A stretch of 64,000 nt of DNA, from the IMG/VR virus record IMGVR_UViG_3300033149_004104, positions 62,001 to 126,000 of that record; one strand, given 5' to 3'. This document shows positions 1 to 64,000 of the stretch, in pieces (the stretch's first letter is position 1; every line of letters begins with the position of its first letter). Origin of the DNA: an uncultured virus (IMG/VR IMGVR_UViG_3300033149_004104). Its lineage: Duplodnaviria > Heunggongvirae > Uroviricota > Caudoviricetes. Made by a program: the position numbers and the translations under genes. Below the pieces are notes generated by a model, which had not been told where the DNA came from, ran no database searches, and worked only from the letters and a program-made list of their open reading frames with translations.

Positions 1-609
1 GCTTTATTTTCATCTCCATCTACTAAAACAGCAAAAATAATTAGTTCATTAGGCGCAATTATAGCTAGAAAATTTGGAGAAGAAAGGGGAGTGTCAACTC
101 AATTAAAACAATTTGGAATTCAAACTTGGGACTCCACTGATCCTATATCTTTAAATTTAACTTTTTCTTTTTTTAGAGGATTAAGAGGGCTTTATGATGC
201 TAAGAAGGAAGTATACGACCCGATTATGACTTTATGTGAGTTGCCCTTGCCTTCCTTGGGTGTCTTAGATAGTGTATTAACCGCTCCTGGTCCAACTGGT
301 GCAGAAGCAGTAGAAGAGGTGGCTTCTTTATTGAGTGAAGAGGCTAAGGCAGCGTTATCCGACCTTACAAATTATTATTCTATAAGAATAGGAAATATAA
401 TCTCGATTTCAGGAATAGTTATACTTAAAGCAGAGCCCACTTTTACAAGCGAATGTGATGAAAGGGGATATCCCATTTGGGGGCAGATAAACTTAGATAT
501 AAATTCAATAGAAACCGCTACTGTAGATTTATTAAGAGAAGGCGCTTCTCCTGTAGATAAGATCTCTCCCGAACCAAAGTATACGCCTCCGCCTTTAAGC
601 GGGCCTTAA
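1..609 (+). CDS. Tail/baseplate-region structural protein, probably 5'-truncated by the window edge
   Basis: Frame is open from base 1 to TAA at 609; lies directly upstream of baseplate genes. Function inferred from position only. Confidence 0.45.
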   Translation, partial: ALFSSPSTKTAKIISSLGAIIARKFGEERGVSTQLKQFGIQTWDSTDPISLNLTFSFFRGLRGLYDAKKEVYDPIMTLCELPLPSLGVLDSVLTAPGPTGAEAVEEVASLLSEEAKAALSDLTNYYSIRIGNIISISGIVILKAEPTFTSECDERGYPIWGQINLDINSIETATVDLLREGASPVDKISPEPKYTPPPLSGP

Positions 610-633
610 TCTTTAGAGGAGGGCAATTTAGTA

Positions 634-945
634 ATGTTAACACGTTATTCCTTTATGAAAAGCTCAAATACTTTAGCTTCGGATGGTACTTATTATCCCG
701 ATCCCTTAACTTTCTCTACTCAAAAATTTAGATTTACTGAATACGGTGTAGATTATTCTTTAATTGATATTGATATATCCAGATTTGATATATTAATAAG
801 CAAAGTTTATAATAATCAAAGATACAAAGATTTAATACTCGATATTAATAATATCGATTATATTTGGAATCAAGAAATAGGACGAACAATAATTTTTCCT
901 ACTAAATCTGATTTAGAAAGGTTTATCGAAGATTTTATAGAATAA
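634..945 (+). CDS. Small baseplate protein (T4 gp53/LysM-like)
   Basis: 103 aa; RFDILISKVY...LILDINNI...IGRTIIFP pattern typical of gp53/LysM-like proteins; SD GAGGAGG upstream. Confidence 0.55.
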   Translation: MLTRYSFMKSSNTLASDGTYYPDPLTFSTQKFRFTEYGVDYSLIDIDISRFDILISKVYNNQRYKDLILDINNIDYIWNQEIGRTIIFPTKSDLERFIEDFIE

Positions 946-2129
946 TGAAATACTACGGATATAATATAAAATTAAAAATTAATAAGAGCGTTGATCTCGA
1001 TGATCCTAGTCTTTACTCTTTTTCTCTTACAGATAGTATCTTCAACTTACTTAATTTCGGCACTATATCGTTCTATGATATAGGCGGACATTTTAGAGAA
1101 TTTCTAATATTGGAAAACGGCAATGAAGTAAATGTAACTTTTGGTAGAGGGGAGACAATTAATAAATGTAATTATAATATAAAAAGTAACAGTATAGATA
1201 GAACAGAGAGTACAAATAGTATAACAGGAGAAATAAAAACAAAAGTAGAACATGCTTGGGGATCAGCAGATGAAAAAATAAAAAGCATTGCTTACGATGA
1301 TACGATATCTAATATAATTTTAAAACTTGCGAATAGCTATCAATTTAAAAATAAAGATATTACTACAACTCACGATAGAGATATTTGGTATCAACCTTTA
1401 TTAAATGATATTGATTTTATACAACAACAGTTATTGCCTAATGTGTATTCAACTTCAAGTAGCGATACTCCTTTATTTTGTTATACCACATACGATAACA
1501 ATATTCACCTTATTAGCGCAAAAGAAATGTTTGACAAAAAACCAGTAAAAGAATTGTTTTTTACTCCTGCATCTTATAAAGAATTTGAAAGCATGATATT
1601 TGTTTTAAAACACTGGACTGTTAATTCTGATGATTATGATAATTTGTTGAATCAAACCATTACTTATATAGATAAAGAGAGCGGTAGTATAATAGAAAAA
1701 ACAGATAAATTTAAAGATCATTTAATAAATAAAAGCGGTAAGTTATTTCACATAGGAGATGATAATCAAGCTAAAGGATACGAAAAATTCTTATATAAAG
1801 AAAAAGGGCAAAGAGAAAATATCTATAAAGGACAAATTATTAATAAATTAAAAAAGAATTATTTTATAAATGAGTTGATGATTACCTGCCCCTATGATCC
1901 TAATTTAAAAGCAGGAGAAACGATAAAGTTAAATATTTTTTTATCTGGGGAGGGAAAGAATCCTGTAAGATCAAAAAGACTCAGTGGAAAATATATAATT
2001 GAAGCTAGCGAACAGATATGGAGTGCACAATTAAAGAAAGCTTTTTCTAAATTGCTTATTGGAGTACCCTCTAGCGGTACCGATCCTAATATTCCTAGTG
2101 ATTATAGATATAAAGAACTTTTGGTATAA
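945..2129 (+). CDS. Baseplate hub/tail protein (gp27/gp44-like)
   Basis: 394 aa between the gp53-like and spike genes; C-terminal LKAGETIKL...LSGKYIIE motif typical of hub proteins. Confidence 0.55.
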   Translation: MKYYGYNIKLKINKSVDLDDPSLYSFSLTDSIFNLLNFGTISFYDIGGHFREFLILENGNEVNVTFGRGETINKCNYNIKSNSIDRTESTNSITGEIKTKVEHAWGSADEKIKSIAYDDTISNIILKLANSYQFKNKDITTTHDRDIWYQPLLNDIDFIQQQLLPNVYSTSSSDTPLFCYTTYDNNIHLISAKEMFDKKPVKELFFTPASYKEFESMIFVLKHWTVNSDDYDNLLNQTITYIDKESGSIIEKTDKFKDHLINKSGKLFHIGDDNQAKGYEKFLYKEKGQRENIYKGQIINKLKKNYFINELMITCPYDPNLKAGETIKLNIFLSGEGKNPVRSKRLSGKYIIEASEQIWSAQLKKAFSKLLIGVPSSGTDPNIPSDYRYKELLV

Positions 2130-2133
2130 AACT

Positions 2134-2925
2134 ATGTACAATATAAGATTATACTACGGAAAAGTAGAAGAGAATAACGACCCTGATAAAGAATCAAAAA
2201 TACAGGTACGATTATTACCTGAGATGAAAGATGTAGCAAAGTCTGATTTGCCCTGGGTACGTCCTTTTCTAGTAGAGAATATGACGGAGGAGGCAACATC
2301 TCATTGTCCTTTAGAAGAAGGTAGTACAGTTTGGGTATTCTTTTTAGACGAGTACTTTAAATATGGCTTTTACATTAAAGCAACTTTTTTAGATGATTTA
2401 TTTGATTATGACTCTGTAAAAAGCGATATTGATTCTATAAGTGATTTAGACTCTCAATCCTATCCTCAACCGAAGTTTACAAGATATAAAGACGGAACTA
2501 TAGTATTTCACAATTCTGAGACAGGGGAGACAGGAATTTATCATAAAAGCGGTTCTTATAATGTAATCGATAAAGATGGAAATGTTTTTTCTTATTCAAC
2601 CGGAGATATTAAAATTTATAATGATAATGGCTCAATCACAATAGATTCTAACGGGGAGATAGAATTAAATAATTCAAATACTTCTACCTTTACTGTTAAG
2701 AATGGAAGTTTTGAATTTGATGGCAATGCAAAAAGTTTAGTTAAATATGAAGATTTAATTACCGCATTGGATTCAATGTTTACTCAAATTCAGACCATGG
2801 TAATGATTGATCCTCTTACAGGAGTTGCAGGGCCACCTCAAGCTCCTTTTAATCAAATGAAAACCACTATTTGGGATGCTATCAAAACTAATGCTAAATC
2901 AACTACAATAAAAACTCAATCATAG
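2134..2925 (+). CDS. Baseplate central spike (gp5/gpV-like, OB-fold)
   Basis: YYGKVEENNDPDKESKIQVRL...LPWVRP...EGSTVWVFF is the gp5 N-terminal OB-fold signature, followed by beta-helix-like repeats. ATG 2134 preferred over the track start. Confidence 0.75.
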   Translation: MYNIRLYYGKVEENNDPDKESKIQVRLLPEMKDVAKSDLPWVRPFLVENMTEEATSHCPLEEGSTVWVFFLDEYFKYGFYIKATFLDDLFDYDSVKSDIDSISDLDSQSYPQPKFTRYKDGTIVFHNSETGETGIYHKSGSYNVIDKDGNVFSYSTGDIKIYNDNGSITIDSNGEIELNNSNTSTFTVKNGSFEFDGNAKSLVKYEDLITALDSMFTQIQTMVMIDPLTGVAGPPQAPFNQMKTTIWDAIKTNAKSTTIKTQS

Positions 2926-2933
2926 AAAATTTT

Positions 2934-2947
2934 ACTAATATATTATA
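2934..2947 (+). promoter_or_regulatory. ACTAATA motif, putative late promoter (other copies: 6691+, 17268+, 26709-, 32964-, 41181-, 43254-)
   Basis: Same 7-mer plus AT-rich tail sits in short intergenic gaps just upstream of genes, always in sense orientation. Confidence 0.55.
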
Positions 2948-3355
2948 ATGGCAATAAAAGACATTAAAGAAATAGATTATCCTCAAGTTTATGATCTAGA
3001 TTATAGGGGCGGGATAGACGCCCAAGGGTTTATAAGGGAAACTTGGGGCGATAGGGCTCTAGTAAATAGTCTTAAATTATGGATTTCTTCTTTTAAAGGG
3101 GATTTAATTAATAATCTCAATACGGGAGGAAGAGTTGTACAACATCTTCTAAAACCTATGCGTCAAGTGGATATACAAAATTTCAAGCAATCGATTCGTG
3201 ATGGCATAGCAATGGATTACGGCCCCACTTTAAAGATAAAGAAACTCGAAATAACACCCAATTATGAAGAAAGGGTGTTTGAAATTTATATGGAAGTTTA
3301 TTCAAAAGAATTAAAGTATGTTACAGGATTATATGAAAAAATAAAAGGAGTTTAA
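2948..3355 (+). CDS. Baseplate wedge protein, gp25-like
   Basis: 135 aa; ALVNSLKLWISSFKGD...GG...LLKPM pattern; located between spike and gp6-like gene. Confidence 0.65.
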   Translation: MAIKDIKEIDYPQVYDLDYRGGIDAQGFIRETWGDRALVNSLKLWISSFKGDLINNLNTGGRVVQHLLKPMRQVDIQNFKQSIRDGIAMDYGPTLKIKKLEITPNYEERVFEIYMEVYSKELKYVTGLYEKIKGV

Positions 3356-3359
3356 AAAA

Positions 3360-5255
3360 TTGGATTTTTCTTTTAATAGTATAAAAGATAGAATAATAAC
3401 AAGTTTAAGAAGTAAGTCCGAATGGGCAAATATACTTTATTTCTCCACCAATATGCGGCTTATTGAAGCAGTTGCAAAAGAGATTGAAGAGTTGGCTAGG
3501 TATGATGAATATTTAACTAGAGAAACAAAATGGGATTTAGCTAGAAACAAATCATCTTTAGTAACGCAAGCTGCAGTACTGGGATATAAACCTCATAGAA
3601 AAATAGGTGCTAGGCAAAAATTGTGGGTTAGTTCTAAAGAGAAAGCGTTTTCTCCTGAGTGGAATCAATATACGGTTTATGAAGCAGGAGATGTGGTACG
3701 CTATGGTGAACAAAATACACTGTATGAAGCGCTAGTAGATAATCAAGGAGTGGAACCTACTAACACTAATTACTGGAAAAAAACCACTGCCGTTCATTCT
3801 TCTGTTATAGGTATTCCTAAATACAGCATATTTAAAACAGAAAATGATATCTATTTTACATCAATGAGCTCGGTTGATTTGCTTACTACTGAGAACTATG
3901 CAGAAATTGATGTAGTACAGGGCATACCGAGAACATTTACAACTATTGCGCAAGGTTTAATTTATGAAGAAATAGAAATAGAAAATGATAGTATAGATAA
4001 CAGTTTCTATGAATTAAGAGTTAATAATGATCTTTGGACAGAATATAATGATATTAGACAGGCCGAAGCTGATGATAAAGCTTACCAAATATTAAATAAA
4101 TTAGATTTTACAGGAATTATTATTAGATTTGGAAATAATTTAACTGGGAAAAAATTAAGTGCAGGCGATACCATAACTTTTAAATATGTAGAAACTTTAG
4201 GGGAACTAGGTGATGCGTTATCTAAAGGTGTCGTAAATACTGTTGTCTCCACTCTAGTAGACAATAAGGGAGAAACTGTTGATGGATATTGTTATAACGA
4301 TGAAGTTATATCGGGCGGTAAGGATGTAGAGCATATAGAGGATATAAGAAGTAATGCAAAATATACGTTCCAGTCTGGTTATAATGTAGTAGGTAAAAAC
4401 GATTACAAAATATATCTATTAAATAATTTTGATTTTATACAAAAATGCGTTGTATGGGGAGCGTATGAACAGAACATTGATGATGGAAAAGACCCTTGGG
4501 ATTGGATCTCTACTCAAGAAAACCTTGTCTACATTTCAGCATTTACAACAGGAGAAACCCCTACTCAATTACAAAACAATCAAAAAGTGGAGATAATACA
4601 AGATATAAATGAAAAGAAGCCCCCTACTGATATTATTATTTTTAAAGATGTTGTATTCGTTAATATGATCTTTAACACAACAGCCTATTTATCAAGTACC
4701 ACCTATTTATTGTCAGAAACTAAAACACTCTTAGAGCAAGCTATCCAAGAGGAATACAATATTACAAATTTAGATTTTGAACAAAATATCTATGAAACAA
4801 ATTATAAAGCTTTTATCGATAATTTTGATGAAGTAAGGTATCATAATACAACTATACAATTTTATAATGTTGAAGACTTTACAAGTGGAGACTATAGTCA
4901 AGCAATTCCTTACGAAGCTAGCGCAACTGCTATTATGATTCCTGTAAAAACAAAATCGGTATACGTTTATATTAAAGACACTTCGGATGAAGATGCTACA
5001 TACGTTCATATAGGAACAGATAATGGTGGAGGGGGATTTAATCCAACAGAAGGATATGATTTAAGTGGAAGTACTATTAACTATAATACAGGAGCAATTC
5101 AAATAAAAGAGTCTTCAGGAATGAGTGGAGATTATTCTAAATATGAAATGAAAGTGGTATATAGCACATCGGAAGATGATTTAATTTTACAGGGCAGAAA
5201 TCATATTTTCTATTTAAGAGAAGTTAATGTTGAAACTCTTTATCTTACCGAATAG
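3360..5255 (+). CDS. Baseplate wedge subunit, gp6/baseplate J-like, with an inserted CBM5/12-like module
   Basis: DFSFNSIK, AAVLGYKP, IRFGNNLTGKK, GGKDVEHIEDIR and VVGKNDYK are gp6 hallmarks; TTG start. Confidence 0.8.
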   Translation: MDFSFNSIKDRIITSLRSKSEWANILYFSTNMRLIEAVAKEIEELARYDEYLTRETKWDLARNKSSLVTQAAVLGYKPHRKIGARQKLWVSSKEKAFSPEWNQYTVYEAGDVVRYGEQNTLYEALVDNQGVEPTNTNYWKKTTAVHSSVIGIPKYSIFKTENDIYFTSMSSVDLLTTENYAEIDVVQGIPRTFTTIAQGLIYEEIEIENDSIDNSFYELRVNNDLWTEYNDIRQAEADDKAYQILNKLDFTGIIIRFGNNLTGKKLSAGDTITFKYVETLGELGDALSKGVVNTVVSTLVDNKGETVDGYCYNDEVISGGKDVEHIEDIRSNAKYTFQSGYNVVGKNDYKIYLLNNFDFIQKCVVWGAYEQNIDDGKDPWDWISTQENLVYISAFTTGETPTQLQNNQKVEIIQDINEKKPPTDIIIFKDVVFVNMIFNTTAYLSSTTYLLSETKTLLEQAIQEEYNITNLDFEQNIYETNYKAFIDNFDEVRYHNTTIQFYNVEDFTSGDYSQAIPYEASATAIMIPVKTKSVYVYIKDTSDEDATYVHIGTDNGGGGFNPTEGYDLSGSTINYNTGAIQIKESSGMSGDYSKYEMKVVYSTSEDDLILQGRNHIFYLREVNVETLYLTE

Positions 5256-5266
5256 GGGCGTGATGA

Positions 5267-6682
5267 ATGGACATAACTAAGAATTTGCCTAAAATAATGA
5301 GAGGGAATTCCTTTTGGACTCAATTTGTTGAGAGCATTAAAGATGAACTTCTTAATATTCAAGCAGAAATAGAAAAGAAGAAAAATTTTTATAATGTCAA
5401 AGAAATTGATTCAATAGAAGAATTAACTGATATAAATAAGTCCTTAGGTACAGAAGTTGATTTAACTCTTTTTGAAAACAAAACCACAGAAGAACAAATT
5501 AACTATATGAAGCAGGAGACCGAAGGAATTACTTATAAGATAAGAACAAAAGGTGTGTATGATTATTTTCAATATGTATTTAATAGAATTTACGAAAGAG
5601 GCAATCTATATATCGCTTATGTAACCGATACCGATTATATCTTTAAAGCGATTGATTATAAAAGAACTTTAAGAGAAGTAAAAAATCATGATTTTTCTAC
5701 ACCTTTTGTAAAAACTTATAATGTGTTTCCTTTCTTTGACTTAACAGTAGATATACAAGGACTAGATGATATCCCGGTAAAACATTTAGATGAAGACCCG
5801 ACATGGTATTTAGACTCTGATTTATTTGAGTCTACAATTAAAATTACCAATCATATTATGGTTGAATTTATATTAGATGAAATAGTATCACAATTTGATA
5901 ATAGCATAAGTGGTAATTTCTTAATTACAGAAGAATATTTTAGATATTTAGAACGGGCTACAGAATACGGAAGAAGAGTAAGCGATATTCCTCATATAGG
6001 GGGGCAATTAACATTATTAACAGATATGAGCGGGGATTATAATGTTATATATGACATTGAAGCATACTGTAGAACTACAGAATATTTAAATGATGAAGAA
6101 GATTTTATTTATCTATTAGCCGGAAATGATAATGATGGGTTTTTTTATAAAAAAGAAATTAATTTTAATGAACGATATACAGATTCTAAAACAAATCCCA
6201 CATATTTTATGATGCAATCTTATATTCCAGCTAGGGAAATATATCCGGATATAATAGCACAAGGAGATGGAGTTAATACCACTTTTGATAGCAATACTTA
6301 CGGATTATTAGAGCATCCTGAGATAGTTCCTAATACTTTTAAAGTGCTCTATGTGCATAATGCAACTAATTATGAAGGGTACGATGATGGGAATGGTAAT
6401 ATAACAAGTGATGATGGAAGTACACACGGTTCAATCACCTATGCTACGGGAGCTTATACTATAATAACCTATGACGATGGGGAGGAGATAAGTTATGCCC
6501 CTGATGATGGAACTAATATCGAAACAAGATATAAAACTAAAAAAGATTTAAAAATTTCTAAGATAAGAGTATTAAATAGCGATGAAAATGCAGTAATAGA
6601 AGGAAATTTTCCATTAGTTCAATTTTATAATGAAAATAATTATTTAAGCATACAATGTATTGTTTATAACAGCGAGAGTTAG
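5267..6682 (+). CDS. Baseplate wedge protein (gp7/gpI-like)
   Basis: 471 aa after gp6-like gene; NLPKIMR...YKIRTKG N-terminal pattern. Confidence 0.5.
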   Translation: MDITKNLPKIMRGNSFWTQFVESIKDELLNIQAEIEKKKNFYNVKEIDSIEELTDINKSLGTEVDLTLFENKTTEEQINYMKQETEGITYKIRTKGVYDYFQYVFNRIYERGNLYIAYVTDTDYIFKAIDYKRTLREVKNHDFSTPFVKTYNVFPFFDLTVDIQGLDDIPVKHLDEDPTWYLDSDLFESTIKITNHIMVEFILDEIVSQFDNSISGNFLITEEYFRYLERATEYGRRVSDIPHIGGQLTLLTDMSGDYNVIYDIEAYCRTTEYLNDEEDFIYLLAGNDNDGFFYKKEINFNERYTDSKTNPTYFMMQSYIPAREIYPDIIAQGDGVNTTFDSNTYGLLEHPEIVPNTFKVLYVHNATNYEGYDDGNGNITSDDGSTHGSITYATGAYTIITYDDGEEISYAPDDGTNIETRYKTKKDLKISKIRVLNSDENAVIEGNFPLVQFYNENNYLSIQCIVYNSES

Positions 6683-6726
6683 GATAACATACTAATATTA
6701 TATAATATACAAAGGGAGAAAATTTA

Positions 6727-8337
6727 ATGAGTAGAAATATAACAGATTTTGGAACTCAAAAAATCTATTTTGATTATGCTGCTCCGGCAATATCGGAAGA
6801 ATTTAATAATATAATGCATAAAGTAGTGAGAAGCGGTTTATATAGAGGGGGTAGTTTATCAGTTGAGTCAACATCACAAGTTAGAATATCCCCAATGGTT
6901 GTATTTATAGAGAATTCTAATAAATCTAGTGCTGATTTATCAGTACGAATTGAAACCACTGAAGATATAGTTCTAAATATAGACGAAACCGACCCATTTG
7001 TGATTTGTCATTATGAATGGTATAACGATCCTGTCTCTTACATGGAAGTTAAAACAGTAGCAGGAGGTTTAATAGGAGAGTACGATTTAATACTGGGAAG
7101 TGGGGTTTTTACTAACGGGGATTTAACTGGATTTGATACAACCGAAAGAGATTATATATCTTGGGATGCTGATACCACTAGATTAGGAGAGTCAGCTACG
7201 ATAGTAAGTTCCCCATCCGGAGGAACTCAAACTAATTTAAGCGGGGAAACTGATATAGTAACTGCAATACAAGAAGTGTTCAACAGATTGATTGATTTAA
7301 GTGGAGTAGAAGACGATGCGGTTAAGAATCGACATATTGATTTTGGCACTTCAGCAACTCAAATAAACAGTAATGATATTCCTATAGGAAAAAATATAAC
7401 CACCGGCGGTACAATAGATAGTGTTACACAATCCGATATTACTTCCAATGTTATTGAAATACTGTTTGATGCTTTAGCTGATTTAAGTGGAGCAGATGAC
7501 AATTCTGTAAAAGAACGACATGTTGATTTTGGTACAGGACAAAATCAAATTGACGGGGATTTACTTCCTCTAGGAACCGCAATATCTAAAGTAATTTCAG
7601 AAGCTACTAATGTAGATTTTGCTAACAGTAAAAAAATAAGAGAAGCCCTGAAAGACACTATAGATAGAATTGCTCAAGTATCAGATCAAGTAACTACGAA
7701 TAAAAACAGCATAAGTTCTTTACAGACAGATGTAAATACAAATAGCGATAGAATAGATAAGACCTATGGAATTCCTGTAGGAACTATAATGATGTTTGAC
7801 GGAAGTAATTGGCAAGATGATGTTACTCTGCCTGGATGGTATGCTTGTGTAGCCGCAAATAGTGTACACGGAGCTCCTGATTTAGAAGATAAATTTATAA
7901 GAGGAGGCAGTAAAGGAACTAAAGGAGTTGACTATGGAGTAACAGGAGGTAGTGATACTGCTACTTTAAATAGTAATAATCTACCTCCTCATACTCATAG
8001 TATTAGTTTATCTCACAATGCAAGTATAGGAGCTACAGCTCCCAGTCACAGTCATGGAATGGCACATACGCATAAATATACGAGATTTACCGTTGATTAT
8101 CATCGTACTACTGTTGTTACAGAAAATATTAACAAGTTATGGGCAGGCCGGTCTGAGGTAAATACAGGCGGTTCAAGTAGTGCAAATACAGGTGTTTCTG
8201 CACCATCGCATAGCCATTCTATTTCTATTAGCAATCATTCTGGTAATACAGGGAACGGGGGGTTTGCTAATTCAGCATTTAGCATCGTTCCCCAATATTA
8301 TTCTGTTATCTATATAAGAAAGTGTTATCAAAGGTAA
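6727..8337 (+). CDS. Tail fibre with collar domain and His-rich tip
   Basis: IPVGTIMMF...PGWYAC...PDLEDKFIRG collar motif; NLPPHTH/HSH/HTH metal-binding motifs; terminal PQYYSVIYIRK; internal DLSGxxDxxVKxRHxDFGT repeat. Confidence 0.8.
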   Translation: MSRNITDFGTQKIYFDYAAPAISEEFNNIMHKVVRSGLYRGGSLSVESTSQVRISPMVVFIENSNKSSADLSVRIETTEDIVLNIDETDPFVICHYEWYNDPVSYMEVKTVAGGLIGEYDLILGSGVFTNGDLTGFDTTERDYISWDADTTRLGESATIVSSPSGGTQTNLSGETDIVTAIQEVFNRLIDLSGVEDDAVKNRHIDFGTSATQINSNDIPIGKNITTGGTIDSVTQSDITSNVIEILFDALADLSGADDNSVKERHVDFGTGQNQIDGDLLPLGTAISKVISEATNVDFANSKKIREALKDTIDRIAQVSDQVTTNKNSISSLQTDVNTNSDRIDKTYGIPVGTIMMFDGSNWQDDVTLPGWYACVAANSVHGAPDLEDKFIRGGSKGTKGVDYGVTGGSDTATLNSNNLPPHTHSISLSHNASIGATAPSHSHGMAHTHKYTRFTVDYHRTTVVTENINKLWAGRSEVNTGGSSSANTGVSAPSHSHSISISNHSGNTGNGGFANSAFSIVPQYYSVIYIRKCYQR

Positions 8338-8340
8338 GGT

Positions 8341-11300
8341 ATGGGTACTGAGCAGTTTGATGATATAGTTGGGAAAAAGATAAAATCTAATCTTGAAATA
8401 ACCACTGAGGAAAAATATCCCGGTAATCCCGAGTACGCTAACAATGTAGATGGAGATTATACTAATGCAATTGGTGATGCGGTTGAAGCGTATGTCAATG
8501 GAGAAGAAACTCAACCACCCGATATTCCTCAATGGGATTCCCCAGCTTACGACTTAGAAATAATAGAAGATGGAACGGGTCTAAAAAAACCTAAAATTAC
8601 ACTTCACTGGATTGATACATCTTCTGATATATTAACAGAAAATTTTCTTATTTATAAGACAGATAACTCGGGTGGAACTTTTGGTACTTTAACCTTATAT
8701 GATAAAATACCAGCGGATGAAACTGATTACGTAGATGAAAAATTATCTTTTAATACAGGATACCGTTATGCAATAAGAGCGGAAGATAGATTTCTAAATC
8801 GTTCTGATTTAACAGATTATCAGGAGATTACAACTCCTACGGTTCCTGAACCATCTCGACCTACTGATAAAATCGTAACAGGTGCCGGGGTAAAACAAAT
8901 CGGTTTAAAATTTCAAGGATCGCCATCTTTTGAAGATATTTTATATTACCAAGTTGAATCAAGAAGTGCTACGGCAGATCCAGATGGATACGGTGGTTAT
9001 GAGGTACCTGCATCTCCTTCTTGGGGAGATTGGGAAGTAATAAATCAATCTCTTTCTACTCGAATAATACATGAAAATTTAGACTATACTAAATGTTATC
9101 AGTATAGATACCGCTCGGTAAATTCTTACGGAGTATCAGGGAGTGCAAATAGCGAAGAAGGACATAGTGAGCTATTATCAGATATAGTTATCCCGCTAAA
9201 AGTAAAAAGAGATGACTTAGATTGGGATATCCAGGATCAAATAGATGGTAAATTAGATTATTATATAACACATTCTTCACAAGACCCTAAATATCATCCT
9301 GTTTACGGTTGGCCTGATACAAGTAAAGACGATTTAGATCATCATAGGGATATTTGGTATCAAATCGATACTGGGCTAAAAAAAGTTTTTAATGGTTATA
9401 CTGGACTATGGGAAAATCAACCAAATATAACTAAATTAACTATTGCCGATGATAATGTCCTTACTCCTTCCGAGAAATTAATATTAAAGAAAGAATGGAA
9501 TACGATAGCTAAAGAAAAAATAGTATTACTTACTCAATTTGGTTTAAAAGAAGGAGAAATCGGTGGTGTTGAAACCGAGAAATATAACTACATAAGCGCT
9601 TATAATACACTAGATAGTTATCTAAATAATATAATAGATGGAATTCTTAAAGAATCAAACTACTTACAAGTAATAGAAGATATTGCAGGAGCTACGGCCA
9701 GAGATGATGGGTTTATCTTTTTATTCTTTCAAGATTCTACTCCTACAGCAAATGGAGCAGGAGATTTATGGATAAATACCGAAGATGAGTTAGATATTCT
9801 TTATAAATGGAACGGCTCAAATTGGATAGAACAGACAGGTGTTTCAGAAGAGGATAGATTAAAAATAGTTTCATTAAAACAAACAACGGGTAGTGATGAT
9901 GAGATTGTAATTTATTTTCAAGATTCAGAGCCTAGTATTCCCGCATCCGATGAAGATGACCTGTGGGTAGATACTGACGGTGGAGATTATCTCTACAGAC
10001 ATACTTCTGGAGGAACATGGGAGATAGTCGAATCTGCTATTCTAGACATAAACGGTGAAGAGCTAAGAGGAAAGTTTAGAGATTATTATGATGCAAAACA
10101 AGAATTAGTCAAAGCGATATCTGACGTATCCGCTGATGATATGAGAACAAGATTTGTAAATAATACCTATATGATCGATATCGAAAATGATAAAATAGAC
10201 AGTACAACATACTTTGTAGATTTCATAAATAATGTTACTAGAACCTCTATTAAAGTCTATTCAGTAAAGGACGAGGATAAAAACAATTTAACTGGCCTCC
10301 AAGCAGATGATTTACTAGTTGCTACAGATACATTTAAAGAGTATCGATACAATGGAGCGTCTTGGGAAGAGTTAACAGAGACTAATACTGATTTTTTGCG
10401 AGCATTTATTGATGCTGATCATTTGAGAACAATTTACATTCCTGCCTCTGATGCTGACTTACCAAGCTTTTATCAGGCTAGAGACTTACTTATCCCCACA
10501 GCTACATTTTCTAATAATGATGGTTCTACTACTAAAGAATTTCAAAAAAATTCTGTATATATTACCACAGTAAATGAAATTAGCGCATTTAATAACGCCC
10601 ACTGGGGATTAAGTATAAAATATACCGATGATACGCTAGCCAAGTATAAAACATCGGTATTTGATTCTCCACCTAATTGTGAATATAATGCGGGGGAAGA
10701 ACGATGGGAAGTTAATACAAGTCTAGGCGATAGTTATGTAAGTGAAGATATATTTGTGCCAGGGCAGGAATATGTAATTTTTGATGGGAGTACAACAAAA
10801 ACATTTGATAAGGGAGAGGTTTATGTAGCTAGCATAGCGGATGAGGAGGCGCATAGAAGAGATGGCTATCCGTTTGTAAATACTCATTGGGAAAGAAAAT
10901 TAAGATTCAGTCAAGAACTGGATGATATAACAGAAGATAATAAATTAAGTCCTACTGAAAAGCTAGCTACAAAGAAAGAGTGGGAGATAATTAGAAAAGA
11001 GTATCCTTCGATAATAGAAGAAGCTGTAGAGCAGGGGGTAAATACTTTTAGTTTTAAATCGGCTTACGACGAATTAGATGATTACCTGAATAATGAAAGT
11101 ACAGGATTATTAAATGATACGAGCACTACTTCTGATATCGTAGGCGATACTTTTAGATCCAAGTTCAGTAATTATTACGATGAAAAAGCTAAAATTCTTA
11201 GATCGATAGCGTATATGGCGTCTCAAGACGCTTACAGTGGAACTGATTATATAACAAAAAGAGAACATGTGGGGGAGGCGGTAGATGATGATACAGAATT

Positions 11301-14300
11301 GTGGCCTTTAACCTCTTCTGCTTGTAATTCATCTTTTGGTACAGAGCCTCTAAATAGAAATGTAGTACTTCAACCAAAAATGCACTCCTGGCTTGGACAA
11401 AGCGGGGGGGTTTTTCAAGAAACAAGCAACGTATTAAAAGACCCTTGTGATTTATCTACATCAAATTGGAGTAAAAACAGTTGCACTACTGAACTTGTAG
11501 AAAAAAAGATAGTAAACTTTCCGTTTACCAAAGCTGAATCGTCAACAGCTTCGGGGTATGTTTATCAAACCTTTGTTCCTACTGCCTCAAGAATAGCGGT
11601 GAGTGCTGTGGTGGAAAAAGGCAATACGGATAATACAGCTTTATATCTTTATGATTCTACTGCAGGTACATATATTGAAAGAGGGCTGTTTACATTCAGC
11701 ACTGAAACCTTTACTCCAGATGATAGTTCAACAATTTATGAAGTAATAACTATAGAACAATATAGACGGTACGTAATTAAATACTCTGTCGATGTAACTG
11801 GTGGAAATACTTTACAATTACGATGTTATGCAGCATGGAATGGTTTAGCGGGAGATTTTACTTATTGGGCTGCTGTACAGGTTACTGAAACTAATTACCC
11901 CGTAGCTTTTATTTCTCCAAAGAAATACCCCTCGCTCACCCGACCTAAAAGTGGATGGAAATACAATTTTCCTCTACAATCACAAATGCGAATAAAAATG
12001 GAAGTAACACCTTGGTTTAATTATGGTACGAGTATTAATCATCGATTTTATGAGTGGTATATAGATGATACACATCGTTTAATATTATATTACGAAGCAT
12101 CTGATGATAAAATTTGTATATATTGGAGAGATGGAGGTACTGTTAGATATCTTCGATCTCCTCAATTTGATGACAGTACCTCTTATCTCAATATTAATCA
12201 AAGACTGAAAATAGATGTAGCATTTGATCCTAATGGCTCAGGAAGTTTTCTTAAAATTTATGATAAAGATGATAATCTGCTCTCGGAAGATACAACATGG
12301 GATGGAACCCCTGATACTTTTACATCTAATTTTAATAATTTTTATGTGGGACAATATGAAACTGGACTACAAGCCGATTCTGAAATACACTCTTTACAAA
12401 TTTGGTCGGGGGCTCTTACCGACACTGGAGATCCTACATTTCAATTAAAACCAGAACCTTTAATTTACGGATATCTTGAACAGAAAGAAACAAAAAGCGA
12501 TACAGTTGGGGTATTTAATGAAATCAATACTCTGGTTTCAGATTCAGAAAATCTTACCACAGCAAATTGGGTTCCTTACCACTGTACAACTGAATTAACT
12601 GATCAATATGTAGAGGGGCATCGATTAACGAAACTTACAGCTACTAGCGCCAATGCACAAGCATATCAAACTGTTACTTTTACATCATCTGAGAAAAAAG
12701 CGATTACTGGAATTGTAAGAAAAGGAAATTATGATCCAGCAGGATTTTTTTTACATGATGCAAGTACTTCTACAAATAAATTATATCTTAAAATCAACTT
12801 TTCTACAAAAACAATTACTGGGGCAGTCGGTTCTTTAATTCATGCTATTTGGCTTGACAATAAGACAGTGCAAGTATACGCTGTATCTAATGCAGTAACT
12901 CATACTAATGCACATCGAATATATTGTGATGTAGACGGAGATGATTTAGGCTCTGCCGGGGATTATACCTATTGGACTGCAGTACAGGTATATGATAATG
13001 TGTTTCCTTATTCTTATACTCCTAACGACCGTGATGCTTGTTTCTTACAAACCCAAAGAGCGCTAACAGAAAAGCATACAATAGAGTGCAAAATCTGGCC
13101 TTTCTGCAACTACGACACTGCTGGAACCCATTACATAGCCTCCTGGTACGTAGATTCAAATAATTATTATATGCTTAGATTCTACTCTGCAAAGATTCAA
13201 TTACTATATAAAAGAGGAACGGGAGAGGCGATTTTAGAATCTTCTGCCTACACTTCACAAAGCGATTGGAATAAAGCACATGATATAGCAATAATAGCAG
13301 ATCTAGGAACAGGAGATACAACAGGAACAAAGTTAATAATAGACGGAGTAATAGTAGATGAAACATGGAGTGGAAACATTGATAGCTTCTCCCCTATTTT
13401 TCCCACCCTTACAATTGGATCTAAGACGAATAATAATACAGAGTATTTTGAAGGTTTTATATGGAATCTTGCCTATACTGCACGGAAAAAAGAAGTTTGG
13501 GAAGTACAACAACACTATCAAAGACAACGACCTTATTATGATATCAACTCTATAGCTAATGAATCTGATACTATTTACATAGATCCTTATAATGTGTATA
13601 TAAAAAATTTAAAAGTATTCGATAGCGTATTTTTCGGTAGACAAGAGTCAGAGAGTCTTCCTTATTTTAAATGGGATACAAATAGTGGAAAAATAACAAT
13701 AAATAAAACTCTTATTACTGCAAGCGACAGTTATAACTATTGGGACTTAGATACCGGGGGATTTAGAGTAGGCAATGCTAGTAGTTATATATATTATGAC
13801 CCCTCAGGAAATGGTTCTCTAACGCTTAAAATGGATGCAATATATGCATCAACCTTAGAAACTCTAGTAAATGGAAAACTTTCAATTTCAATGGAAGGTG
13901 ATTTAACAGGAGAACCCCCCTCTCTTCAATCTCCTATCTACGTGACAACCGAAGATACAGGGGGTGCTGATCCTGCTTATGGTATCATTAGCCATTTAAA
14001 TGAGATAAGATTAAGAACGGGTAATGCAGACCCACAATCAGCTTCTGATGCAATAGTTATAGATAATAATCAAAATGTTGGCATCGGGACGACTAGTCCA
14101 AGTGCACTATTAGAGATAAAAACAGCTATAGCTGCAAGTTCAGGTCTCCTAATTACAGGTGGTGCGTCTTCTAGCAATGCTCTCAAAGTCGCTGGAAGCG
14201 CAGGAGATGGTGGGGGGAATGTCGTAGAAATATCTCCTAGTTGGAATACTAACAATGGGCCGACGGCTCTTTTGATTAATCCCGAGAATATTGGCGGAAC

Positions 14301-15063
14301 CCAGACTGGAGCAAAACTGCTAGATATTCAATATGATGGTTCAAGTAAGCTTATGGTAGATAAATCAGGCAACGTCGGCATCGGAACGCCAAGTCCAGAG
14401 AGTAAATTGCAGGTTATTGTTCCAACAGCTGCTTCTGGCTTGGGGCTTCTCATTAGTACGGCACTAGGAACAAATTATGATGATACAAGCATTCCTTTTA
14501 GAATTATAGAGTCGGCAGGGACATTGTTTACAGTACAAGGAAACGGTAACGTCGGCATCGGGACAACGGGTCCGGGGGCGAAATTAGAAGTAAAAGCGGG
14601 TTCCGAAGGGCAATCTTCGCCTGTAGAAGCAATAAGAATCTGGGGTCCAAACAGTCCAACTAATATGAATTCTGCCCAAGATTTGAAATGGCATTTTGCT
14701 AGTGCGGGTTCTGCAGGTATAAGAGCATATCGTGGAGGCAGTTGGAATACTTATTTGCAATTTTTGACTAATGCTGCTTCTGCTGGTTCAGATAATCCTC
14801 AGGTAAGAATGACTATAGATGATACAGGCAATGTCGGCATCGGGACGTCGAATCCAAGCCAGAAACTTTATGTTTCGGGTAATATCCAAGCTACAGGAGC
14901 TATAATTGCAAATACTGCTGGATCTGTTTATGTGCGATATGGTATAGGTGATCCGGGAAGTGGGAATGGTAAATTAGCAGTATATGCAAGTACTTTAAAT
15001 ACCTTTCGTGCGGGGACTCAATGGGGGTGGCAACACTTTAATCCAGATGGACAAGGATGGTAA
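8341..15063 (+). CDS. Very large tail fibre / receptor-binding protein (FN3, duplicated lectin/LamG-like modules, NVGIGT repeats)
   Basis: 2240 aa; FN3-like YRYAIRAED and YQYRYRSVN; duplicated (D/E)DNxL(T/S)PxEKLxxKKEW blocks; two GVF..E.....W...YWxAVQV modules; four NVGIGT repeats. Confidence 0.75.
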   Translation: MGTEQFDDIVGKKIKSNLEITTEEKYPGNPEYANNVDGDYTNAIGDAVEAYVNGEETQPPDIPQWDSPAYDLEIIEDGTGLKKPKITLHWIDTSSDILTENFLIYKTDNSGGTFGTLTLYDKIPADETDYVDEKLSFNTGYRYAIRAEDRFLNRSDLTDYQEITTPTVPEPSRPTDKIVTGAGVKQIGLKFQGSPSFEDILYYQVESRSATADPDGYGGYEVPASPSWGDWEVINQSLSTRIIHENLDYTKCYQYRYRSVNSYGVSGSANSEEGHSELLSDIVIPLKVKRDDLDWDIQDQIDGKLDYYITHSSQDPKYHPVYGWPDTSKDDLDHHRDIWYQIDTGLKKVFNGYTGLWENQPNITKLTIADDNVLTPSEKLILKKEWNTIAKEKIVLLTQFGLKEGEIGGVETEKYNYISAYNTLDSYLNNIIDGILKESNYLQVIEDIAGATARDDGFIFLFFQDSTPTANGAGDLWINTEDELDILYKWNGSNWIEQTGVSEEDRLKIVSLKQTTGSDDEIVIYFQDSEPSIPASDEDDLWVDTDGGDYLYRHTSGGTWEIVESAILDINGEELRGKFRDYYDAKQELVKAISDVSADDMRTRFVNNTYMIDIENDKIDSTTYFVDFINNVTRTSIKVYSVKDEDKNNLTGLQADDLLVATDTFKEYRYNGASWEELTETNTDFLRAFIDADHLRTIYIPASDADLPSFYQARDLLIPTATFSNNDGSTTKEFQKNSVYITTVNEISAFNNAHWGLSIKYTDDTLAKYKTSVFDSPPNCEYNAGEERWEVNTSLGDSYVSEDIFVPGQEYVIFDGSTTKTFDKGEVYVASIADEEAHRRDGYPFVNTHWERKLRFSQELDDITEDNKLSPTEKLATKKEWEIIRKEYPSIIEEAVEQGVNTFSFKSAYDELDDYLNNESTGLLNDTSTTSDIVGDTFRSKFSNYYDEKAKILRSIAYMASQDAYSGTDYITKREHVGEAVDDDTELWPLTSSACNSSFGTEPLNRNVVLQPKMHSWLGQSGGVFQETSNVLKDPCDLSTSNWSKNSCTTELVEKKIVNFPFTKAESSTASGYVYQTFVPTASRIAVSAVVEKGNTDNTALYLYDSTAGTYIERGLFTFSTETFTPDDSSTIYEVITIEQYRRYVIKYSVDVTGGNTLQLRCYAAWNGLAGDFTYWAAVQVTETNYPVAFISPKKYPSLTRPKSGWKYNFPLQSQMRIKMEVTPWFNYGTSINHRFYEWYIDDTHRLILYYEASDDKICIYWRDGGTVRYLRSPQFDDSTSYLNINQRLKIDVAFDPNGSGSFLKIYDKDDNLLSEDTTWDGTPDTFTSNFNNFYVGQYETGLQADSEIHSLQIWSGALTDTGDPTFQLKPEPLIYGYLEQKETKSDTVGVFNEINTLVSDSENLTTANWVPYHCTTELTDQYVEGHRLTKLTATSANAQAYQTVTFTSSEKKAITGIVRKGNYDPAGFFLHDASTSTNKLYLKINFSTKTITGAVGSLIHAIWLDNKTVQVYAVSNAVTHTNAHRIYCDVDGDDLGSAGDYTYWTAVQVYDNVFPYSYTPNDRDACFLQTQRALTEKHTIECKIWPFCNYDTAGTHYIASWYVDSNNYYMLRFYSAKIQLLYKRGTGEAILESSAYTSQSDWNKAHDIAIIADLGTGDTTGTKLIIDGVIVDETWSGNIDSFSPIFPTLTIGSKTNNNTEYFEGFIWNLAYTARKKEVWEVQQHYQRQRPYYDINSIANESDTIYIDPYNVYIKNLKVFDSVFFGRQESESLPYFKWDTNSGKITINKTLITASDSYNYWDLDTGGFRVGNASSYIYYDPSGNGSLTLKMDAIYASTLETLVNGKLSISMEGDLTGEPPSLQSPIYVTTEDTGGADPAYGIISHLNEIRLRTGNADPQSASDAIVIDNNQNVGIGTTSPSALLEIKTAIAASSGLLITGGASSSNALKVAGSAGDGGGNVVEISPSWNTNNGPTALLINPENIGGTQTGAKLLDIQYDGSSKLMVDKSGNVGIGTPSPESKLQVIVPTAASGLGLLISTALGTNYDDTSIPFRIIESAGTLFTVQGNGNVGIGTTGPGAKLEVKAGSEGQSSPVEAIRIWGPNSPTNMNSAQDLKWHFASAGSAGIRAYRGGSWNTYLQFLTNAASAGSDNPQVRMTIDDTGNVGIGTSNPSQKLYVSGNIQATGAIIANTAGSVYVRYGIGDPGSGNGKLAVYASTLNTFRAGTQWGWQHFNPDGQGW
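14074..14847 (+). repeat. Four DNA repeats AAYGTYGGCATCGGRAC encoding NVGIGT
   Basis: Copies start at 14074, 14371, 14548 and 14830. Confidence 0.85.
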
Positions 15064-15608
15064 AAATGTATATAGGATTTGAAACAAAAAAACTAGAATT
15101 AGATAGAGTTGAAGCTCTATACCCGCCAACGATCATATTATCAGAAACAATACCAGAAACGACATATTATCTAGTAATTGAGGAATATTCTCAGTATTTT
15201 TATTTTAACGAAAAAGGCGAATTCAAAACAAAAATGTGGGAAGGGTGGAATAATTATCCGTTGTATACATTTAACCGTGATAAGTATGAAGCTGGAGAAG
15301 ATCCTTTTGAACCATTTGACCCATATTCATCGAAAACATTTAAACACCGAATACGTCGAGAGCGAATTGAAAATCAAATTAAATGGCAACTACGATACCC
15401 AATCGAAATTAAGAAACTTCGCAAAGCACTCAAAAGAGTAATTATGCTACTGGAAGCTTCAGGAGCAAATATTAATTGGCCAGAACTAAAAGAATTTATG
15501 GAATATTCTAACACAATTGAAACAGTGATCTCTAAGCACCCAAAGGTTTCTAAATATCTTAATAGAATAGACCTTAAAACTGAAAATGGGGTTAACAATG
15601 ATGCTTGA
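15057..15608 (+). CDS. Hypothetical protein, possibly tail fibre assembly chaperone
   Basis: 183 aa ORF overlapping the end of the fibre gene; positional inference. Confidence 0.45.
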   Translation: MVKMYIGFETKKLELDRVEALYPPTIILSETIPETTYYLVIEEYSQYFYFNEKGEFKTKMWEGWNNYPLYTFNRDKYEAGEDPFEPFDPYSSKTFKHRIRRERIENQIKWQLRYPIEIKKLRKALKRVIMLLEASGANINWPELKEFMEYSNTIETVISKHPKVSKYLNRIDLKTENGVNNDA

Positions 15609-15786
15609 TAATGAAGTACAACAAAAATTCTTAGAAGATAGCGGATATGCTCAGGGTTGGGGGTGGACATTAACTGATGAGGATATTGAGCAGATGAAAA
15701 ATTGCGATAACCGTGATGTTCTCTACCCAGCGCTTGAAAATAAGCTTATACAGGAGTGTGAAAGCGAGCAGGAGGCGGCTATATGA
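15586..15786 (+). CDS. Small hypothetical protein
   Basis: Overlap-coupled to both neighbours; exact start uncertain. Confidence 0.45.
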   Translation: MGLTMMLDNEVQQKFLEDSGYAQGWGWTLTDEDIEQMKNCDNRDVLYPALENKLIQECESEQEAAI

Positions 15787-16160
15787 AATTAGGAATAATA
15801 GTTAATAATCAAAATATTTTGGAAAAAATAAACAAAATGGATCTGCCCGGAAGTAAAGTTTTAAAATTAAGAAAAATAATAAAAAAATTTATGGAAGAAT
15901 TACGACAATTTGAAGAAGAGAAGAATAATTATATTTTAAAACACGGTGAGAATGGAGAACTAAATAGAGACTCCAATCCGGAAGCTTATGAAAAAGCAAT
16001 TCTTTTTCTAAACGAAATGATGAACAGCGAGATAGATATAGAACCAGCTCCCATTCTTGATGATAGCGATATAGAAAATAATAAATTTAGTGTTGCGGAT
16101 TTAGATAGGCTGGAGGCCCTGGGATTATATAAACCCGATAGTGATGAGAAAATATCATAA
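15783..16160 (+). CDS. Hypothetical protein (tail-associated chaperone-like)
   Basis: SD GGAGG; helical charged 125 aa protein of a kind often seen after tail fibre genes. Confidence 0.5.
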   Translation: MKLGIIVNNQNILEKINKMDLPGSKVLKLRKIIKKFMEELRQFEEEKNNYILKHGENGELNRDSNPEAYEKAILFLNEMMNSEIDIEPAPILDDSDIENNKFSVADLDRLEALGLYKPDSDEKIS

Positions 16161-16220
16161 ACTTAATGTGCAAAGTTTATAATATGCATAAGGCGAGGAA
16201 AATATAAACATAAAATCTAA

Positions 16221-16943
16221 ATGGGGGAGGCAGAGATGAATTATGAAGAACTTTTGCAATTTGGGGGCACATTCTATAATGATAACAACAATAATGCCGG
16301 AGTAGAATGGTATGTAGAAGAAAAAGAAAACCAGCTTATTATTAGAATTCCTGGCACTAATTCTTTTAGAGATTGGATAACAAATTTTATATTCTTCCCT
16401 ATGTCGTATTATTATCCAGATGCTAAAGTGCACTCAGGTTGGTATAACGAGTATATACAGAGCGGAATAAATCTTAAAATGAAAAAAATAATTAAAGAGG
16501 GGGCTTATAAAAAAGTAACAATAATGGGGCATTCAAAAGGCTGTACTACAGCATTGTTTCTTACTCAATATTTATCTCTAACTTTTAAATCTGATAATGT
16601 TAAAATTGAAACTTTTTTGCTTGGATCCCCTAAAGTGGGCAATCTTAAATTTAAAAGACTATTAGAAAAAAATGAAAACGCCTTTATACACAATATTCAA
16701 GTAAGGGGTGATATTGTTTGTAAAATGCCTCCTAATCTTATCTTGTTATTTCTTCTCCCTTATTTTTTTCTAATTAATAAAAAATTCATATTTTGTTTTT
16801 TCTGGCACATTGGACACGGAAAAAAGATAAAAATAGGAAAAAAGAGCTTTATAACTTTTAAAGGTCATGAGTTTGATAATTACAGAAAATTACTTATAGA
16901 GGAAGAAAAAGAAAGGAAAAGAAAATGGATAAACAAAAAATAA
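16221..16943 (+). CDS. Class 3 lipase (alpha/beta hydrolase)
   Basis: IRIPGTNSFRDW, KVHSGW, GHSKG nucleophile elbow, GSPKVGN, DIVCKMPP. Confidence 0.85.
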   Translation: MGEAEMNYEELLQFGGTFYNDNNNNAGVEWYVEEKENQLIIRIPGTNSFRDWITNFIFFPMSYYYPDAKVHSGWYNEYIQSGINLKMKKIIKEGAYKKVTIMGHSKGCTTALFLTQYLSLTFKSDNVKIETFLLGSPKVGNLKFKRLLEKNENAFIHNIQVRGDIVCKMPPNLILLFLLPYFFLINKKFIFCFFWHIGHGKKIKIGKKSFITFKGHEFDNYRKLLIEEEKERKRKWINKK

Positions 16944-17254
16944 AGAGTAGTACAAAGGCAATTACCTGGGCAGCTTTCTTACTTAACCCTTTAGCATGGA
17001 TAGCAGACTGGTTCTTTAAAAAAAGTACCATCGATTATTTAATAAAAAATAAAATAGATATAACCCGTTTAAATGATATAGAAAAATTTATTACAGATAT
17101 TCCTTTAGCTACCATTGCAACCGCCTTTGTTACAATAGCTACAGCATACGTAGCGGGACAAAAGGGTAAAACGATCAGCAAGAATATTGGCGCTCCAAAA
17201 GGCAAGGGCACAGATGAAAACGATCCTGATGATGCGCCTCCTCCTCTAAAATAA
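16925..17254 (+). CDS. Small membrane protein (possible holin/antiholin)
   Basis: Two hydrophobic segments; between lipase and peptidase. Confidence 0.4.
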   Translation: MDKQKIKSSTKAITWAAFLLNPLAWIADWFFKKSTIDYLIKNKIDITRLNDIEKFITDIPLATIATAFVTIATAYVAGQKGKTISKNIGAPKGKGTDENDPDDAPPPLK

Positions 17255-17278
17255 TTTCAGAGATATTACTAATATTAT

Positions 17279-18031
17279 ATGTACAGCGAGAGAATAAACA
17301 AGTTTTTAAAAGAATATGATATAAATGATAATCTTGATTTTGATGATTTAAAATTTAGAGTTGGCGCTCCAATTACTTCTAGCTTTGGATTAGTCGCCGG
17401 ATACAGAAAAGTAAACAACGAATATATATTTGATTCTGTTAGAATTCATACAGGTGTTGATAGAAGTTGGGGAGAGAACGGAAGCGTATATGCACCGTTT
17501 TATTTTAATAGAAGCGAACTACACGATTATGGTGCAGATCATGTATATGGAAGCCTAATACGTTTATTTAACGATGAGTATGGCTTTGAAATGCGTATAG
17601 TCCACATGAATCCAAAAACCGATATTGATAAAACAGCATATCAACTTTTAACCAACAATCAACCCATAGAACGAAATACTTATTTGGGGGTTTGCGGAAC
17701 ATACGGTAGTGCCAGTAGTGGAAGACATACCCATACAGAAATAGTATCTATTAAAGAAGAAAACAAAATACTGGATGTTATCCTATATAGGAAGTTTGGA
17801 GCAGATATTTATAATAGCTATACGGAAAATCACATAATAAATTTTTATAGATCAAAGAGGGTTTTTAAAAATAAAAAAGTTGAAGAAATTTTAGACCATT
17901 TCAATAATTTAAAAAAAGCTAGAAGAGTAGTAGGTATAATAAATGATTATTTATATGAATACAAAGATTGGTACTATGGAATGGAAAAAAGAATACGGTA
18001 CAGTAGTGAAAAGTTGTTTAACGGATTATAA
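17279..18031 (+). CDS. M23-like zinc peptidase (candidate endolysin)
   Basis: ITSSFG, HTGVD (HxxxD), YGSLIRL, HMN, SSGRHTHTE (HxH). Confidence 0.7.
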   Translation: MYSERINKFLKEYDINDNLDFDDLKFRVGAPITSSFGLVAGYRKVNNEYIFDSVRIHTGVDRSWGENGSVYAPFYFNRSELHDYGADHVYGSLIRLFNDEYGFEMRIVHMNPKTDIDKTAYQLLTNNQPIERNTYLGVCGTYGSASSGRHTHTEIVSIKEENKILDVILYRKFGADIYNSYTENHIINFYRSKRVFKNKKVEEILDHFNNLKKARRVVGIINDYLYEYKDWYYGMEKRIRYSSEKLFNGL

Positions 18032-18054
18032 AAAAATAAAGGAGAGAAGAACGT

Positions 18055-18336
18055 ATGAATTTAAATTGGAATAACATCATGGCATGCGCAGTTATAGTGA
18101 TCGGATTAACAGAGTATGTCAAAAGTTGGGATAAAAAGGAAAAGTTAAAAAAGATTTATAAACTATTCCCACTAGGTTTTTCATTTGCGGCTAGTCTTCT
18201 TTTAACGTTTATAGAAGGTTTTACGATAAATAGTTTTCTCTTTACTGGATTGATTGTATTGGCTTTCTCAACACTTGGTTACGAAGCGATACTTAAATTT
18301 GTGCAGTCAATTATTGAAAAATTAAAATTAAAATAA
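18055..18336 (+). CDS. Holin-like membrane protein
   Basis: 93 aa with three hydrophobic segments, basic C-terminus, next to the peptidase; SD AAGGAG. Confidence 0.6.
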   Translation: MNLNWNNIMACAVIVIGLTEYVKSWDKKEKLKKIYKLFPLGFSFAASLLLTFIEGFTINSFLFTGLIVLAFSTLGYEAILKFVQSIIEKLKLK

Positions 18337-18428
18337 GAAATACGGACAATGCTAGATAAATTTATAAATTGGTTATTTTCACACATATTAAAAGATAATG
18401 AATACTTTAAAAAGGCGGTCATAACGTA

Positions 18429-19217
18429 ATGGCATGGGTACAGCTTATTAAATGGTTACAATCACAAGATACATTAACACTTATCATCGCACTTGGAATT
18501 TTAATATTTCTTATTTATAAAGGAATAATACGTATTCCTTCTATAAATAAGACAATCAGAAGAAAAAAATGTGAAAATCCTCACATAAGTTGTATTAATT
18601 ATATTGATTTAGGGAATCGTTTATCAAAGCTTATGGTACTAAAAACAGAGATTGATAGAATTATAAACTTGGATATACTGAGAGAGCAAATGAACCTAGT
18701 AGATCAGATTGTATATGATATAAGAAAAAAAATGGAGCTTCATTTTGATAAGATACTTAAAAATCAACAGCCCGATATACAGGATGTCAATTCAAGTATT
18801 GAACATAAAATCTTTGAAAATATTGCTAAATTAGGAGAGAAAACAATAAGAGATTTATTTCGATTTATAATGAAAGAAAATCGCATTCCAAACAATGAAG
18901 CTGAATTTATCCTATACGCTAAAAACAGGGCTAATAACGTTATTAACCGAGTAATTGAAGAGCTTTCAGTTAACTGGCATCGAGGACTCAGCATTACTAA
19001 AGAAATTTATATGAAAGCTTACTATGGAAAAATACAAGATTTCCGTGATTTAAACTCTGAAATCGAAGAACAAATAATAACCACACTAAAGAGATGTAGG
19101 GACATTAACAACAGAAAATGGCTTGAAATTATGCAATATGATGATGAAGCTGCCGCTTTATTCCCCGAAATATATGAAGAAGCAATGAAGAAAGAAGGAG
19201 AAAAGCGGCAGACATGA
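18429..19217 (+). CDS. Membrane-anchored hypothetical protein
   Basis: N-terminal TM segment then helical domain; ends abutting the convergent gene at 19218. Confidence 0.55.
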   Translation: MAWVQLIKWLQSQDTLTLIIALGILIFLIYKGIIRIPSINKTIRRKKCENPHISCINYIDLGNRLSKLMVLKTEIDRIINLDILREQMNLVDQIVYDIRKKMELHFDKILKNQQPDIQDVNSSIEHKIFENIAKLGEKTIRDLFRFIMKENRIPNNEAEFILYAKNRANNVINRVIEELSVNWHRGLSITKEIYMKAYYGKIQDFRDLNSEIEEQIITTLKRCRDINNRKWLEIMQYDDEAAALFPEIYEEAMKKEGEKRQT

Positions 19218-19571
19218 CTAGAATTGTATTTTAAAATACTTATATACTCTCGCCTCGAAATAAAAAAGTTCTTTTCTTAACTCTTCCATTCTTAAGTTAT
19301 TTTTTTCTGGAATATTTTTATAAAAATCAAACTTAGCATCTTCAGGATCTGTTGGATGTCGTTCGCTGTTTGCTTTATTAAGATGTCGATTAAAACTTAC
19401 GTAGTGTGGTTCTTTTTTAGCCCTCTCAATAGCGATACGCCTTCCTAAATCTTTAGAAAAGGTGTCCTTTGGATGACATAGCGACCACCCGATCCTGTCT
19501 TTTTCTAATGCAACTAAGCATCCATAAGGTTGACGATTCTCTTTTCTTATGTACTGAACTAACATAATCAT
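19218..19571 (-). CDS. Conserved phage hypothetical protein
   Basis: IGWSLCHPKDTFSKDLGRRIAIERA pattern seen in small phage proteins; SD GGAGG. Confidence 0.6.
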   Translation of the reverse strand: MIMLVQYIRKENRQPYGCLVALEKDRIGWSLCHPKDTFSKDLGRRIAIERAKKEPHYVSFNRHLNKANSERHPTDPEDAKFDFYKNIPEKNNLRMEELRKELFYFEARVYKYFKIQF

Positions 19572-19732
19572 TCCTCCATCTTAATTTTTTTCAAGATCAA
19601 ATAATGTTTTAACATATTTGATCTAATATTCTCAGTTTCTAAATTCATTCTAGTTTTTTTCCTCTTCTGCACTAAAAAAAGAATTAAAAGATACTATAAG
19701 AAAAAAAATCAAAACGGCTTTTATTAAATACC

Positions 19733-20752
19733 TTATAATACTCCCTCCCATGTTATCTTTTTATTCTTTATCTTATTATAAAAATCGTATTGAGATAACC
19801 GCCATTCTGCACTCTCTATAGGATGTTCAACAGCGTATTCTAGATCTTCCAGAGTACTGTCAGCAGGATCTTGACCTGCCCCCGGCATAAAAACAATGAG
19901 ATAATCATAATCATAAAACTTATTTATTTGTGTAATCATAGAGCGTCCTGCATCATCGTTATCAGGAAACAATATAAGATTTTTCACTTTACTCAGCAGC
20001 TTCTTTTGACCGGTACCTAACGAACTACCTAGTGTTGCTACAACATTTTTAGAAATATACCTCCAGATACGAAAAGCACTTTTTATTCCCTCTACTACAT
20101 ATAAAGGCTTTCGCAAACTAATACCGTCCCAATTCCATAATATATCCGCCTTACTGCCTTTCGGGTAGATTACTTTCAATTTCTGCTCTTCCGTATAATC
20201 TCTGCATTCCATATTCACTATTTCGCCGTTCTCTAATAATGGAATACATATTCTATCTTTAATAAATGTACCTTTCTTGTTTTCTTTAGAAAAAGAGATA
20301 TACGCTTTATTTGTATAACGAATATCAAATTCATCTATCATTTCCTTATTAACATTTATTTTTTTAAGATATGTAAGAACCTGCGAATTTGACAAAGGAT
20401 TATATAAACGCCCACCTGATATTCTTAACTCTTTCTTTAATTGTTTCTTCTCTGCTATAAGTTGATTTTGACCTAATGTCTGATTAAAAAGCCTTGATAA
20501 TACCTCATCGCTTTTAATATATTTACTATAATTTCCGTTAGAAAGTTTTGTAACAAATGCATAAAAATTGTACGTAGCACCGCAGCTCCAACATTTACAA
20601 TAGCCGTTGTTTTTTAACATTGTCATTGAGGGATTCCTATCCCTATGATTTTGATTTATACACCGAAATTTTATATATTTACCTTTATCTTCGAATTGTA
20701 TTCCAAGTTCACGAACTATTGATAATATTTCAGTAGTCGTTAAGTAAATCAT
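19733..20752 (-). CDS. DNA primase (DnaG-type, Zn finger + TOPRIM)
   Basis: C..H.D..PS...CWSCG zinc finger; VVEGIKS and PDNDDAG TOPRIM motifs. Confidence 0.9.
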   Translation of the reverse strand: MIYLTTTEILSIVRELGIQFEDKGKYIKFRCINQNHRDRNPSMTMLKNNGYCKCWSCGATYNFYAFVTKLSNGNYSKYIKSDEVLSRLFNQTLGQNQLIAEKKQLKKELRISGGRLYNPLSNSQVLTYLKKINVNKEMIDEFDIRYTNKAYISFSKENKKGTFIKDRICIPLLENGEIVNMECRDYTEEQKLKVIYPKGSKADILWNWDGISLRKPLYVVEGIKSAFRIWRYISKNVVATLGSSLGTGQKKLLSKVKNLILFPDNDDAGRSMITQINKFYDYDYLIVFMPGAGQDPADSTLEDLEYAVEHPIESAEWRLSQYDFYNKIKNKKITWEGVL

Positions 20753-21912
20753 CTTTTAACTTGCTCACGTACTTTATATTTTTCTCTTTTGCGTATTATT
20801 GGAATACTTCTTATTTTATTAATATACTTTAATAGAGCTGCTTTAAAATATTTTTCATTAAATGAATATCCAACCCTTGATTTTTCAATATCTAAAACCG
20901 TATCTAACAATTTATTATAGTTTACGTTATTTACTATCTTAACAAATTCCTCCTCTTTAAATTCTTCAGGTAGTTTATTTAACTGATTAAATACACCAGC
21001 ATCGACAAGATATTTATACATAAGATTATAAAGATATTCGTTTTCAAATAAAGGGCTCTCTATTAAATTAAAAATACTATCTACTTTTTCGGCATTAAGT
21101 AAATTATGTATAAATTCAAACTGATTAGACTGATTCATAATACCCAATTCTTTCTGTACTTCTTCTACAGTATATAACTCCCCTTCCATTACTCTATCAA
21201 GCATTTGTAAAGCATTACGATACGAACCAAGAGCATTGTTAGCTATTAATAAAAGAATTTCGGGCGCTTCTTCTTCAAAAGTTTTAGGGAATCTTTTATC
21301 AGCATATAAAGTATCAACAAGATTGAAAAACACTTCTTTTATATATTTAAAAATATCTTCATAATTTGCCATGTAAAACTTATAAATTTCATATCGTGTC
21401 TTAAGGGCTAAATGAAACTTTTCACTCTCGGTAGTACAAAGAATAATATATACGTTCTTACGAGGTTTTTCACTTAATAAAAGCATAGCCCCTTTTGCTT
21501 GAGCTGAATTTAACAAGTGTGCTTCATCAATTATTATTACCTTATTCTTATCAAAGAAAGGAACATAGGATAGCATATCCGATAAACTTTTAACCCCTTC
21601 TTTACCTAAATCCGTAGCATCTATATAAGTAGTATCCCGTTTAAACCTGCCATCGTTTATATCTTTACATGCTTCACATTTATTACAAGGCTCAACACAA
21701 TCCTTTTTTATAATAGGTTCTTTACAATTGAGAATCTTAGCTATAATAAATGCCAGTGTGCTTTTACCCGTTCCACTATGACCTAGGAACATCATATAGG
21801 AAGGAAAATTATTTTTTAGACTTCTATTTTTAAATTCTTTTACTATTCTCTTATTGCCTTGCATTTCATCTAAAGTTTTTGGTCTATACTGTATTCCTAG
21901 CATATTACTCAT
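20749..21912 (-). CDS. Clamp loader ATPase, DNA polymerase III gamma/tau (DnaX)-like
   Basis: YRPKTLDEMQG, Walker A GHSGTGKST, Zn cluster C...EPCNKCEAC, Walker B IIDEAH, GSYRNAL sensor. Confidence 0.9.
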   Translation of the reverse strand: MSNMLGIQYRPKTLDEMQGNKRIVKEFKNRSLKNNFPSYMMFLGHSGTGKSTLAFIIAKILNCKEPIIKKDCVEPCNKCEACKDINDGRFKRDTTYIDATDLGKEGVKSLSDMLSYVPFFDKNKVIIIDEAHLLNSAQAKGAMLLLSEKPRKNVYIILCTTESEKFHLALKTRYEIYKFYMANYEDIFKYIKEVFFNLVDTLYADKRFPKTFEEEAPEILLLIANNALGSYRNALQMLDRVMEGELYTVEEVQKELGIMNQSNQFEFIHNLLNAEKVDSIFNLIESPLFENEYLYNLMYKYLVDAGVFNQLNKLPEEFKEEEFVKIVNNVNYNKLLDTVLDIEKSRVGYSFNEKYFKAALLKYINKIRSIPIIRKREKYKVREQVKR

Positions 21913-22088
21913 CGTTGCTTTAATCTCCTTATTTTTCTATTTAAAATATCACAATATTGTAAAGCTCGAATACTAAGTACATTAATTTGCAATCTCTCAC
22001 TAATTCTATCTTTATCGTTTCCTTGATTATTAGATGAAAGATATTCAATGTTGTTTAATATTTCTATAATTTGTTTCAATTCATTCAT
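21909..22088 (-). CDS. Small hypothetical protein, 59 aa (not in ORF track)
   Basis: MNELKQIIEILNNIEY...; SD GGAGG; stop overlaps next start (ATGA). Confidence 0.6.
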   Translation of the reverse strand: MNELKQIIEILNNIEYLSSNNQGNDKDRISERLQINVLSIRALQYCDILNRKIRRLKQR

Positions 22089-22104
22089 TATACCGCCTCC
22101 ATTT

Positions 22105-22143
22105 AAAAAATGGAGCCGAGCGATATATTTACCACTCAGCTCC
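22105..22143 (-). terminator. Intrinsic terminator after rIIB
   Basis: Minus strand GGAGCTGAGTGGTA-AATA-TATCGCTCGGCTCC (14 bp, three G-U pairs that form only on this strand) followed by ATTTTTT. Confidence 0.8.
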
Positions 22144-22152
22144 TGACGATGA

Positions 22153-23367
22153 TTAGGAGGATTTATCTACTCTCTCAACCGAAGGGGCTAAGAGTTCTGG
22201 AACTGACAATTTTTTTCCATTCTTTTCGATACAAGCCACTAAATATCTTTTATATGATGTGGCCTGTTTATGACGTACACCATTCCTTATACGATAATTT
22301 TCCATAAATTCCATATTCTCAATTCTGTTAATTGCGTCATCTACTGTCTCATTGGCCTCGATAGTTGTTAGAATATATCCTTTATAATCATTATTAATAT
22401 GTTGCCAATTTGCTTTTCGATATAATACTGAAAAATTTTCTAAATATTTTACTCCATCGTTTTCAGTAAGCCCATATTCATTTTCTAACCAATAATTGTA
22501 ATAATCTTCTTTTTCTTCATATTCCTCCTCTCTATCTGCATCATCATCATATATAAGATAATCACCATCAGATACAAAATAATCTTTAATTTTAGTATTT
22601 TTCCAATCTTCGATAATCTTCACTACTTCATACTTACATACTCTCATTTTAGCATTATTATAGTCTGCTGGTACAGTTACTACATCCTTTGGATTAACTT
22701 TTACTAATACAGTTACATCCCTTTCCGATTCTAATGTACCGTAGTAAAGCAAATAATTATAACTACATACATGAAAGCCATAAGAACATGTCATATATCT
22801 ATCAGGATCAACTTTGTCCCTATCCATTTCAATTATTTCACCTGGAGAATTATTTATACTCCTGGTATAAATGTCAACCAATATGCCCTCTTCATTCCTT
22901 ATTACTTTCTTATAAGCTAAGAAACATCCATCCTCAGTAATTGGTAAATTGTTGTGTTCTAAAAACAAATACAATTCGTTTACACTTTGTGGAGAGGGAT
23001 TTTCCATCATGTTTTCAATAAACTTTACAATACTCTTCCAATCTCCTTGTTGATCAATAACTTCTTCAAGTCTGTCAACAATAGCGGATCTTATCACTGT
23101 ATCTTTATACTTGATAAGCCCATTTTCAATGGTGATTGGACTATCTTTCAGATAATTTTCAAATTTTACTTTTCTGTCCAGTAGTTTCTTAAGACTTTGA
23201 ACTAAACGACTAACGGAATCCTCATCCTCCCATTGATCAAAAGCAAGTAGCATGTGACTTACTGGCTTGTAGTTATCTTCGGTAGAATGAACAGCATAAG
23301 ATACACCGTCCATATACAACTGAATTTCATCCTTTGTCATAAAAAACTGCAATCTGTTCTTATTCAT
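22153..23367 (-). CDS. rIIB: rIIB-like protein
   Basis: NPS...LYLFL...LPITEDGCFLAYKKV, CSYGFHV, VKVNPKDVVTVPADYNNAKMRVCKYEV. Confidence 0.9.
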   Translation of the reverse strand: MNKNRLQFFMTKDEIQLYMDGVSYAVHSTEDNYKPVSHMLLAFDQWEDEDSVSRLVQSLKKLLDRKVKFENYLKDSPITIENGLIKYKDTVIRSAIVDRLEEVIDQQGDWKSIVKFIENMMENPSPQSVNELYLFLEHNNLPITEDGCFLAYKKVIRNEEGILVDIYTRSINNSPGEIIEMDRDKVDPDRYMTCSYGFHVCSYNYLLYYGTLESERDVTVLVKVNPKDVVTVPADYNNAKMRVCKYEVVKIIEDWKNTKIKDYFVSDGDYLIYDDDADREEEYEEKEDYYNYWLENEYGLTENDGVKYLENFSVLYRKANWQHINNDYKGYILTTIEANETVDDAINRIENMEFMENYRIRNGVRHKQATSYKRYLVACIEKNGKKLSVPELLAPSVERVDKSS

Positions 23368-23401
23368 TTTATTTATCCTCCTAATATATAATATATATTT
23401 T

Positions 23402-25639
23402 TTATTGATAGTTTTTAAGTAAATCTATCAATATCTTCACATTTTCTTCTTTTATTCCTACTCCATAATAGTCCTCTATTGAATCCTTGTCCACTATTTT
23501 TAATATCGGGTATTTATCTTCTACCTTTTTAAGCAAATCGCTTGTTTTTATAAACATTTCCGATAATTTTTTATTATTTAATACATCAAATTCATCTACA
23601 GAATATTCAAAATCGTATATTATTTTTTTCAAATTCTTTAAATCCCTCTCAATTTCCGGTATACTACCTTTTCCTTTTTTTCTATTAATTAACTCTTTCA
23701 CATCTTTGTCACTCTCAAATACTTTTTTATCACAATCGTCAACTATCTCTAGTATAGTTACAAGTTTTCTTTCAATATATGATAAGGATTTATCATGATG
23801 CATTAAAAAACTTGTATATCCATATTGTTTTATAGCTTTAGAGCTATTAAATTTTTCTTTCAATAATACTTCTATTGATTTAAAGAATGGTTTGAATTTT
23901 GTTAATTTTTTAAATCTTTTCGTGTTAATTTCGTATCCATTAATTACAAATATTGGAATACTGTCATTAAGCACTTCAAGACTTTTCAAAATATCTAATT
24001 TTAAATTAGGAACTCTTCTATTTTCATCTCTAACATCTTTATACGAATTTCTATATCTTATTACATAGTATAACTGTGAATTATTCTTGTATATATCACT
24101 TTCTAGCAATTCTTTATATGTAAAACTTTTATTTATGCCATCGCAGTTATGTAAAATAGTATAAAATCTATTACTATCTTTATTTTCTGTAGCAGAAGAG
24201 TCTGTTTTACTTCTCTCTCTACCTGGTTTTCTTATATATTTAAGTTCACTTATCTTATTTAGCTCTCCATCAACTCCCAATTTTTGAATATAATCTTCTG
24301 GAATGACTAATGCATGAAAGTTATATTGTCTCATGTTTTGTTTTAATTTGTATATTCCGCTATTTGGATTATTTTCATCATTTATAAAAATTTTTGTCTT
24401 AGGAGACCCGATTTCACTATAAGAAATAAATGAATTTAAAACAGATGATTTTAAAACTACTCTATCTTCATAAGTATCATAAAAAGAACCTTTTTTTTGA
24501 ACTTTAAAAAATTTTATTTTCTTTCTATCATCACTATTATCTATTTCCAATGCCTTTTGTAAAGGTTTTCCTTTATACCAAACGTTTCTATTAATAAAAT
24601 CACGAAAAAAATCAACTTTAGAAACGATAGTATAGTAACTTCTAATCACTTCTAACAATGTCTTATTATCACTGAAATATTCTTCTTGAATTTCATCTTG
24701 AACTTTCTTTACAATTTCTTTTAATTTTAATATAAGATTATTTACAGTTCGTGTATCTAATGAAAGCGCCTCCCTACTTGGGGCAATATCAAGCTTACCA
24801 ATTGGAAATTCTATCACTATAAGTAAACTACGAAGAAAATGCGTAATGATAGTCTTAAGCTCATTGTTTAAAAGATTGCTATCAGATATCAACCCCGATT
24901 TTGATAACGAATCAACTCTATATTCAACGTTCCCTTGCACAGCAATAAGACCGTTGTTATATCGTCCTTTATATATTCTCCAATCACTTCCTTTAAATAT
25001 AGCATCTTTAGGGTATTCAAGTGGAGCAAAATCACCTTCTCCACCTATAACTCTTGGCTTAATCCGAAAGGGGCGAAATACTTCTTTAGCGTTTGCCTCC
25101 CACATGTAAAAGTCTCCCTTATCTACTTCAACTTGTACTTTAACTCCATTATGCTCAGAAGTACTCATCTCTGTTACTTTTGAAATACAAGGAATGTTTT
25201 CCTCATTAAGATAACAGGCATAGATTTTCTTTTCCCCATTATATACCGACTCAACAGTAAAGGATTCCTTATACGCAAAAGGAGATTTACTCCCCAAACC
25301 CAAGACACCCACAAAGTCATTGCTTTCAGTTTTATCGCTTCCAAAATAGCTACTGTATAACGATAAAACTTTTTCCTCACTCATTCCTGTACCATAGTCT
25401 TTAACATAGAAGTATGGTTCAAGGGAATTAGGAAGATGCACTTCAAATGGTTCTCTTTCTTTACCTGCCTCTACATGTGAATCGTATGCATTGGTAGAGA
25501 GCTCACGAATAACAGCCTTTATTTTATTTGTATATAATTTATCTGAGAGAATTTGAAAAGCTTTTGGACTGGCAGTGATAGAAAAATTCTGCCCTTGGAG
25601 ATTAGTTTTTACATTCTTTTTCTTAATCACTAATTGCAT
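23402..25639 (-). CDS. rIIA: rIIA-like protein (GHKL ATPase N-terminus)
   Basis: AFQILSDKLYTNKIKAVIRELSTNAYDSH, DYGTGM, GLGSKSPFAY; adjacent to rIIB. Confidence 0.9.
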   Translation of the reverse strand: MQLVIKKKNVKTNLQGQNFSITASPKAFQILSDKLYTNKIKAVIRELSTNAYDSHVEAGKEREPFEVHLPNSLEPYFYVKDYGTGMSEEKVLSLYSSYFGSDKTESNDFVGVLGLGSKSPFAYKESFTVESVYNGEKKIYACYLNEENIPCISKVTEMSTSEHNGVKVQVEVDKGDFYMWEANAKEVFRPFRIKPRVIGGEGDFAPLEYPKDAIFKGSDWRIYKGRYNNGLIAVQGNVEYRVDSLSKSGLISDSNLLNNELKTIITHFLRSLLIVIEFPIGKLDIAPSREALSLDTRTVNNLILKLKEIVKKVQDEIQEEYFSDNKTLLEVIRSYYTIVSKVDFFRDFINRNVWYKGKPLQKALEIDNSDDRKKIKFFKVQKKGSFYDTYEDRVVLKSSVLNSFISYSEIGSPKTKIFINDENNPNSGIYKLKQNMRQYNFHALVIPEDYIQKLGVDGELNKISELKYIRKPGRERSKTDSSATENKDSNRFYTILHNCDGINKSFTYKELLESDIYKNNSQLYYVIRYRNSYKDVRDENRRVPNLKLDILKSLEVLNDSIPIFVINGYEINTKRFKKLTKFKPFFKSIEVLLKEKFNSSKAIKQYGYTSFLMHHDKSLSYIERKLVTILEIVDDCDKKVFESDKDVKELINRKKGKGSIPEIERDLKNLKKIIYDFEYSVDEFDVLNNKKLSEMFIKTSDLLKKVEDKYPILKIVDKDSIEDYYGVGIKEENVKILIDLLKNYQ

Positions 25640-25723
25640 TTTAAGTCCCTCCTAATCATTTATTGTTATCTATTAATAATATATAAATTTTTGCCAATTT
25701 TTTTAAATTTTTTTTTAAAAAAT

Positions 25724-26704
25724 TTATTTTTTTAAACGCCGTCTTATTTTCTTTTCTATTCTTCCTGGCACATCTCCTACATAATCTTTCTCAATTTCCC
25801 TCACAATTTCTTTTTCTACCGTAGATTCTTCATTTTTTATAATAGGAGAGGATTCTATTTTTTCCCTTTTAGGTTCTGCTAGAGCAGCAGGTTTCAGTTT
25901 TACACGTTTCTCATCTTTTTTACTTTTCTTTTTAATCCCTTTATTTTTTCTTTTATCGCTATTATAAAACTCTATTGATACATTACCCGCTACCATAAGC
26001 AGTACAGCAAAGGGGTCAAATACAACACATAGAAGAATAATAAGAACACGAGCTGCATTATCATAAAAATCTTGCGCATTTTTTTCTCCATAAATAATCA
26101 TTGCTATATATTTAACTGGGCCTACGTTCACTTCATAAGACTCCTTTTCATTTTTTAACTTATAAATTTGATCTTGATACTGAGCAATATTATCTTCTGC
26201 TTGTTTAATACGATTTCTTAATTCAATTCTTTCGCTTTCCTGTTCCTCTCTTTTTTTCAAAGCTATCGTTATAACATTTAAATCAATATAACTTTGTAAA
26301 GCGTCATCTAATAAATTAATATCTTTTTGAGCTCGATCTATTTCTCTCCGTTCACGTTTAATTAAGTTTTCAAGTCTTTCTATTTCATTATCATATCGGA
26401 TTGCTACAACTCTTTGTCCTACATAAGCTTTTGACAAATATCCAAAAATCCCAATAGTTGAAATAATAATAAGAATAATAATAGCAATAAAGAAATAAAC
26501 TTTGATAAGATTTTTAGATTTTTTCCATGTACTATAGAGCCAGAGAGTGGCAGATATTTTAGCCAACTCCATAGAGGCGCCCATTATCGTAACTCCCCAT
26601 AAAGCGCCGCTAAATATGGTGCGTATACCTGTAATAGAGAAAATTGCTGATATAATAGAAAGAACAACAGCAGATATTATTGAGAGAATCCCTATTATAG
26701 GCAT
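25724..26704 (-). CDS. Multi-TM coiled-coil membrane protein common in large myoviruses
   Basis: SAIFSITG...MELAKI...GIFGYLSKA...VGPVKYIA...VFDPFAVLL. Confidence 0.7.
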   Translation of the reverse strand: MPIIGILSIISAVVLSIISAIFSITGIRTIFSGALWGVTIMGASMELAKISATLWLYSTWKKSKNLIKVYFFIAIIILIIISTIGIFGYLSKAYVGQRVVAIRYDNEIERLENLIKRERREIDRAQKDINLLDDALQSYIDLNVITIALKKREEQESERIELRNRIKQAEDNIAQYQDQIYKLKNEKESYEVNVGPVKYIAMIIYGEKNAQDFYDNAARVLIILLCVVFDPFAVLLMVAGNVSIEFYNSDKRKNKGIKKKSKKDEKRVKLKPAALAEPKREKIESSPIIKNEESTVEKEIVREIEKDYVGDVPGRIEKKIRRRLKK

Positions 26705-26726
26705 AATATATTAGTTAACGGAGGTT

Positions 26727-27182
26727 TTAAAAAGTCTCTATGACATCAATTTCTCGTATCTTCTCCTCCAATTTCTCTCGTAATATATTCTTACTTTTGC
26801 GATAACTTGTATCTCTAGAATCGATATAATAAAGTAACTCATATATCTGCTCACCTGTCAGCTCGATAAATATATCATGTGGTTGCATCAACAATTTTAA
26901 AGTATCTCGGCTAACGAGTCTAAAATCATTTCTTTTACAAGGGCCTAGAAATCCTAAATCTCCATTTAGAATATCCACCCCCATAAACCCTTCTTCTTCT
27001 GAAATATTCAATGCCGGATTTTCAGTCCACACTACACGACCTATAATTTCTCCGTTTGTAACTATGTCTCCAGTTTTAAATTGAATATGAGGGGTCTTTT
27101 TATACTCTTCGATTTGTTTTCTTTTATATTCCTCTTCTAATTTATCTATAGCATCTCTTAATTTTTGAAAAATTTCTTCCAT
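26727..27182 (-). CDS. Hypothetical protein
   Basis: 151 aa; SD AGGAG. Confidence 0.6.
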   Translation of the reverse strand: MEEIFQKLRDAIDKLEEEYKRKQIEEYKKTPHIQFKTGDIVTNGEIIGRVVWTENPALNISEEEGFMGVDILNGDLGFLGPCKRNDFRLVSRDTLKLLMQPHDIFIELTGEQIYELLYYIDSRDTSYRKSKNILREKLEEKIREIDVIETF

Positions 27183-27448
27183 ATTTTACTCCTGTTTTTA
27201 ATTTTTATTTTTCTTTCTAATCGTTCTTGAAATCCGATAAGAGCTAAAGCAAATTCCAGCACAAAATATTCTCTTGCAATATCTGTGTTACTATAAAACC
27301 GTTCTCCTAATATCCGATTATTAATAGCTTCGGTGATTTGATTAATATCCTGAATGAATGCGATTTCATTATCTTCTGACAATTCCTGTAAAAATGAAAA
27401 ACCAACAGTAAACAATACCATTAGAATTTCACATATAATCTTTTGCAT
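27158..27448 (-). pseudogene. Truncated duplicate of 27532..27942
   Basis: First ~76 aa nearly identical to the paralog, then runs into the upstream region and start of 26727..27182 in another frame. Confidence 0.65.
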
Positions 27449-27531
27449 ATTTATACTCCCCTTCTAATTTGTCTATAGCATCTCTTAATCTTTGAAAAAT
27501 TTCTTCCATATTTTACTCCTGTTTTTAATTT

Positions 27532-27942
27532 TTATTCCCCTTCCCAAACTTTCTCTTTTAATACCTCTTTAAGAGTTACATTATGCCAATTAATATTTTC
27601 TTTCCTATACTCATCGAAAAGGTATTCTACCATGTAGCCCAATATTCTTGATATTTTAATATCGTTTATCATTTCGATTTTATTTTCCTCACTTAAAAAA
27701 CCGTAATTATCAATTCGTTCTTGAAATTCAATAAGAGCTAAAGCAAATCCCAGCACAAAATATTCTCTTGCAATATCTGTGCTACTATAAAACCGTTCTC
27801 CTAATATCCGATTATTAATAGCTTCGGTGATTTGATTAATATCCTGAATGAATGCGATTTCATCATCTTCTGACAATTCTTGTGAAAATGAAAAACCAAC
27901 AATAAACAATACCATTAGAATTACACACATAATCTTTTTCAT
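27532..27942 (-). CDS. Exported hypothetical protein with signal peptide
   Basis: MKKIMCVILMVLFIVGFSFS signal-like N-terminus; SD AAGGAG. Confidence 0.65.
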   Translation of the reverse strand: MKKIMCVILMVLFIVGFSFSQELSEDDEIAFIQDINQITEAINNRILGERFYSSTDIAREYFVLGFALALIEFQERIDNYGFLSEENKIEMINDIKISRILGYMVEYLFDEYRKENINWHNVTLKEVLKEKVWEGE

Positions 27943-27969
27943 ATTTATACTCCTTTGTCTTTAAATTTT

Positions 27970-28155
27970 TTATAAGTTTTCTATATTGATCAATTCTCCA
28001 TGCTCAGCATTAAAATCAAATCTTCTTCCTTCTGCATAGATACTATTATCAATAATTTTAAAATTGCTGTTTAACAGCACAAATAAGGCTTTAAATTTTT
28101 CAAAGTCATTACTTAAACCGCTAATTTTAATAATTTCACTTGGTACTCTCATCAT
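27970..28155 (-). CDS. Small hypothetical protein
   Basis: 61 aa; coupled to upstream gene. Confidence 0.5.
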   Translation of the reverse strand: MMRVPSEIIKISGLSNDFEKFKALFVLLNSNFKIIDNSIYAEGRRFDFNAEHGELINIENL

Positions 28156-28364
28156 ATTACCCCCTTACTATCATTTATTTGAAATTTACCACAATAATCT
28201 TCCGCTCCGTATGTTACAGGAAACCGCTCGGGATTTCTTGTAACATTTGATATCGTAACAGATATCGCAGGAGGATTAAACCTGCATTCTCCTATTTTCT
28301 TATTATTTAATTTTTGTTTCCAATATAAACAATCTTTACATGTATACCTGCTCATAAATTTCAC
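28152..28364 (-). CDS. Small Cys-rich phage protein
   Basis: CKDCLYW...GECRFNPP...FPVT...DYCGKF. Confidence 0.65.
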   Translation of the reverse strand: MKFMSRYTCKDCLYWKQKLNNKKIGECRFNPPAISVTISNVTRNPERFPVTYGAEDYCGKFQINDSKGVI

Positions 28365-28993
28365 ACCCCCATTACTTTTTTAAGAGTTTCTTCAACATTA
28401 TTTCCGGGAATTACTCTATTAAAATTATACTTTTGAGACAAATACTCGTATGCAATTCTTACTCTTTGAATAGATTCTGTATCCATGTTTTCGTATATAT
28501 CATTTACGTTTTTTTCTTCTTTTATATCAGCAATTTGAAAAGGGAAATAAAATACCATATCAGGTTCAAGATTCAGAACTGATATTTTACTTAAAAAGTA
28601 TGAAAGTTGTAAATCTTTATCCAGATCATATTTATATATAATTTGCTTCCCATACAATTGATAAGCAAATGTACTATACCACCACCGGTCACAAATTACG
28701 GTTTTCCCATCTTTTAAAGCGGGCAATACTATCTTAGTGACATGCTCTACTTTATCAGCAAGAAATAGAAAAAAATTTGTTAAATCATGAATTTGCCAAC
28801 GCTTATCCTTGCATAAACTCCTAAGCAAGGGGGCTAAAATACCATAATTATCATCCCCAGGTTGAAATGTAAATATCGCTTTAATTCCTGTATTATTTAA
28901 ATATTTTACCATCGCTCTAGCAACAGATGTCTTGCCTGTTTTATCTATTCCCTCGAATACTATTAGCTTATTTCTAAATTTATCTAGTTTCAT
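28361..28993 (-). CDS. tmk: Thymidylate (dNMP) kinase
   Basis: IVFEGIDKTGKTS P-loop, FLFLADK, VICDRWWYSTFAYQ, PDMVFY. Confidence 0.9.
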   Translation of the reverse strand: MKLDKFRNKLIVFEGIDKTGKTSVARAMVKYLNNTGIKAIFTFQPGDDNYGILAPLLRSLCKDKRWQIHDLTNFFLFLADKVEHVTKIVLPALKDGKTVICDRWWYSTFAYQLYGKQIIYKYDLDKDLQLSYFLSKISVLNLEPDMVFYFPFQIADIKEEKNVNDIYENMDTESIQRVRIAYEYLSQKYNFNRVIPGNNVEETLKKVMGV

Positions 28994-29065
28994 CTATATT
29001 ATTCCCCGTCTTTAAAAATGGCGCTATTCTTTAATAATAATAATATATACTTTTTTTAAAAAAAT

Positions 29066-29986
29066 TTAAACTAAGAAGTCAGGATATCCTCTGACAAAAC
29101 ATATTCTATCTAAACCAAATTCATCTATTATTTCCTGAAATCGCCTTCTAAAGGATACGCCACTTTTATACTTTGTGTATAGATCGCCTCCTCCGAAATC
29201 AAACCCTGATAAAAATATTTTGTCAAAACCTTCATACAATGCCTGTAAAATCCAAAAATACCCCGTATTACCTTTTCTATCATTATAGTAAAATACATTA
29301 TTCCCTCTTGTACTATATAAACTAAACTTTTTACTTTTATAATTTTGTATTTCTCTAAAAAGTTTCTTATCCAATACTCCAATACGAGTAAATGGCAAAT
29401 CTTCTTTATATGCATGGTTACACCCCCATAGCTCGCCTTTCCAATTTTGTATAAAAGAAATATCAGGCTCCTCTGTCCTGGTTACCCCGTTACCTAAAAT
29501 GAGCACCTTATTAGAGAAATCATTATATATGGTTTCCCCATACAATTTTACTTCTTCTTGTATAATTCCATCATAATCATTCTCTATAAAATATATATTA
29601 TCACTAAAATTAAAATCATGAGATAGCTTCTGTAAATCCCGTATCCAGTTAGCTTTATTCTTCTTTTCGTGATTGGTTCTTCCTAGGTTAATTCCGCAAA
29701 TATAGATATTCTTATATTCCTCGGTTAATGCATGATAAATGGCAAAAGAAAATAAATTGAGATTAGAACCATCCGTATTACATAATATATCAAAATTTTT
29801 ACCAAATTCTCTTTTATACTCCTGCGCTTTAAACAAGCCAAGATTATCTACAAATATTTTACTAAATTGAATTGATTTATCTAGAAAACGAAAATTGAAT
29901 CCCCATATTTCCTCTTTCCATTCTTTAACAAATTGTTTAGATTCTTTACATAGATTATCGTTGCCGAGAATTAGGATACTTTTCAT
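29066..29986 (-). CDS. Double-domain sialyltransferase-fold protein (GT29/GT42/DUF115-like), paralog 3
   Basis: Two repeats of ILGN(G)...W(G)xN...GxxxG(G); first repeat degenerate. Confidence 0.55.
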   Translation of the reverse strand: MKSILILGNDNLCKESKQFVKEWKEEIWGFNFRFLDKSIQFSKIFVDNLGLFKAQEYKREFGKNFDILCNTDGSNLNLFSFAIYHALTEEYKNIYICGINLGRTNHEKKNKANWIRDLQKLSHDFNFSDNIYFIENDYDGIIQEEVKLYGETIYNDFSNKVLILGNGVTRTEEPDISFIQNWKGELWGCNHAYKEDLPFTRIGVLDKKLFREIQNYKSKKFSLYSTRGNNVFYYNDRKGNTGYFWILQALYEGFDKIFLSGFDFGGGDLYTKYKSGVSFRRRFQEIIDEFGLDRICFVRGYPDFLV

Positions 29987-31140
29987 ATTAAAAAATCGGG
30001 CTGTTTTCCAATGAATGACATATTCTTAATCCCAAATTCTTTACTAACAGATAAAAACTGTTTTTTAAATAGCGCCCCATTTTGTTCACTGGAATTATAA
30101 ATATTTGAATTATCAAAATCAAATCCTCCTAAAACAATCTCTTCAAATTCTTCATAAATAGCCTGTAAAACAAGAAGAATTCCTGTACTCCAATTTCTCT
30201 GTTCTTTGAATAGAAAGACTCCCAATTGCTTATTTTCATATTCTTCAAATCCATCAAACTTTAAAGTAAATATATCATAATCATAATTATTGTTAAGCTT
30301 ATATTGAAGCGCCTTATCAACCATATATTTTTCTCTACAGCCAACTGCTTTAATAGTCCTTACATTTTCCACTTCTCTATATGCTTCATTACATACCCAT
30401 ATCCTATGTCGCCACTTATTTATAAATTTTTTAACTGATGGTTGTAGACGAGATTTGCCATTCCCCAATATTAAAACTTTTTCATTTAATACAATATGAG
30501 CGTTCTTATTATTTACCTCAAGATGATTTATCCCCTTTAAATACAATTTTGCATAATAATCTGAAGGCTCATCACTCATAATAAAAGGCTTATGATCCTT
30601 CCCTATAAATATTACTTTATCCAGTCCAAGCTCATCTCGTATAAGTCGCCAATTCCTTACCCATTTCTCCTTATTCTTTATATGATGATTTTGTACATAT
30701 ATATCTTTTCCACCTAGATCAAATCCAATTACATAAATTTTATCATATCCTTTTATTATAGCCCTTGCTACCAAGGTACTGCCAGAGTCTTTAATAAATA
30801 ATCCAGGAATATCAATCATTTCTACACCCGGAAGCGTTTTAGCTTTTGGATTTTTTCCAAATATGCGATATTTACCCCCGTATCTTTTTTTATATTCTAC
30901 AATTTCTTTTAATGCCGATATATCGCCAATTATTAAATCTAATCTTGGAAGCGAACCGTTATAGTATTCTAAATAAGCTGAATTACAGGCCCAAATTTCC
31001 CCGCTCCATTTTTGTATAAAATCCTGATGTTCTAATCTTGATATTCCATTTCCAACAATAAGCACTTCTTTTATTTTTTTTATAGAATTCTGGTGGCTGT
31101 TATTTAAATTTTTATTTTCAATAATTGAAGGATTTTTCAT
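29983..31140 (-). CDS. Double-domain sialyltransferase-fold protein, paralog 2
   Basis: VGNGISR..WACN..DSG..GFDLGG, then LGNGKSR..WVCN..STG..GFDF. Confidence 0.6.
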   Translation of the reverse strand: MKNPSIIENKNLNNSHQNSIKKIKEVLIVGNGISRLEHQDFIQKWSGEIWACNSAYLEYYNGSLPRLDLIIGDISALKEIVEYKKRYGGKYRIFGKNPKAKTLPGVEMIDIPGLFIKDSGSTLVARAIIKGYDKIYVIGFDLGGKDIYVQNHHIKNKEKWVRNWRLIRDELGLDKVIFIGKDHKPFIMSDEPSDYYAKLYLKGINHLEVNNKNAHIVLNEKVLILGNGKSRLQPSVKKFINKWRHRIWVCNEAYREVENVRTIKAVGCREKYMVDKALQYKLNNNYDYDIFTLKFDGFEEYENKQLGVFLFKEQRNWSTGILLVLQAIYEEFEEIVLGGFDFDNSNIYNSSEQNGALFKKQFLSVSKEFGIKNMSFIGKQPDFLI

Positions 31141-32249
31141 GCTATATATTTTTCTCTATTTAAGAATTTTGGTTGCCCCTCAACAAATTTAATTTTATTT
31201 ACATTAAACCAGCATCTTATTAAATTCATCTGTTTTCTATACGTTAGCCCTTCTACCGCCCTGTTCTTATAGATATGATCTCCCCCAAAATCAAAACCAC
31301 TTAACCATATCATATCATACTCTTCATACAAAGCTTGTACTAAAAGAAGCATGCCCGTTTTAAAAGAATTAGTATAAAACAGCTTAACATCTTTGTTGAC
31401 TTTTTCTATAGTATAAACATCATAATCAAGATTATGCTTCTCTTTAAACTCAAGCATATCAAAAACTAAATGCGTAAACCTGGTTCCTACTCTATCAATT
31501 CTATTAAGATTATTATATTCTCTGTAATATGCATCATTACAAACCCATATTTCTTCTCTCCAATTTTTTATAAATCTTCTATTAAGAGAATTCTCTCTAC
31601 TTCTTCCATTTCCTAAAATAAGCACGTTATTAGTTCTTTTAACATTCTCTTCTTGATAACTTTTTACAGGATAATTAACAAAAAAGTTTTCTTTTAAATG
31701 ATCTTCTCCATTCATATATTTTCTAGCATAACTATTTATAGGCATCTCACTTAATATGAAAGGCTTATGATCTATTCCCACAAAATGAATTCTTTCTAAT
31801 CCAAACACCCTTGCTATTTTTCTCCAATTATCCACCCATTTACTTTTATTTCTTCTTTCATGATTTTTTACATATATATCTTTTCCGCCCAGATCAAATC
31901 CTACTAAAAATATCTTACCATAATTTTCATATAATGCCTTTACAACAAGCGTTGACCCGGAATCTTTAATATATCTTTCTGGAATTTCAACTTTTTTTAC
32001 TTCTGGTATACTTAATGCTTTTGTATTTTTACATAATAATTTATAATTTAATTTATATCTTTTTTTAGCTCTATAAGCTTCTTTTAATGCATCCTTATCT
32101 CCTATTAGAATATCTATTCTTGGAATTTTTTTATCAATCAGGTCTTTAAAAGCCCAATTGCAAGTCCAAATTTCTCCTTGCCATTTTTGTATAAAATCCT
32201 GATGTTCTAATCTTGATATTCCGTTACCTATAATAAGAACTTCTTTCAC
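31137..32249 (-). CDS. Double-domain sialyltransferase-fold protein, paralog 1
   Basis: IGNGISR..WTCN..DSG..GFDLGG, then LGNGRSR..WVCN..KTG..GFDFGG. Confidence 0.6.
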   Translation of the reverse strand: MKEVLIIGNGISRLEHQDFIQKWQGEIWTCNWAFKDLIDKKIPRIDILIGDKDALKEAYRAKKRYKLNYKLLCKNTKALSIPEVKKVEIPERYIKDSGSTLVVKALYENYGKIFLVGFDLGGKDIYVKNHERRNKSKWVDNWRKIARVFGLERIHFVGIDHKPFILSEMPINSYARKYMNGEDHLKENFFVNYPVKSYQEENVKRTNNVLILGNGRSRENSLNRRFIKNWREEIWVCNDAYYREYNNLNRIDRVGTRFTHLVFDMLEFKEKHNLDYDVYTIEKVNKDVKLFYTNSFKTGMLLLVQALYEEYDMIWLSGFDFGGDHIYKNRAVEGLTYRKQMNLIRCWFNVNKIKFVEGQPKFLNREKYIA

Positions 32250-32959
32250 TTAAATTTCTCCTTTAGCAATAATTCAACAATTCTAAAGTCCGTCTTTACA
32301 TCTATTTCAAAATGGGTATAATAGTCCATTATAAAAAGCCCAACCGGATCAGTTAACCTGTTTTTTGATTTAATAATATTACTAATCGTGTTTATATACA
32401 TAGCCCCGTTTTCCATATAAATGTTATTTTTGTAAAAACGCTTCTCTTGCCTTAAAGGCCTAGATTTAAAATCATAATTCAAGGGAATAGCCCGAGATTT
32501 TTGATATTTATGGGAAAAACTTTCAGTCCATAAAAACCTGTGATTTAGATCCGCTACTGATAACATTGAATTGTATGACCCCTTTTCATATTCATCAATC
32601 ATTTTATTAACATCCTTATAATTAAGCAAAGGATTAGTAGCTTGGACAAGTATAAAAACGTCTTCATTATTTTCGTATCCTTTTCCCAAATACTCCAATA
32701 TAGCATCCTCGGTTGTTGAATTATCTTGTGCATTTTTATGTTCCCTATCATAAAAGATAATTTTATTAAATTGAAATTTTTTTATTATTAATTTATATTC
32801 TTCCGAATCGATTGCAACTATTATTTTATTAACTTTACTTTGCTGTAGAGCACTTAAAACCCAATATACTAGAGGTCTATGATTAATCTTTTTTATATTC
32901 TTATCTTTTATTCCTTTACTGCCACTTCTTATAGGAACAAACGATATTATATTATTCAT
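32246..32959 (-). CDS. neuA: CMP-nonulosonic acid synthetase (acylneuraminate cytidylyltransferase)
   Basis: VPIRSGSKGIKDKNIK, QATNPL, RPLRQ, ENGAMYI, EIDVKTDF. Confidence 0.9.
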   Translation of the reverse strand: MNNIISFVPIRSGSKGIKDKNIKKINHRPLVYWVLSALQQSKVNKIIVAIDSEEYKLIIKKFQFNKIIFYDREHKNAQDNSTTEDAILEYLGKGYENNEDVFILVQATNPLLNYKDVNKMIDEYEKGSYNSMLSVADLNHRFLWTESFSHKYQKSRAIPLNYDFKSRPLRQEKRFYKNNIYMENGAMYINTISNIIKSKNRLTDPVGLFIMDYYTHFEIDVKTDFRIVELLLKEKFK

Positions 32960-32973
32960 ATAATATTAGTCAC

Positions 32974-33576
32974 TTAAAAAATATAATCAAATCTTTCTAA
33001 ATCATCAGCATATAAAGTACTAACTATATCAACAGATTTTTTATCGTAATATTCTTTATAATTTTTTCTTCGTGGCGCTCCGAAACTTTTATTAATCTGT
33101 TTAGGCTGTGGTATTCCTATTAAATCAAATATGTGGCGTATTTCTTTTTCAAAGTTTTCAAATCTTGCAATATAATCATAATTTTTACTACCTTTAGGAA
33201 TTGCAAACCAACGTAACTGCGGTACATAGTGTATTTTATGTAAAGACTCTTTTAATTGAGTTTGAATAAAATCGTTAAAATCTTTTTTTATAGCACTAAA
33301 TACTTTATTGTCATTTAAATCTTTTTGAGAAAGTGAACCTCTGTTTGCCCGTGACCAATACGAAACAAGTCTATCAAAAGGATTTCTTACAATAGTAAAC
33401 GTAAAGTATTTATCCCATTTTTTGGGGTACGCTTGTATGTATCGAATTGGGAAGGCATGTCTCCCACCTACTTCTTTTGGATTTATGACCATATTTTCAT
33501 CAAATAATGCATTTATCGTATGCCCTCCAGTACGAGGAATACTTACAAAAATCGTCTTGTACTTATCACTTACCAT
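32974..33576 (-). CDS. Sulfotransferase (Sulfotransfer_2-like)
   Basis: IFVSIPRTGG (5'-PAPS site), VRNPFDRLVSYW (3'-PAPS site), HYVPQ, YADDLERFDY. True start probably ATG 33576. Confidence 0.85.
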   Translation of the reverse strand: MVSDKYKTIFVSIPRTGGHTINALFDENMVINPKEVGGRHAFPIRYIQAYPKKWDKYFTFTIVRNPFDRLVSYWSRANRGSLSQKDLNDNKVFSAIKKDFNDFIQTQLKESLHKIHYVPQLRWFAIPKGSKNYDYIARFENFEKEIRHIFDLIGIPQPKQINKSFGAPRRKNYKEYYDKKSVDIVSTLYADDLERFDYIF

Positions 33577-33580
33577 ATTA

Positions 33581-33781
33581 TTATACTCTCGTTGTTTGTA
33601 ATATGAAGAACCCATGCCCATTAGGCCAGCTTTTATAATTATCTTTATATCTACACCCTTGTACACCCCCCCAAGAAATATCATCCCAAAAGATAAATAT
33701 CTTATCCACATAATCAGTTATCGAATTTATAGACTGCTGGACAAAATCTTCCCCATAAAGACATCTATATATTGCTATCAA
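33581..33781 (-). pseudogene. N-terminal remnant of a GT2-like glycosyltransferase (66 aa)
   Basis: MIAIYRCLYGEDFVQQSINSITDYVDKIFIF resembles a GT2-family N-terminus, then terminates. Confidence 0.5.
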
Positions 33782-34469
33782 AATTCTTAATAAACTCCTT
33801 TAATTTTTCAGCATCCCGTATTCTTTCCCATTCTTTCTCTCTATATAATGCTTTTACTTTATCTCGTTTTCTTCTCGCCCTTTGATCTCTATATGTGTCA
33901 TCCAACTCTGACTTACCCACACTGAAATGTAAATGCTCTATATACAGATCAGGTATATATACAAGCCTATCTATTCTTTTTGCTAAATCAGTAAGCCAAG
34001 TATCGTTATAATCTGCACTAAAGTAGGGAGGTACAAAATATCCTACTGTTTCTATCCAATTTTTATGAATAAAGCCATGGGTTCCTAACTCCCCACTATC
34101 TACAATTCCATCTCTACCGTATACGAATAAAATTTTATCAGGATATTTTTCAAATTCGCTTTTAACAATTCTATCCCATTCTTTTGTTTTATAAACAAGA
34201 TCATCTCCTGCATGATGATAAATAGGACCTGTTGCTTTTCTGTAGCATTCATTCCACATATTACTAAGTACAATCCTTTCACCAATAATGAATTTTATAT
34301 TATAATTTTTTTGCAATTCTAGTGCTTTATCTCTTGATCTTTTATCGTCATTATCAATATAAAAAACAATTTCAACACTATTAGAATCCTCTGCTTTAGA
34401 AAATGCTGAATTGCATAATCTTTCCATTCCTGACGGTCTGTTTCTTGTTGGCACTAGTAAACTAATCAA
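33765..34469 (-). CDS. Glycosyltransferase family 2
   Basis: ISLLVPTRNR, IVFYIDNDD, WNEC...GDD, YNDTWL, IEHLH. Confidence 0.85.
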   Translation of the reverse strand: MISLLVPTRNRPSGMERLCNSAFSKAEDSNSVEIVFYIDNDDKRSRDKALELQKNYNIKFIIGERIVLSNMWNECYRKATGPIYHHAGDDLVYKTKEWDRIVKSEFEKYPDKILFVYGRDGIVDSGELGTHGFIHKNWIETVGYFVPPYFSADYNDTWLTDLAKRIDRLVYIPDLYIEHLHFSVGKSELDDTYRDQRARRKRDKVKALYREKEWERIRDAEKLKEFIKNFDSNI

Positions 34470-34473
34470 CTTT

Positions 34474-35049
34474 TTACTCTCCTATTCTAATTATTTCCAC
34501 TCCGGGCTGATCTTTTATATATCTCCAGGGGTCAAGAATACAAGAGCCTTTTGGAAAAGAATATGTTCCAAATTCTTTATGTCTTGTTCCAATAAAATAG
34601 ATAGCTGGCTCTTGTAATGGAGGGGGACTTTTATCAATATACGGATCATACATTTGAGCATCTATATCTTTTTCCCTTAGTATATTCTTTAAAAGGATAG
34701 CGGGGCTACCAACTTCTAAATTAGTCTGTTCTTTAAACGCTTTTCCTAAAATAATTACGGGCAAATCCAACTGCTCTTTCTTTTCTTTTACTAATTCTGC
34801 CAACCATTCAGTTTGTTTTTCTCTGCAAAGCATAATATTTTCAAACCAATCGTACGAAAGATTAAGTTTTCTAGAAAGCCATGAAAGAGCTATATTATCA
34901 CGGGGATGACAATTATGCGAAACAATATTAGATTTTTTCTCTATCCAAAATAAATCATCATTATTCTGATGATTTGGAAATAACTCTAAATTATACACAT
35001 CCCCTTCATAATATAATGTTTCAATTTTTTTAATATTCTTTTTTTTCAT
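34474..35049 (-). CDS. IntC (46 aa) fused to the C-terminal part of a UDP-glucose/GDP-mannose dehydrogenase
   Basis: MKKKNIKKI...DVYNLEL...IVSHN|CHPRDNIAL...ILGKAFK...YDPY...DPWR; own SD AGGAG. Confidence 0.9.
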   Translation of the reverse strand: MKKKNIKKIETLYYEGDVYNLELFPNHQNNDDLFWIEKKSNIVSHNCHPRDNIALSWLSRKLNLSYDWFENIMLCREKQTEWLAELVKEKKEQLDLPVIILGKAFKEQTNLEVGSPAILLKNILREKDIDAQMYDPYIDKSPPPLQEPAIYFIGTRHKEFGTYSFPKGSCILDPWRYIKDQPGVEIIRIGE

Positions 35050-35403
35050 ATTTTAACACTCCTATTAGCTAATCTTCTTTTAATTTCTATTATCATAATA
35101 TAATTTATCCGTTTGTTTTACTTTATCTGCTCGAATAATTTCCATTTTACCATTCCTAAATACAGGAATTAAATGATCCTCAGTACAAATAAATTCTTCA
35201 TCCTGAACAGAGAATTTATACAATTTGCCTTTATATTTTCTTTTAGTTACGTCTTTTATTAATTTTTCTTCTTTTTCAGAACAATCGCTATTAATAGATT
35301 CTATAAAAAATTTTTTATTTTCTGATGAGTGGAAAATCTCATAGAAATCCCCTATAGTAAATATTTCATTATTAACTTTTATTTTTGAATCATATAAAAC
35401 ACA
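34912..35403 (-). mobile_element. Naturally split intein: IntN 35083-35403 (107 aa), IntC 34912-35049 (46 aa)
   Basis: Block A CVLYDSKI, block B CTEDHLI, block F DVYNLEL, block G SHN followed by Cys+1; stop codon, 30 nt gap and new RBS between halves. Confidence 0.9.
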
Positions 35404-36207
35404 TCCTCCACCATCTCCCATTCCGCCCCTCATATATTTATTTGATATAATTCTATCAGTTGCAAGTGAAAGAGCCCTAGTTACTTCATCTACATTTGTA
35501 TTTGGAGTCTTATGACATATCTCCATAACGGTATTCATCATAACTATTTTTGTCGATATCGCAGTGTTATAAACCACTTTTATAAGCTCTGCATTTTCTA
35601 TTGTTGTTTCAAATACAGGACGATCATGTAAAGTTTTATAAAAAAGTTTTACTGTTTCTTTCGCTGCAAAACTATCAGTTCCTAATAATACAAACTCGGG
35701 GTTCATAAAATCGGGTATTGTGGTTCCCATAGCTATAAAGAAAGGATTATAACATAGATCTATATAAGGAGACATAAACGGACGAATTTCTCTTTCAATA
35801 GTCCCTGGTAACACTGTTGAAATAATAACCACAATTTTATGTCTTTTTATTTTATTTAATTCCTCTGAAAGTTGTATTACTGATTCTTTTAAGTAACTAT
35901 AGTCAAAATCTTTTCTTTCATCCGGTAATCTTGTAATTCCTTCATATTTTTCAGCATGAGGCGTTTGTACAGCAATAAAAATTATATCAGAACGCCCCGC
36001 TACATCCTTAATTGGTAATATCTTGATATTACTATTATCGAGTAGCTCTTGAGCCCCCTCTTCTCTATATGGAATTTTTTTATCTTTTATAATTTCTTTA
36101 ACTTTCTCGGAAGGATCATATCCCACTACTGAATGGCGCCCAAATTTTTCTATTGCTAAAGCGCAAGGTAGCCCCAACTTTCCAAGACCTAAAAATCCTA
36201 TATTCAT
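35080..36207 (-). CDS. N-terminal part of a UDP-glucose/GDP-mannose dehydrogenase fused to IntN
   Basis: GLGKLG Rossmann motif, IAVQTP, STVLPGT, YNPFF, AELIKVVYN, GMGDGGG|C. Confidence 0.9.
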   Translation of the reverse strand: MNIGFLGLGKLGLPCALAIEKFGRHSVVGYDPSEKVKEIIKDKKIPYREEGAQELLDNSNIKILPIKDVAGRSDIIFIAVQTPHAEKYEGITRLPDERKDFDYSYLKESVIQLSEELNKIKRHKIVVIISTVLPGTIEREIRPFMSPYIDLCYNPFFIAMGTTIPDFMNPEFVLLGTDSFAAKETVKLFYKTLHDRPVFETTIENAELIKVVYNTAISTKIVMMNTVMEICHKTPNTNVDEVTRALSLATDRIISNKYMRGGMGDGGGCVLYDSKIKVNNEIFTIGDFYEIFHSSENKKFFIESINSDCSEKEEKLIKDVTKRKYKGKLYKFSVQDEEFICTEDHLIPVFRNGKMEIIRADKVKQTDKLYYDNRN

Positions 36208-37205
36208 TTGAAAACTCCTTCGTATATTCTTAAATAATCATTCAATATTTTTTCATTATTCCAATGCTTCTCCATAAATTCTCTTGAATCCCGCTGAAGT
36301 TTCTTTAACAAACTTCTATTTTCATTTAACTCTGTAATTGTAGTAGCTAAAGAGTGCTTATCTGCCAGCACCCAGGGCAATTCATACAATTCGCACTTTA
36401 AGAACTCGGTAAGGTATTGAATCATCCAGTCTTTTAAGTTACACATAACTACTTTCCCTTGTGATAGCCCCTCCAATGATGATAAATGATAGCTGCCAGT
36501 ATAAATATCGTCAATATGAATATCACCTGAGGCTCGTCTTTTTAAACACTCATCAAATCGTTCTCCGTAGATAATATCTTTTTCTATAATACCTTTACTT
36601 TCTAATTCATTTAATATAGCAGAAACCTCGCTATAACTTTTATAAGCCCATGTGGATTTCCTCTTTTTTTTAAGTTTTTCCAACGGCTCCTTATTAGATG
36701 GGCTATAAGTAACTTTTATTCTTTCATTATTAACTTCCTTGTATTGAAGCAAAGGGTCGCATATATCAACAACATTACGCACTGGATAAAAATCATCTTT
36801 AAGTAAAGACTTCAATCTTACCGCTTGATACTGTGCAATACAAGCTATTCTGTCTATTCTTACCCATTTCTTAATAACATTAAACATTTCATTAATTACT
36901 TTCTCAGGCTCACCGTGCATCTGGTACACAAACGGTTTATTAATATTGCTTAGCATTTGCCATCCCTTGCTATTTTTATGTAAAGGAGGCTGATTATGAA
37001 TGTGTATAATATCTGCCCAGTTAAGATATTCTTTAAATTGTTTTAAATCTTCTTTACCTTTACCCCATACAACATCTGGTATTATTTTCATACTACTTAA
37101 TCGAGATTGAATGCACTTTGATTCTATCCCATTTTTATTTAAAAAATTACTTAACCTAACCGGCGCTCCTGCTAATGGTGATCTACAAAGATGCAATATT
37201 TTCAT
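36204..37205 (-). CDS. GT-B (GT4-like) glycosyltransferase
   Basis: MKILHL, WADIIHIHN, YHLSSLEGLSQGKVV, SREFMEKHW. Confidence 0.7.
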   Translation of the reverse strand: MKILHLCRSPLAGAPVRLSNFLNKNGIESKCIQSRLSSMKIIPDVVWGKGKEDLKQFKEYLNWADIIHIHNQPPLHKNSKGWQMLSNINKPFVYQMHGEPEKVINEMFNVIKKWVRIDRIACIAQYQAVRLKSLLKDDFYPVRNVVDICDPLLQYKEVNNERIKVTYSPSNKEPLEKLKKKRKSTWAYKSYSEVSAILNELESKGIIEKDIIYGERFDECLKRRASGDIHIDDIYTGSYHLSSLEGLSQGKVVMCNLKDWMIQYLTEFLKCELYELPWVLADKHSLATTITELNENRSLLKKLQRDSREFMEKHWNNEKILNDYLRIYEGVFK

Positions 37206-37962
37206 CTAGTAGAAACTCCTCATCGTTAAACAATTTAAAGACAACATCATTATAATATTTGTCTTTCATTAAATGTAAGTTTTTCCAACTATTGAGATAA
37301 TCCTTTCTTGAGAACGATAGTTTTCCAACTTTCTTTTTATGCTCGATACTCTTAGCGTATTGCGCACTCTCTTCAGCACTTTCAATATAACTCCCATCAA
37401 ATCCAACATAATATATTTCTTTATATCCCATATACGCTGTAAGAAAATAAAACGCTCCCACTACCGAACCTTGTGCCTGTACAATTATATTATCTTTATA
37501 TTCGGTATTGAAGCTCCCCTTCCGGATATCATTATCATCAATATTATTTGATTTAAAAAAATATATGTTCTTCAGATTCTTTATCTTTTCATAAAGTGAC
37601 ATAATTATTTCTATATCTAATGGGCTATCATTTCTTTTTTCCTTTTTCTCAATATGAAATGAAAAGATAGCATGCGGTAGTAATACATATTGAGCTAAAT
37701 GTAATTTATCTACATTTCTTCTAAGTCCTTGATAATGAAAATTAACAGCATACTGAACACTCTTACTAGCTGTAAAGATAGATATAGCATCAGTAAGTGT
37801 ACAAATATCATACTGCCTTTGCCCTTCCAGTTTCTTAATATTCAGCGTATCTATAGAAGGGCCGGAGCCAATAAGTAAAGCCTTGTTATTTCGAGGCTTC
37901 CTCGGTACTTTTTCTAAAGTAGGCAGAAAAGGCTCTCTTAAGTCATCGACTGTTGTTATCAT
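37183..37962 (-). CDS. GT42 (Cst-II)/Maf-DUF115-like sialyltransferase-fold protein
   Basis: ALLIGSGPSI...GSV...MGYKEIYYVGFD resembles the GNGPS / GYKEIYLxGID motifs. Confidence 0.65.
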   Translation of the reverse strand: MITTVDDLREPFLPTLEKVPRKPRNNKALLIGSGPSIDTLNIKKLEGQRQYDICTLTDAISIFTASKSVQYAVNFHYQGLRRNVDKLHLAQYVLLPHAIFSFHIEKKEKRNDSPLDIEIIMSLYEKIKNLKNIYFFKSNNIDDNDIRKGSFNTEYKDNIIVQAQGSVVGAFYFLTAYMGYKEIYYVGFDGSYIESAEESAQYAKSIEHKKKVGKLSFSRKDYLNSWKNLHLMKDKYYNDVVFKLFNDEEFLLDENIASL

Positions 37963-38699
37963 TTCTTCTTACCTGCTCTTCTTAATCGTGCCTCATAATT
38001 ATAATAATCGGGGTGTTCTATGATTTTTTTTACAATATTATAAATAAAATCATGAGTTTTTATCTTTCCTTTTTGTAGTAATTGCCACATATACTTAGCA
38101 TTAGAATATTGATCATGTGGATCAACACGACCCCGATTTTTTATGTTTGCTTTATCACGAATTTTCTTAGGCAGATAGTCTGGAAAATATTCTCTATAAT
38201 CGTTGGGAATAAATAAATCAGGTTTCATATAATAAAAGTCTATTCCAGTAAACCAAAGTTCTTTTGGATTATATTGTAAAAAATGTTCCATGATAATAGG
38301 GCCGTACAGTACGCCTTTTATTTTTTTGCTAAGTTTTGCTATTGTATCAGCAAGCGTAAATGTAGGAATGGTTTTAGAGTATTTATCAATAAGATTCCTC
38401 TGATTTGTTTTCATTCCTAATAATTTCACCCCATATTTATCTCTCCATGTTTTTAAATACCCCGCCGGTTGCATTTCACGATTAAATTGTACATTCATAC
38501 AAAGTATATCGCATCTCTTACCATAATTCTCCACATAAGCAACTTTATCTAAAAGAAAAATAGCGCCGTTTGTTCTTATTACGCAATCGAAACTGTCTAT
38601 TTCTTTACCGAGATATTTCCCTTGTAATATCGGAGACGGGCCAACAAATATTACTCGTTTCTCTTCTACCTGCTGCTGTAATAACTTTTCTACGTTCAA
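37959..38699 (-). CDS. GT29-like sialyltransferase
   Basis: RVIFVGPSPILQGKYLGKEIDSFDCVIRTN matches sialylmotif L; G...KELWFTGIDFY matches sialylmotif S; HDQ near the C-terminus. Confidence 0.75.
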   Translation of the reverse strand: MNVEKLLQQQVEEKRVIFVGPSPILQGKYLGKEIDSFDCVIRTNGAIFLLDKVAYVENYGKRCDILCMNVQFNREMQPAGYLKTWRDKYGVKLLGMKTNQRNLIDKYSKTIPTFTLADTIAKLSKKIKGVLYGPIIMEHFLQYNPKELWFTGIDFYYMKPDLFIPNDYREYFPDYLPKKIRDKANIKNRGRVDPHDQYSNAKYMWQLLQKGKIKTHDFIYNIVKKIIEHPDYYNYEARLRRAGKKK

Positions 38700-39247
38700 T
38701 ATTTCTTCCTTATAACACAGGATGTATCTTTAAATATTTCATCTGGAAATTTAAGTACTTCATTAAAAGCCTTTCTGACTCCTGGATGATGCTTACTATT
38801 ACTATAATCATGTAGCGCCAGGAAGCCATTTATTTTTAATTTTGGCCACCATAAGCCAATATCTTCCTTTACATTAAGAAAATTATGATTAGCATCGATA
38901 TAAATAAACATTAAAGAGTTATTTTGAAACATTTTACAAGCTTCTTTACTTGTTGTTTTTATTTTATAAATATTAGAATACTTTTTACAAAGTTCATCAA
39001 ATTGCTTTTCTACTATTTCCATAGGATATTTATATGAAGAAGCGTCATTTTTATCATATCCGTTTTTCCAAGCATCAATCGCTATAACCTGATCAAAATT
39101 TTTTGCAAATATTTCTGTACTATCTCCTACGTAAGAGCCTATTTCTACAACTTTGGCAATAGTAGGATCTATTCGCTTTACATAAGCACATAAATCTTGA
39201 AGTCCCGATTTTGCATTTCTAGCTTTTCGTATACTAATTTTTTCCAT
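38696..39247 (-). CDS. Class I SAM-dependent methyltransferase (Methyltransf_24-like)
   Basis: VEIGSYVGDS, IDAW, FIYIDANH, GFLALHDY; start 39247 has SD GGAG. Confidence 0.85.
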   Translation of the reverse strand: MEKISIRKARNAKSGLQDLCAYVKRIDPTIAKVVEIGSYVGDSTEIFAKNFDQVIAIDAWKNGYDKNDASSYKYPMEIVEKQFDELCKKYSNIYKIKTTSKEACKMFQNNSLMFIYIDANHNFLNVKEDIGLWWPKLKINGFLALHDYSNSKHHPGVRKAFNEVLKFPDEIFKDTSCVIRKKY

Positions 39248-40026
39248 TATATCTCCATACGATAATAATACATCCAAAGTTCTTCTAATTCATCATACCC
39301 TTTATTTAATTTATCCCTAGGGGATTTATCCCAAGGCTTTTGACTTACAAAGTGAAGTAGTCTTACTTTTTCGTTAGTTATTCTATACAATAAATCTCTA
39401 TTTCTACTAAAGAAAATTTTATGTTTCTTACCTTTCCACATTCTCTTCTCACAATTATATTCTTTCGGAAGAATGTGAATCATCTTTTTAAAGTATTTAT
39501 TAATAGCTTTTTGATCCGGCATTGAAAATCCCCGCCTTGAAAACTGTAAAATATTTTTATACAGCTTAAAGTCTAGATAGGGTTTATTTACAACAATGAC
39601 GCCAGTATTTATTCCGCTTCGTAGATTATCGCTTCCTGATCCATAAGCCTGCACTCCCGCCAATCTTGCTCCACATCGAAAAAGTGGATTTAAATCTCCT
39701 AATGCAATAGTATCCATATCGATAAAAACAACTCTATCACAATCAGTATAAGAAAAAATATCAAGTTTGTAATACGTATTTTTTAAACAATCGTCTGTTA
39801 TTGACATATTAATGTGTTTATAATTTTCAAATCTTGGTTTTACAAACTCTACATTATCATGTAATAAAGAAGCCATATAACCTTTATTTGAATTAGAAAG
39901 CCCCATATCAATAAATCGCCATTTATAATTTAATATTTTGGGACTATTTTTTACCACCGATTTATAAAAAGCAATAAAGCCGGGCATAAACGCATTATCT
40001 ATCATTGACAGTAGAATAATTTTCAC
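39247..40026 (-). CDS. Glycosyltransferase family 8
   Basis: YYKLDIF, VVFIDMD (DxD), INTGV, DQKAIN, YNC, LLHFVSQKPW. Confidence 0.85.
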   Translation of the reverse strand: MKIILLSMIDNAFMPGFIAFYKSVVKNSPKILNYKWRFIDMGLSNSNKGYMASLLHDNVEFVKPRFENYKHINMSITDDCLKNTYYKLDIFSYTDCDRVVFIDMDTIALGDLNPLFRCGARLAGVQAYGSGSDNLRSGINTGVIVVNKPYLDFKLYKNILQFSRRGFSMPDQKAINKYFKKMIHILPKEYNCEKRMWKGKKHKIFFSRNRDLLYRITNEKVRLLHFVSQKPWDKSPRDKLNKGYDELEELWMYYYRMEI

Positions 40027-40028
40027 TC

Positions 40029-40280
40029 TTATATCTCTTCGTATGTCCTATTAAATATATCGATTTTACAGGGATAGAACTCTCCATTTACTCCTTGTAT
40101 TACATAATTTCCTTTTTCACATTTCATGTCCCCCTCTAACGTTTTTATAACTAAGGCATTACTTGACTCCACAGATAAATGACAATGAGATTTACAAAGT
40201 TTTTTTATCTCATCCAAATTATTTCCATCCCATCTTATTGCTTTCACAATGATTGGCTTCTTTCTGAATTCTTTCCACAC
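40029..40280 (-). CDS. Conserved phage protein
   Basis: FRKKPIIVKA...TLEGDM...GVNGEFYPCKIDIF..TYE, a widespread phage family of unknown function. Confidence 0.75.
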   Translation of the reverse strand: MWKEFRKKPIIVKAIRWDGNNLDEIKKLCKSHCHLSVESSNALVIKTLEGDMKCEKGNYVIQGVNGEFYPCKIDIFNRTYEEI

Positions 40281-40281
40281 T

Positions 40282-41136
40282 TTAATTACCTCCGATCCTT
40301 AAATTCTTTTTCTTCTCTTCTTCTCCTGGATATAATACTCTTGGCCCGTATCCTTTGGATAACCCCCTCTCAATATCTCTTACTCCTTTAACAAGCTCAA
40401 ATAAACCATTAGGTTCAACTGAAGCTGCTTGATCACTACCCCACAGATTATGATTCAACGTTATATGCTTTTCTATCCATGTAACTCCATACGCAAGCAC
40501 TGCAAATGCATCTTTAATTCCGTAATAATGAGAGCTATAACCGATTTCTTTTCGAGGATACTTTTCTTTCAACCATTTTACATACTGTAAATATAAATCA
40601 TCAATAGAAGTAGGATACACACTATTTGTATGCATAATAACATGAGGATCTAATATATTAACAGCTTTTTCTATTTCCTCCTCAGTACTCATGCCCGTCG
40701 ACATTATCCTATAATCAAATAAATCTCTACATAATTCAAGAAGTGCGTCGTTGGTAATAAGAGCAGATGGAATCTTTACAATATCCACAAATTTCTTCAT
40801 GAAATAAGCGCTGTCTAAATCCCAAACCGATGCAAACCAGCCTATTCCACAACTAAAACAATAATTATCAATTTCAGCATAATTGTCTTCATTAAATTCA
40901 ATATCTTTTTTATATTGCAAATATGTAATAGGCTTTTGTCTCCAAGGTACAATTTTTTCTTTATTTTTCTTATCTTCAGGAACGCAGATATCCGGATTTC
41001 TTTTCTGGAACTTTACATAATTACAATCTGCAGCACTAGCAATTGTAATAAGTTTTCTAGCACTTTTAATAAACTCTAACTTATCATTTCCAAAGAATGC
41101 ATTTAAGCCAATCTCAGCTATTATCTTAACTTCCAT
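40282..41136 (-). CDS. neuB: Nonulosonic acid synthase, short form lacking the C-terminal SAF domain
   Basis: IIAEIGLN, VKFQKR, KIPSA, MSTGMST, HTNSVYP, GYSSH, IEKHITL, GSDQAAS. Confidence 0.9.
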   Translation of the reverse strand: MEVKIIAEIGLNAFFGNDKLEFIKSARKLITIASAADCNYVKFQKRNPDICVPEDKKNKEKIVPWRQKPITYLQYKKDIEFNEDNYAEIDNYCFSCGIGWFASVWDLDSAYFMKKFVDIVKIPSALITNDALLELCRDLFDYRIMSTGMSTEEEIEKAVNILDPHVIMHTNSVYPTSIDDLYLQYVKWLKEKYPRKEIGYSSHYYGIKDAFAVLAYGVTWIEKHITLNHNLWGSDQAASVEPNGLFELVKGVRDIERGLSKGYGPRVLYPGEEEKKKNLRIGGN

Positions 41137-41196
41137 ATTATACTACTCCAAAGATAGAATAAAAAAATTTGAGTCTATTATATTAGTATTTCTCTT

Positions 41197-41991
41197 CTAC
41201 TGGCTTAAAATTATTTCGCTTGTAGATGTGAGATAATCGATTGGATTAACAAGTTTCCCGTTTTTCCTAATTTCGTAATGAAGATGAATCCCATACGATT
41301 TTCCCGTATTTCCCATTAACCCAATTACTTGACCTCGTTTTACCTTTTGGCCTTCTCTTACATAAGTTCTACTCATGTGTGCATATAAAGTAGTATATCC
41401 GCCATTATGTTTAATCTTTACCATCTTTCCATATACAGGGTGCCAAATCCAAACATCTGTAACTATTCCATCAGCGGTAGCTATTATCTTAGTCCTATCA
41501 CTTGCAGTTATATCTATACCTTTATGAAAAAAGATCTCTTTTGTGAAAGGATAAATCCTATTACCAAATCCCGATGTAATTCTAACCTCCGGACTATAAC
41601 ATACAGGAAACACATTGGGAATATTATGAGTATACTCTTTCCTTTTATCAAAGAAATTTTGAACATTATTTAAGAAGCTATCAAAGCTTCCTGTTCCATT
41701 TTTAATTGCTGTCACTAAATTTTCTATAGAGGTATTTTGTACAGTATTATCAATACCGCCAATATTTATATATTGTTCCTTATTATAAAGAGAAACTACA
41801 ATATCTTTAAGCGTTTCTCTATACTTAATTTGATTACTCTCCAAGTTGTTTATTTTCTTTTCTTTTTTCTCAAGTTCCTGTTTATATGCGGTTTCTTCTT
41901 TTCTTAATTTATTTTGATACCAAATATTTAAATCGATAATAAAAAATATAAAAAAAAGAAAAAGAAATCTCCAAAATAATTTTTCATTCAT
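41197..41991 (-). CDS. M23 peptidase with N-terminal TM anchor and coiled coil
   Basis: ITSGFGNR, HKGIDI, ATADG, YAHMS, GNTGKSYGIHLHYEI. Confidence 0.9.
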   Translation of the reverse strand: MNEKLFWRFLFLFFIFFIIDLNIWYQNKLRKEETAYKQELEKKEKKINNLESNQIKYRETLKDIVVSLYNKEQYINIGGIDNTVQNTSIENLVTAIKNGTGSFDSFLNNVQNFFDKRKEYTHNIPNVFPVCYSPEVRITSGFGNRIYPFTKEIFFHKGIDITASDRTKIIATADGIVTDVWIWHPVYGKMVKIKHNGGYTTLYAHMSRTYVREGQKVKRGQVIGLMGNTGKSYGIHLHYEIRKNGKLVNPIDYLTSTSEIILSQ

Positions 41992-42004
41992 TTTAAAACC
42001 TCTC

Positions 42005-42448
42005 CTACAGGCGATTTAAAACTTTCACAACCTTTACAAAGTATCTGTTTCCTTGATGTACTTTGTAATTATTAGTAACTGCTTTAGGACCAATATTATA
42101 AGCCATAATGGCTTTTTCCCATGAATTAAAGTAAGTATATAGCCACTTAAGATATTTTAAACCCACCTCTATATTATGATAAGGGTTCCAGGGATTAAAT
42201 TTCTTTTCTCTATTCCAGAATTTCTTTTCAAAATAACTTATATAAACAGGATTTAGTTGAAAGATACCGATATCCCCGGATACCCCTCTGATATTCCGCC
42301 AACCTGATTCTACTTCAATTATTGCAATTGCTATATCAGAGGGGATATCATATTCTTTACATTTATCTATTGTAAAGTCTTTTAAAGGGGAACTAAAAGA
42401 ATATAAATGAGTAAAAAAGTACAATAATATAACTACAAAATTCTTCAT
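42005..42448 (-). CDS. Lytic transglycosylase (SLT domain) with signal peptide
   Basis: AIIEVESG, GIFQL, NIEVGLKYL, AYNIG. Confidence 0.9.
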   Translation of the reverse strand: MKNFVVILLYFFTHLYSFSSPLKDFTIDKCKEYDIPSDIAIAIIEVESGWRNIRGVSGDIGIFQLNPVYISYFEKKFWNREKKFNPWNPYHNIEVGLKYLKWLYTYFNSWEKAIMAYNIGPKAVTNNYKVHQGNRYFVKVVKVLNRL

Positions 42449-42457
42449 TTTCCTATA

Positions 42458-43234
42458 TCACATATAAGCATGGTATGCTATCTTCTTATATAAATCCTCA
42501 CTACATATTTCACAAAATCCAACATCTTTGATGAGGAACTTAGAAAGATCTCTAACAAATTTTTTGTCTTTGATACTCATATACCAGTTAACATAAGAAA
42601 CAGGTTTTTCTTTTTTATTAGAGAATTCGTTTCGATATTTATCATATTTAGAAATTGTTGATTGAGATAATCTCATCTTTATAAAAGTTTCATACTTCTT
42701 ATATTTCTTATTATTGTGAAAAAATTGCAATAATAGATTATTTACAATCTTTCTTTTATCGTATTCGATCTTTTTATATGTCGCTAGATGATTATCAATG
42801 TAATCTTCAAAATTTAAATTATTTTCCTCATCGATCACAGAATCTTTATTTAGACACGATAATCTTAACTTTCTATATATTCCCTGTTCATAATCTAATT
42901 TTACAAATGAATGGTTTTTCATCTCTGTTTTGAAAAACTTCTTAGCCTCATTCATTAACTTCATTTTAAAGATATTTGTTATATCAAAATTATCATCTAT
43001 TTTATTAACATCAATATATTTAACAACTTCATTTAATATAAGATAAGCTTCCATTTTAAAATCTTGGAAATCGTCATAATTTTTTGTCCATTTCAGTAAT
43101 TTCCCGCTTACCTTATTAACTAAAGGTTGATACTTTTGCCATAGCTTTTCCATATTATATTTGACATTCTTATTATTCTTAATTTCTTTTATTAATTGTT
43201 TATCGCTTTTAATTTCTTCTTTTATCTTTCTCAT
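42458..43234 (-). CDS. Phage sigma-factor-like protein
   Basis: LWQKYQPLVNKVS...DDFQDFKMEAYLIL..VVKYID resembles sigma70 region 2. Confidence 0.55.
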   Translation of the reverse strand: MRKIKEEIKSDKQLIKEIKNNKNVKYNMEKLWQKYQPLVNKVSGKLLKWTKNYDDFQDFKMEAYLILNEVVKYIDVNKIDDNFDITNIFKMKLMNEAKKFFKTEMKNHSFVKLDYEQGIYRKLRLSCLNKDSVIDEENNLNFEDYIDNHLATYKKIEYDKRKIVNNLLLQFFHNNKKYKKYETFIKMRLSQSTISKYDKYRNEFSNKKEKPVSYVNWYMSIKDKKFVRDLSKFLIKDVGFCEICSEDLYKKIAYHAYM

Positions 43235-43301
43235 TTTCTTCTCCTTAAAATTATATTAGTCATAAGTTATAAGCTCCTAAAAAAATGATTTGCATAACTT
43301 T

Positions 43302-43523
43302 TCATGAAATACCCCCTATTATCGAGGGATATTCCCCTTCTATATATGTATTTGTCAAAGTAGAATTATCAGAAAACTGTTGCCTTACTCCGACAAACAA
43401 TTTGCCTTTTGGAGTTTTACCTCTAAAGGTTATTTCAATAACTTCTTTCATTTGGCCAAAACAATTGGGAAGTATATCCCCAATTGTTATATTTTCAATG
43501 TCTTCTTTAGAAAACCTTTTCAT
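43302..43523 (-). CDS. Small hypothetical protein
   Basis: 73 aa; strong SD AAGGAGG. Confidence 0.65.
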   Translation of the reverse strand: MKRFSKEDIENITIGDILPNCFGQMKEVIEITFRGKTPKGKLFVGVRQQFSDNSTLTNTYIEGEYPSIIGGIS

Positions 43524-43544
43524 ATTATCCTCCTTGTAATCAAT

Positions 43545-44114
43545 TTATTCTAACAGTTTAATTTCTTTTTTAATTTCCTTCTCTAACAAAAGAGAAGTAT
43601 CTTTAGTGTTTACTGTAGTTTGACGTCCTCCGGTAATTTCTGCAAGCTTTTTCATAAACTCTTCTCCTTTATCTCCACCAGGGCCAATATAAATAATATT
43701 GACTGGCGTTGCAAGTTTAAGCGCTTCTTCTATTGCTTGAGATTCAGAATCGGGTAAGCCATCGCTAATAACAATTATTGTTTGTCTTTTACTCCGCGGC
43801 AATGTCGTACATAAACGGAAAGCTTCTGCCATATTTGTTTCTCCTGCTGGAAATGTTTCAATTCCTAGACAAGCGCTTTCTGAAAATGAAATATATGATG
43901 CCCTTGGATAGTCTTGAATTGCTTCCATTAAAGCATCAAACTTGGATTTACCCTTCACATATTCTGACATCGATCCAGAGCAATCAAGCAATAAAGTTAA
44001 ACTTGATTGCGCTTCAATTCTTTTCTTTTCTTTTTTTATGTCAGCTAAACCTTTTTTTAAGCTATCTGACAATGATAGCATTGAATCTTTTTTAAAAACT
44101 AAAGCTTTTTTCAT
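43545..44114 (-). CDS. vWA-domain protein
   Basis: MIDAS motif DCSGS, ETNM, VISDGLP, FMKKLAEITGG. Confidence 0.85.
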   Translation of the reverse strand: MKKALVFKKDSMLSLSDSLKKGLADIKKEKKRIEAQSSLTLLLDCSGSMSEYVKGKSKFDALMEAIQDYPRASYISFSESACLGIETFPAGETNMAEAFRLCTTLPRSKRQTIIVISDGLPDSESQAIEEALKLATPVNIIYIGPGGDKGEEFMKKLAEITGGRQTTVNTKDTSLLLEKEIKKEIKLLE

Positions 44115-44695
44115 ATTTCTACCCTCTCTTCTATTTCATTTAATATTTTATTGCATAATACAAAGAGCCGATCAATACAAGCCTCTAATTCTCCCTCGCT
44201 GTCAGTACTCTCAGCTCTCGCTATTATGCTTGAAATTTTTTCAAATTGCCTCTCAGCTTTTTCAATAAATTCATCATCAATTAGGTCTTGAAAATAACAA
44301 TGTTTAACAAGCGTGAGAAGATTAATAGGAATATATTCAATGTCTTTCTTTTTTATTGAGTATTTGGCTTTCGCTATTACAGCAGGCAATGGCCTAATTA
44401 TTTCAAAGTTTTCATGCATAAAAACTCTATGAGTCCCCGTATGAGAAAGCCATTTATTCTTTTTATCTACAATACAAAAGGCTGGAGGCGGCCTATCATT
44501 CCTTTTTTGAAGAGGATAAAATCTAAAAGATCTTCTTCCTCTTGAATTTAAACTGCACACGATAAAGACCCTTCTGGTATAAAATTCCTTTAAATTTGGA
44601 GTCCATACCATCGGATCTGATTCATGATTCGGAACAATTTTAGTACATGCGGTTGCCACGAACTTAGACGGATTCTCTTTATCAAATGTAAACAT
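44111..44695 (-). CDS. Hypothetical protein
   Basis: ATG 44695 with SD GGAG preferred over track start. Confidence 0.55.
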   Translation of the reverse strand: MFTFDKENPSKFVATACTKIVPNHESDPMVWTPNLKEFYTRRVFIVCSLNSRGRRSFRFYPLQKRNDRPPPAFCIVDKKNKWLSHTGTHRVFMHENFEIIRPLPAVIAKAKYSIKKKDIEYIPINLLTLVKHCYFQDLIDDEFIEKAERQFEKISSIIARAESTDSEGELEACIDRLFVLCNKILNEIEERVEI

Positions 44696-44957
44696 GAAAC
44701 CGTCTCCATTTTGCACTTTTCCCACGAGGCAGGCCTTTCTGTGGCCTCCAAAATCCTTCTGCTCGTGCTAATCGATACATGTATCGATCAACTGCTCGAG
44801 CCAGATCAACTGATTTTTCAGTAACTTCACAACAAGCTAAACTTACTTGTTGCCTAAAATCTTGAGGCATTTCTTCTTCTAACCACCGCCATCGTCGATA
44901 AGCGATGGCAAGAGCATAGGGAAAATGTGGACGAGGGTCATTGTATATCTTCTTCAT
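44682..44957 (-). CDS. Hypothetical protein
   Basis: 91 aa; SD AAGGAGG. Confidence 0.6.
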   Translation of the reverse strand: MKKIYNDPRPHFPYALAIAYRRWRWLEEEMPQDFRQQVSLACCEVTEKSVDLARAVDRYMYRLARAEGFWRPQKGLPRGKSAKWRRFHVYI

Positions 44958-44994
44958 TTTATTTTCCTCCTTAACATCATTTAATTTTTAGGAA

Positions 44995-45300
44995 TTAAAT
45001 TCCAGATAGCTTTCTTTTTATTTTCAAATGCGATTCATACAGACAGCGAATCTTTCCTTGATTGTCAATTCTAAGCAAAGCTTCACCAAGCGTATTTTCA
45101 GTACCAAAAGTCTCTCTTATTCCATTACATTCTTTGTAAATTCTCCAGAAGAATTTGGTTTTATAACCATCCCAGTTACCTGATCGGGAAATGATTCTAG
45201 ATTCTTTAATGATTTCATATCCACGGAAGTACCATTTCCCGTTTTTTCTTTTAGCTTCTTTTTTTAATTCCTTGATTTTAGTCTTATCATTGTCATTCAT
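44995..45300 (-). CDS. Early hypothetical protein
   Basis: SD AAGGAG; downstream of repeat copy 1. Confidence 0.65.
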   Translation of the reverse strand: MNDNDKTKIKELKKEAKRKNGKWYFRGYEIIKESRIISRSGNWDGYKTKFFWRIYKECNGIRETFGTENTLGEALLRIDNQGKIRCLYESHLKIKRKLSGI

Positions 45301-45344
45301 TTTTCTCTCCTTTACATTTTAAATTCATTAGTTATAATACTACA

Positions 45345-45411
45345 TTCTGCTTACAATGTAAATATATAACTGCACCTGGAAATTAAACTGGGGCTAGCCA
45401 CCAGGATAGCT
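45345..45411 (-). repeat. Mini-tRNA-like intergenic element, copy 1 (degenerate)
   Basis: AGCTATCCTGGTGGCTAGCCCCAGTTTAATTTCCAGG...TTACATTGTAAGCAGAA. Confidence 0.75.
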
Positions 45412-45414
45412 ATT

Positions 45415-45693
45415 CTATAAAATAACTACATCAGCATCGACGGGCTCATATAAAACCACATGCCCGCTGGCTTCTTCAATACTCTTGACAGAAGCTCCCG
45501 CCCAGCCAAACGGGCCTCCGACTCCGAAAGGGTCAATTTTAATAGCATTGAAAAAATCAACGCTATCCATGCCTTCCCAAACCTTGTTGTCATCAACAAA
45601 GAAAACTGCGTAAACATCTTCGCCCTTGTCGACGACTTGATCTTTTATTACTGTGTCATACTGCACAGTAAATTTCACTGCTACCTTTTTCAT
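45415..45693 (-). CDS. Early hypothetical protein
   Basis: Start MKKVAVKF at 45693 with SD AAGGAG. Confidence 0.65.
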   Translation of the reverse strand: MKKVAVKFTVQYDTVIKDQVVDKGEDVYAVFFVDDNKVWEGMDSVDFFNAIKIDPFGVGGPFGWAGASVKSIEEASGHVVLYEPVDADVVIL

Positions 45694-45715
45694 TTTTTCT
45701 CTCCTTATCATAATA

Positions 45716-45786
45716 TTCTGCTTACAACATAAGCATATAACCATGCCCAGGAATTGAACCCGAGCCTTATACCACTAGAATGAATA
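45716..45786 (-). repeat. Mini-tRNA-like element, copy 2
   Basis: CTAGTGGTATAAG-GCTCGGG-TTCAATT-CCTGGGC-ATGG, then hairpin GCTTAT-GTT-GTAAGC. Confidence 0.8.
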
Positions 45787-45799
45787 ATTGGAATTATAA

Positions 45800-46105
45800 T
45801 TATTTATGATAAAATCTTGCTTTTATTCTCCCACTCTTAGTTGTGTACAATTCAATAGCATTCTCCCACTCTACACTTGAAGGGGGGTCACCATAGATAA
45901 CAACCTCTCTTCTTTCACTGTCATCTACCCACTTATAAAAAGTTTCCTCCTCTATCCAAGAGTGATCCGAAAATATTACTTTTGCGTAATCCCTAAATAC
46001 TTGATAATCTATCTCTCCATCCGTATAGAAGCACATCGCTACATCTATACCCTGCTCATAAATAAGGTAATCGGGAAGGTCGCTTATCCTAATAATATCT
46101 CCCAT
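45800..46105 (-). CDS. Early hypothetical protein
   Basis: 101 aa; SD AAGGAG. Confidence 0.65.
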   Translation of the reverse strand: MGDIIRISDLPDYLIYEQGIDVAMCFYTDGEIDYQVFRDYAKVIFSDHSWIEEETFYKWVDDSERREVVIYGDPPSSVEWENAIELYTTKSGRIKARFYHK

Positions 46106-46149
46106 CCTTATCTCCTTTACGTTTTAGACCCGCCGGTCATAATATTATA

Positions 46150-46200
46150 TTTCGCTTACAACGTAAGCTTACAATTGTACCCAGGAATTGAACCAGGGAA
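46150..46200 (-). repeat. Mini-tRNA-like element, copy 3 (5' half lost)
   Basis: CCCTGG-TTCAATT-CCTGGG, then GCTTAC-GTT-GTAAGC; abuts the stop of 46201..46770. Confidence 0.8.
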
Positions 46201-46770
46201 TTATTCATAATAATTAAAAAGAACAGGCATTATAAAAGCCATATACCGGAATTTATTATACTGCTGCGATGATACAAGAATCAAAGGATTAAAAGGTTCC
46301 GCAGGTATTTGTACTTCCAGAAAATAACCGGAAGGAATATTCTTTAAATAGTCACGTAAATGATCGTATTCGATAGTCCAAGTTTCTTTTGTGTTCCAGT
46401 TTTTGGACATTTTAATGATTATGTCCGTGTATATGAGCGGTATCGAGCTAACAGGATATTGAACTAAATATTGAGTTTGTAATTTATATTTCTGCATCAC
46501 CCGCTTGTGATCTGGGAAATTAATATTATCAGATTGAATCAGATATTTATTTTTTAGATCAATATAATAAATTCCTTCGGGCAAAATTATATCCTCGTCT
46601 GTAGTTTCAACAATATACATTCTCTTAGTATCGGTACTTACAAGAGAATAACCTGTTGAGAGGATATGACCGAAAAACGGCAACCGAGTGCCTTTCCCGG
46701 CAGCTACCTTCAAGTATTTTATCAGCGGTTTTAAATCTTGATGAATAAAAATCTGATCTTTTTCTTTCAT
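46201..46770 (-). CDS. Short beta-clamp-like domain protein
   Basis: LVSTDTKRM and NFPDHKRVM resemble the DnaN middle-domain motifs ATDGHRL and FPDYxRVI. Confidence 0.5.
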   Translation of the reverse strand: MKEKDQIFIHQDLKPLIKYLKVAAGKGTRLPFFGHILSTGYSLVSTDTKRMYIVETTDEDIILPEGIYYIDLKNKYLIQSDNINFPDHKRVMQKYKLQTQYLVQYPVSSIPLIYTDIIIKMSKNWNTKETWTIEYDHLRDYLKNIPSGYFLEVQIPAEPFNPLILVSSQQYNKFRYMAFIMPVLFNYYE

Positions 46771-46791
46771 TTTGTTATCCTCCGTTTTATT

Positions 46792-47238
46792 CTATCTATC
46801 AAATTTAAAATAAACTCTCGGTTCAATCTCCCCAGGACGTCCAACGTCAAACCCGATGGGCATGATCGGTTCTAATTCATAAGCTCCTAGAAAGCCCTCG
46901 AGAAGATTCTCTTGATCGATTTGATCAAGAGTAAGAAAGATTGCCTCTTCAGCTGGAGATAGGGAAGCGCCAACATTACCTAAGAACCAGAGTTGACCGA
47001 AATTGAGATTTTTAACCTCAACTTCAACTCTGTACCATGGGTCATCAGCAAGAATGATCCATTTTGGAAAACTCTGCCCCCGCAAGGCTTTCCTAAGATC
47101 ATTTACAGATGGGAATTTATACTTCCCGTTTGTATTGATCGTTAGAGATAGAGAGCGAGGGGCTGGAGCTCCTTCTTTCTTTACTCCATCCCAAGAGAAT
47201 CCAGGGCGGATTGAAAAAGAATATTTCATTTCTCTCAT
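46792..47238 (-). CDS. Early hypothetical protein, paralog of 47864..48328
   Basis: SFxIRPxFxWDGxKKxGxPxPxS...QLxFLGxVGAxL...GRPGxxEP shared with paralog. Confidence 0.7.
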   Translation of the reverse strand: MREMKYSFSIRPGFSWDGVKKEGAPAPRSLSLTINTNGKYKFPSVNDLRKALRGQSFPKWIILADDPWYRVEVEVKNLNFGQLWFLGNVGASLSPAEEAIFLTLDQIDQENLLEGFLGAYELEPIMPIGFDVGRPGEIEPRVYFKFDR

Positions 47239-47258
47239 TTCTCCTTTCATTATAATAT

Positions 47259-47326
47259 ATTCTGCTTACAACGTAAGCTTACAGCCGTGCCCAGGAATCG
47301 AACCTGGGCTAACCACCAGGACGGCT
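47259..47326 (-). ncRNA. Mini-tRNA-like element, copy 4 (best copy) plus 3' hairpin
   Basis: AGCCGT-CCTGGTGGTTA-GCCCAGG-TTCGATT-CCTGGGC-ACGGCT, then GCTTAC-GTT-GTAAGC. Confidence 0.75.
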
Positions 47327-47338
47327 AATTCCAATTTG

Positions 47339-47569
47339 TTAGTACTGCAATTTTTCCAAAAGCCACACATACCCATCCCATTCATAGCGAATAGGATGAA
47401 CGATAAACCCGTCTTCTCTCGTATGGTTGCGAAGATATCTTTCTACAGCTCCAGGGCTTCTCTTTATAATTCTGTATGGATGATCTTCCTGCTGCTGCAG
47501 AAACCACATGAGATCAATGATCTCATCCTTCTTTCCGTTCTCCCAAATTTTTACCACGTCATTTCTCAT
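47339..47569 (-). CDS. Early hypothetical protein
   Basis: 76 aa; SD GAGGTG. Confidence 0.6.
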   Translation of the reverse strand: MRNDVVKIWENGKKDEIIDLMWFLQQQEDHPYRIIKRSPGAVERYLRNHTREDGFIVHPIRYEWDGYVWLLEKLQY

Positions 47570-47586
47570 TTCTTCACCTCTCCATT

Positions 47587-47763
47587 TTAATAATCTTCTC
47601 CAGGTTCTCTTCTTAGAACCTTTTGAAGTCTAATTTTATATGCTCGAGGACTTAGAACTTCTAAGTCCTCATAATTTTTGACGAAATCAAAGCACTTTTC
47701 CATATTCCCCTCAAAGAGGACATCTGCCCTTTTGAAGGAAACCACAACCCACTTTTTCTCCAT
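47587..47763 (-). CDS. Early hypothetical protein, 58 aa (not in ORF track)
   Basis: MEKKWVVVSFKRADVLFEG...; SD AAGGAG; fills the gap between neighbours. Confidence 0.6.
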   Translation of the reverse strand: MEKKWVVVSFKRADVLFEGNMEKCFDFVKNYEDLEVLSPRAYKIRLQKVLRREPGEDY

Positions 47764-47789
47764 CTTTCTCTCCTTTCTTTTTCATAATC

Positions 47790-47811
47790 TTCTACTTGCC
47801 ATACGGCGAGC
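47790..47811 (-). repeat. Element copy 5: 3' hairpin only
   Basis: CTCGCC-GTAT-GGCAAGTAGAA, matching the hairpin of copy 6 with one mismatch. Confidence 0.65.
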
Positions 47812-47863
47812 TATATTCCTATAAATATATCACTTAGCGAACTTTTGGCCCCAGCTTCCCCCT

Positions 47864-48328
47864 CTAAAATTTTAGAAAAAGTGCAGGCTCGGGCCCACCG
47901 GGACGCCCCAAATCCAAGCTTACAGGTCGGATATGTATCCCACCGTGAATGTCCAAGAACTTGTCGAGAAGATTCATTCGGCTCCCATCATCGGATGTGA
48001 CATATTCTTGGTTAGCCTGATTCATAACTGAGAGAATTTCTCTCTCGGCTAAATTGAGAGTTGCTCCAACTTGGCCAAGAAAGAACAATTGATCAAATGT
48101 CATATCCCTGATATCACATTTGACTTCGATTCTCACATCTGGGCCATCATTAACAATAGTCCAGATAAAGCCATGCCCGTCCAGGGCTTCCCTCATATCT
48201 CTTACTGACGAGAAACTCCGCTCTCCGTCAGTGAGAATTATTAAAGTCATTGAGTGCGGGTCTGGCACTCCATGCTTTTTTGCCCCATCCCAGAAGAATC
48301 TAGGGCGAATTCTAAAAGACCGCTTCAT
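47864..48328 (-). CDS. Early hypothetical protein, paralog of 46792..47238
   Basis: Shared motifs with paralog; SD AGGAGG. Confidence 0.7.
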   Translation of the reverse strand: MKRSFRIRPRFFWDGAKKHGVPDPHSMTLIILTDGERSFSSVRDMREALDGHGFIWTIVNDGPDVRIEVKCDIRDMTFDQLFFLGQVGATLNLAEREILSVMNQANQEYVTSDDGSRMNLLDKFLDIHGGIHIRPVSLDLGRPGGPEPALFLKF

Positions 48329-48546
48329 TTTCTTCCTCCTTTAATAATATTATTAGTCTCCTTTAACAGAGACTCTTCACTATAATGCCCCCCGCAATAT
48401 AGACAATATAAGTAATCTCCATACCCATATATCTTTATATCAGATAAAGATATGGGATCGCCAACATTAAGCGCTTCAATTGCACATTTAACATGATAGC
48501 GCAAAGGATTCGCTATCACTTCATTATACATAGTACTATTTTTCAT
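48325..48546 (-). CDS. Small CxxC protein, paralog of 49028..49252
   Basis: MYNExxAxPLRYHVKCxIEA...LYCxYCGGxYSEESL shared. Confidence 0.7.
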   Translation of the reverse strand: MKNSTMYNEVIANPLRYHVKCAIEALNVGDPISLSDIKIYGYGDYLYCLYCGGHYSEESLLKETNNIIKGGRK

Positions 48547-48568
48547 TTTCTTTCTCCATTTAATGATT

Positions 48569-48637
48569 TTCTACTTGCCATACGGCAAGTTACAGCCGTG
48601 TCCGGGAATCGAACCCGGGCCTAACCACCAGGACGGC
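48569..48637 (-). ncRNA. Mini-tRNA-like element, copy 6, plus 3' hairpin
   Basis: GCCGT-CCTGGTGGTTAGGC-CCGGG-TTCGATT-CCCGG-AC-ACGGC, then ACTTGCC-GTAT-GGCAAGT. Confidence 0.75.
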
Positions 48638-48644
48638 AATCCCT

Positions 48645-48872
48645 CTATTCCTCAAATTGCTCCCATCGGGAGCTATAAATATATGCTCCCGCGCAAGCGA
48701 GCATCTGCACGTGTTTATCACAAAACTCGCCGCCATCACCTTGACCCCACCACACATGCCAGACGCCTTCAGCGTCTTCCGGATACTCGAGAATCCCTGC
48801 AGGGTTCTCTAGCCCGCAATACGGACAAGATTCAGCATCTCTTAAAATTTCGTCAATTGTCTTCTTCTTCAT
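48645..48872 (-). CDS. Small zinc-binding-like protein
   Basis: CPYC...CDKH. Confidence 0.6.
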   Translation of the reverse strand: MKKKTIDEILRDAESCPYCGLENPAGILEYPEDAEGVWHVWWGQGDGGEFCDKHVQMLACAGAYIYSSRWEQFEE

Positions 48873-49035
48873 TTTCTTCTTCCTTTAGTCTGTCACAATA
48901 GACATTACCATTTTCATCTACTCCCGAGTTACATCCGCCACCAAATGGCGAACATGACAACCCGGACGACTTCCAAGTGTAATCATAATACGGGCAATCA
49001 TCACCCGACATAATTTGAGACGGTTCTTTATTCAT
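48853..49035 (-). CDS. Small Cys-rich acidic protein
   Basis: 60 aa with four Cys; overlap-coupled to neighbours. Confidence 0.55.
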   Translation of the reverse strand: MNKEPSQIMSGDDCPYYDYTWKSSGLSCSPFGGGCNSGVDENGNVYCDRLKEEENEEEDN

Positions 49036-49252
49036 TTTTCTCTCCTCTTATAATTTCATTGCTTTCCTTCATTAATGACTCTTCACTATATTGTCCTCCA
49101 CAATACGGACAATATAATGAACCACCATACTTATATATCTTTATATTAGATAAAGATATATAATCATCAATGTCAAATGCTTCGATTAAACATTTGACGT
49201 GATAGCGCAAAGGATGCGCTACCGCTTCATTGTACATAGCATTGTTTCTCAT
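49028..49252 (-). CDS. Small CxxC protein, paralog of 48325..48546
   Basis: Shared motifs with paralog; SD GGAG. Confidence 0.7.
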   Translation of the reverse strand: MRNNAMYNEAVAHPLRYHVKCLIEAFDIDDYISLSNIKIYKYGGSLYCPYCGGQYSEESLMKESNEIIRGEKNE

Positions 49253-49276
49253 TTTCTCTCTCCATATAAAATTTTA

Positions 49277-49474
49277 TTAGCTTGTCCGCCATCCACAATT
49301 AAGACAGCGAACAAGGGGATCATCCCCCTCCAATCCGGTTACCTGAAGCTCCTGCTCTCCGCATTTAGGGCAGGGCTCAATCGGATACCCGGAACTCATT
49401 CCAAGTACCCATTCCACACCAACAAGGTTAAAAACCTTGCCGGATATTTTAATGGTTTTTTCTATTTTCTCCAT
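49277..49474 (-). CDS. Zinc-ribbon protein
   Basis: CPKCG...CLNCGW. Confidence 0.65.
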   Translation of the reverse strand: MEKIEKTIKISGKVFNLVGVEWVLGMSSGYPIEPCPKCGEQELQVTGLEGDDPLVRCLNCGWRTS

Positions 49475-50576
49475 TCTCTCCCTCCTCTAGCTTTTTTATA
49501 ATTACTTCCATACTATCAGTCTGGAAGTAATTACTAAGACGGCTTAACATCATGTCAACTGTGCCGTCTTCTTTATCTGGAAAAAGCTCAATGCTTTTTT
49601 CCAGTTTCCTTTGTTCTTTGAATAGGCTATTAACCCGTTCTCTTAGTTGCTCAATTTTAGCGCTGTATTTTTTTACTTTCCTTTCAGCGCTCTTTTGAGC
49701 AATTATTTTTTCATTGAGTATCCCCCTATATTTCTCAGTCACATCTTTTTCTCTTTCATAAGACGTAACTTCCTTTTCCCCCCAACAGCCGCCCCTCATA
49801 CCATCGGGGGATTCCTCAATATAATGACTTTCAACTCTCTGAACAGGGTACACCGTATATACCCGCTGTTCATCAAGGTCAATCTCAATAAGTTTAGAAC
49901 TAAGAATTCCTTTTATTCCCTCTCCTTCGGATATTTTTCCACGTATCCGAGTTTCGAGCTCAATTCTCTCAGCTTGGCGCTTAGCTTCGCCGAGAGAAGA
50001 TAGAGCCCCTTTCATTCTAGTAATCTTTTTTTGAATTTTTTTAATTTTGGGGAGTATCTCTTTTTTCAGGTGGGTGACTTTTTTAAATCGGGGCAGTAAA
50101 ACTTTACGCCCCCAAGCCAGGGCTTCTTGGTGCCGTTTTCTTAAATCGGCTTCCCTGGCTTCTTTTTCAGCTATTTTATACAAGCGATAGGCTTCTCCCA
50201 TCGCTTGCCATTCTTCTTTTTTTAAATATTTCTCAATTCCTGACTCCCAACTGCCATCTTCGTTCGGGTAGAAGACAGCAATCCTCTCCTCTCTATCGTC
50301 AGGGAAAACCTTAACGACAGAGACTCTGGGAGTCCATGTCCTCAGGCTGACTTTAGTGGGAACTTGCCAATCCCACTTTCTAATTTCAACCCGAGGCTCT
50401 GCTTTTCGGAGCGGTGTGGCGATAAAAAACCGCTCCTTTTCAACCAATCTACATTCCCACCACTCGCCAATGGTGGGCTGAAAACAAGAACGGCGATCTA
50501 TCAAAATCACCTTCCCGTTTTCGTTTTTTCCAAAGAACGGCCCTTTCGAGCCGTTCTTTACTTGGAGGAGTTTCAT
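49449..50576 (-). CDS. Early protein with TRAM/OB-like N-terminus and coiled coil
   Basis: GKNENGKVILID...IGEWWECRLVEKERFFIATP resembles a TRAM domain; Lys/Glu-rich helical C-terminal half. Confidence 0.55.
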   Translation of the reverse strand: MKLLQVKNGSKGPFFGKNENGKVILIDRRSCFQPTIGEWWECRLVEKERFFIATPLRKAEPRVEIRKWDWQVPTKVSLRTWTPRVSVVKVFPDDREERIAVFYPNEDGSWESGIEKYLKKEEWQAMGEAYRLYKIAEKEAREADLRKRHQEALAWGRKVLLPRFKKVTHLKKEILPKIKKIQKKITRMKGALSSLGEAKRQAERIELETRIRGKISEGEGIKGILSSKLIEIDLDEQRVYTVYPVQRVESHYIEESPDGMRGGCWGEKEVTSYEREKDVTEKYRGILNEKIIAQKSAERKVKKYSAKIEQLRERVNSLFKEQRKLEKSIELFPDKEDGTVDMMLSRLSNYFQTDSMEVIIKKLEEGENGENRKNH

Positions 50577-50584
50577 TTAAATAT

Positions 50585-50959
50585 TTAAATACAAAACTGA
50601 TCTACGCAAACCAGCATTGATACTCGATCAGCTAGTTTGCATACCCTAGCCTTTCCCAACGGCCGACCGCTTGCCTTTATTGCGGTTAGCGTCGGGAAAG
50701 ACACCAAAACGATATCGACGCTGCTGTCAGCCTCAAGCTCATCAAGAGCTTGAATGATAGCTGGAGGCAGCTCAAAAGCCATCTCCACATCGACCCAACC
50801 TCTAGAATTCTCGATCTTTTTCTCGATTTGCTTGACCGAGAATCTTCTTACAGTTTCACAGTCGACACGTGACAGCACCGTGCCATCTGTGAACTTGAAA
50901 TCGTGCGGACTGGAGAAATTTACAACTCGCAGTCCATTCTTCAATTTTACTTTTGTCAT
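50585..50959 (-). CDS. First gene of the early operon, hypothetical protein
   Basis: Start MTKVKLK with SD AGGAGG; VVNFSSPHDF motif. Confidence 0.65.
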   Translation of the reverse strand: MTKVKLKNGLRVVNFSSPHDFKFTDGTVLSRVDCETVRRFSVKQIEKKIENSRGWVDVEMAFELPPAIIQALDELEADSSVDIVLVSFPTLTAIKASGRPLGKARVCKLADRVSMLVCVDQFCI

Positions 50960-50990
50960 TTTTCCTCCTAATCTAATCATTTTTTCGTTT

Positions 50991-51116
50991 CCAGCCGCGT
51001 GGGATTCGAACCCACCCCGGCTAATGCCGGTTCCCGCATCGGAATTTCACCTTGCGGCCGATGCCCCTGTCTGCAGCCAGGCGTCCGGGACTTTTTTACG
51101 GTGGGACACTCACCGA
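50991..51116 (-). ncRNA. Structured GC-rich 5' leader RNA ending in a tRNA-type T-arm
   Basis: Helices CGGTG/CACCG, GCATCGG/CCGATGC, CCGGC-ATTA-GCCGG and GTGGG-TTCGAAT-CCCAC. Confidence 0.65.
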
Positions 51117-51138
51117 AATTTCATTTTTAATTAACTGC

Positions 51139-51167
51139 ATTATACCCCCCTTTGCAAAAAAAGTCAA
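51139..51167 (-). promoter_or_regulatory. Strong sigma70-type early promoter
   Basis: TTGACT (51167-51162), 17 nt spacer, TATAAT (51144-51139); A/T tracts upstream resemble an UP element. Confidence 0.9.
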
Positions 51168-51282
51168 TAGTTTTTTCTAAAAAAATAAAAAAATTTTAAT
51201 TTTTTTCTGGAAAAATAGTAAACACATGTTTACTACTCCTATATCTCTAAAATCTCTAATTCTCCTGTCAAATTTAAGATTG

Positions 51283-53970
51283 CTATATCAGCTCATCCCC
51301 AAATCCCCATACCTGATTTTTATCATAATAATCAGCTATATTTATTTCAAGTTCAAGTGGAATTCCTTTATTCTCCGGTCTATCTTTCTCAAATTCTTCT
51401 TTTGCTACTTTAAACAACTCATTTACCTCTTCTCTATGTGTATATCCTACAATAGCGTCATGTACATTTCCACATAATCTGCTTTTCAAATTATTTTCTT
51501 TAATATATTTGTTTAATTTAATAGCCATTAATATCATAATTGCGTTTTCATAACTTTGTACTGGAGAATTTAACGCTATATTTTTAAGATTTTTAATCAC
51601 TCCTTTTCTATCATCCTTTCCTTGATATTTTAATTGTGGCAGTCTCCTGATTGCCCCAAACGGGCTTCTTACGTACCCATCAATTTCAGCCTGCCCTTTT
51701 ATCTCATTTGTACCCACAATTTTATCTATCCAACTCTTCAATCCACTATATTTTTCAAAATATTTACCTCTTATATCACTAGCTACTGCCCAACATTTAG
51801 CAAAATAAGATTTATTAGAAATAGATTTAAACATATCAGATTTATCATCATTTAATAATGAAAGCATTTTATCAACCTTGTTTTGCAAATTAAAATCATT
51901 TATATATTTAATTACGTCCCTCTCACCCCATTCTTTCTCAATAACAGTTTTAGCAAAATTAAAAGCTGTTGCACCGAATTCTAATTGAAAATTGATTCCC
52001 TTGGCTTTAAATCTTATCTCTTTTATATTATCATCCCCAGCTTTTTTTAATTTAATAAACTCTTCAAGAGATAAATCCCTTCTTAGTACAAATTGAGCAG
52101 TCATACTATGCATATCGCCACCCAATTCTGTAAAAACCTTCTTCATTTCTTTATCTTGACTATAAATAGCTCCAATACGTAACTGAAATCCCGATGCGTC
52201 TTTTTCATCTATAACATAATCCTCGCTCGGGGGAATAAATATCCTGCGATACCATTTAGCTCTTTCTCCGTGTTTCGGAATATTTTGTCCATTCGGGTTT
52301 TGACTCCAATTCCTGTGAGAACTTGTAAGAAAGGGGCCAAATGTGGGGTGTATTCTATCATCACGCTTCCTATATTGAAAGAATCCTGAATTATCTTCTC
52401 TTTTGCCCACAAAGGTATTCATAAGAGTCTTCAGGGCCCTGTACTCTTGAATAAGCTTAGCCTCTTTATGTCCATCGTTAATCCATTGAATTAACTGATC
52501 ATCTCCAGTTAAATATATATTATTTATTTTTAAATCTGCATTTAATTTTTTAATTAAACCGGGCTTAGGCTTTTCTTTACTTCTGCCATAATCTTTCCAT
52601 CCTAACATTTCCAATACAGCCCCCAATTCATTACCGCTATCCAGGTCAAAGTCAACTTTTAAAGATTTTATTATTTCATCTTTTTTTTCACTTATTAATT
52701 TCTCCAATTCTAATGAATATTTTTCAAGTAAATTCCAATCAACACACATCCCCTCTAATTCTATATCTAGAAAAACATTCACAGCTGGCATAACAATATC
52801 ATAAAAATATTTTTTTAAACTCCATTGGCTCTCAGGAAATTTTTCTTGTACAGGAAAGGCTCTATCAATTCTTTCTATTTCCTTTACTTGTTGTTCATAT
52901 ATCTGATATGTAACAATAGCATCCATAATAGCATAGGGATATCTAACTTCTTCTGGAATCCTGCTATAATCATTTTTACATTCAGGATATTTCTTTTTAT
53001 ACAAGTCTAATTCTCTATCATATCCCCCGTGTATTGTATAGAGCCATGCATCACTTTTAAGTGATGAGCGTTGCATTTCGTTTATAACATGACTGGCATT
53101 CCATGTATCATGATATATGTTGATATTTTCTCTAGGAACCCCTTTTAGAATGAAAAATTTTGTATCATATTTTCCATTTTGCATGATAAGCATTTTATTC
53201 TTAATAAATTCTGAAAAAAGATATATATCAACTTTCTTCCAATCTAATAAGTAACCGGTTATACCATCAAAGGAGATAGTTACTTCGAGTATTTCGCTAT
53301 CAGGATGCCAGGGATCTAGTAATTTAGTTTCAATATCACAGGCCATCTTACAAGCTTTATCTTTATTAGCCTGCAGCCACACGTTAGGGTCCTCAATTAC
53401 TTCTTTCTTTATTCTTTGTTTTTCTATTTTCGGAAATTCTATCATAAAAGCGTTTCTAATTTGATGTTTAGCAAAAATGTAAGACCAATTATCAAGGATT
53501 TTATTTTTTCTAGGGTTGATAAAATTATATAAATTGTCAATCGGGAAAATTATAGAATCTAAATCAGGAGCATAAAAATAAGTTTTGTTAAATATAATAT
53601 CATAAAAACCTTTGATATCTAAATCGTCGCTTTTAATAATAGAATATAACGCCCTGCCTACTGTAATAATTTTACTTTTTGGTTTTATATACTGCTTCAA
53701 GTCTATACATCTGTCGGCATAAAAATCAATTATTTTATTTGGTTCTTTATCTAAATTGAAATTGAAACAGTTCAAGACAAGTATATCTGCATCAACTATA
53801 CTAGAAATAAATCTTAAGAAAATTTCTCTAGTTTTATAATTATAATTTTTATCTAAAACAACTACAAAATCATAAGATTGATCTTTATTAGATTTAAATA
53901 CTACTGAATCGATCATATTATAATATTTTTTAATATCGAGGTTTCTATTTAGAGGCTTACTAAAAATCAA
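51283..53970 (-). CDS. DNA polymerase, family A, with 3'-5' exonuclease
   Basis: Exo motifs DIET, QNGKYD, YAIMDA; PNGQNIP; motif A DASGFQLR, motif B RFKAKGINF, motif C VHDA; TTG start. Confidence 0.92.
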   Translation of the reverse strand: MIFSKPLNRNLDIKKYYNMIDSVVFKSNKDQSYDFVVVLDKNYNYKTREIFLRFISSIVDADILVLNCFNFNLDKEPNKIIDFYADRCIDLKQYIKPKSKIITVGRALYSIIKSDDLDIKGFYDIIFNKTYFYAPDLDSIIFPIDNLYNFINPRKNKILDNWSYIFAKHQIRNAFMIEFPKIEKQRIKKEVIEDPNVWLQANKDKACKMACDIETKLLDPWHPDSEILEVTISFDGITGYLLDWKKVDIYLFSEFIKNKMLIMQNGKYDTKFFILKGVPRENINIYHDTWNASHVINEMQRSSLKSDAWLYTIHGGYDRELDLYKKKYPECKNDYSRIPEEVRYPYAIMDAIVTYQIYEQQVKEIERIDRAFPVQEKFPESQWSLKKYFYDIVMPAVNVFLDIELEGMCVDWNLLEKYSLELEKLISEKKDEIIKSLKVDFDLDSGNELGAVLEMLGWKDYGRSKEKPKPGLIKKLNADLKINNIYLTGDDQLIQWINDGHKEAKLIQEYRALKTLMNTFVGKREDNSGFFQYRKRDDRIHPTFGPFLTSSHRNWSQNPNGQNIPKHGERAKWYRRIFIPPSEDYVIDEKDASGFQLRIGAIYSQDKEMKKVFTELGGDMHSMTAQFVLRRDLSLEEFIKLKKAGDDNIKEIRFKAKGINFQLEFGATAFNFAKTVIEKEWGERDVIKYINDFNLQNKVDKMLSLLNDDKSDMFKSISNKSYFAKCWAVASDIRGKYFEKYSGLKSWIDKIVGTNEIKGQAEIDGYVRSPFGAIRRLPQLKYQGKDDRKGVIKNLKNIALNSPVQSYENAIMILMAIKLNKYIKENNLKSRLCGNVHDAIVGYTHREEVNELFKVAKEEFEKDRPENKGIPLELEINIADYYDKNQVWGFGDELI

Positions 53971-54036
53971 TTTGCTCCCCTTTTGCTTCGATATCTATTT
54001 CAAGATTAGTTGCTTTAATAAAGTTTAAACAATTAT

Positions 54037-55032
54037 TTATCTTTCATTATTAACATAAGGTATTTGCTTGATCATTCCATTCCACAATTTAACAAGATAT
54101 AATTCGGGAAATTTACCTCCTCCCGCTTGCTTATGTCCATGAATATTATGCAAGTTATTTACATCAAACCCTTCCCTAGCCCTCACTGACACTTTCCCGT
54201 TTACAGCCTTTTTATTACCCCCCTGAAATGTATTAATATTAATTATATATACAATATCATCATATTTCTCAAGCAGCTTAGAGCAAACAATACTTACTCT
54301 AGAAGAACCATAATAAAGAATAAATTTATTTCCTCTATTATCAATTCTAATTTTCATATTCTGTTCAGCATTTAATAGCTCTTCCTGTTCTTTAGCGATG
54401 CCCTCCTGTATAATGTTATGTTCATAATCTGTCCAATACCAATCTCCTCCCTTCTCAAATTTAGAAAGCTGGAGATGAATAAAGGGCATAAACTTCTGCC
54501 AGGTTTTCTCTTTCGCTTCATAATCTGTACATTTCCAAAGTACTCTATTAAGATTTTGAGCTTCTTCCCATAAAGGGGAGCCTTTATTCCAAGTATCATA
54601 TATATTTATTAAATCAACAAAATGTTTCACAATCTCAGGAATTGTTTTTTTCTTATCTTTAATAAGCCATTCGTAAAAAAGTAAAGTTCCTGATTTTGAT
54701 ATATCCACATAAATATTATCGTCTGAGGGGAGTTCCAAGGACATCTCATGGTGGTCAAAAATAAAGTAATTTTTAAAATTACATTTAATATAATTAAAAA
54801 AAGAAACGCTAATTGAAAAATCAGTTATAAATATAATATTATCCTTTCCCTTATAATCTTCAACTATATACTTCTCGTCATCATTTTTCTCTTCACCATA
54901 TATAACAGGAATATACTGATCAATTGGCAGTTCAAAATATTTAGATAAAATTATAGGAGCAATACCGTCCAAGTCTATATAATGTGTCAATAAGATATTC
55001 ATTTTAAACATAAACCCCCATTTAAGAAACAT
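54037..55032 (-). CDS. DHH-family phosphoesterase
   Basis: HYIDLDG, ITDFS, FDHH, GHKQAGG. Start may be the downstream MNILLTH. Confidence 0.85.
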   Translation of the reverse strand: MFLKWGFMFKMNILLTHYIDLDGIAPIILSKYFELPIDQYIPVIYGEEKNDDEKYIVEDYKGKDNIIFITDFSISVSFFNYIKCNFKNYFIFDHHEMSLELPSDDNIYVDISKSGTLLFYEWLIKDKKKTIPEIVKHFVDLINIYDTWNKGSPLWEEAQNLNRVLWKCTDYEAKEKTWQKFMPFIHLQLSKFEKGGDWYWTDYEHNIIQEGIAKEQEELLNAEQNMKIRIDNRGNKFILYYGSSRVSIVCSKLLEKYDDIVYIININTFQGGNKKAVNGKVSVRAREGFDVNNLHNIHGHKQAGGGKFPELYLVKLWNGMIKQIPYVNNER

Positions 55033-55060
55033 TAACTAAAAAAACAACTCAATATTTCTT

Positions 55061-55648
55061 TCAATCATTGTTTAGTTCCAGTTCTTTTAATTTTAAAAAT
55101 CCATGTTTCCATTCATTCCATATTTTATTATTACTCAGATCCTCCTTTAAACTTCCTACATTTCTAATAATGTACGAGGGATGATATAAAGGAAAAATTG
55201 TATACCCAAAATCATCATCCTGTAATATCTTCTCTTTATACTTACCAATACCATTTAGTCCAAAGGCTTTTAATGCGTTATCTCCAAAAGGCACAACAAT
55301 AGTATATCCTTTCTCCTTTAAGAATTTAAGTTCATTATATAAACCTTTCTTACAGTAACGAACCGCTTTTATCGAATCCGGATGAAAAAAATTATTATTG
55401 GGCGGCCTGCAAGAAATTCTATTTGTCACCCATTGTATATTTCTCTTAATGCCTACTTCAGCTAACATTTTATTAAGAGCTTGCCCAGCCCGCCCTACAA
55501 AAGGGCGTTTTAATCTATCTTCATCTTTTCCAGGAGCTTCTCCCATAAATATGATCCTACCTCCATACGCCCCCTCGCCCCACACCTTATTTTGTCTTTT
55601 AAATGGACAGAAATTACATTCGCTTTCTTTCCTTATAAATTTAAACAT
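55061..55648 (-). CDS. Uracil-DNA glycosylase, family 4
   Basis: CNFC, GEAPGKDED...PFVGRAG, CRPPNN, YHPSY. Confidence 0.9.
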   Translation of the reverse strand: MFKFIRKESECNFCPFKRQNKVWGEGAYGGRIIFMGEAPGKDEDRLKRPFVGRAGQALNKMLAEVGIKRNIQWVTNRISCRPPNNNFFHPDSIKAVRYCKKGLYNELKFLKEKGYTIVVPFGDNALKAFGLNGIGKYKEKILQDDDFGYTIFPLYHPSYIIRNVGSLKEDLSNNKIWNEWKHGFLKLKELELNND

Positions 55649-55685
55649 CTTATTTATGTTCTCCTCAATAATAGATAATTAAAAT

Positions 55686-57518
55686 TCACACATCGCCTTT
55701 AAAAATATTTTTCCACTCGTCCTTACTTAAAGTTTCTTTTTGAAATAATTTCTCATCGAGATCAGTTTTTTGAATCAAAGCTTTTTCAATATACTCATCT
55801 AAACTTTCTTCAAAAATTATAGGATTAATAATAACCCGTTTACTTTGTCCAATACGGTGAAATCTTTTTATACTCTGACTCCAATTTGTATAGCTAAAAT
55901 CACGACTGAAATAAATTACCCGAGAGCATTCAGTTAAATTTATTGCTGTACTCATTACTCGAAAACTGCCAACGAGCAGATTACTATCCTTATCTTGCTT
56001 GAATCTTTCTATCTTAGCATCTCGTTCTTCTTGAGTTTTTTCAGTATTGCCGTGTATAGTAATTGGATTATATTTGCTATACCGTTCTGAAAGTAAATCA
56101 ATTGTTCTCGGATGAAAATCAAAAATAACCAGTTTTTCCTTTTCTTCATTTAAATAATTATTTACAAGAGAATCAAGAATATCAATCTTTCCATGATGCT
56201 TTTCAAATTTAAACTTTTTTACAAGGTCTGCTAATGTGCGTGAATAAACAGGGTCAATCTTCCCTTTTAACAACTCAGCATTTTCATAAGCGAGCGAAAT
56301 ATATGCAAATTTATTTCTTAACTTTTTTGGTACTAATCTTCCATCGTTCTCTTTCTTGATAATTGTAATAACATAATTAACAAGAGCCTCGTAGATTTGT
56401 TTCTGCAAATCACTTAATTCTGCATATACATTTTTAATATATAATTTAGGCAATTCAAGAACTTCATCTGATTTATATCGTACTACTAACTTTTTAAACT
56501 GCTTTTCCCACCATTCTTGTTTATCTTTATAAACATAATTTACGGCATAATCACTAAATCTATTACCTATATTAGCAATATCATCAATCCACTGGTAGTA
56601 TGATTTGCCTATTATATTATTATCAAGAAAAGTTATCTGATTGTATATTTCATCAAATCTATTTGGAGTAGGAGTTCCAGTAAGCACATATCGAAAATCA
56701 AAATACTGTTTATGCAAAAGAATTACTTTAGCCTGTCGAGATTGAATAGACTTAATATTATGAGACTCATCAAGTATAATAGCTCGTTTATTACCAAATA
56801 AATCCCAAGGGATGACAGGTTTTCTATATTTTTTATTTAACCTACCATTATTTAACTTTCTAAACCAATCATCACTAAGCGTTAAGTAATGCCGATATGT
56901 CATGATAATTACCTTAACATTAGACAGGTCTTGTTCAAATGGATTTCTATTACTATTCGCTTGTGATATTAATATATTATCTTTCGTAAGAAAATTAGAG
57001 AAATGAAGTAATTCTCTTCTCCAGTTATAAACGCCTTCTGAAGGCGATACGATTACGATTTTATCAATTTCGTTTTCAGCATACAATTGATTCAGTAAAG
57101 AAGTAACAATATACGTCTTTCCAGTACCCATTTGAAGAAACAATGCAAGTCTATTCTGTTTAATACCTTTTCGTATTGCGTCAAGTTGAAAATTCTCATA
57201 GGGCGGTTTCCCCTTAATAGGCGGCACGATAAGATACTTCTCATCAAATATTTTCCTTCTAAATTCTGTTTCCGGTTGTGTTTCTTTAAGAGATTGCTGC
57301 ATCATTTCTTCTTCATTTCTAACAATAATCGTATCAATCTCTTCAAGTTTGTATTTAATCTTTATAAAAGAAGAAGCCTTACCATACCATGCTTTATACT
57401 CAGGGTCATACCGAAATTCTTTAGTACTTTTTATAATATCTTTTATACTATTGAAATAATCACCATTGAATTTTATACCAACCAACTTAGCTGGCTCATT
57501 ATACTCTACCTTAATCAT
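55686..57518 (-). CDS. SNF2-family helicase
   Basis: MGTGKT, ILDESH, LTGTP, AINL, QSIKRFHRIGQ. Confidence 0.9.
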   Translation of the reverse strand: MIKVEYNEPAKLVGIKFNGDYFNSIKDIIKSTKEFRYDPEYKAWYGKASSFIKIKYKLEEIDTIIVRNEEEMMQQSLKETQPETEFRRKIFDEKYLIVPPIKGKPPYENFQLDAIRKGIKQNRLALFLQMGTGKTYIVTSLLNQLYAENEIDKIVIVSPSEGVYNWRRELLHFSNFLTKDNILISQANSNRNPFEQDLSNVKVIIMTYRHYLTLSDDWFRKLNNGRLNKKYRKPVIPWDLFGNKRAIILDESHNIKSIQSRQAKVILLHKQYFDFRYVLTGTPTPNRFDEIYNQITFLDNNIIGKSYYQWIDDIANIGNRFSDYAVNYVYKDKQEWWEKQFKKLVVRYKSDEVLELPKLYIKNVYAELSDLQKQIYEALVNYVITIIKKENDGRLVPKKLRNKFAYISLAYENAELLKGKIDPVYSRTLADLVKKFKFEKHHGKIDILDSLVNNYLNEEKEKLVIFDFHPRTIDLLSERYSKYNPITIHGNTEKTQEERDAKIERFKQDKDSNLLVGSFRVMSTAINLTECSRVIYFSRDFSYTNWSQSIKRFHRIGQSKRVIINPIIFEESLDEYIEKALIQKTDLDEKLFQKETLSKDEWKNIFKGDV

Positions 57519-57522
57519 TTTT

Positions 57523-58488
57523 TTATCTCCTTCTCATTTTGGGCGGATTAAATAGAATTTTTGCAGGATCCTTTTCTTTTTCTGCATCCTCTCTACATAT
57601 ATAAATATACATTTTTTTATCTATTTCTTTAATGTCAAATCCCAGAATTTTATAAATTATTTCAAGCGCTTTCGGATTAAATTTGCCTGGTATAATGTAT
57701 TGATCAATTTCTTCTTCCTTTATTGGAAAGAAAGATATAAGCTGGTGATTAAGATTAAGTCTGTTTTTATTTTTTCTAAACTCATTTTTAACTTTATCGC
57801 TTATGTAATCTATAATATCCAAATTCTCTAGTATTTCATACACATCTTTATATTCACTACATAACCTCTCAACTATTTTAGTCTGTATTCTCGGCACACC
57901 AACAGGAATTTCATCACTTGCGTCACCTTTTATCACTTTGTATAAAGTTACAGAATCTACAGTGGGTTTAAAGTTATATTTATTAATAAAAGCACATAAA
58001 TCAATAATTTGCTTATTTCTATATAGGTGTGTATTTTCACTAATACAGCGAGCCCAATCTAGATCTTCAGATATAAGCAAGTTTTTACTTTCTTTTGAAA
58101 TATTTTTTAATATATAAGGAACAATATCATCGGCCTCATATCCTGTACCATAAACTATTACATATTGTTCGCTTTTATTAAGAAGAATAAGTCGTAAATA
58201 GTCCATTCCCTTGTAGAAATGTTTAGGCCTTCTAAATCGAATCATTTTATAACCGGGATCAATCATTTCTTGTCGTAAATTATACTTAGAATCATGGTTA
58301 TCAAATAAAAACCAAAATTTTGTATTCTTTTTAGCGAAATTCCTCTCCCATTTCAATACGGAATTTAAAAATCCCCATATCCCCCCTGTTATTATAGTGC
58401 GCCCCTTTACTCGATGGGTCATATTTTTAAATATAGAATAATTTCGAGTATACCAAAGATTTGAATCTACTAAAATATTATCATACAT
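57523..58488 (-). CDS. 5'-3' exonuclease / flap endonuclease
   Basis: LVDSN, FD, YK..R, YEADD, SEDLD, GDASDEIP.GVPRI. Confidence 0.85.
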   Translation of the reverse strand: MYDNILVDSNLWYTRNYSIFKNMTHRVKGRTIITGGIWGFLNSVLKWERNFAKKNTKFWFLFDNHDSKYNLRQEMIDPGYKMIRFRRPKHFYKGMDYLRLILLNKSEQYVIVYGTGYEADDIVPYILKNISKESKNLLISEDLDWARCISENTHLYRNKQIIDLCAFINKYNFKPTVDSVTLYKVIKGDASDEIPVGVPRIQTKIVERLCSEYKDVYEILENLDIIDYISDKVKNEFRKNKNRLNLNHQLISFFPIKEEEIDQYIIPGKFNPKALEIIYKILGFDIKEIDKKMYIYICREDAEKEKDPAKILFNPPKMRRR

Positions 58489-58494
58489 ATAGTA

Positions 58495-58890
58495 TCATTC
58501 AGTTAATGTATCCTGTAAATATAATCGAAATATTTCTTTTAACATATTCTTATTTGAACTTATTTGTTGTAAGAAATTATCTAAATTTTTATTATCATTT
58601 ACAATACTTTCAATATCTGTTTCCTTAAAAGCATCATATCTTCTTATTAATTGTTCAAATTTTTCTTCATTTTCTATTTTCTCATTATTCAAGTTAAACG
58701 GAATATATTTATTAATTGCCTCAACAGAGAATATATTTAATTTAATAAGAAAAAGTTTAATAAAAACTATCAACTCTTCGGGACTAACATCCCCCATTAA
58801 ATCCAAGGTACTTGTATAATTATCATCTACATTATTACTATAGTCTTTATAAATGTATTGTATCTTAAGTTCATGTATAATTGCCGACAT
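58495..58890 (-). CDS. Hypothetical protein
   Basis: 131 aa; SD AAGGAG. Confidence 0.55.
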   Translation of the reverse strand: MSAIIHELKIQYIYKDYSNNVDDNYTSTLDLMGDVSPEELIVFIKLFLIKLNIFSVEAINKYIPFNLNNEKIENEEKFEQLIRRYDAFKETDIESIVNDNKNLDNFLQQISSNKNMLKEIFRLYLQDTLTE

Positions 58891-58927
58891 AATTTATTAA
58901 TCTGCTCCTTTTAATACTAATTAATAG

Positions 58928-60304
58928 TTACTCCGTCACCTTACTGTAATCCGGTTGATAGTAAAAGGTAGAAATCTTCCCCCTTTTTTTATGCCATAAG
59001 TGCGCTTGCGCTTCTTTAAGATGACTGTGACCTTCAGCATAAGCCCATGCACTTATAGGAGCAATAGATGGGAGTACAAGTACTCTTACTCCCATTTTTT
59101 CCATTACCGAGTATGCATGAAGGTGCCCAGTATGAATCTCTCTAAACTCAGTTTTACCCCAAAGTTCAGGCACTTCTCTTGCCATAATAAGCGGAATACT
59201 ATCTATTTTTTTCTTTCTCCCGCCACTTTTCGTACCATGATCAAATCCGATAAGACATTTGCCCCATCTATAGTATTTCCGAAGCTTAGGTTCATTATCA
59301 ATTTCTACTTGATTTGTTGTACGATAATGATGCTTTAATGTCTCACCTAGATAATAGGCCCTTTGTACATCATGATTTCCGGGAATAATAGGAACAATAA
59401 CGTTGGCAATTGTTAAAAGCATATCGATTCCTCGTATTGCCATTTCCACTCCATAAGTGAAGCTCTTTTGATATCTACAGTCTTCATGCTGTACGGTACC
59501 GGAAAACGTTGTGTTTTGAGCATTATCAACATTAAAATAATCGTTGCCTATTGGAAACAAAATTCTCGAAATATCGTATTCCTTACAAACTTTAATAATA
59601 TTATCTACACATTCTATAAATTTTTCTCTCGTAACTTTAATATCATAATTTGCATCGCCCGTTTCTTCTCCCCATGCAAGTAGTCCTAGATGTGTATCAG
59701 GAATAGAAACTTCTAACATAAGATCGTTATTCTTTATGTTTCTCTTAATTTCGGGATATTCAAATTTATAATCTTTAAGAAACTTCTTAATTTTCTTAGC
59801 TGCTGTTTCTATAGACTCCTCTTTTCTTCTTTCAAAAACAGCTTTTATTTTACATTGATAATTTCTATTTACTACCCATTGATTCTTTTTAGTAGATGTG
59901 CCGTTTATAACGCCATCGTTCCATGACAAGTCTTGCTCTTTATATTTTGCTGATACGTCCCAGTAGTTCGTAGTAATTGTATAATTTCTTACTTTCCATA
60001 CCGCCATATCGATTTCAGCATAAGTAATCAAATCTTCTAAAGTTTTAATATCCGGAGATACCGATACAATCGTCTGTTTTTTGTCGCTTACTGTTCTTGT
60101 AATAGTTGTTTTATTTGAATTGTTAAAATCTTTCTTAAACTCTACACGTAATATTCTTGTTATGTTATCATTAAAAGTTTCATAAGTAAAATTACTTAAA
60201 ACCTCCCTTTTACACTGATCTATATTATTTCTTACCCAATCTTCTCCTTTTTCTTTTAAATAAAAACGAATCCACTCTGTAGAGTATTTAAATCTTTTAT
60301 CCAA
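58928..60304 (-). CDS. Calcineurin-like metallophosphoesterase
   Basis: DTHLG, GND, GNHD, HG, GHLH. Confidence 0.85.
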   Translation of the reverse strand: MDKRFKYSTEWIRFYLKEKGEDWVRNNIDQCKREVLSNFTYETFNDNITRILRVEFKKDFNNSNKTTITRTVSDKKQTIVSVSPDIKTLEDLITYAEIDMAVWKVRNYTITTNYWDVSAKYKEQDLSWNDGVINGTSTKKNQWVVNRNYQCKIKAVFERRKEESIETAAKKIKKFLKDYKFEYPEIKRNIKNNDLMLEVSIPDTHLGLLAWGEETGDANYDIKVTREKFIECVDNIIKVCKEYDISRILFPIGNDYFNVDNAQNTTFSGTVQHEDCRYQKSFTYGVEMAIRGIDMLLTIANVIVPIIPGNHDVQRAYYLGETLKHHYRTTNQVEIDNEPKLRKYYRWGKCLIGFDHGTKSGGRKKKIDSIPLIMAREVPELWGKTEFREIHTGHLHAYSVMEKMGVRVLVLPSIAPISAWAYAEGHSHLKEAQAHLWHKKRGKISTFYYQPDYSKVTE

Positions 60305-60605
60305 CCCCTTTTTTTCTCCTTCTTTTTTTAATCTGTTTGTGATGAAAATCTAATTTATGCCCCCTCCTTCTTGATTTCTTAGCCTCTAATCTTCTCTCTT
60401 CTCTATTTTTAATTCCGGGCAGGGTAAGAAACTTTTTTATAATTGTTCGATTATTAACAACATATCTTTTTTGATAAGCGTAATCTTCAAACTTTCTGAC
60501 AACAGAGTATTTTCCTTTTGGAAAAAAATCATTAAGATTTTTTCCTTCTGGAATTTTTTTTACATCTTCTTCAGTATAAAAAAGAACATGACCTATTATT
60601 CTCAT
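60297..60605 (-). CDS. Basic hypothetical protein
   Basis: 102 aa with Arg/Lys-rich C-terminus; SD AGGAG. Confidence 0.6.
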   Translation of the reverse strand: MRIIGHVLFYTEEDVKKIPEGKNLNDFFPKGKYSVVRKFEDYAYQKRYVVNNRTIIKKFLTLPGIKNREERRLEAKKSRRRGHKLDFHHKQIKKRRRKKGVG

Positions 60606-60621
60606 AATTATTTATGCTCTC

Positions 60622-61242
60622 CTACACTTTTTTTGTAATAACGTTATTATATTTATCTACTTCATATCCTTCAGATACGAGCTTCGACTTATTATCAAAA
60701 TATTTCCATCTGTTACGAGGATCAGTTATATCGTTTAAAATTTTTTTAAGAAAATATGTACAAGGAATTTTTAATTTAAATCTTTTTATTTCATTTGTTA
60801 CAAGATTTCTTATTATAAGTTCATCTACTTTCATAATTACTTTTTCTATTCGCCATTTTACTTCCTTTTCTTGAATAATCCCCCCACTTGGTGTAATATC
60901 CTTAAGGGATATATCCCCCCTTGAAACCATACAGTTAAGCTCCTCAGTTGTAAATTTCTGCTCATATTTAACAACTTGAATCATAATTGGATAATGCTCA
61001 TTTATAAGTTTTTGACGTATATCATAAATATTCGATTTCACATCTTTTGTAAAATCAAAATTAAAATCAAATAATTTTTTCTTTTTGTAATCTTTTCCTA
61101 CATAATGATAAAGAGTAACTCCTTTATCCGTTATGATAGGATTATGTAAAAAAAGGGGGGATTTAGAACAAAAATTTTTAAATCTTTTTTCAAATTCATC
61201 TAGAAAAATTCTCACATCAATTTTTTCATCATTTACTATCAT
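60622..61242 (-). CDS. Hypothetical protein
   Basis: 206 aa; SD GAGGT. Confidence 0.6.
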   Translation of the reverse strand: MIVNDEKIDVRIFLDEFEKRFKNFCSKSPLFLHNPIITDKGVTLYHYVGKDYKKKKLFDFNFDFTKDVKSNIYDIRQKLINEHYPIMIQVVKYEQKFTTEELNCMVSRGDISLKDITPSGGIIQEKEVKWRIEKVIMKVDELIIRNLVTNEIKRFKLKIPCTYFLKKILNDITDPRNRWKYFDNKSKLVSEGYEVDKYNNVITKKV

Positions 61243-61268
61243 TTGAGTATTACCTCGTTTCCTATATC

Positions 61269-62348
61269 TTAGTAATCTTTGAACTTGGATAGAGCAACAT
61301 GAATCTCTTTATTAGTCAAGCCTATAATATTATAGGCGTTCTTATCTTTATCAGTAAGATCAATCTGAATTAGAATATCAGAGTCATCAATAACATTGAT
61401 AGCTTCATAAAAGCTCCTTCTAGCGATCCAAAATCCATACCCAATTTGATCTTCATCAATTTTTTCAACGTTTACAACATGTTTAATTCTGGTATAAGCG
61501 TCGTCATCTGACTTTATTAATATGTGTTTTTCATCTATTGCCTCTATGTAAACTCTCTCATTTACCTCATTATAAACGAATTGCCCTACAAATTCGAGGT
61601 TTTCTAAAAAAGAGTCTTTTTTAATATGAATAAATTTATCATGTGTGTATAAATTTATAATATCATCTGAATCTAAATTTTCAGGTATCTTTAATTCTAA
61701 ATATTCAACAAATTGAATTTTTATTTCTTTATTTTCATCGCAAATAAAAAGTTGTTTTTTATCTTTATTAAAATAAATTTGTAATTCTCTGAACGGCAAT
61801 GCTTTTATAACAGAAACAACCGACCTGTTAAAATCTGCATGATAATCTATTTCTTGATCACTATTTAAGACGGCTTCATAAAGACACGTCCCATCCGTAC
61901 TTACAATCTTATTCTTATAAAAACGAACCCCCCCATAATTTCTAGCCGACTCATCACCGGCAAATTCCAAGCCTTTTATCATTTTTTGAATGCCCTCAGA
62001 ACTTAGGCTAAATTTCTTCGCATTATCAAAATCAAAATTTATATAATAAAAAAAATCAGAACCAGAGAACGAGTATAAATTATATTCATTATTTCCCACG
62101 CAAAAAGCTTTATTTTCTTTTACTTTTAACTCCTCAAAAATAGCACAAAGAGCAAGTAATTCCTTACCTGCTACATAGAAGTTATCCACTTTGTCTGGAT
62201 CAACAGTATGCTGAAATTGAACTTCAGCAATAAAATTATCGCTAGTTATTCTAAAAACAGATTCTTTAAAATCGAGATAAACCTGATTTTCATTGGCCAT
62301 TCTAACTAAGTTAGAAAATTTAGAAAATTTCTCTGTAATAATCTTCAA
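61269..62348 (-). CDS. Sliding clamp, DnaN (beta)-like
   Basis: 359 aa, matching beta-clamp size; GGVRF...IVSTDGTCL resembles GV...ATDGHRL; DnaX-like loader in the same window. Confidence 0.65.
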   Translation of the reverse strand: MKIITEKFSKFSNLVRMANENQVYLDFKESVFRITSDNFIAEVQFQHTVDPDKVDNFYVAGKELLALCAIFEELKVKENKAFCVGNNEYNLYSFSGSDFFYYINFDFDNAKKFSLSSEGIQKMIKGLEFAGDESARNYGGVRFYKNKIVSTDGTCLYEAVLNSDQEIDYHADFNRSVVSVIKALPFRELQIYFNKDKKQLFICDENKEIKIQFVEYLELKIPENLDSDDIINLYTHDKFIHIKKDSFLENLEFVGQFVYNEVNERVYIEAIDEKHILIKSDDDAYTRIKHVVNVEKIDEDQIGYGFWIARRSFYEAINVIDDSDILIQIDLTDKDKNAYNIIGLTNKEIHVALSKFKDY

Positions 62349-62427
62349 TTTGCTTCTCCTTAATGCTTAATTTTTTACATGATATAATATATATTAATTT
62401 TAAGAAAATTTTAACTAACATTACACT

Positions 62428-62823
62428 ATGAAGAATTTAACAACAATTCAAGTATTTATAGTGTTTCCAAAAAGAAAAGATAAATGGAAATATTATATTA
62501 ATGACAATCTTAAAGATAGTCATACTCTCCATCGTGATAAAATTCAACAACTCATATTACAATATATAAACTCTAAAGCTGGTAATCAAGTAATAGAGCA
62601 TCTAAACAAATATCATGCTTTCATAGTATATACAAAACAGAATAAAGTATATAGATTACAAGTCGATAAGGAGTCAGCATTTAAACAAATGAAAGAAAAA
62701 TTCAACAGAGAAGCATTTAATGCAGATAAAATTTATAAAAAAATAAAAAAAGAGCAAACAAAAAATGAAGATGATATGTTTATCTCTCAAAATAATGCGC
62801 TATTGAAAAAAATCTTAAAATAA
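62428..62823 (+). CDS. Hypothetical protein
   Basis: 131 aa; preceded by ACTAACA, a variant of the putative late motif. Confidence 0.55.
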   Translation: MKNLTTIQVFIVFPKRKDKWKYYINDNLKDSHTLHRDKIQQLILQYINSKAGNQVIEHLNKYHAFIVYTKQNKVYRLQVDKESAFKQMKEKFNREAFNADKIYKKIKKEQTKNEDDMFISQNNALLKKILK

Positions 62824-63722
62824 TGTATCTTTTAAAAAAAACGCCTATGACCAACTTAAACGAAAAACAAAAAGAATTTCAATATCTTATTAACGACATT
62901 ACTAATGAAAAATCACTTTATTATCTTTTCACAAAGCACACAAAAGAACCGTCGTATAAAACAGAATATAAAATTATTTACAGACTTGTTAATCTGCAGT
63001 ATGACGATCAAATAATTGAAAAGTTTTTTAAAACTTTTATCTGGAAAAATACAAATCTTAAGCAAAACAGAATAAACTCTCTCCGATCGTCTATCCAAAA
63101 AGCCAGAGTCTATTATAATAACCATAAAAGCAAGTTTGACTATGAATATGATATAATTATTGGACAAGTAGACTACTTTACAGCTTTGACAGTTTATGAA
63201 AGAGTAACGCTTAGGGCAATTTTAAGAATTGCAAAAACTATAGGCCGATTCGATAATTTACAACTATCCTTAAGAAGAATAGCTAAAAAATCAGGAATAA
63301 CTCCTCCTGCGGTTAATAATAATATTAAGAAACTTATAAAAAAAGAAATTATAGCAAAAGTAAAAAAAGGTAAAATGAAAGTAGCTACAATTTACACCAT
63401 AAACAAAGATAGGATACTTAAATCTATTTTTTCCAAAGAAAATCTAAAAATAGATAGCGTATCTGTTAAATCTAGCAAAAATAAAACTAATGCGAGAATA
63501 TTCGGCGGGGGGGAGTTGGGCAAAACAGGGTATCTTATCTTAAATATGTTTTTAGACAACCCAAAAAAAGAATTTAGCATCCAGGAAATATCTAAAGCAT
63601 TAGCAATAAGTTTTCCAACCTCTAAAAAGAAAATTGATTTTTTAGAAAGAGAGAAATATTTAAAATCGAGAGAAGTAAAAACTAAAGGGAGACCTAAAAG
63701 AATGTATAGACTAAGAGATTGA
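62823..63722 (+). CDS. DNA-binding protein with two winged-HTH domains (possible replication initiator/regulator)
   Basis: LSLRRIAKKSGITPPAVNNNIKKL and FSIQEISKALAISFPTSKKKIDFL...GRPKRMYRL. Confidence 0.7.
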   Translation: MYLLKKTPMTNLNEKQKEFQYLINDITNEKSLYYLFTKHTKEPSYKTEYKIIYRLVNLQYDDQIIEKFFKTFIWKNTNLKQNRINSLRSSIQKARVYYNNHKSKFDYEYDIIIGQVDYFTALTVYERVTLRAILRIAKTIGRFDNLQLSLRRIAKKSGITPPAVNNNIKKLIKKEIIAKVKKGKMKVATIYTINKDRILKSIFSKENLKIDSVSVKSSKNKTNARIFGGGELGKTGYLILNMFLDNPKKEFSIQEISKALAISFPTSKKKIDFLEREKYLKSREVKTKGRPKRMYRLRD

Positions 63723-63731
63723 AAGGGGGGA

Positions 63732-63813
63732 CTTTTTTAAATAGATTAACAATTCTTATATTAATATATATATATTAATATTAATATATGAATTGTAAAC
63801 CTATTTAAAAAAG
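63732..63813. repeat. ~82 bp AT-rich imperfect inverted repeat
   Basis: CTTTTTTAAATAG..ACAATTC..ATATTAATAT / ATATTAATAT..GAATTGT..CTATTTAAAAAAG. Confidence 0.85.
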
Positions 63814-64000
63814 ATCCTAATATATACTCCTGTTAAATATGATAAAAATATAGAAAATATGCCCGCCAAGTGCCGACTTAAATTTTTTTCTGTTTATGTG
63901 TATATTAGATATGTAAAGTAGAATTTGTGATATTGTATATCACATTTAAAAGATCATCTGAATAGATGATATAAAAAATTATTTATATTTATTTATAGGA

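Follow-up and report, generated by a model that had tools for sequence, protein, structure and literature searches.

The window analysed here, a 64,000-nt stretch of a 135.6-kb viral record, carries on its minus strand two neighbouring genes between which both a nucleotide-sugar dehydrogenase and an intein are divided (Table 1). Calling of open reading frames and translation placed both genes at exactly the coordinates given in a first-pass annotation of this DNA, whose half sizes and AGGAG-containing spacer likewise agree to the base. The C-terminal part of gene 1 reads ...GMGDGGG/CVLYDSKI...CTEDH...YYDNRN-TAA and the N-terminal part of gene 2 reads MKKKNIKKIETL...DVYNLEL...IVSHN/CHPRD, where slashes mark the boundaries between extein and intein. 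IntN and IntC are thereby placed on separate genes with one extein each, the arrangement of a naturally split intein. The AGGAG, a Shine-Dalgarno sequence, is located 9 nt upstream of the gene 2 ATG, and direct reading reveals four in-frame stops (TAA, TAA, TAG, TAA) between the last IntN codon and that ATG. As already seen at first pass, no homing endonuclease gene separates the halves. They are divided by the 30-nt spacer and the four in-frame stops only, so that the locus departs in this respect from a fractured gene of the type described by Dassa et al. (PMC2677866).

Table 1. Features of the split dehydrogenase locus, in window coordinates
Feature	Position	Strand	Description
Gene 1	35080..36207	-	375 aa = N-extein 268 aa + IntN 107 aa
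N-extein	35404..36207	-	residues 1-268, NAD-binding + central domains, C-terminal GMGDGGG
IntN	35083..35403	-	107 aa, CVLYDSKI to YYDNRN; TIGR01445 above cut-off
Gene 1 stop TAA	35080-35082	-	
Spacer	35050..35079	-	30 nt, AGGAG at 35059-35063, three additional in-frame stops
Gene 2	34474..35049	-	191 aa = IntC 46 aa + C-extein 145 aa
IntC	34912..35049	-	46 aa, MKKKNIKKIETL to IVSHN
C-extein	34477..34911	-	145 aa, N-terminal catalytic Cys, CHPRDN...
Gene 2 stop	34474-34476	-	

The stop, the spacer and the start are identical in three other IMG/VR contigs from other samples, although these may be sibling samples. A search of sequencing runs recovered the stretch from two sediment metagenomes only among DNA runs (sequence-word shares of 0.11 and 0.06) and from no RNA run. 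Among the contigs of these two metagenomes, no piece bridges the spacer and positions 35104-35295 have no cover; the stop and the spacer therefore rest on the four assemblies. In a near-identical contig from a sediment metagenome the 492 nt are missing entirely, and this intein-less allele shows that the intein is dispensable. Residue -1 of the allele appears to be Asn, which would fit an imprecise deletion rather than an independent empty allele. The gene pair is located within a co-oriented glycan cluster. From 32000 to 42500 the minus strand holds no terminator-like site, and since a promoter/terminator scan returned no more sites than shuffled sequences, it defines no operon boundaries.

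Dehydrogenase exteins and the predicted splice junction

Of the 413 positions of the NCBIfam profile TIGR03026, 1-269 are matched by gene 1 (residues 1-274) and 264-358 by gene 2 (residues 47-140); the enzyme profile therefore continues across the break, with a summed score for both halves that lies under the full-length cut-off of 189.8 bits. Pfam recognises PF03721 (82.1 bits) and PF00984 (49 bits) on gene 1 and, at 23.9 bits and under its cut-off of 30, PF03720 on gene 2. The NAD-binding, central and UDP-binding domains are present in family order across both genes, the last of them at this sub-cut-off score. Neither half reached an equivalog model in the NCBIfam search, and the window's dehydrogenase belongs to a divergent CHPRD clade.

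An intein-less homologue of 417 aa (L001), encoded in the 642-kb uncultured phage LR756502.1, allows the junction to be compared directly. Residues 1-258 of this homologue are 58% identical to gene 1 residues 1-259 (E 5e-108), residues 268-412 are 60% identical to gene 2 residues 47-191 (E 1e-67), and across the predicted splice junction it reads GGMGDGGGCHPRDNIALSWL, that is, GGMGDGGG-CHPRDN uninterrupted. Trans-splicing had been proposed at first pass to restore GGGCHPRD in a protein of 413 aa; the exteins do sum to this length (268 + 145), and the junction is exact against L001. Among the loci fetched, every one of the 53 relatives that have no intein reads GG/CHPRD. In alignments to solved UDP-glucose 6-dehydrogenases (2o3j, 9ou8), the +1 Cys of the C-extein falls on the Cys of ...SCFQKD, the established catalytic nucleophile of UDP-glucose/GDP-mannose dehydrogenases, and the predicted spliced junction, GDGGG-C-HPRD, has the GGxC pattern of a catalytic Cys. 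The two halves are the only TIGR03026 matches in the whole record, and variants in the exteins of close relatives number 15 synonymous versus 11 non-synonymous. Being the sole copy, residing in a glycan cluster and displaying this variant ratio, the dehydrogenase gene matters to the phage.

Anatomy of the intein halves and their viral family

TIGR01445, which describes the intein N-terminal region, scores 30.6 bits on gene 1 residues 269-347 (cut-off 24.5), and PF14890 scores 21.2 bits on gene 1, under its cut-off of 35.8. Among PDB inteins, the IntN sequence matches 2jmz (E 2.7e-6) and 9hth (E 3.9e-6). No intein profile of NCBIfam or Pfam matched gene 2 at E <= 1, and the assignment of IntC is based on motifs and on alignment to the end of the Pfam-recognised intein of a viral relative, L030. 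Block A is represented by Cys269 of gene 1 (Cys1), directly after GMGDGGG, which is invariant in 22 N-halves and in a 12-row alignment. The TxxH motif of block B is TEDH at gene 1 residues 342-345, with T342 invariant and H345 at least 90% conserved in the 22 N-halves; in the 12-row alignment neither of the equivalent residues, T79 and H82, varies. Block G (...IVSHN/C) shows no variation at H45, N46 or C47 across 14 C-halves. The invariant IntC positions of the 14 IntC+C-extein proteins are G16, VYNLE18-22, P25, H27, DD31-32, IV42-43 and HN45-46, and the window IntC departs from the consensus of at least 90% at five positions (Q33L, Y35W, D37E, T40S and G41N). With a length of 1.11, the window's IntN branch is the second-longest of the split/mini group, the longest being that of L086 (1.16). 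The window's intein is the outlier of its family, and its divergence could reflect relaxed constraint. The basic N-terminus that the first-pass annotation ascribed to IntC is present locally, where the first 12 residues have a net charge of +4, but does not characterise the half as a whole. DnaE-like electrostatic steering of the halves is unsupported, because both intein halves carry a net charge of 0.

The break falls at the endonuclease insertion point, between blocks B and F. IntN covers PF14890 positions 10-92 of 155, and IntC residues 6-46 pair with the C-terminal 33 residues of L030's LAGLIDADG intein, just past the LAGLIDADG domain; the gene break is at the position that this domain occupies in contiguous relatives. 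The DNA of the break region is too AT-rich for an informative alignment of split and contiguous relatives.

An exhaustive phmmer search with IntN against 1.84 billion representatives yielded 79 matches at E <= 1e-3. UGDH domains are present in 41 of the 78 matches scanned with Pfam; in 29 of these 41 proteins the IntN match ends at most 9 residues from the C-terminus, and in six it runs on into IntC. The next host class after UGDH consists of PolB N-halves with a terminal IntN (11/78). Gene 2 is covered over 93-99% of its length, at 42-57% identity, by 12 further 90%-identity clusters of IntC+C-extein proteins (185-192 aa), which start at the IntC Met. The two-gene layout recurs in the diverged relatives L074 and L084, and 23 of 80 fetched related loci show the full fractured-gene layout. 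In all 14 loci of relatives that were inspected, an ORF 261-302 aa long lies on the same strand between the halves (for example L087:1767-2567), and the nuclease found there is similar to T7 endonuclease I (1m0d, E 7e-6; PF05367). Most split members of the family carry such a free-standing T7-endonuclease-I-like gene between their halves. Among viral relatives, L030, L034, L036/37 and L057 each carry a contiguous intein at the same site. That of L034 is a mini-intein of 154 aa, nearly the length of IntN plus IntC, and is 49% identical to IntN in the 12-row alignment. The window copy is a member of a widespread viral family at one site, which exists in empty, mini-intein, LAGLIDADG-intein, fractured (with nuclease gene) and endonuclease-less split forms. 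A scan of 185,579 species genomes for IntC junction patterns found no relative, which, for a pattern scan only, is weak evidence of absence.

The fold was modelled for the contiguous intein of the relative L034. The best AlphaFold model has a pLDDT of 83.2, and the other four of five have values of 55-58. The top-listed fold matches of the L034 model are inteins or related HINT domains; the best listed, at E 3e-9 and TM 0.74, is the Aes123 PolB1 split intein in fused form (9hth), and NrdJ-1, gp41-1 and Npu DnaE are likewise among the matches, which include the DnaE structures 4kl5, 1zde and 3nzm.

Relation to characterised inteins

Aes123 PolB1 (9hth) is the closest characterised split intein both by IntN sequence and by the L034 fold, at a sequence identity to the window intein of only ~20%. 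Its host is DNA polymerase B, and the entry title describes a cysteine-less form (an S1A mutant), whereas the window intein has Cys1 and Cys+1. The DnaE intein of Npu and Ssp, likewise of class 1 and split in nature, has a Cys1/Cys+1 pair, lacks an endonuclease and is encoded as halves far apart in cyanobacterial chromosomes. The window intein shares with it the natural class-1 split, the Cys1/Cys+1 pair, the lack of an endonuclease and the structural break point; it differs in that its halves lie 30 nt apart, probably in one operon, and no sequence similarity between the two is detectable beyond the fold.

Contiguous 'udp' inteins in UDP-glucose 6-dehydrogenase are described from Halobacteria, Methanococcales, Dictyoglomus and others (PMC4071816, PMC2874743), in agreement with the mention of such archaeal inteins in the first-pass annotation. 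These reside in the same enzyme family as the window intein but are contiguous rather than split, and are found in cellular genomes (PMC4071816, PMC2874743). The first-pass annotation named no split intein in this enzyme, and a literature search found no paper on a split intein in a UDP-sugar dehydrogenase either. Fractured genes with split inteins were reported from ocean metagenomes by Dassa et al. (2009, PMC2677866), namely gp41-1, gp41-8, NrdJ-1, IMPDH-1 and gp41-7, the last of which is without an endonuclease. The eight fractured-gene host types in the accessible text of that paper all serve DNA synthesis or repair, and the term 'UDP' is absent from this text. As described there, the fractured genes share with the window their origin in viral metagenomic loci, a conserved enzyme gene interrupted at a conserved site by a split intein whose break lies where the endonuclease usually inserts, and separate translation signals for each half. 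The window resembles the endonuclease-less gp41-7 case most directly in layout, and is set apart from the published set by its host, a glycan-pathway dehydrogenase as opposed to enzymes of DNA synthesis and repair (PMC2677866). The mechanism is of a known kind, and both the fractured layout and contiguous archaeal 'udp' inteins are already published.

Proposed trans-splicing and competing explanations

Judged by its motifs, junction and family, the gene pair very probably represents a functional, naturally split class-1 intein in a nucleotide-sugar dehydrogenase. Each gene would be translated on its own, gene 2 from its own Shine-Dalgarno sequence, and the template would probably be a single operon mRNA. 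The 107-aa IntN and the 46-aa IntC would associate into one HINT domain, in which an N-S acyl shift at Cys1 would be followed by attack of the +1 Cys and by cyclisation of the terminal Asn, helped by the penultimate His. Ligation of the exteins would thereby yield a nucleotide-sugar dehydrogenase of 413 aa with the sequence ...GMGDGGG-CHPRDN... at its junction. Dehydrogenase activity should need splicing, since the enzyme's catalytic nucleophile is the +1 Cys, and since one half supplies the NAD-binding and central domains and the other the sugar-nucleotide-binding domain. The element probably originated in a mobile intein lineage with a free-standing T7-endonuclease-I-like gene, which is carried by most split relatives and absent here; we infer that this gene was lost rather than never acquired.

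It is very improbable that the break is an assembly or sequencing artefact, or is bypassed by translational read-through, and that the true gene is a contiguous mini-intein like L034. IntN and IntC do share one frame, their combined length is nearly that of the 154-aa L034 mini-intein, and the spacer is supported by assemblies with no bridging piece from the two runs. Such an origin is difficult to reconcile, however, with four in-frame stops of two kinds (three TAA and one TAG), a well-placed AGGAG-9 nt-ATG, an identical sequence in three other contigs, and the occurrence of the same two-gene layout in L074, L084 and the 12 clusters that start at the IntC Met. With TAA as well as TAG stops in the spacer, translational read-through and a variant genetic code are rejected. 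A splicing-dead intein, which would leave either a pseudogene pair or a non-covalent two-chain enzyme held by the intein halves, is quite unlikely; a fragmented ribonucleotide reductase held together by protein-interaction domains is described in PMC3045599. The catalytic residues are all intact, as are both ORFs, the Shine-Dalgarno sequence and the start codon, which are identical in four assemblies, and the exteins are free of lesions and 58-60% identical to intact homologues. Because the break is at the catalytic Cys, moreover, the active site of an unspliced complex would be burdened with 107 + 46 additional residues. Points in favour of a dead intein are the divergence of the window halves, the most divergent of their group (branch 1.11, five off-consensus IntC positions), the intein-less allele of a near-identical relative, and the lack of a homing endonuclease that would keep the element mobile.

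A functional split intein could also have acquired a role of its own. It is conceivable, but unlikely, that this split intein, lacking an endonuclease, is more than a selfish remnant and has been retained as a post-translational switch, with redox- or timing-gated trans-splicing, and that its family forms an orthogonal Cys1/Cys+1 set together with a T7-endonuclease-I-like homing endonuclease. Active dehydrogenase would then be formed only with both halves present and their cysteines reduced, and the phage's nonulosonic-acid/uronic-acid glycan output would be gated along with it. Cysteines serve as both nucleophiles of the intein, and the +1 Cys doubles as the catalytic residue of the enzyme.

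As a naturally split intein, whether or not it acts as a switch, the window copy divides a glycan-pathway enzyme exactly at its catalytic cysteine, whereas the set of Dassa et al. (2009) consists, in the accessible text, of replication and nucleotide enzymes (PMC2677866). The fractured or split layout therefore reaches outside the replisome network. A single insertion site preserves the stages that have been proposed to lead from a contiguous to a split intein, together with an apparently deleted allele, and the evolutionary model is therefore directly testable. The dozens of diverged natural IntN/IntC pairs in this family, with their native Cys+1 junction, are candidate orthogonal ligation tools.

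Two genes for one dehydrogenase and one intein

In this phage, the gene for a nucleotide-sugar dehydrogenase is interrupted at its catalytic Cys by a class-1 intein that is itself naturally split. ORF calls on the minus strand placed the two adjacent genes exactly where the first-pass annotation had located them and bore out the sizes proposed for the intein halves, IntN and IntC, and for the exteins (Table). Gene 1 ends in ...KYMRGGMGDGGG/CVLYDSKIKVNN...FICTEDHLIPV...KLYYDNRN (the slash marks the extein-intein junction), followed by TAA, and gene 2 begins after the 30 nt gap as MKKKNIKKIETLYYEGDVYNLELFPNHQNNDDLFWIEKKSNIVSHN/CHPRDNIALSWL..., with its own Shine-Dalgarno (SD) sequence ahead of the ATG, as had been claimed.

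Coordinates of the split gene, its genomic neighborhood, and the intervening ORFs of fractured relatives
Feature	Position	Strand	Description
Gene 1	35080..36207	minus	ORF of 375 aa: N-extein 268 aa + IntN 107 aa
AGGAG	35059-35063	minus	9 nt upstream of gene 2 ATG
Gene 2	34474..35049	minus	ORF of 191 aa: IntC 46 aa + C-extein 145 aa
Glycan cluster	32246-41136	minus	NeuB (189 bits), CMP-type cytidylyltransferase (CTP_transf_3), GT2, GT8, GT29-like sialyltransferase, sulfotransferase, methyltransferase, MptE-like protein
Intervening ORF, ~267-302 aa	L087:1767-2567; L015:2191-2991; L069:2138-3004; L075:2168-3001; L078:2180-2998		T7-endonuclease-I-like C-terminal domain (1m0d; PF05367)

On gene 1, Pfam detects PF03721 (NAD-binding domain, 82.1 bits) and PF00984 (central domain, 49 bits); gene 2 has a weak match to the UDP-binding domain (PF03720), at 23.9 bits, under the cut-off of 30. 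The NCBIfam dehydrogenase profile TIGR03026 (413 positions) continues over the break between the genes, gene 1 residues 1-274 corresponding to profile positions 1-269 and gene 2 residues 47-140 to positions 264-358; the two halves are its only matches in the 135,563-base IMG/VR virus record (estimated 82% complete). The sole DNA match in the phage collection searched was LR756502.1, an uncultured phage of 642 kb, in which the homologue is contiguous (417 aa) and reads ...GGMGDGGGCHPRDNIALSWL...; its residues 1-258 align to gene 1 residues 1-259 (58% identity, E 5e-108) and its residues 268-412 align to gene 2 residues 47-191 (60%, E 1e-67); the 153 residues between the aligned exteins have no counterpart in it. 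The expectation that intein removal restores an uninterrupted dehydrogenase at the Cys is upheld by the junction GG/CHPRD, read by 53/53 intein-less relatives among all fetched loci. The +1 Cys aligns to the Cys of ...SCFQKD in the solved UDP-glucose 6-dehydrogenases 2o3j and 9ou8, a Cys that is established as the catalytic nucleophile. Extein variants in close relatives, 15 synonymous and 11 non-synonymous, fit purifying selection on the enzyme.

That the insert is an intein, as first proposed, is supported by a TIGR01445 match (intein N-terminal splicing region; gene 1 residues 269-347, 30.6 bits, cut-off 24.5) and by a complete set of class-1 catalytic residues: Cys1, T-E-D-H of block B, the terminal His-Asn, and Cys+1. 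PF14890 on gene 1 scores 21.2 bits, under its cut-off of 35.8. In sequence searches against solved structures, IntN alone matched the M. jannaschii KlbA intein (2jmz, E 2.7e-6), the fused Aes123 PolB1 split intein (9hth, E 3.9e-6) and, weakly, gp41-1 (E 0.05). No intein profile of Pfam or NCBIfam matched gene 2, of which residues 6-46 align to the last 33 residues of the same-site contiguous intein in viral locus L030; that intein is Pfam-recognized up to the profile end, with a LAGLIDADG domain directly before the IntC-aligned stretch. Overall, the split intein is very probably functional. MAFFT repeatedly put the second half of IntN (KKI..VT.R.Y.G.LY.F) onto IntC (KI..IE...Y.G.VYNLEV) in two alignments of intein parts (A4, A5), a sequence-level resemblance between two sub-parts of the intein that fits the pseudo-two-fold symmetry of HINT domains.

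Could the two genes be one ORF, broken by a sequencing error or joined by decoding? Read in the IntN frame from stop to ATG, the spacer is TAA AAG AAG ATT AGC TAA TAG GAG TGT TAA AAT; one sequencing error, read-through or a reassigned stop is ruled out as a source of a single continuous ORF because four in-frame stops of two kinds separate the halves. Nor is the split layout an assembly accident: the stretch from the IntN end through stop and spacer to the IntC start is identical in three more IMG/VR contigs (139,904, 139,843 and 106,054 bases) from other samples, perhaps sibling samples. Small shares of the window's words were found only in Logan contigs of two sediment metagenomes, among which no contig bridged the spacer.

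An intein-less sequence came from the sediment-metagenome run X2, where one 151-nt contig of depth 2.4 joins 34914 to 35407 and omits 492 nt (34915-35406), differing from the window at 0/42 and 2/107 letters on its two sides. Intein plus spacer (34912-35403) likewise measure 492 nt, and the skip is therefore the intein shifted by one codon. By coordinates, the contig would encode ...GDGG-N-CHPRD, keeping the intein Asn codon and losing Gly268; an Asn at that position occurs in none of the 53 intein-less relatives. In our reading of this junction, which comes from a single low-depth contig, a near-identical phage seems to have lost the intein through an imprecise deletion at the DNA level; the alternative is that the contig represents an independent empty allele.

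Relatives and states of the insertion site

Of 277 candidates from a word-indexed protein search with gene 2, 165 reached E <= 1e-3, including 12 clusters of 185-192 aa that span 93-99% of gene 2 with its IntC. Across the 14 rows of the C-half alignment (the 12 clusters, the window and one truncated member), M1, G16, VYNLE18-22, P25, H27, DD31-32, IV42-43 and H45-N46-C47 are invariant. An exhaustive phmmer search with IntN against 1.84 billion representatives returned 79 matches at E <= 1e-3, of which all except the 46-aa protein P0191 were scanned with Pfam: the exteins of these 78 were UDP-glucose dehydrogenase-type (UGDH) in 41, PolB in 11, and of no family at E <= 1e-5 in 26. Most of the UGDH proteins (29/41) look split, because the IntN match ends at most 9 residues from the C-terminus; a 14-22-residue tail follows it in 6/41, and the intein is contiguous in 6/41 because the protein continues into IntC. 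An alignment of 22 N-halves, which share 25-56% identity with the window, shows no variation at Cys1 or at the block-B Thr and at least 90% conservation of the block-B His.

Scanning viral contigs with the IntC + C-extein alignment yielded 97 confirmed relatives, the best 80 of which were taken as loci and assigned a state by tblastn with four pieces and ORF inspection of representatives. The site is empty in 46 of these 80, fractured in 23 (IntN and IntC separated by about 840-900 nt), split with a short spacer in five, contiguous with a LAGLIDADG domain in four (L030, L057, L036/L037), a contiguous 154-aa mini-intein in one (L034) and, at a contig end, without an assigned state in one (L072), counts that are not frequencies, as the search patterns bias the sample. 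Empty, mini, LAGLIDADG, fractured and short-spacer split states are thus all found at one site. The short-spacer splits are L012-14, siblings of this phage, L074 (16 nt) and L084 (21 nt). The contiguous protein of L034 (with the 154-aa mini-intein; L034:2638-3099) is, in its C-terminal part, 90% identical to P0022, a stand-alone 188-aa IntC + C-extein protein whose first residue is the IntC Met; contiguous and split forms are thus found among close relatives, and, barring an assembly error in L034, a minor linker change seems enough to toggle between the two. In L036/L037, the LAGLIDADG domain lies inside a 1192-aa ORF (L036:70-3645; L037 the same). Its NAD-binding domain ends at ~222 and its central domain starts at ~603, leaving ~380 extra residues upstream of the catalytic-Cys LAGLIDADG intein, which may be a further intein within this gene.

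Nuclease gene, fold and trees

Of the 23 fractured loci, 14 were inspected for ORFs, and in every one the halves flank an ORF of 261-302 aa on the same strand. Nine of ten such ORFs tested gave weak Pfam matches to Phage_endo_I (PF05367) and/or DUF7487, the one above cut-off being that of L087 (32.7 bits vs 29.1), which also matched T7 endonuclease I structures in a sequence search (1m0d, E 7e-6). The intervening protein is a candidate new intein-associated homing endonuclease.

The fold was modelled on the contiguous L034 intein with five flanking residues on each side (alignment A6, eleven IntN rows). The best model reached pLDDT 83.2 and pTM 0.78, and the other four were poor (55-58). Its top-listed Foldseek matches in the PDB were inteins or related HINT domains, led by 9hth (E 3e-9, TM 0.74), with NrdJ-1, gp41-1, Npu DnaE and VidaL also among the matches; the predicted HINT fold speaks for the intein family, not directly for the window's two chains.

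The N-extein tree of 15 representatives has two clades with 100/100 support each. L015 (fractured), L034 (contiguous mini) and L030/L057 (LAGLIDADG) share a clade with the window; in the other clade, the short-spacer L074 and L084 fall in a 100/99 group with L069 and L087, both fractured. Splits without an endonuclease are therefore present in both clades, beside endonuclease-bearing relatives. We infer that these splits lost the nuclease, a direction that the tree, being unrooted, does not fix. In the IntN tree, the LAGLIDADG inteins lie outside a group (99/98) made up of the split and mini inteins, and the site is used by two intein lineages; the branch of the window's IntN (1.11) is exceeded in its group only by that of L086 (1.16).

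Genomic context and novelty

Among the window's gene products are DNA polymerase A, a primase, a clamp-loader-like ATPase, thymidylate kinase and an SNF2 helicase. On the plus strand, 8341-15063 holds a 2240-aa ORF and several neighbors of 471-631 aa; no Pfam family matches any of them at E <= 1e-4, and they presumably encode large structural or tail proteins. The minus-strand genes among which the split gene lies are densely packed: gene 1 and the ORF upstream of it overlap by 4 nt, the next ORF follows gene 2 after 4 nt, and no terminator-like site was found on the minus strand in 32000-42500. We infer that the halves are co-transcribed. The cluster around them suggests that the phage encodes the synthesis and transfer of a nonulosonic acid, which may be sulfated.

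Contiguous 'udp' inteins occur in Halobacteria, Methanococcales, Dictyoglomus and others according to PMC4071816 and PMC2874743, which bears out the first-pass statement on contiguous inteins in archaeal UDP-glucose dehydrogenase. Dassa et al. (PMC2677866) described fractured genes with split inteins from ocean metagenomes; the term 'UDP' is absent from their text. In the full-text literature searched, mostly outside subscription journals, no description of a split intein in a nucleotide-sugar dehydrogenase was found; the two phage or virus papers that contain both words (PMC3322345, PMC8528832) treat them separately. The kind of mechanism is known; what appears undescribed is the host enzyme and, in relatives, the type of nuclease. 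Fractured genes of this kind make up a widespread viral family, of which the window's intein is the form without an endonuclease.
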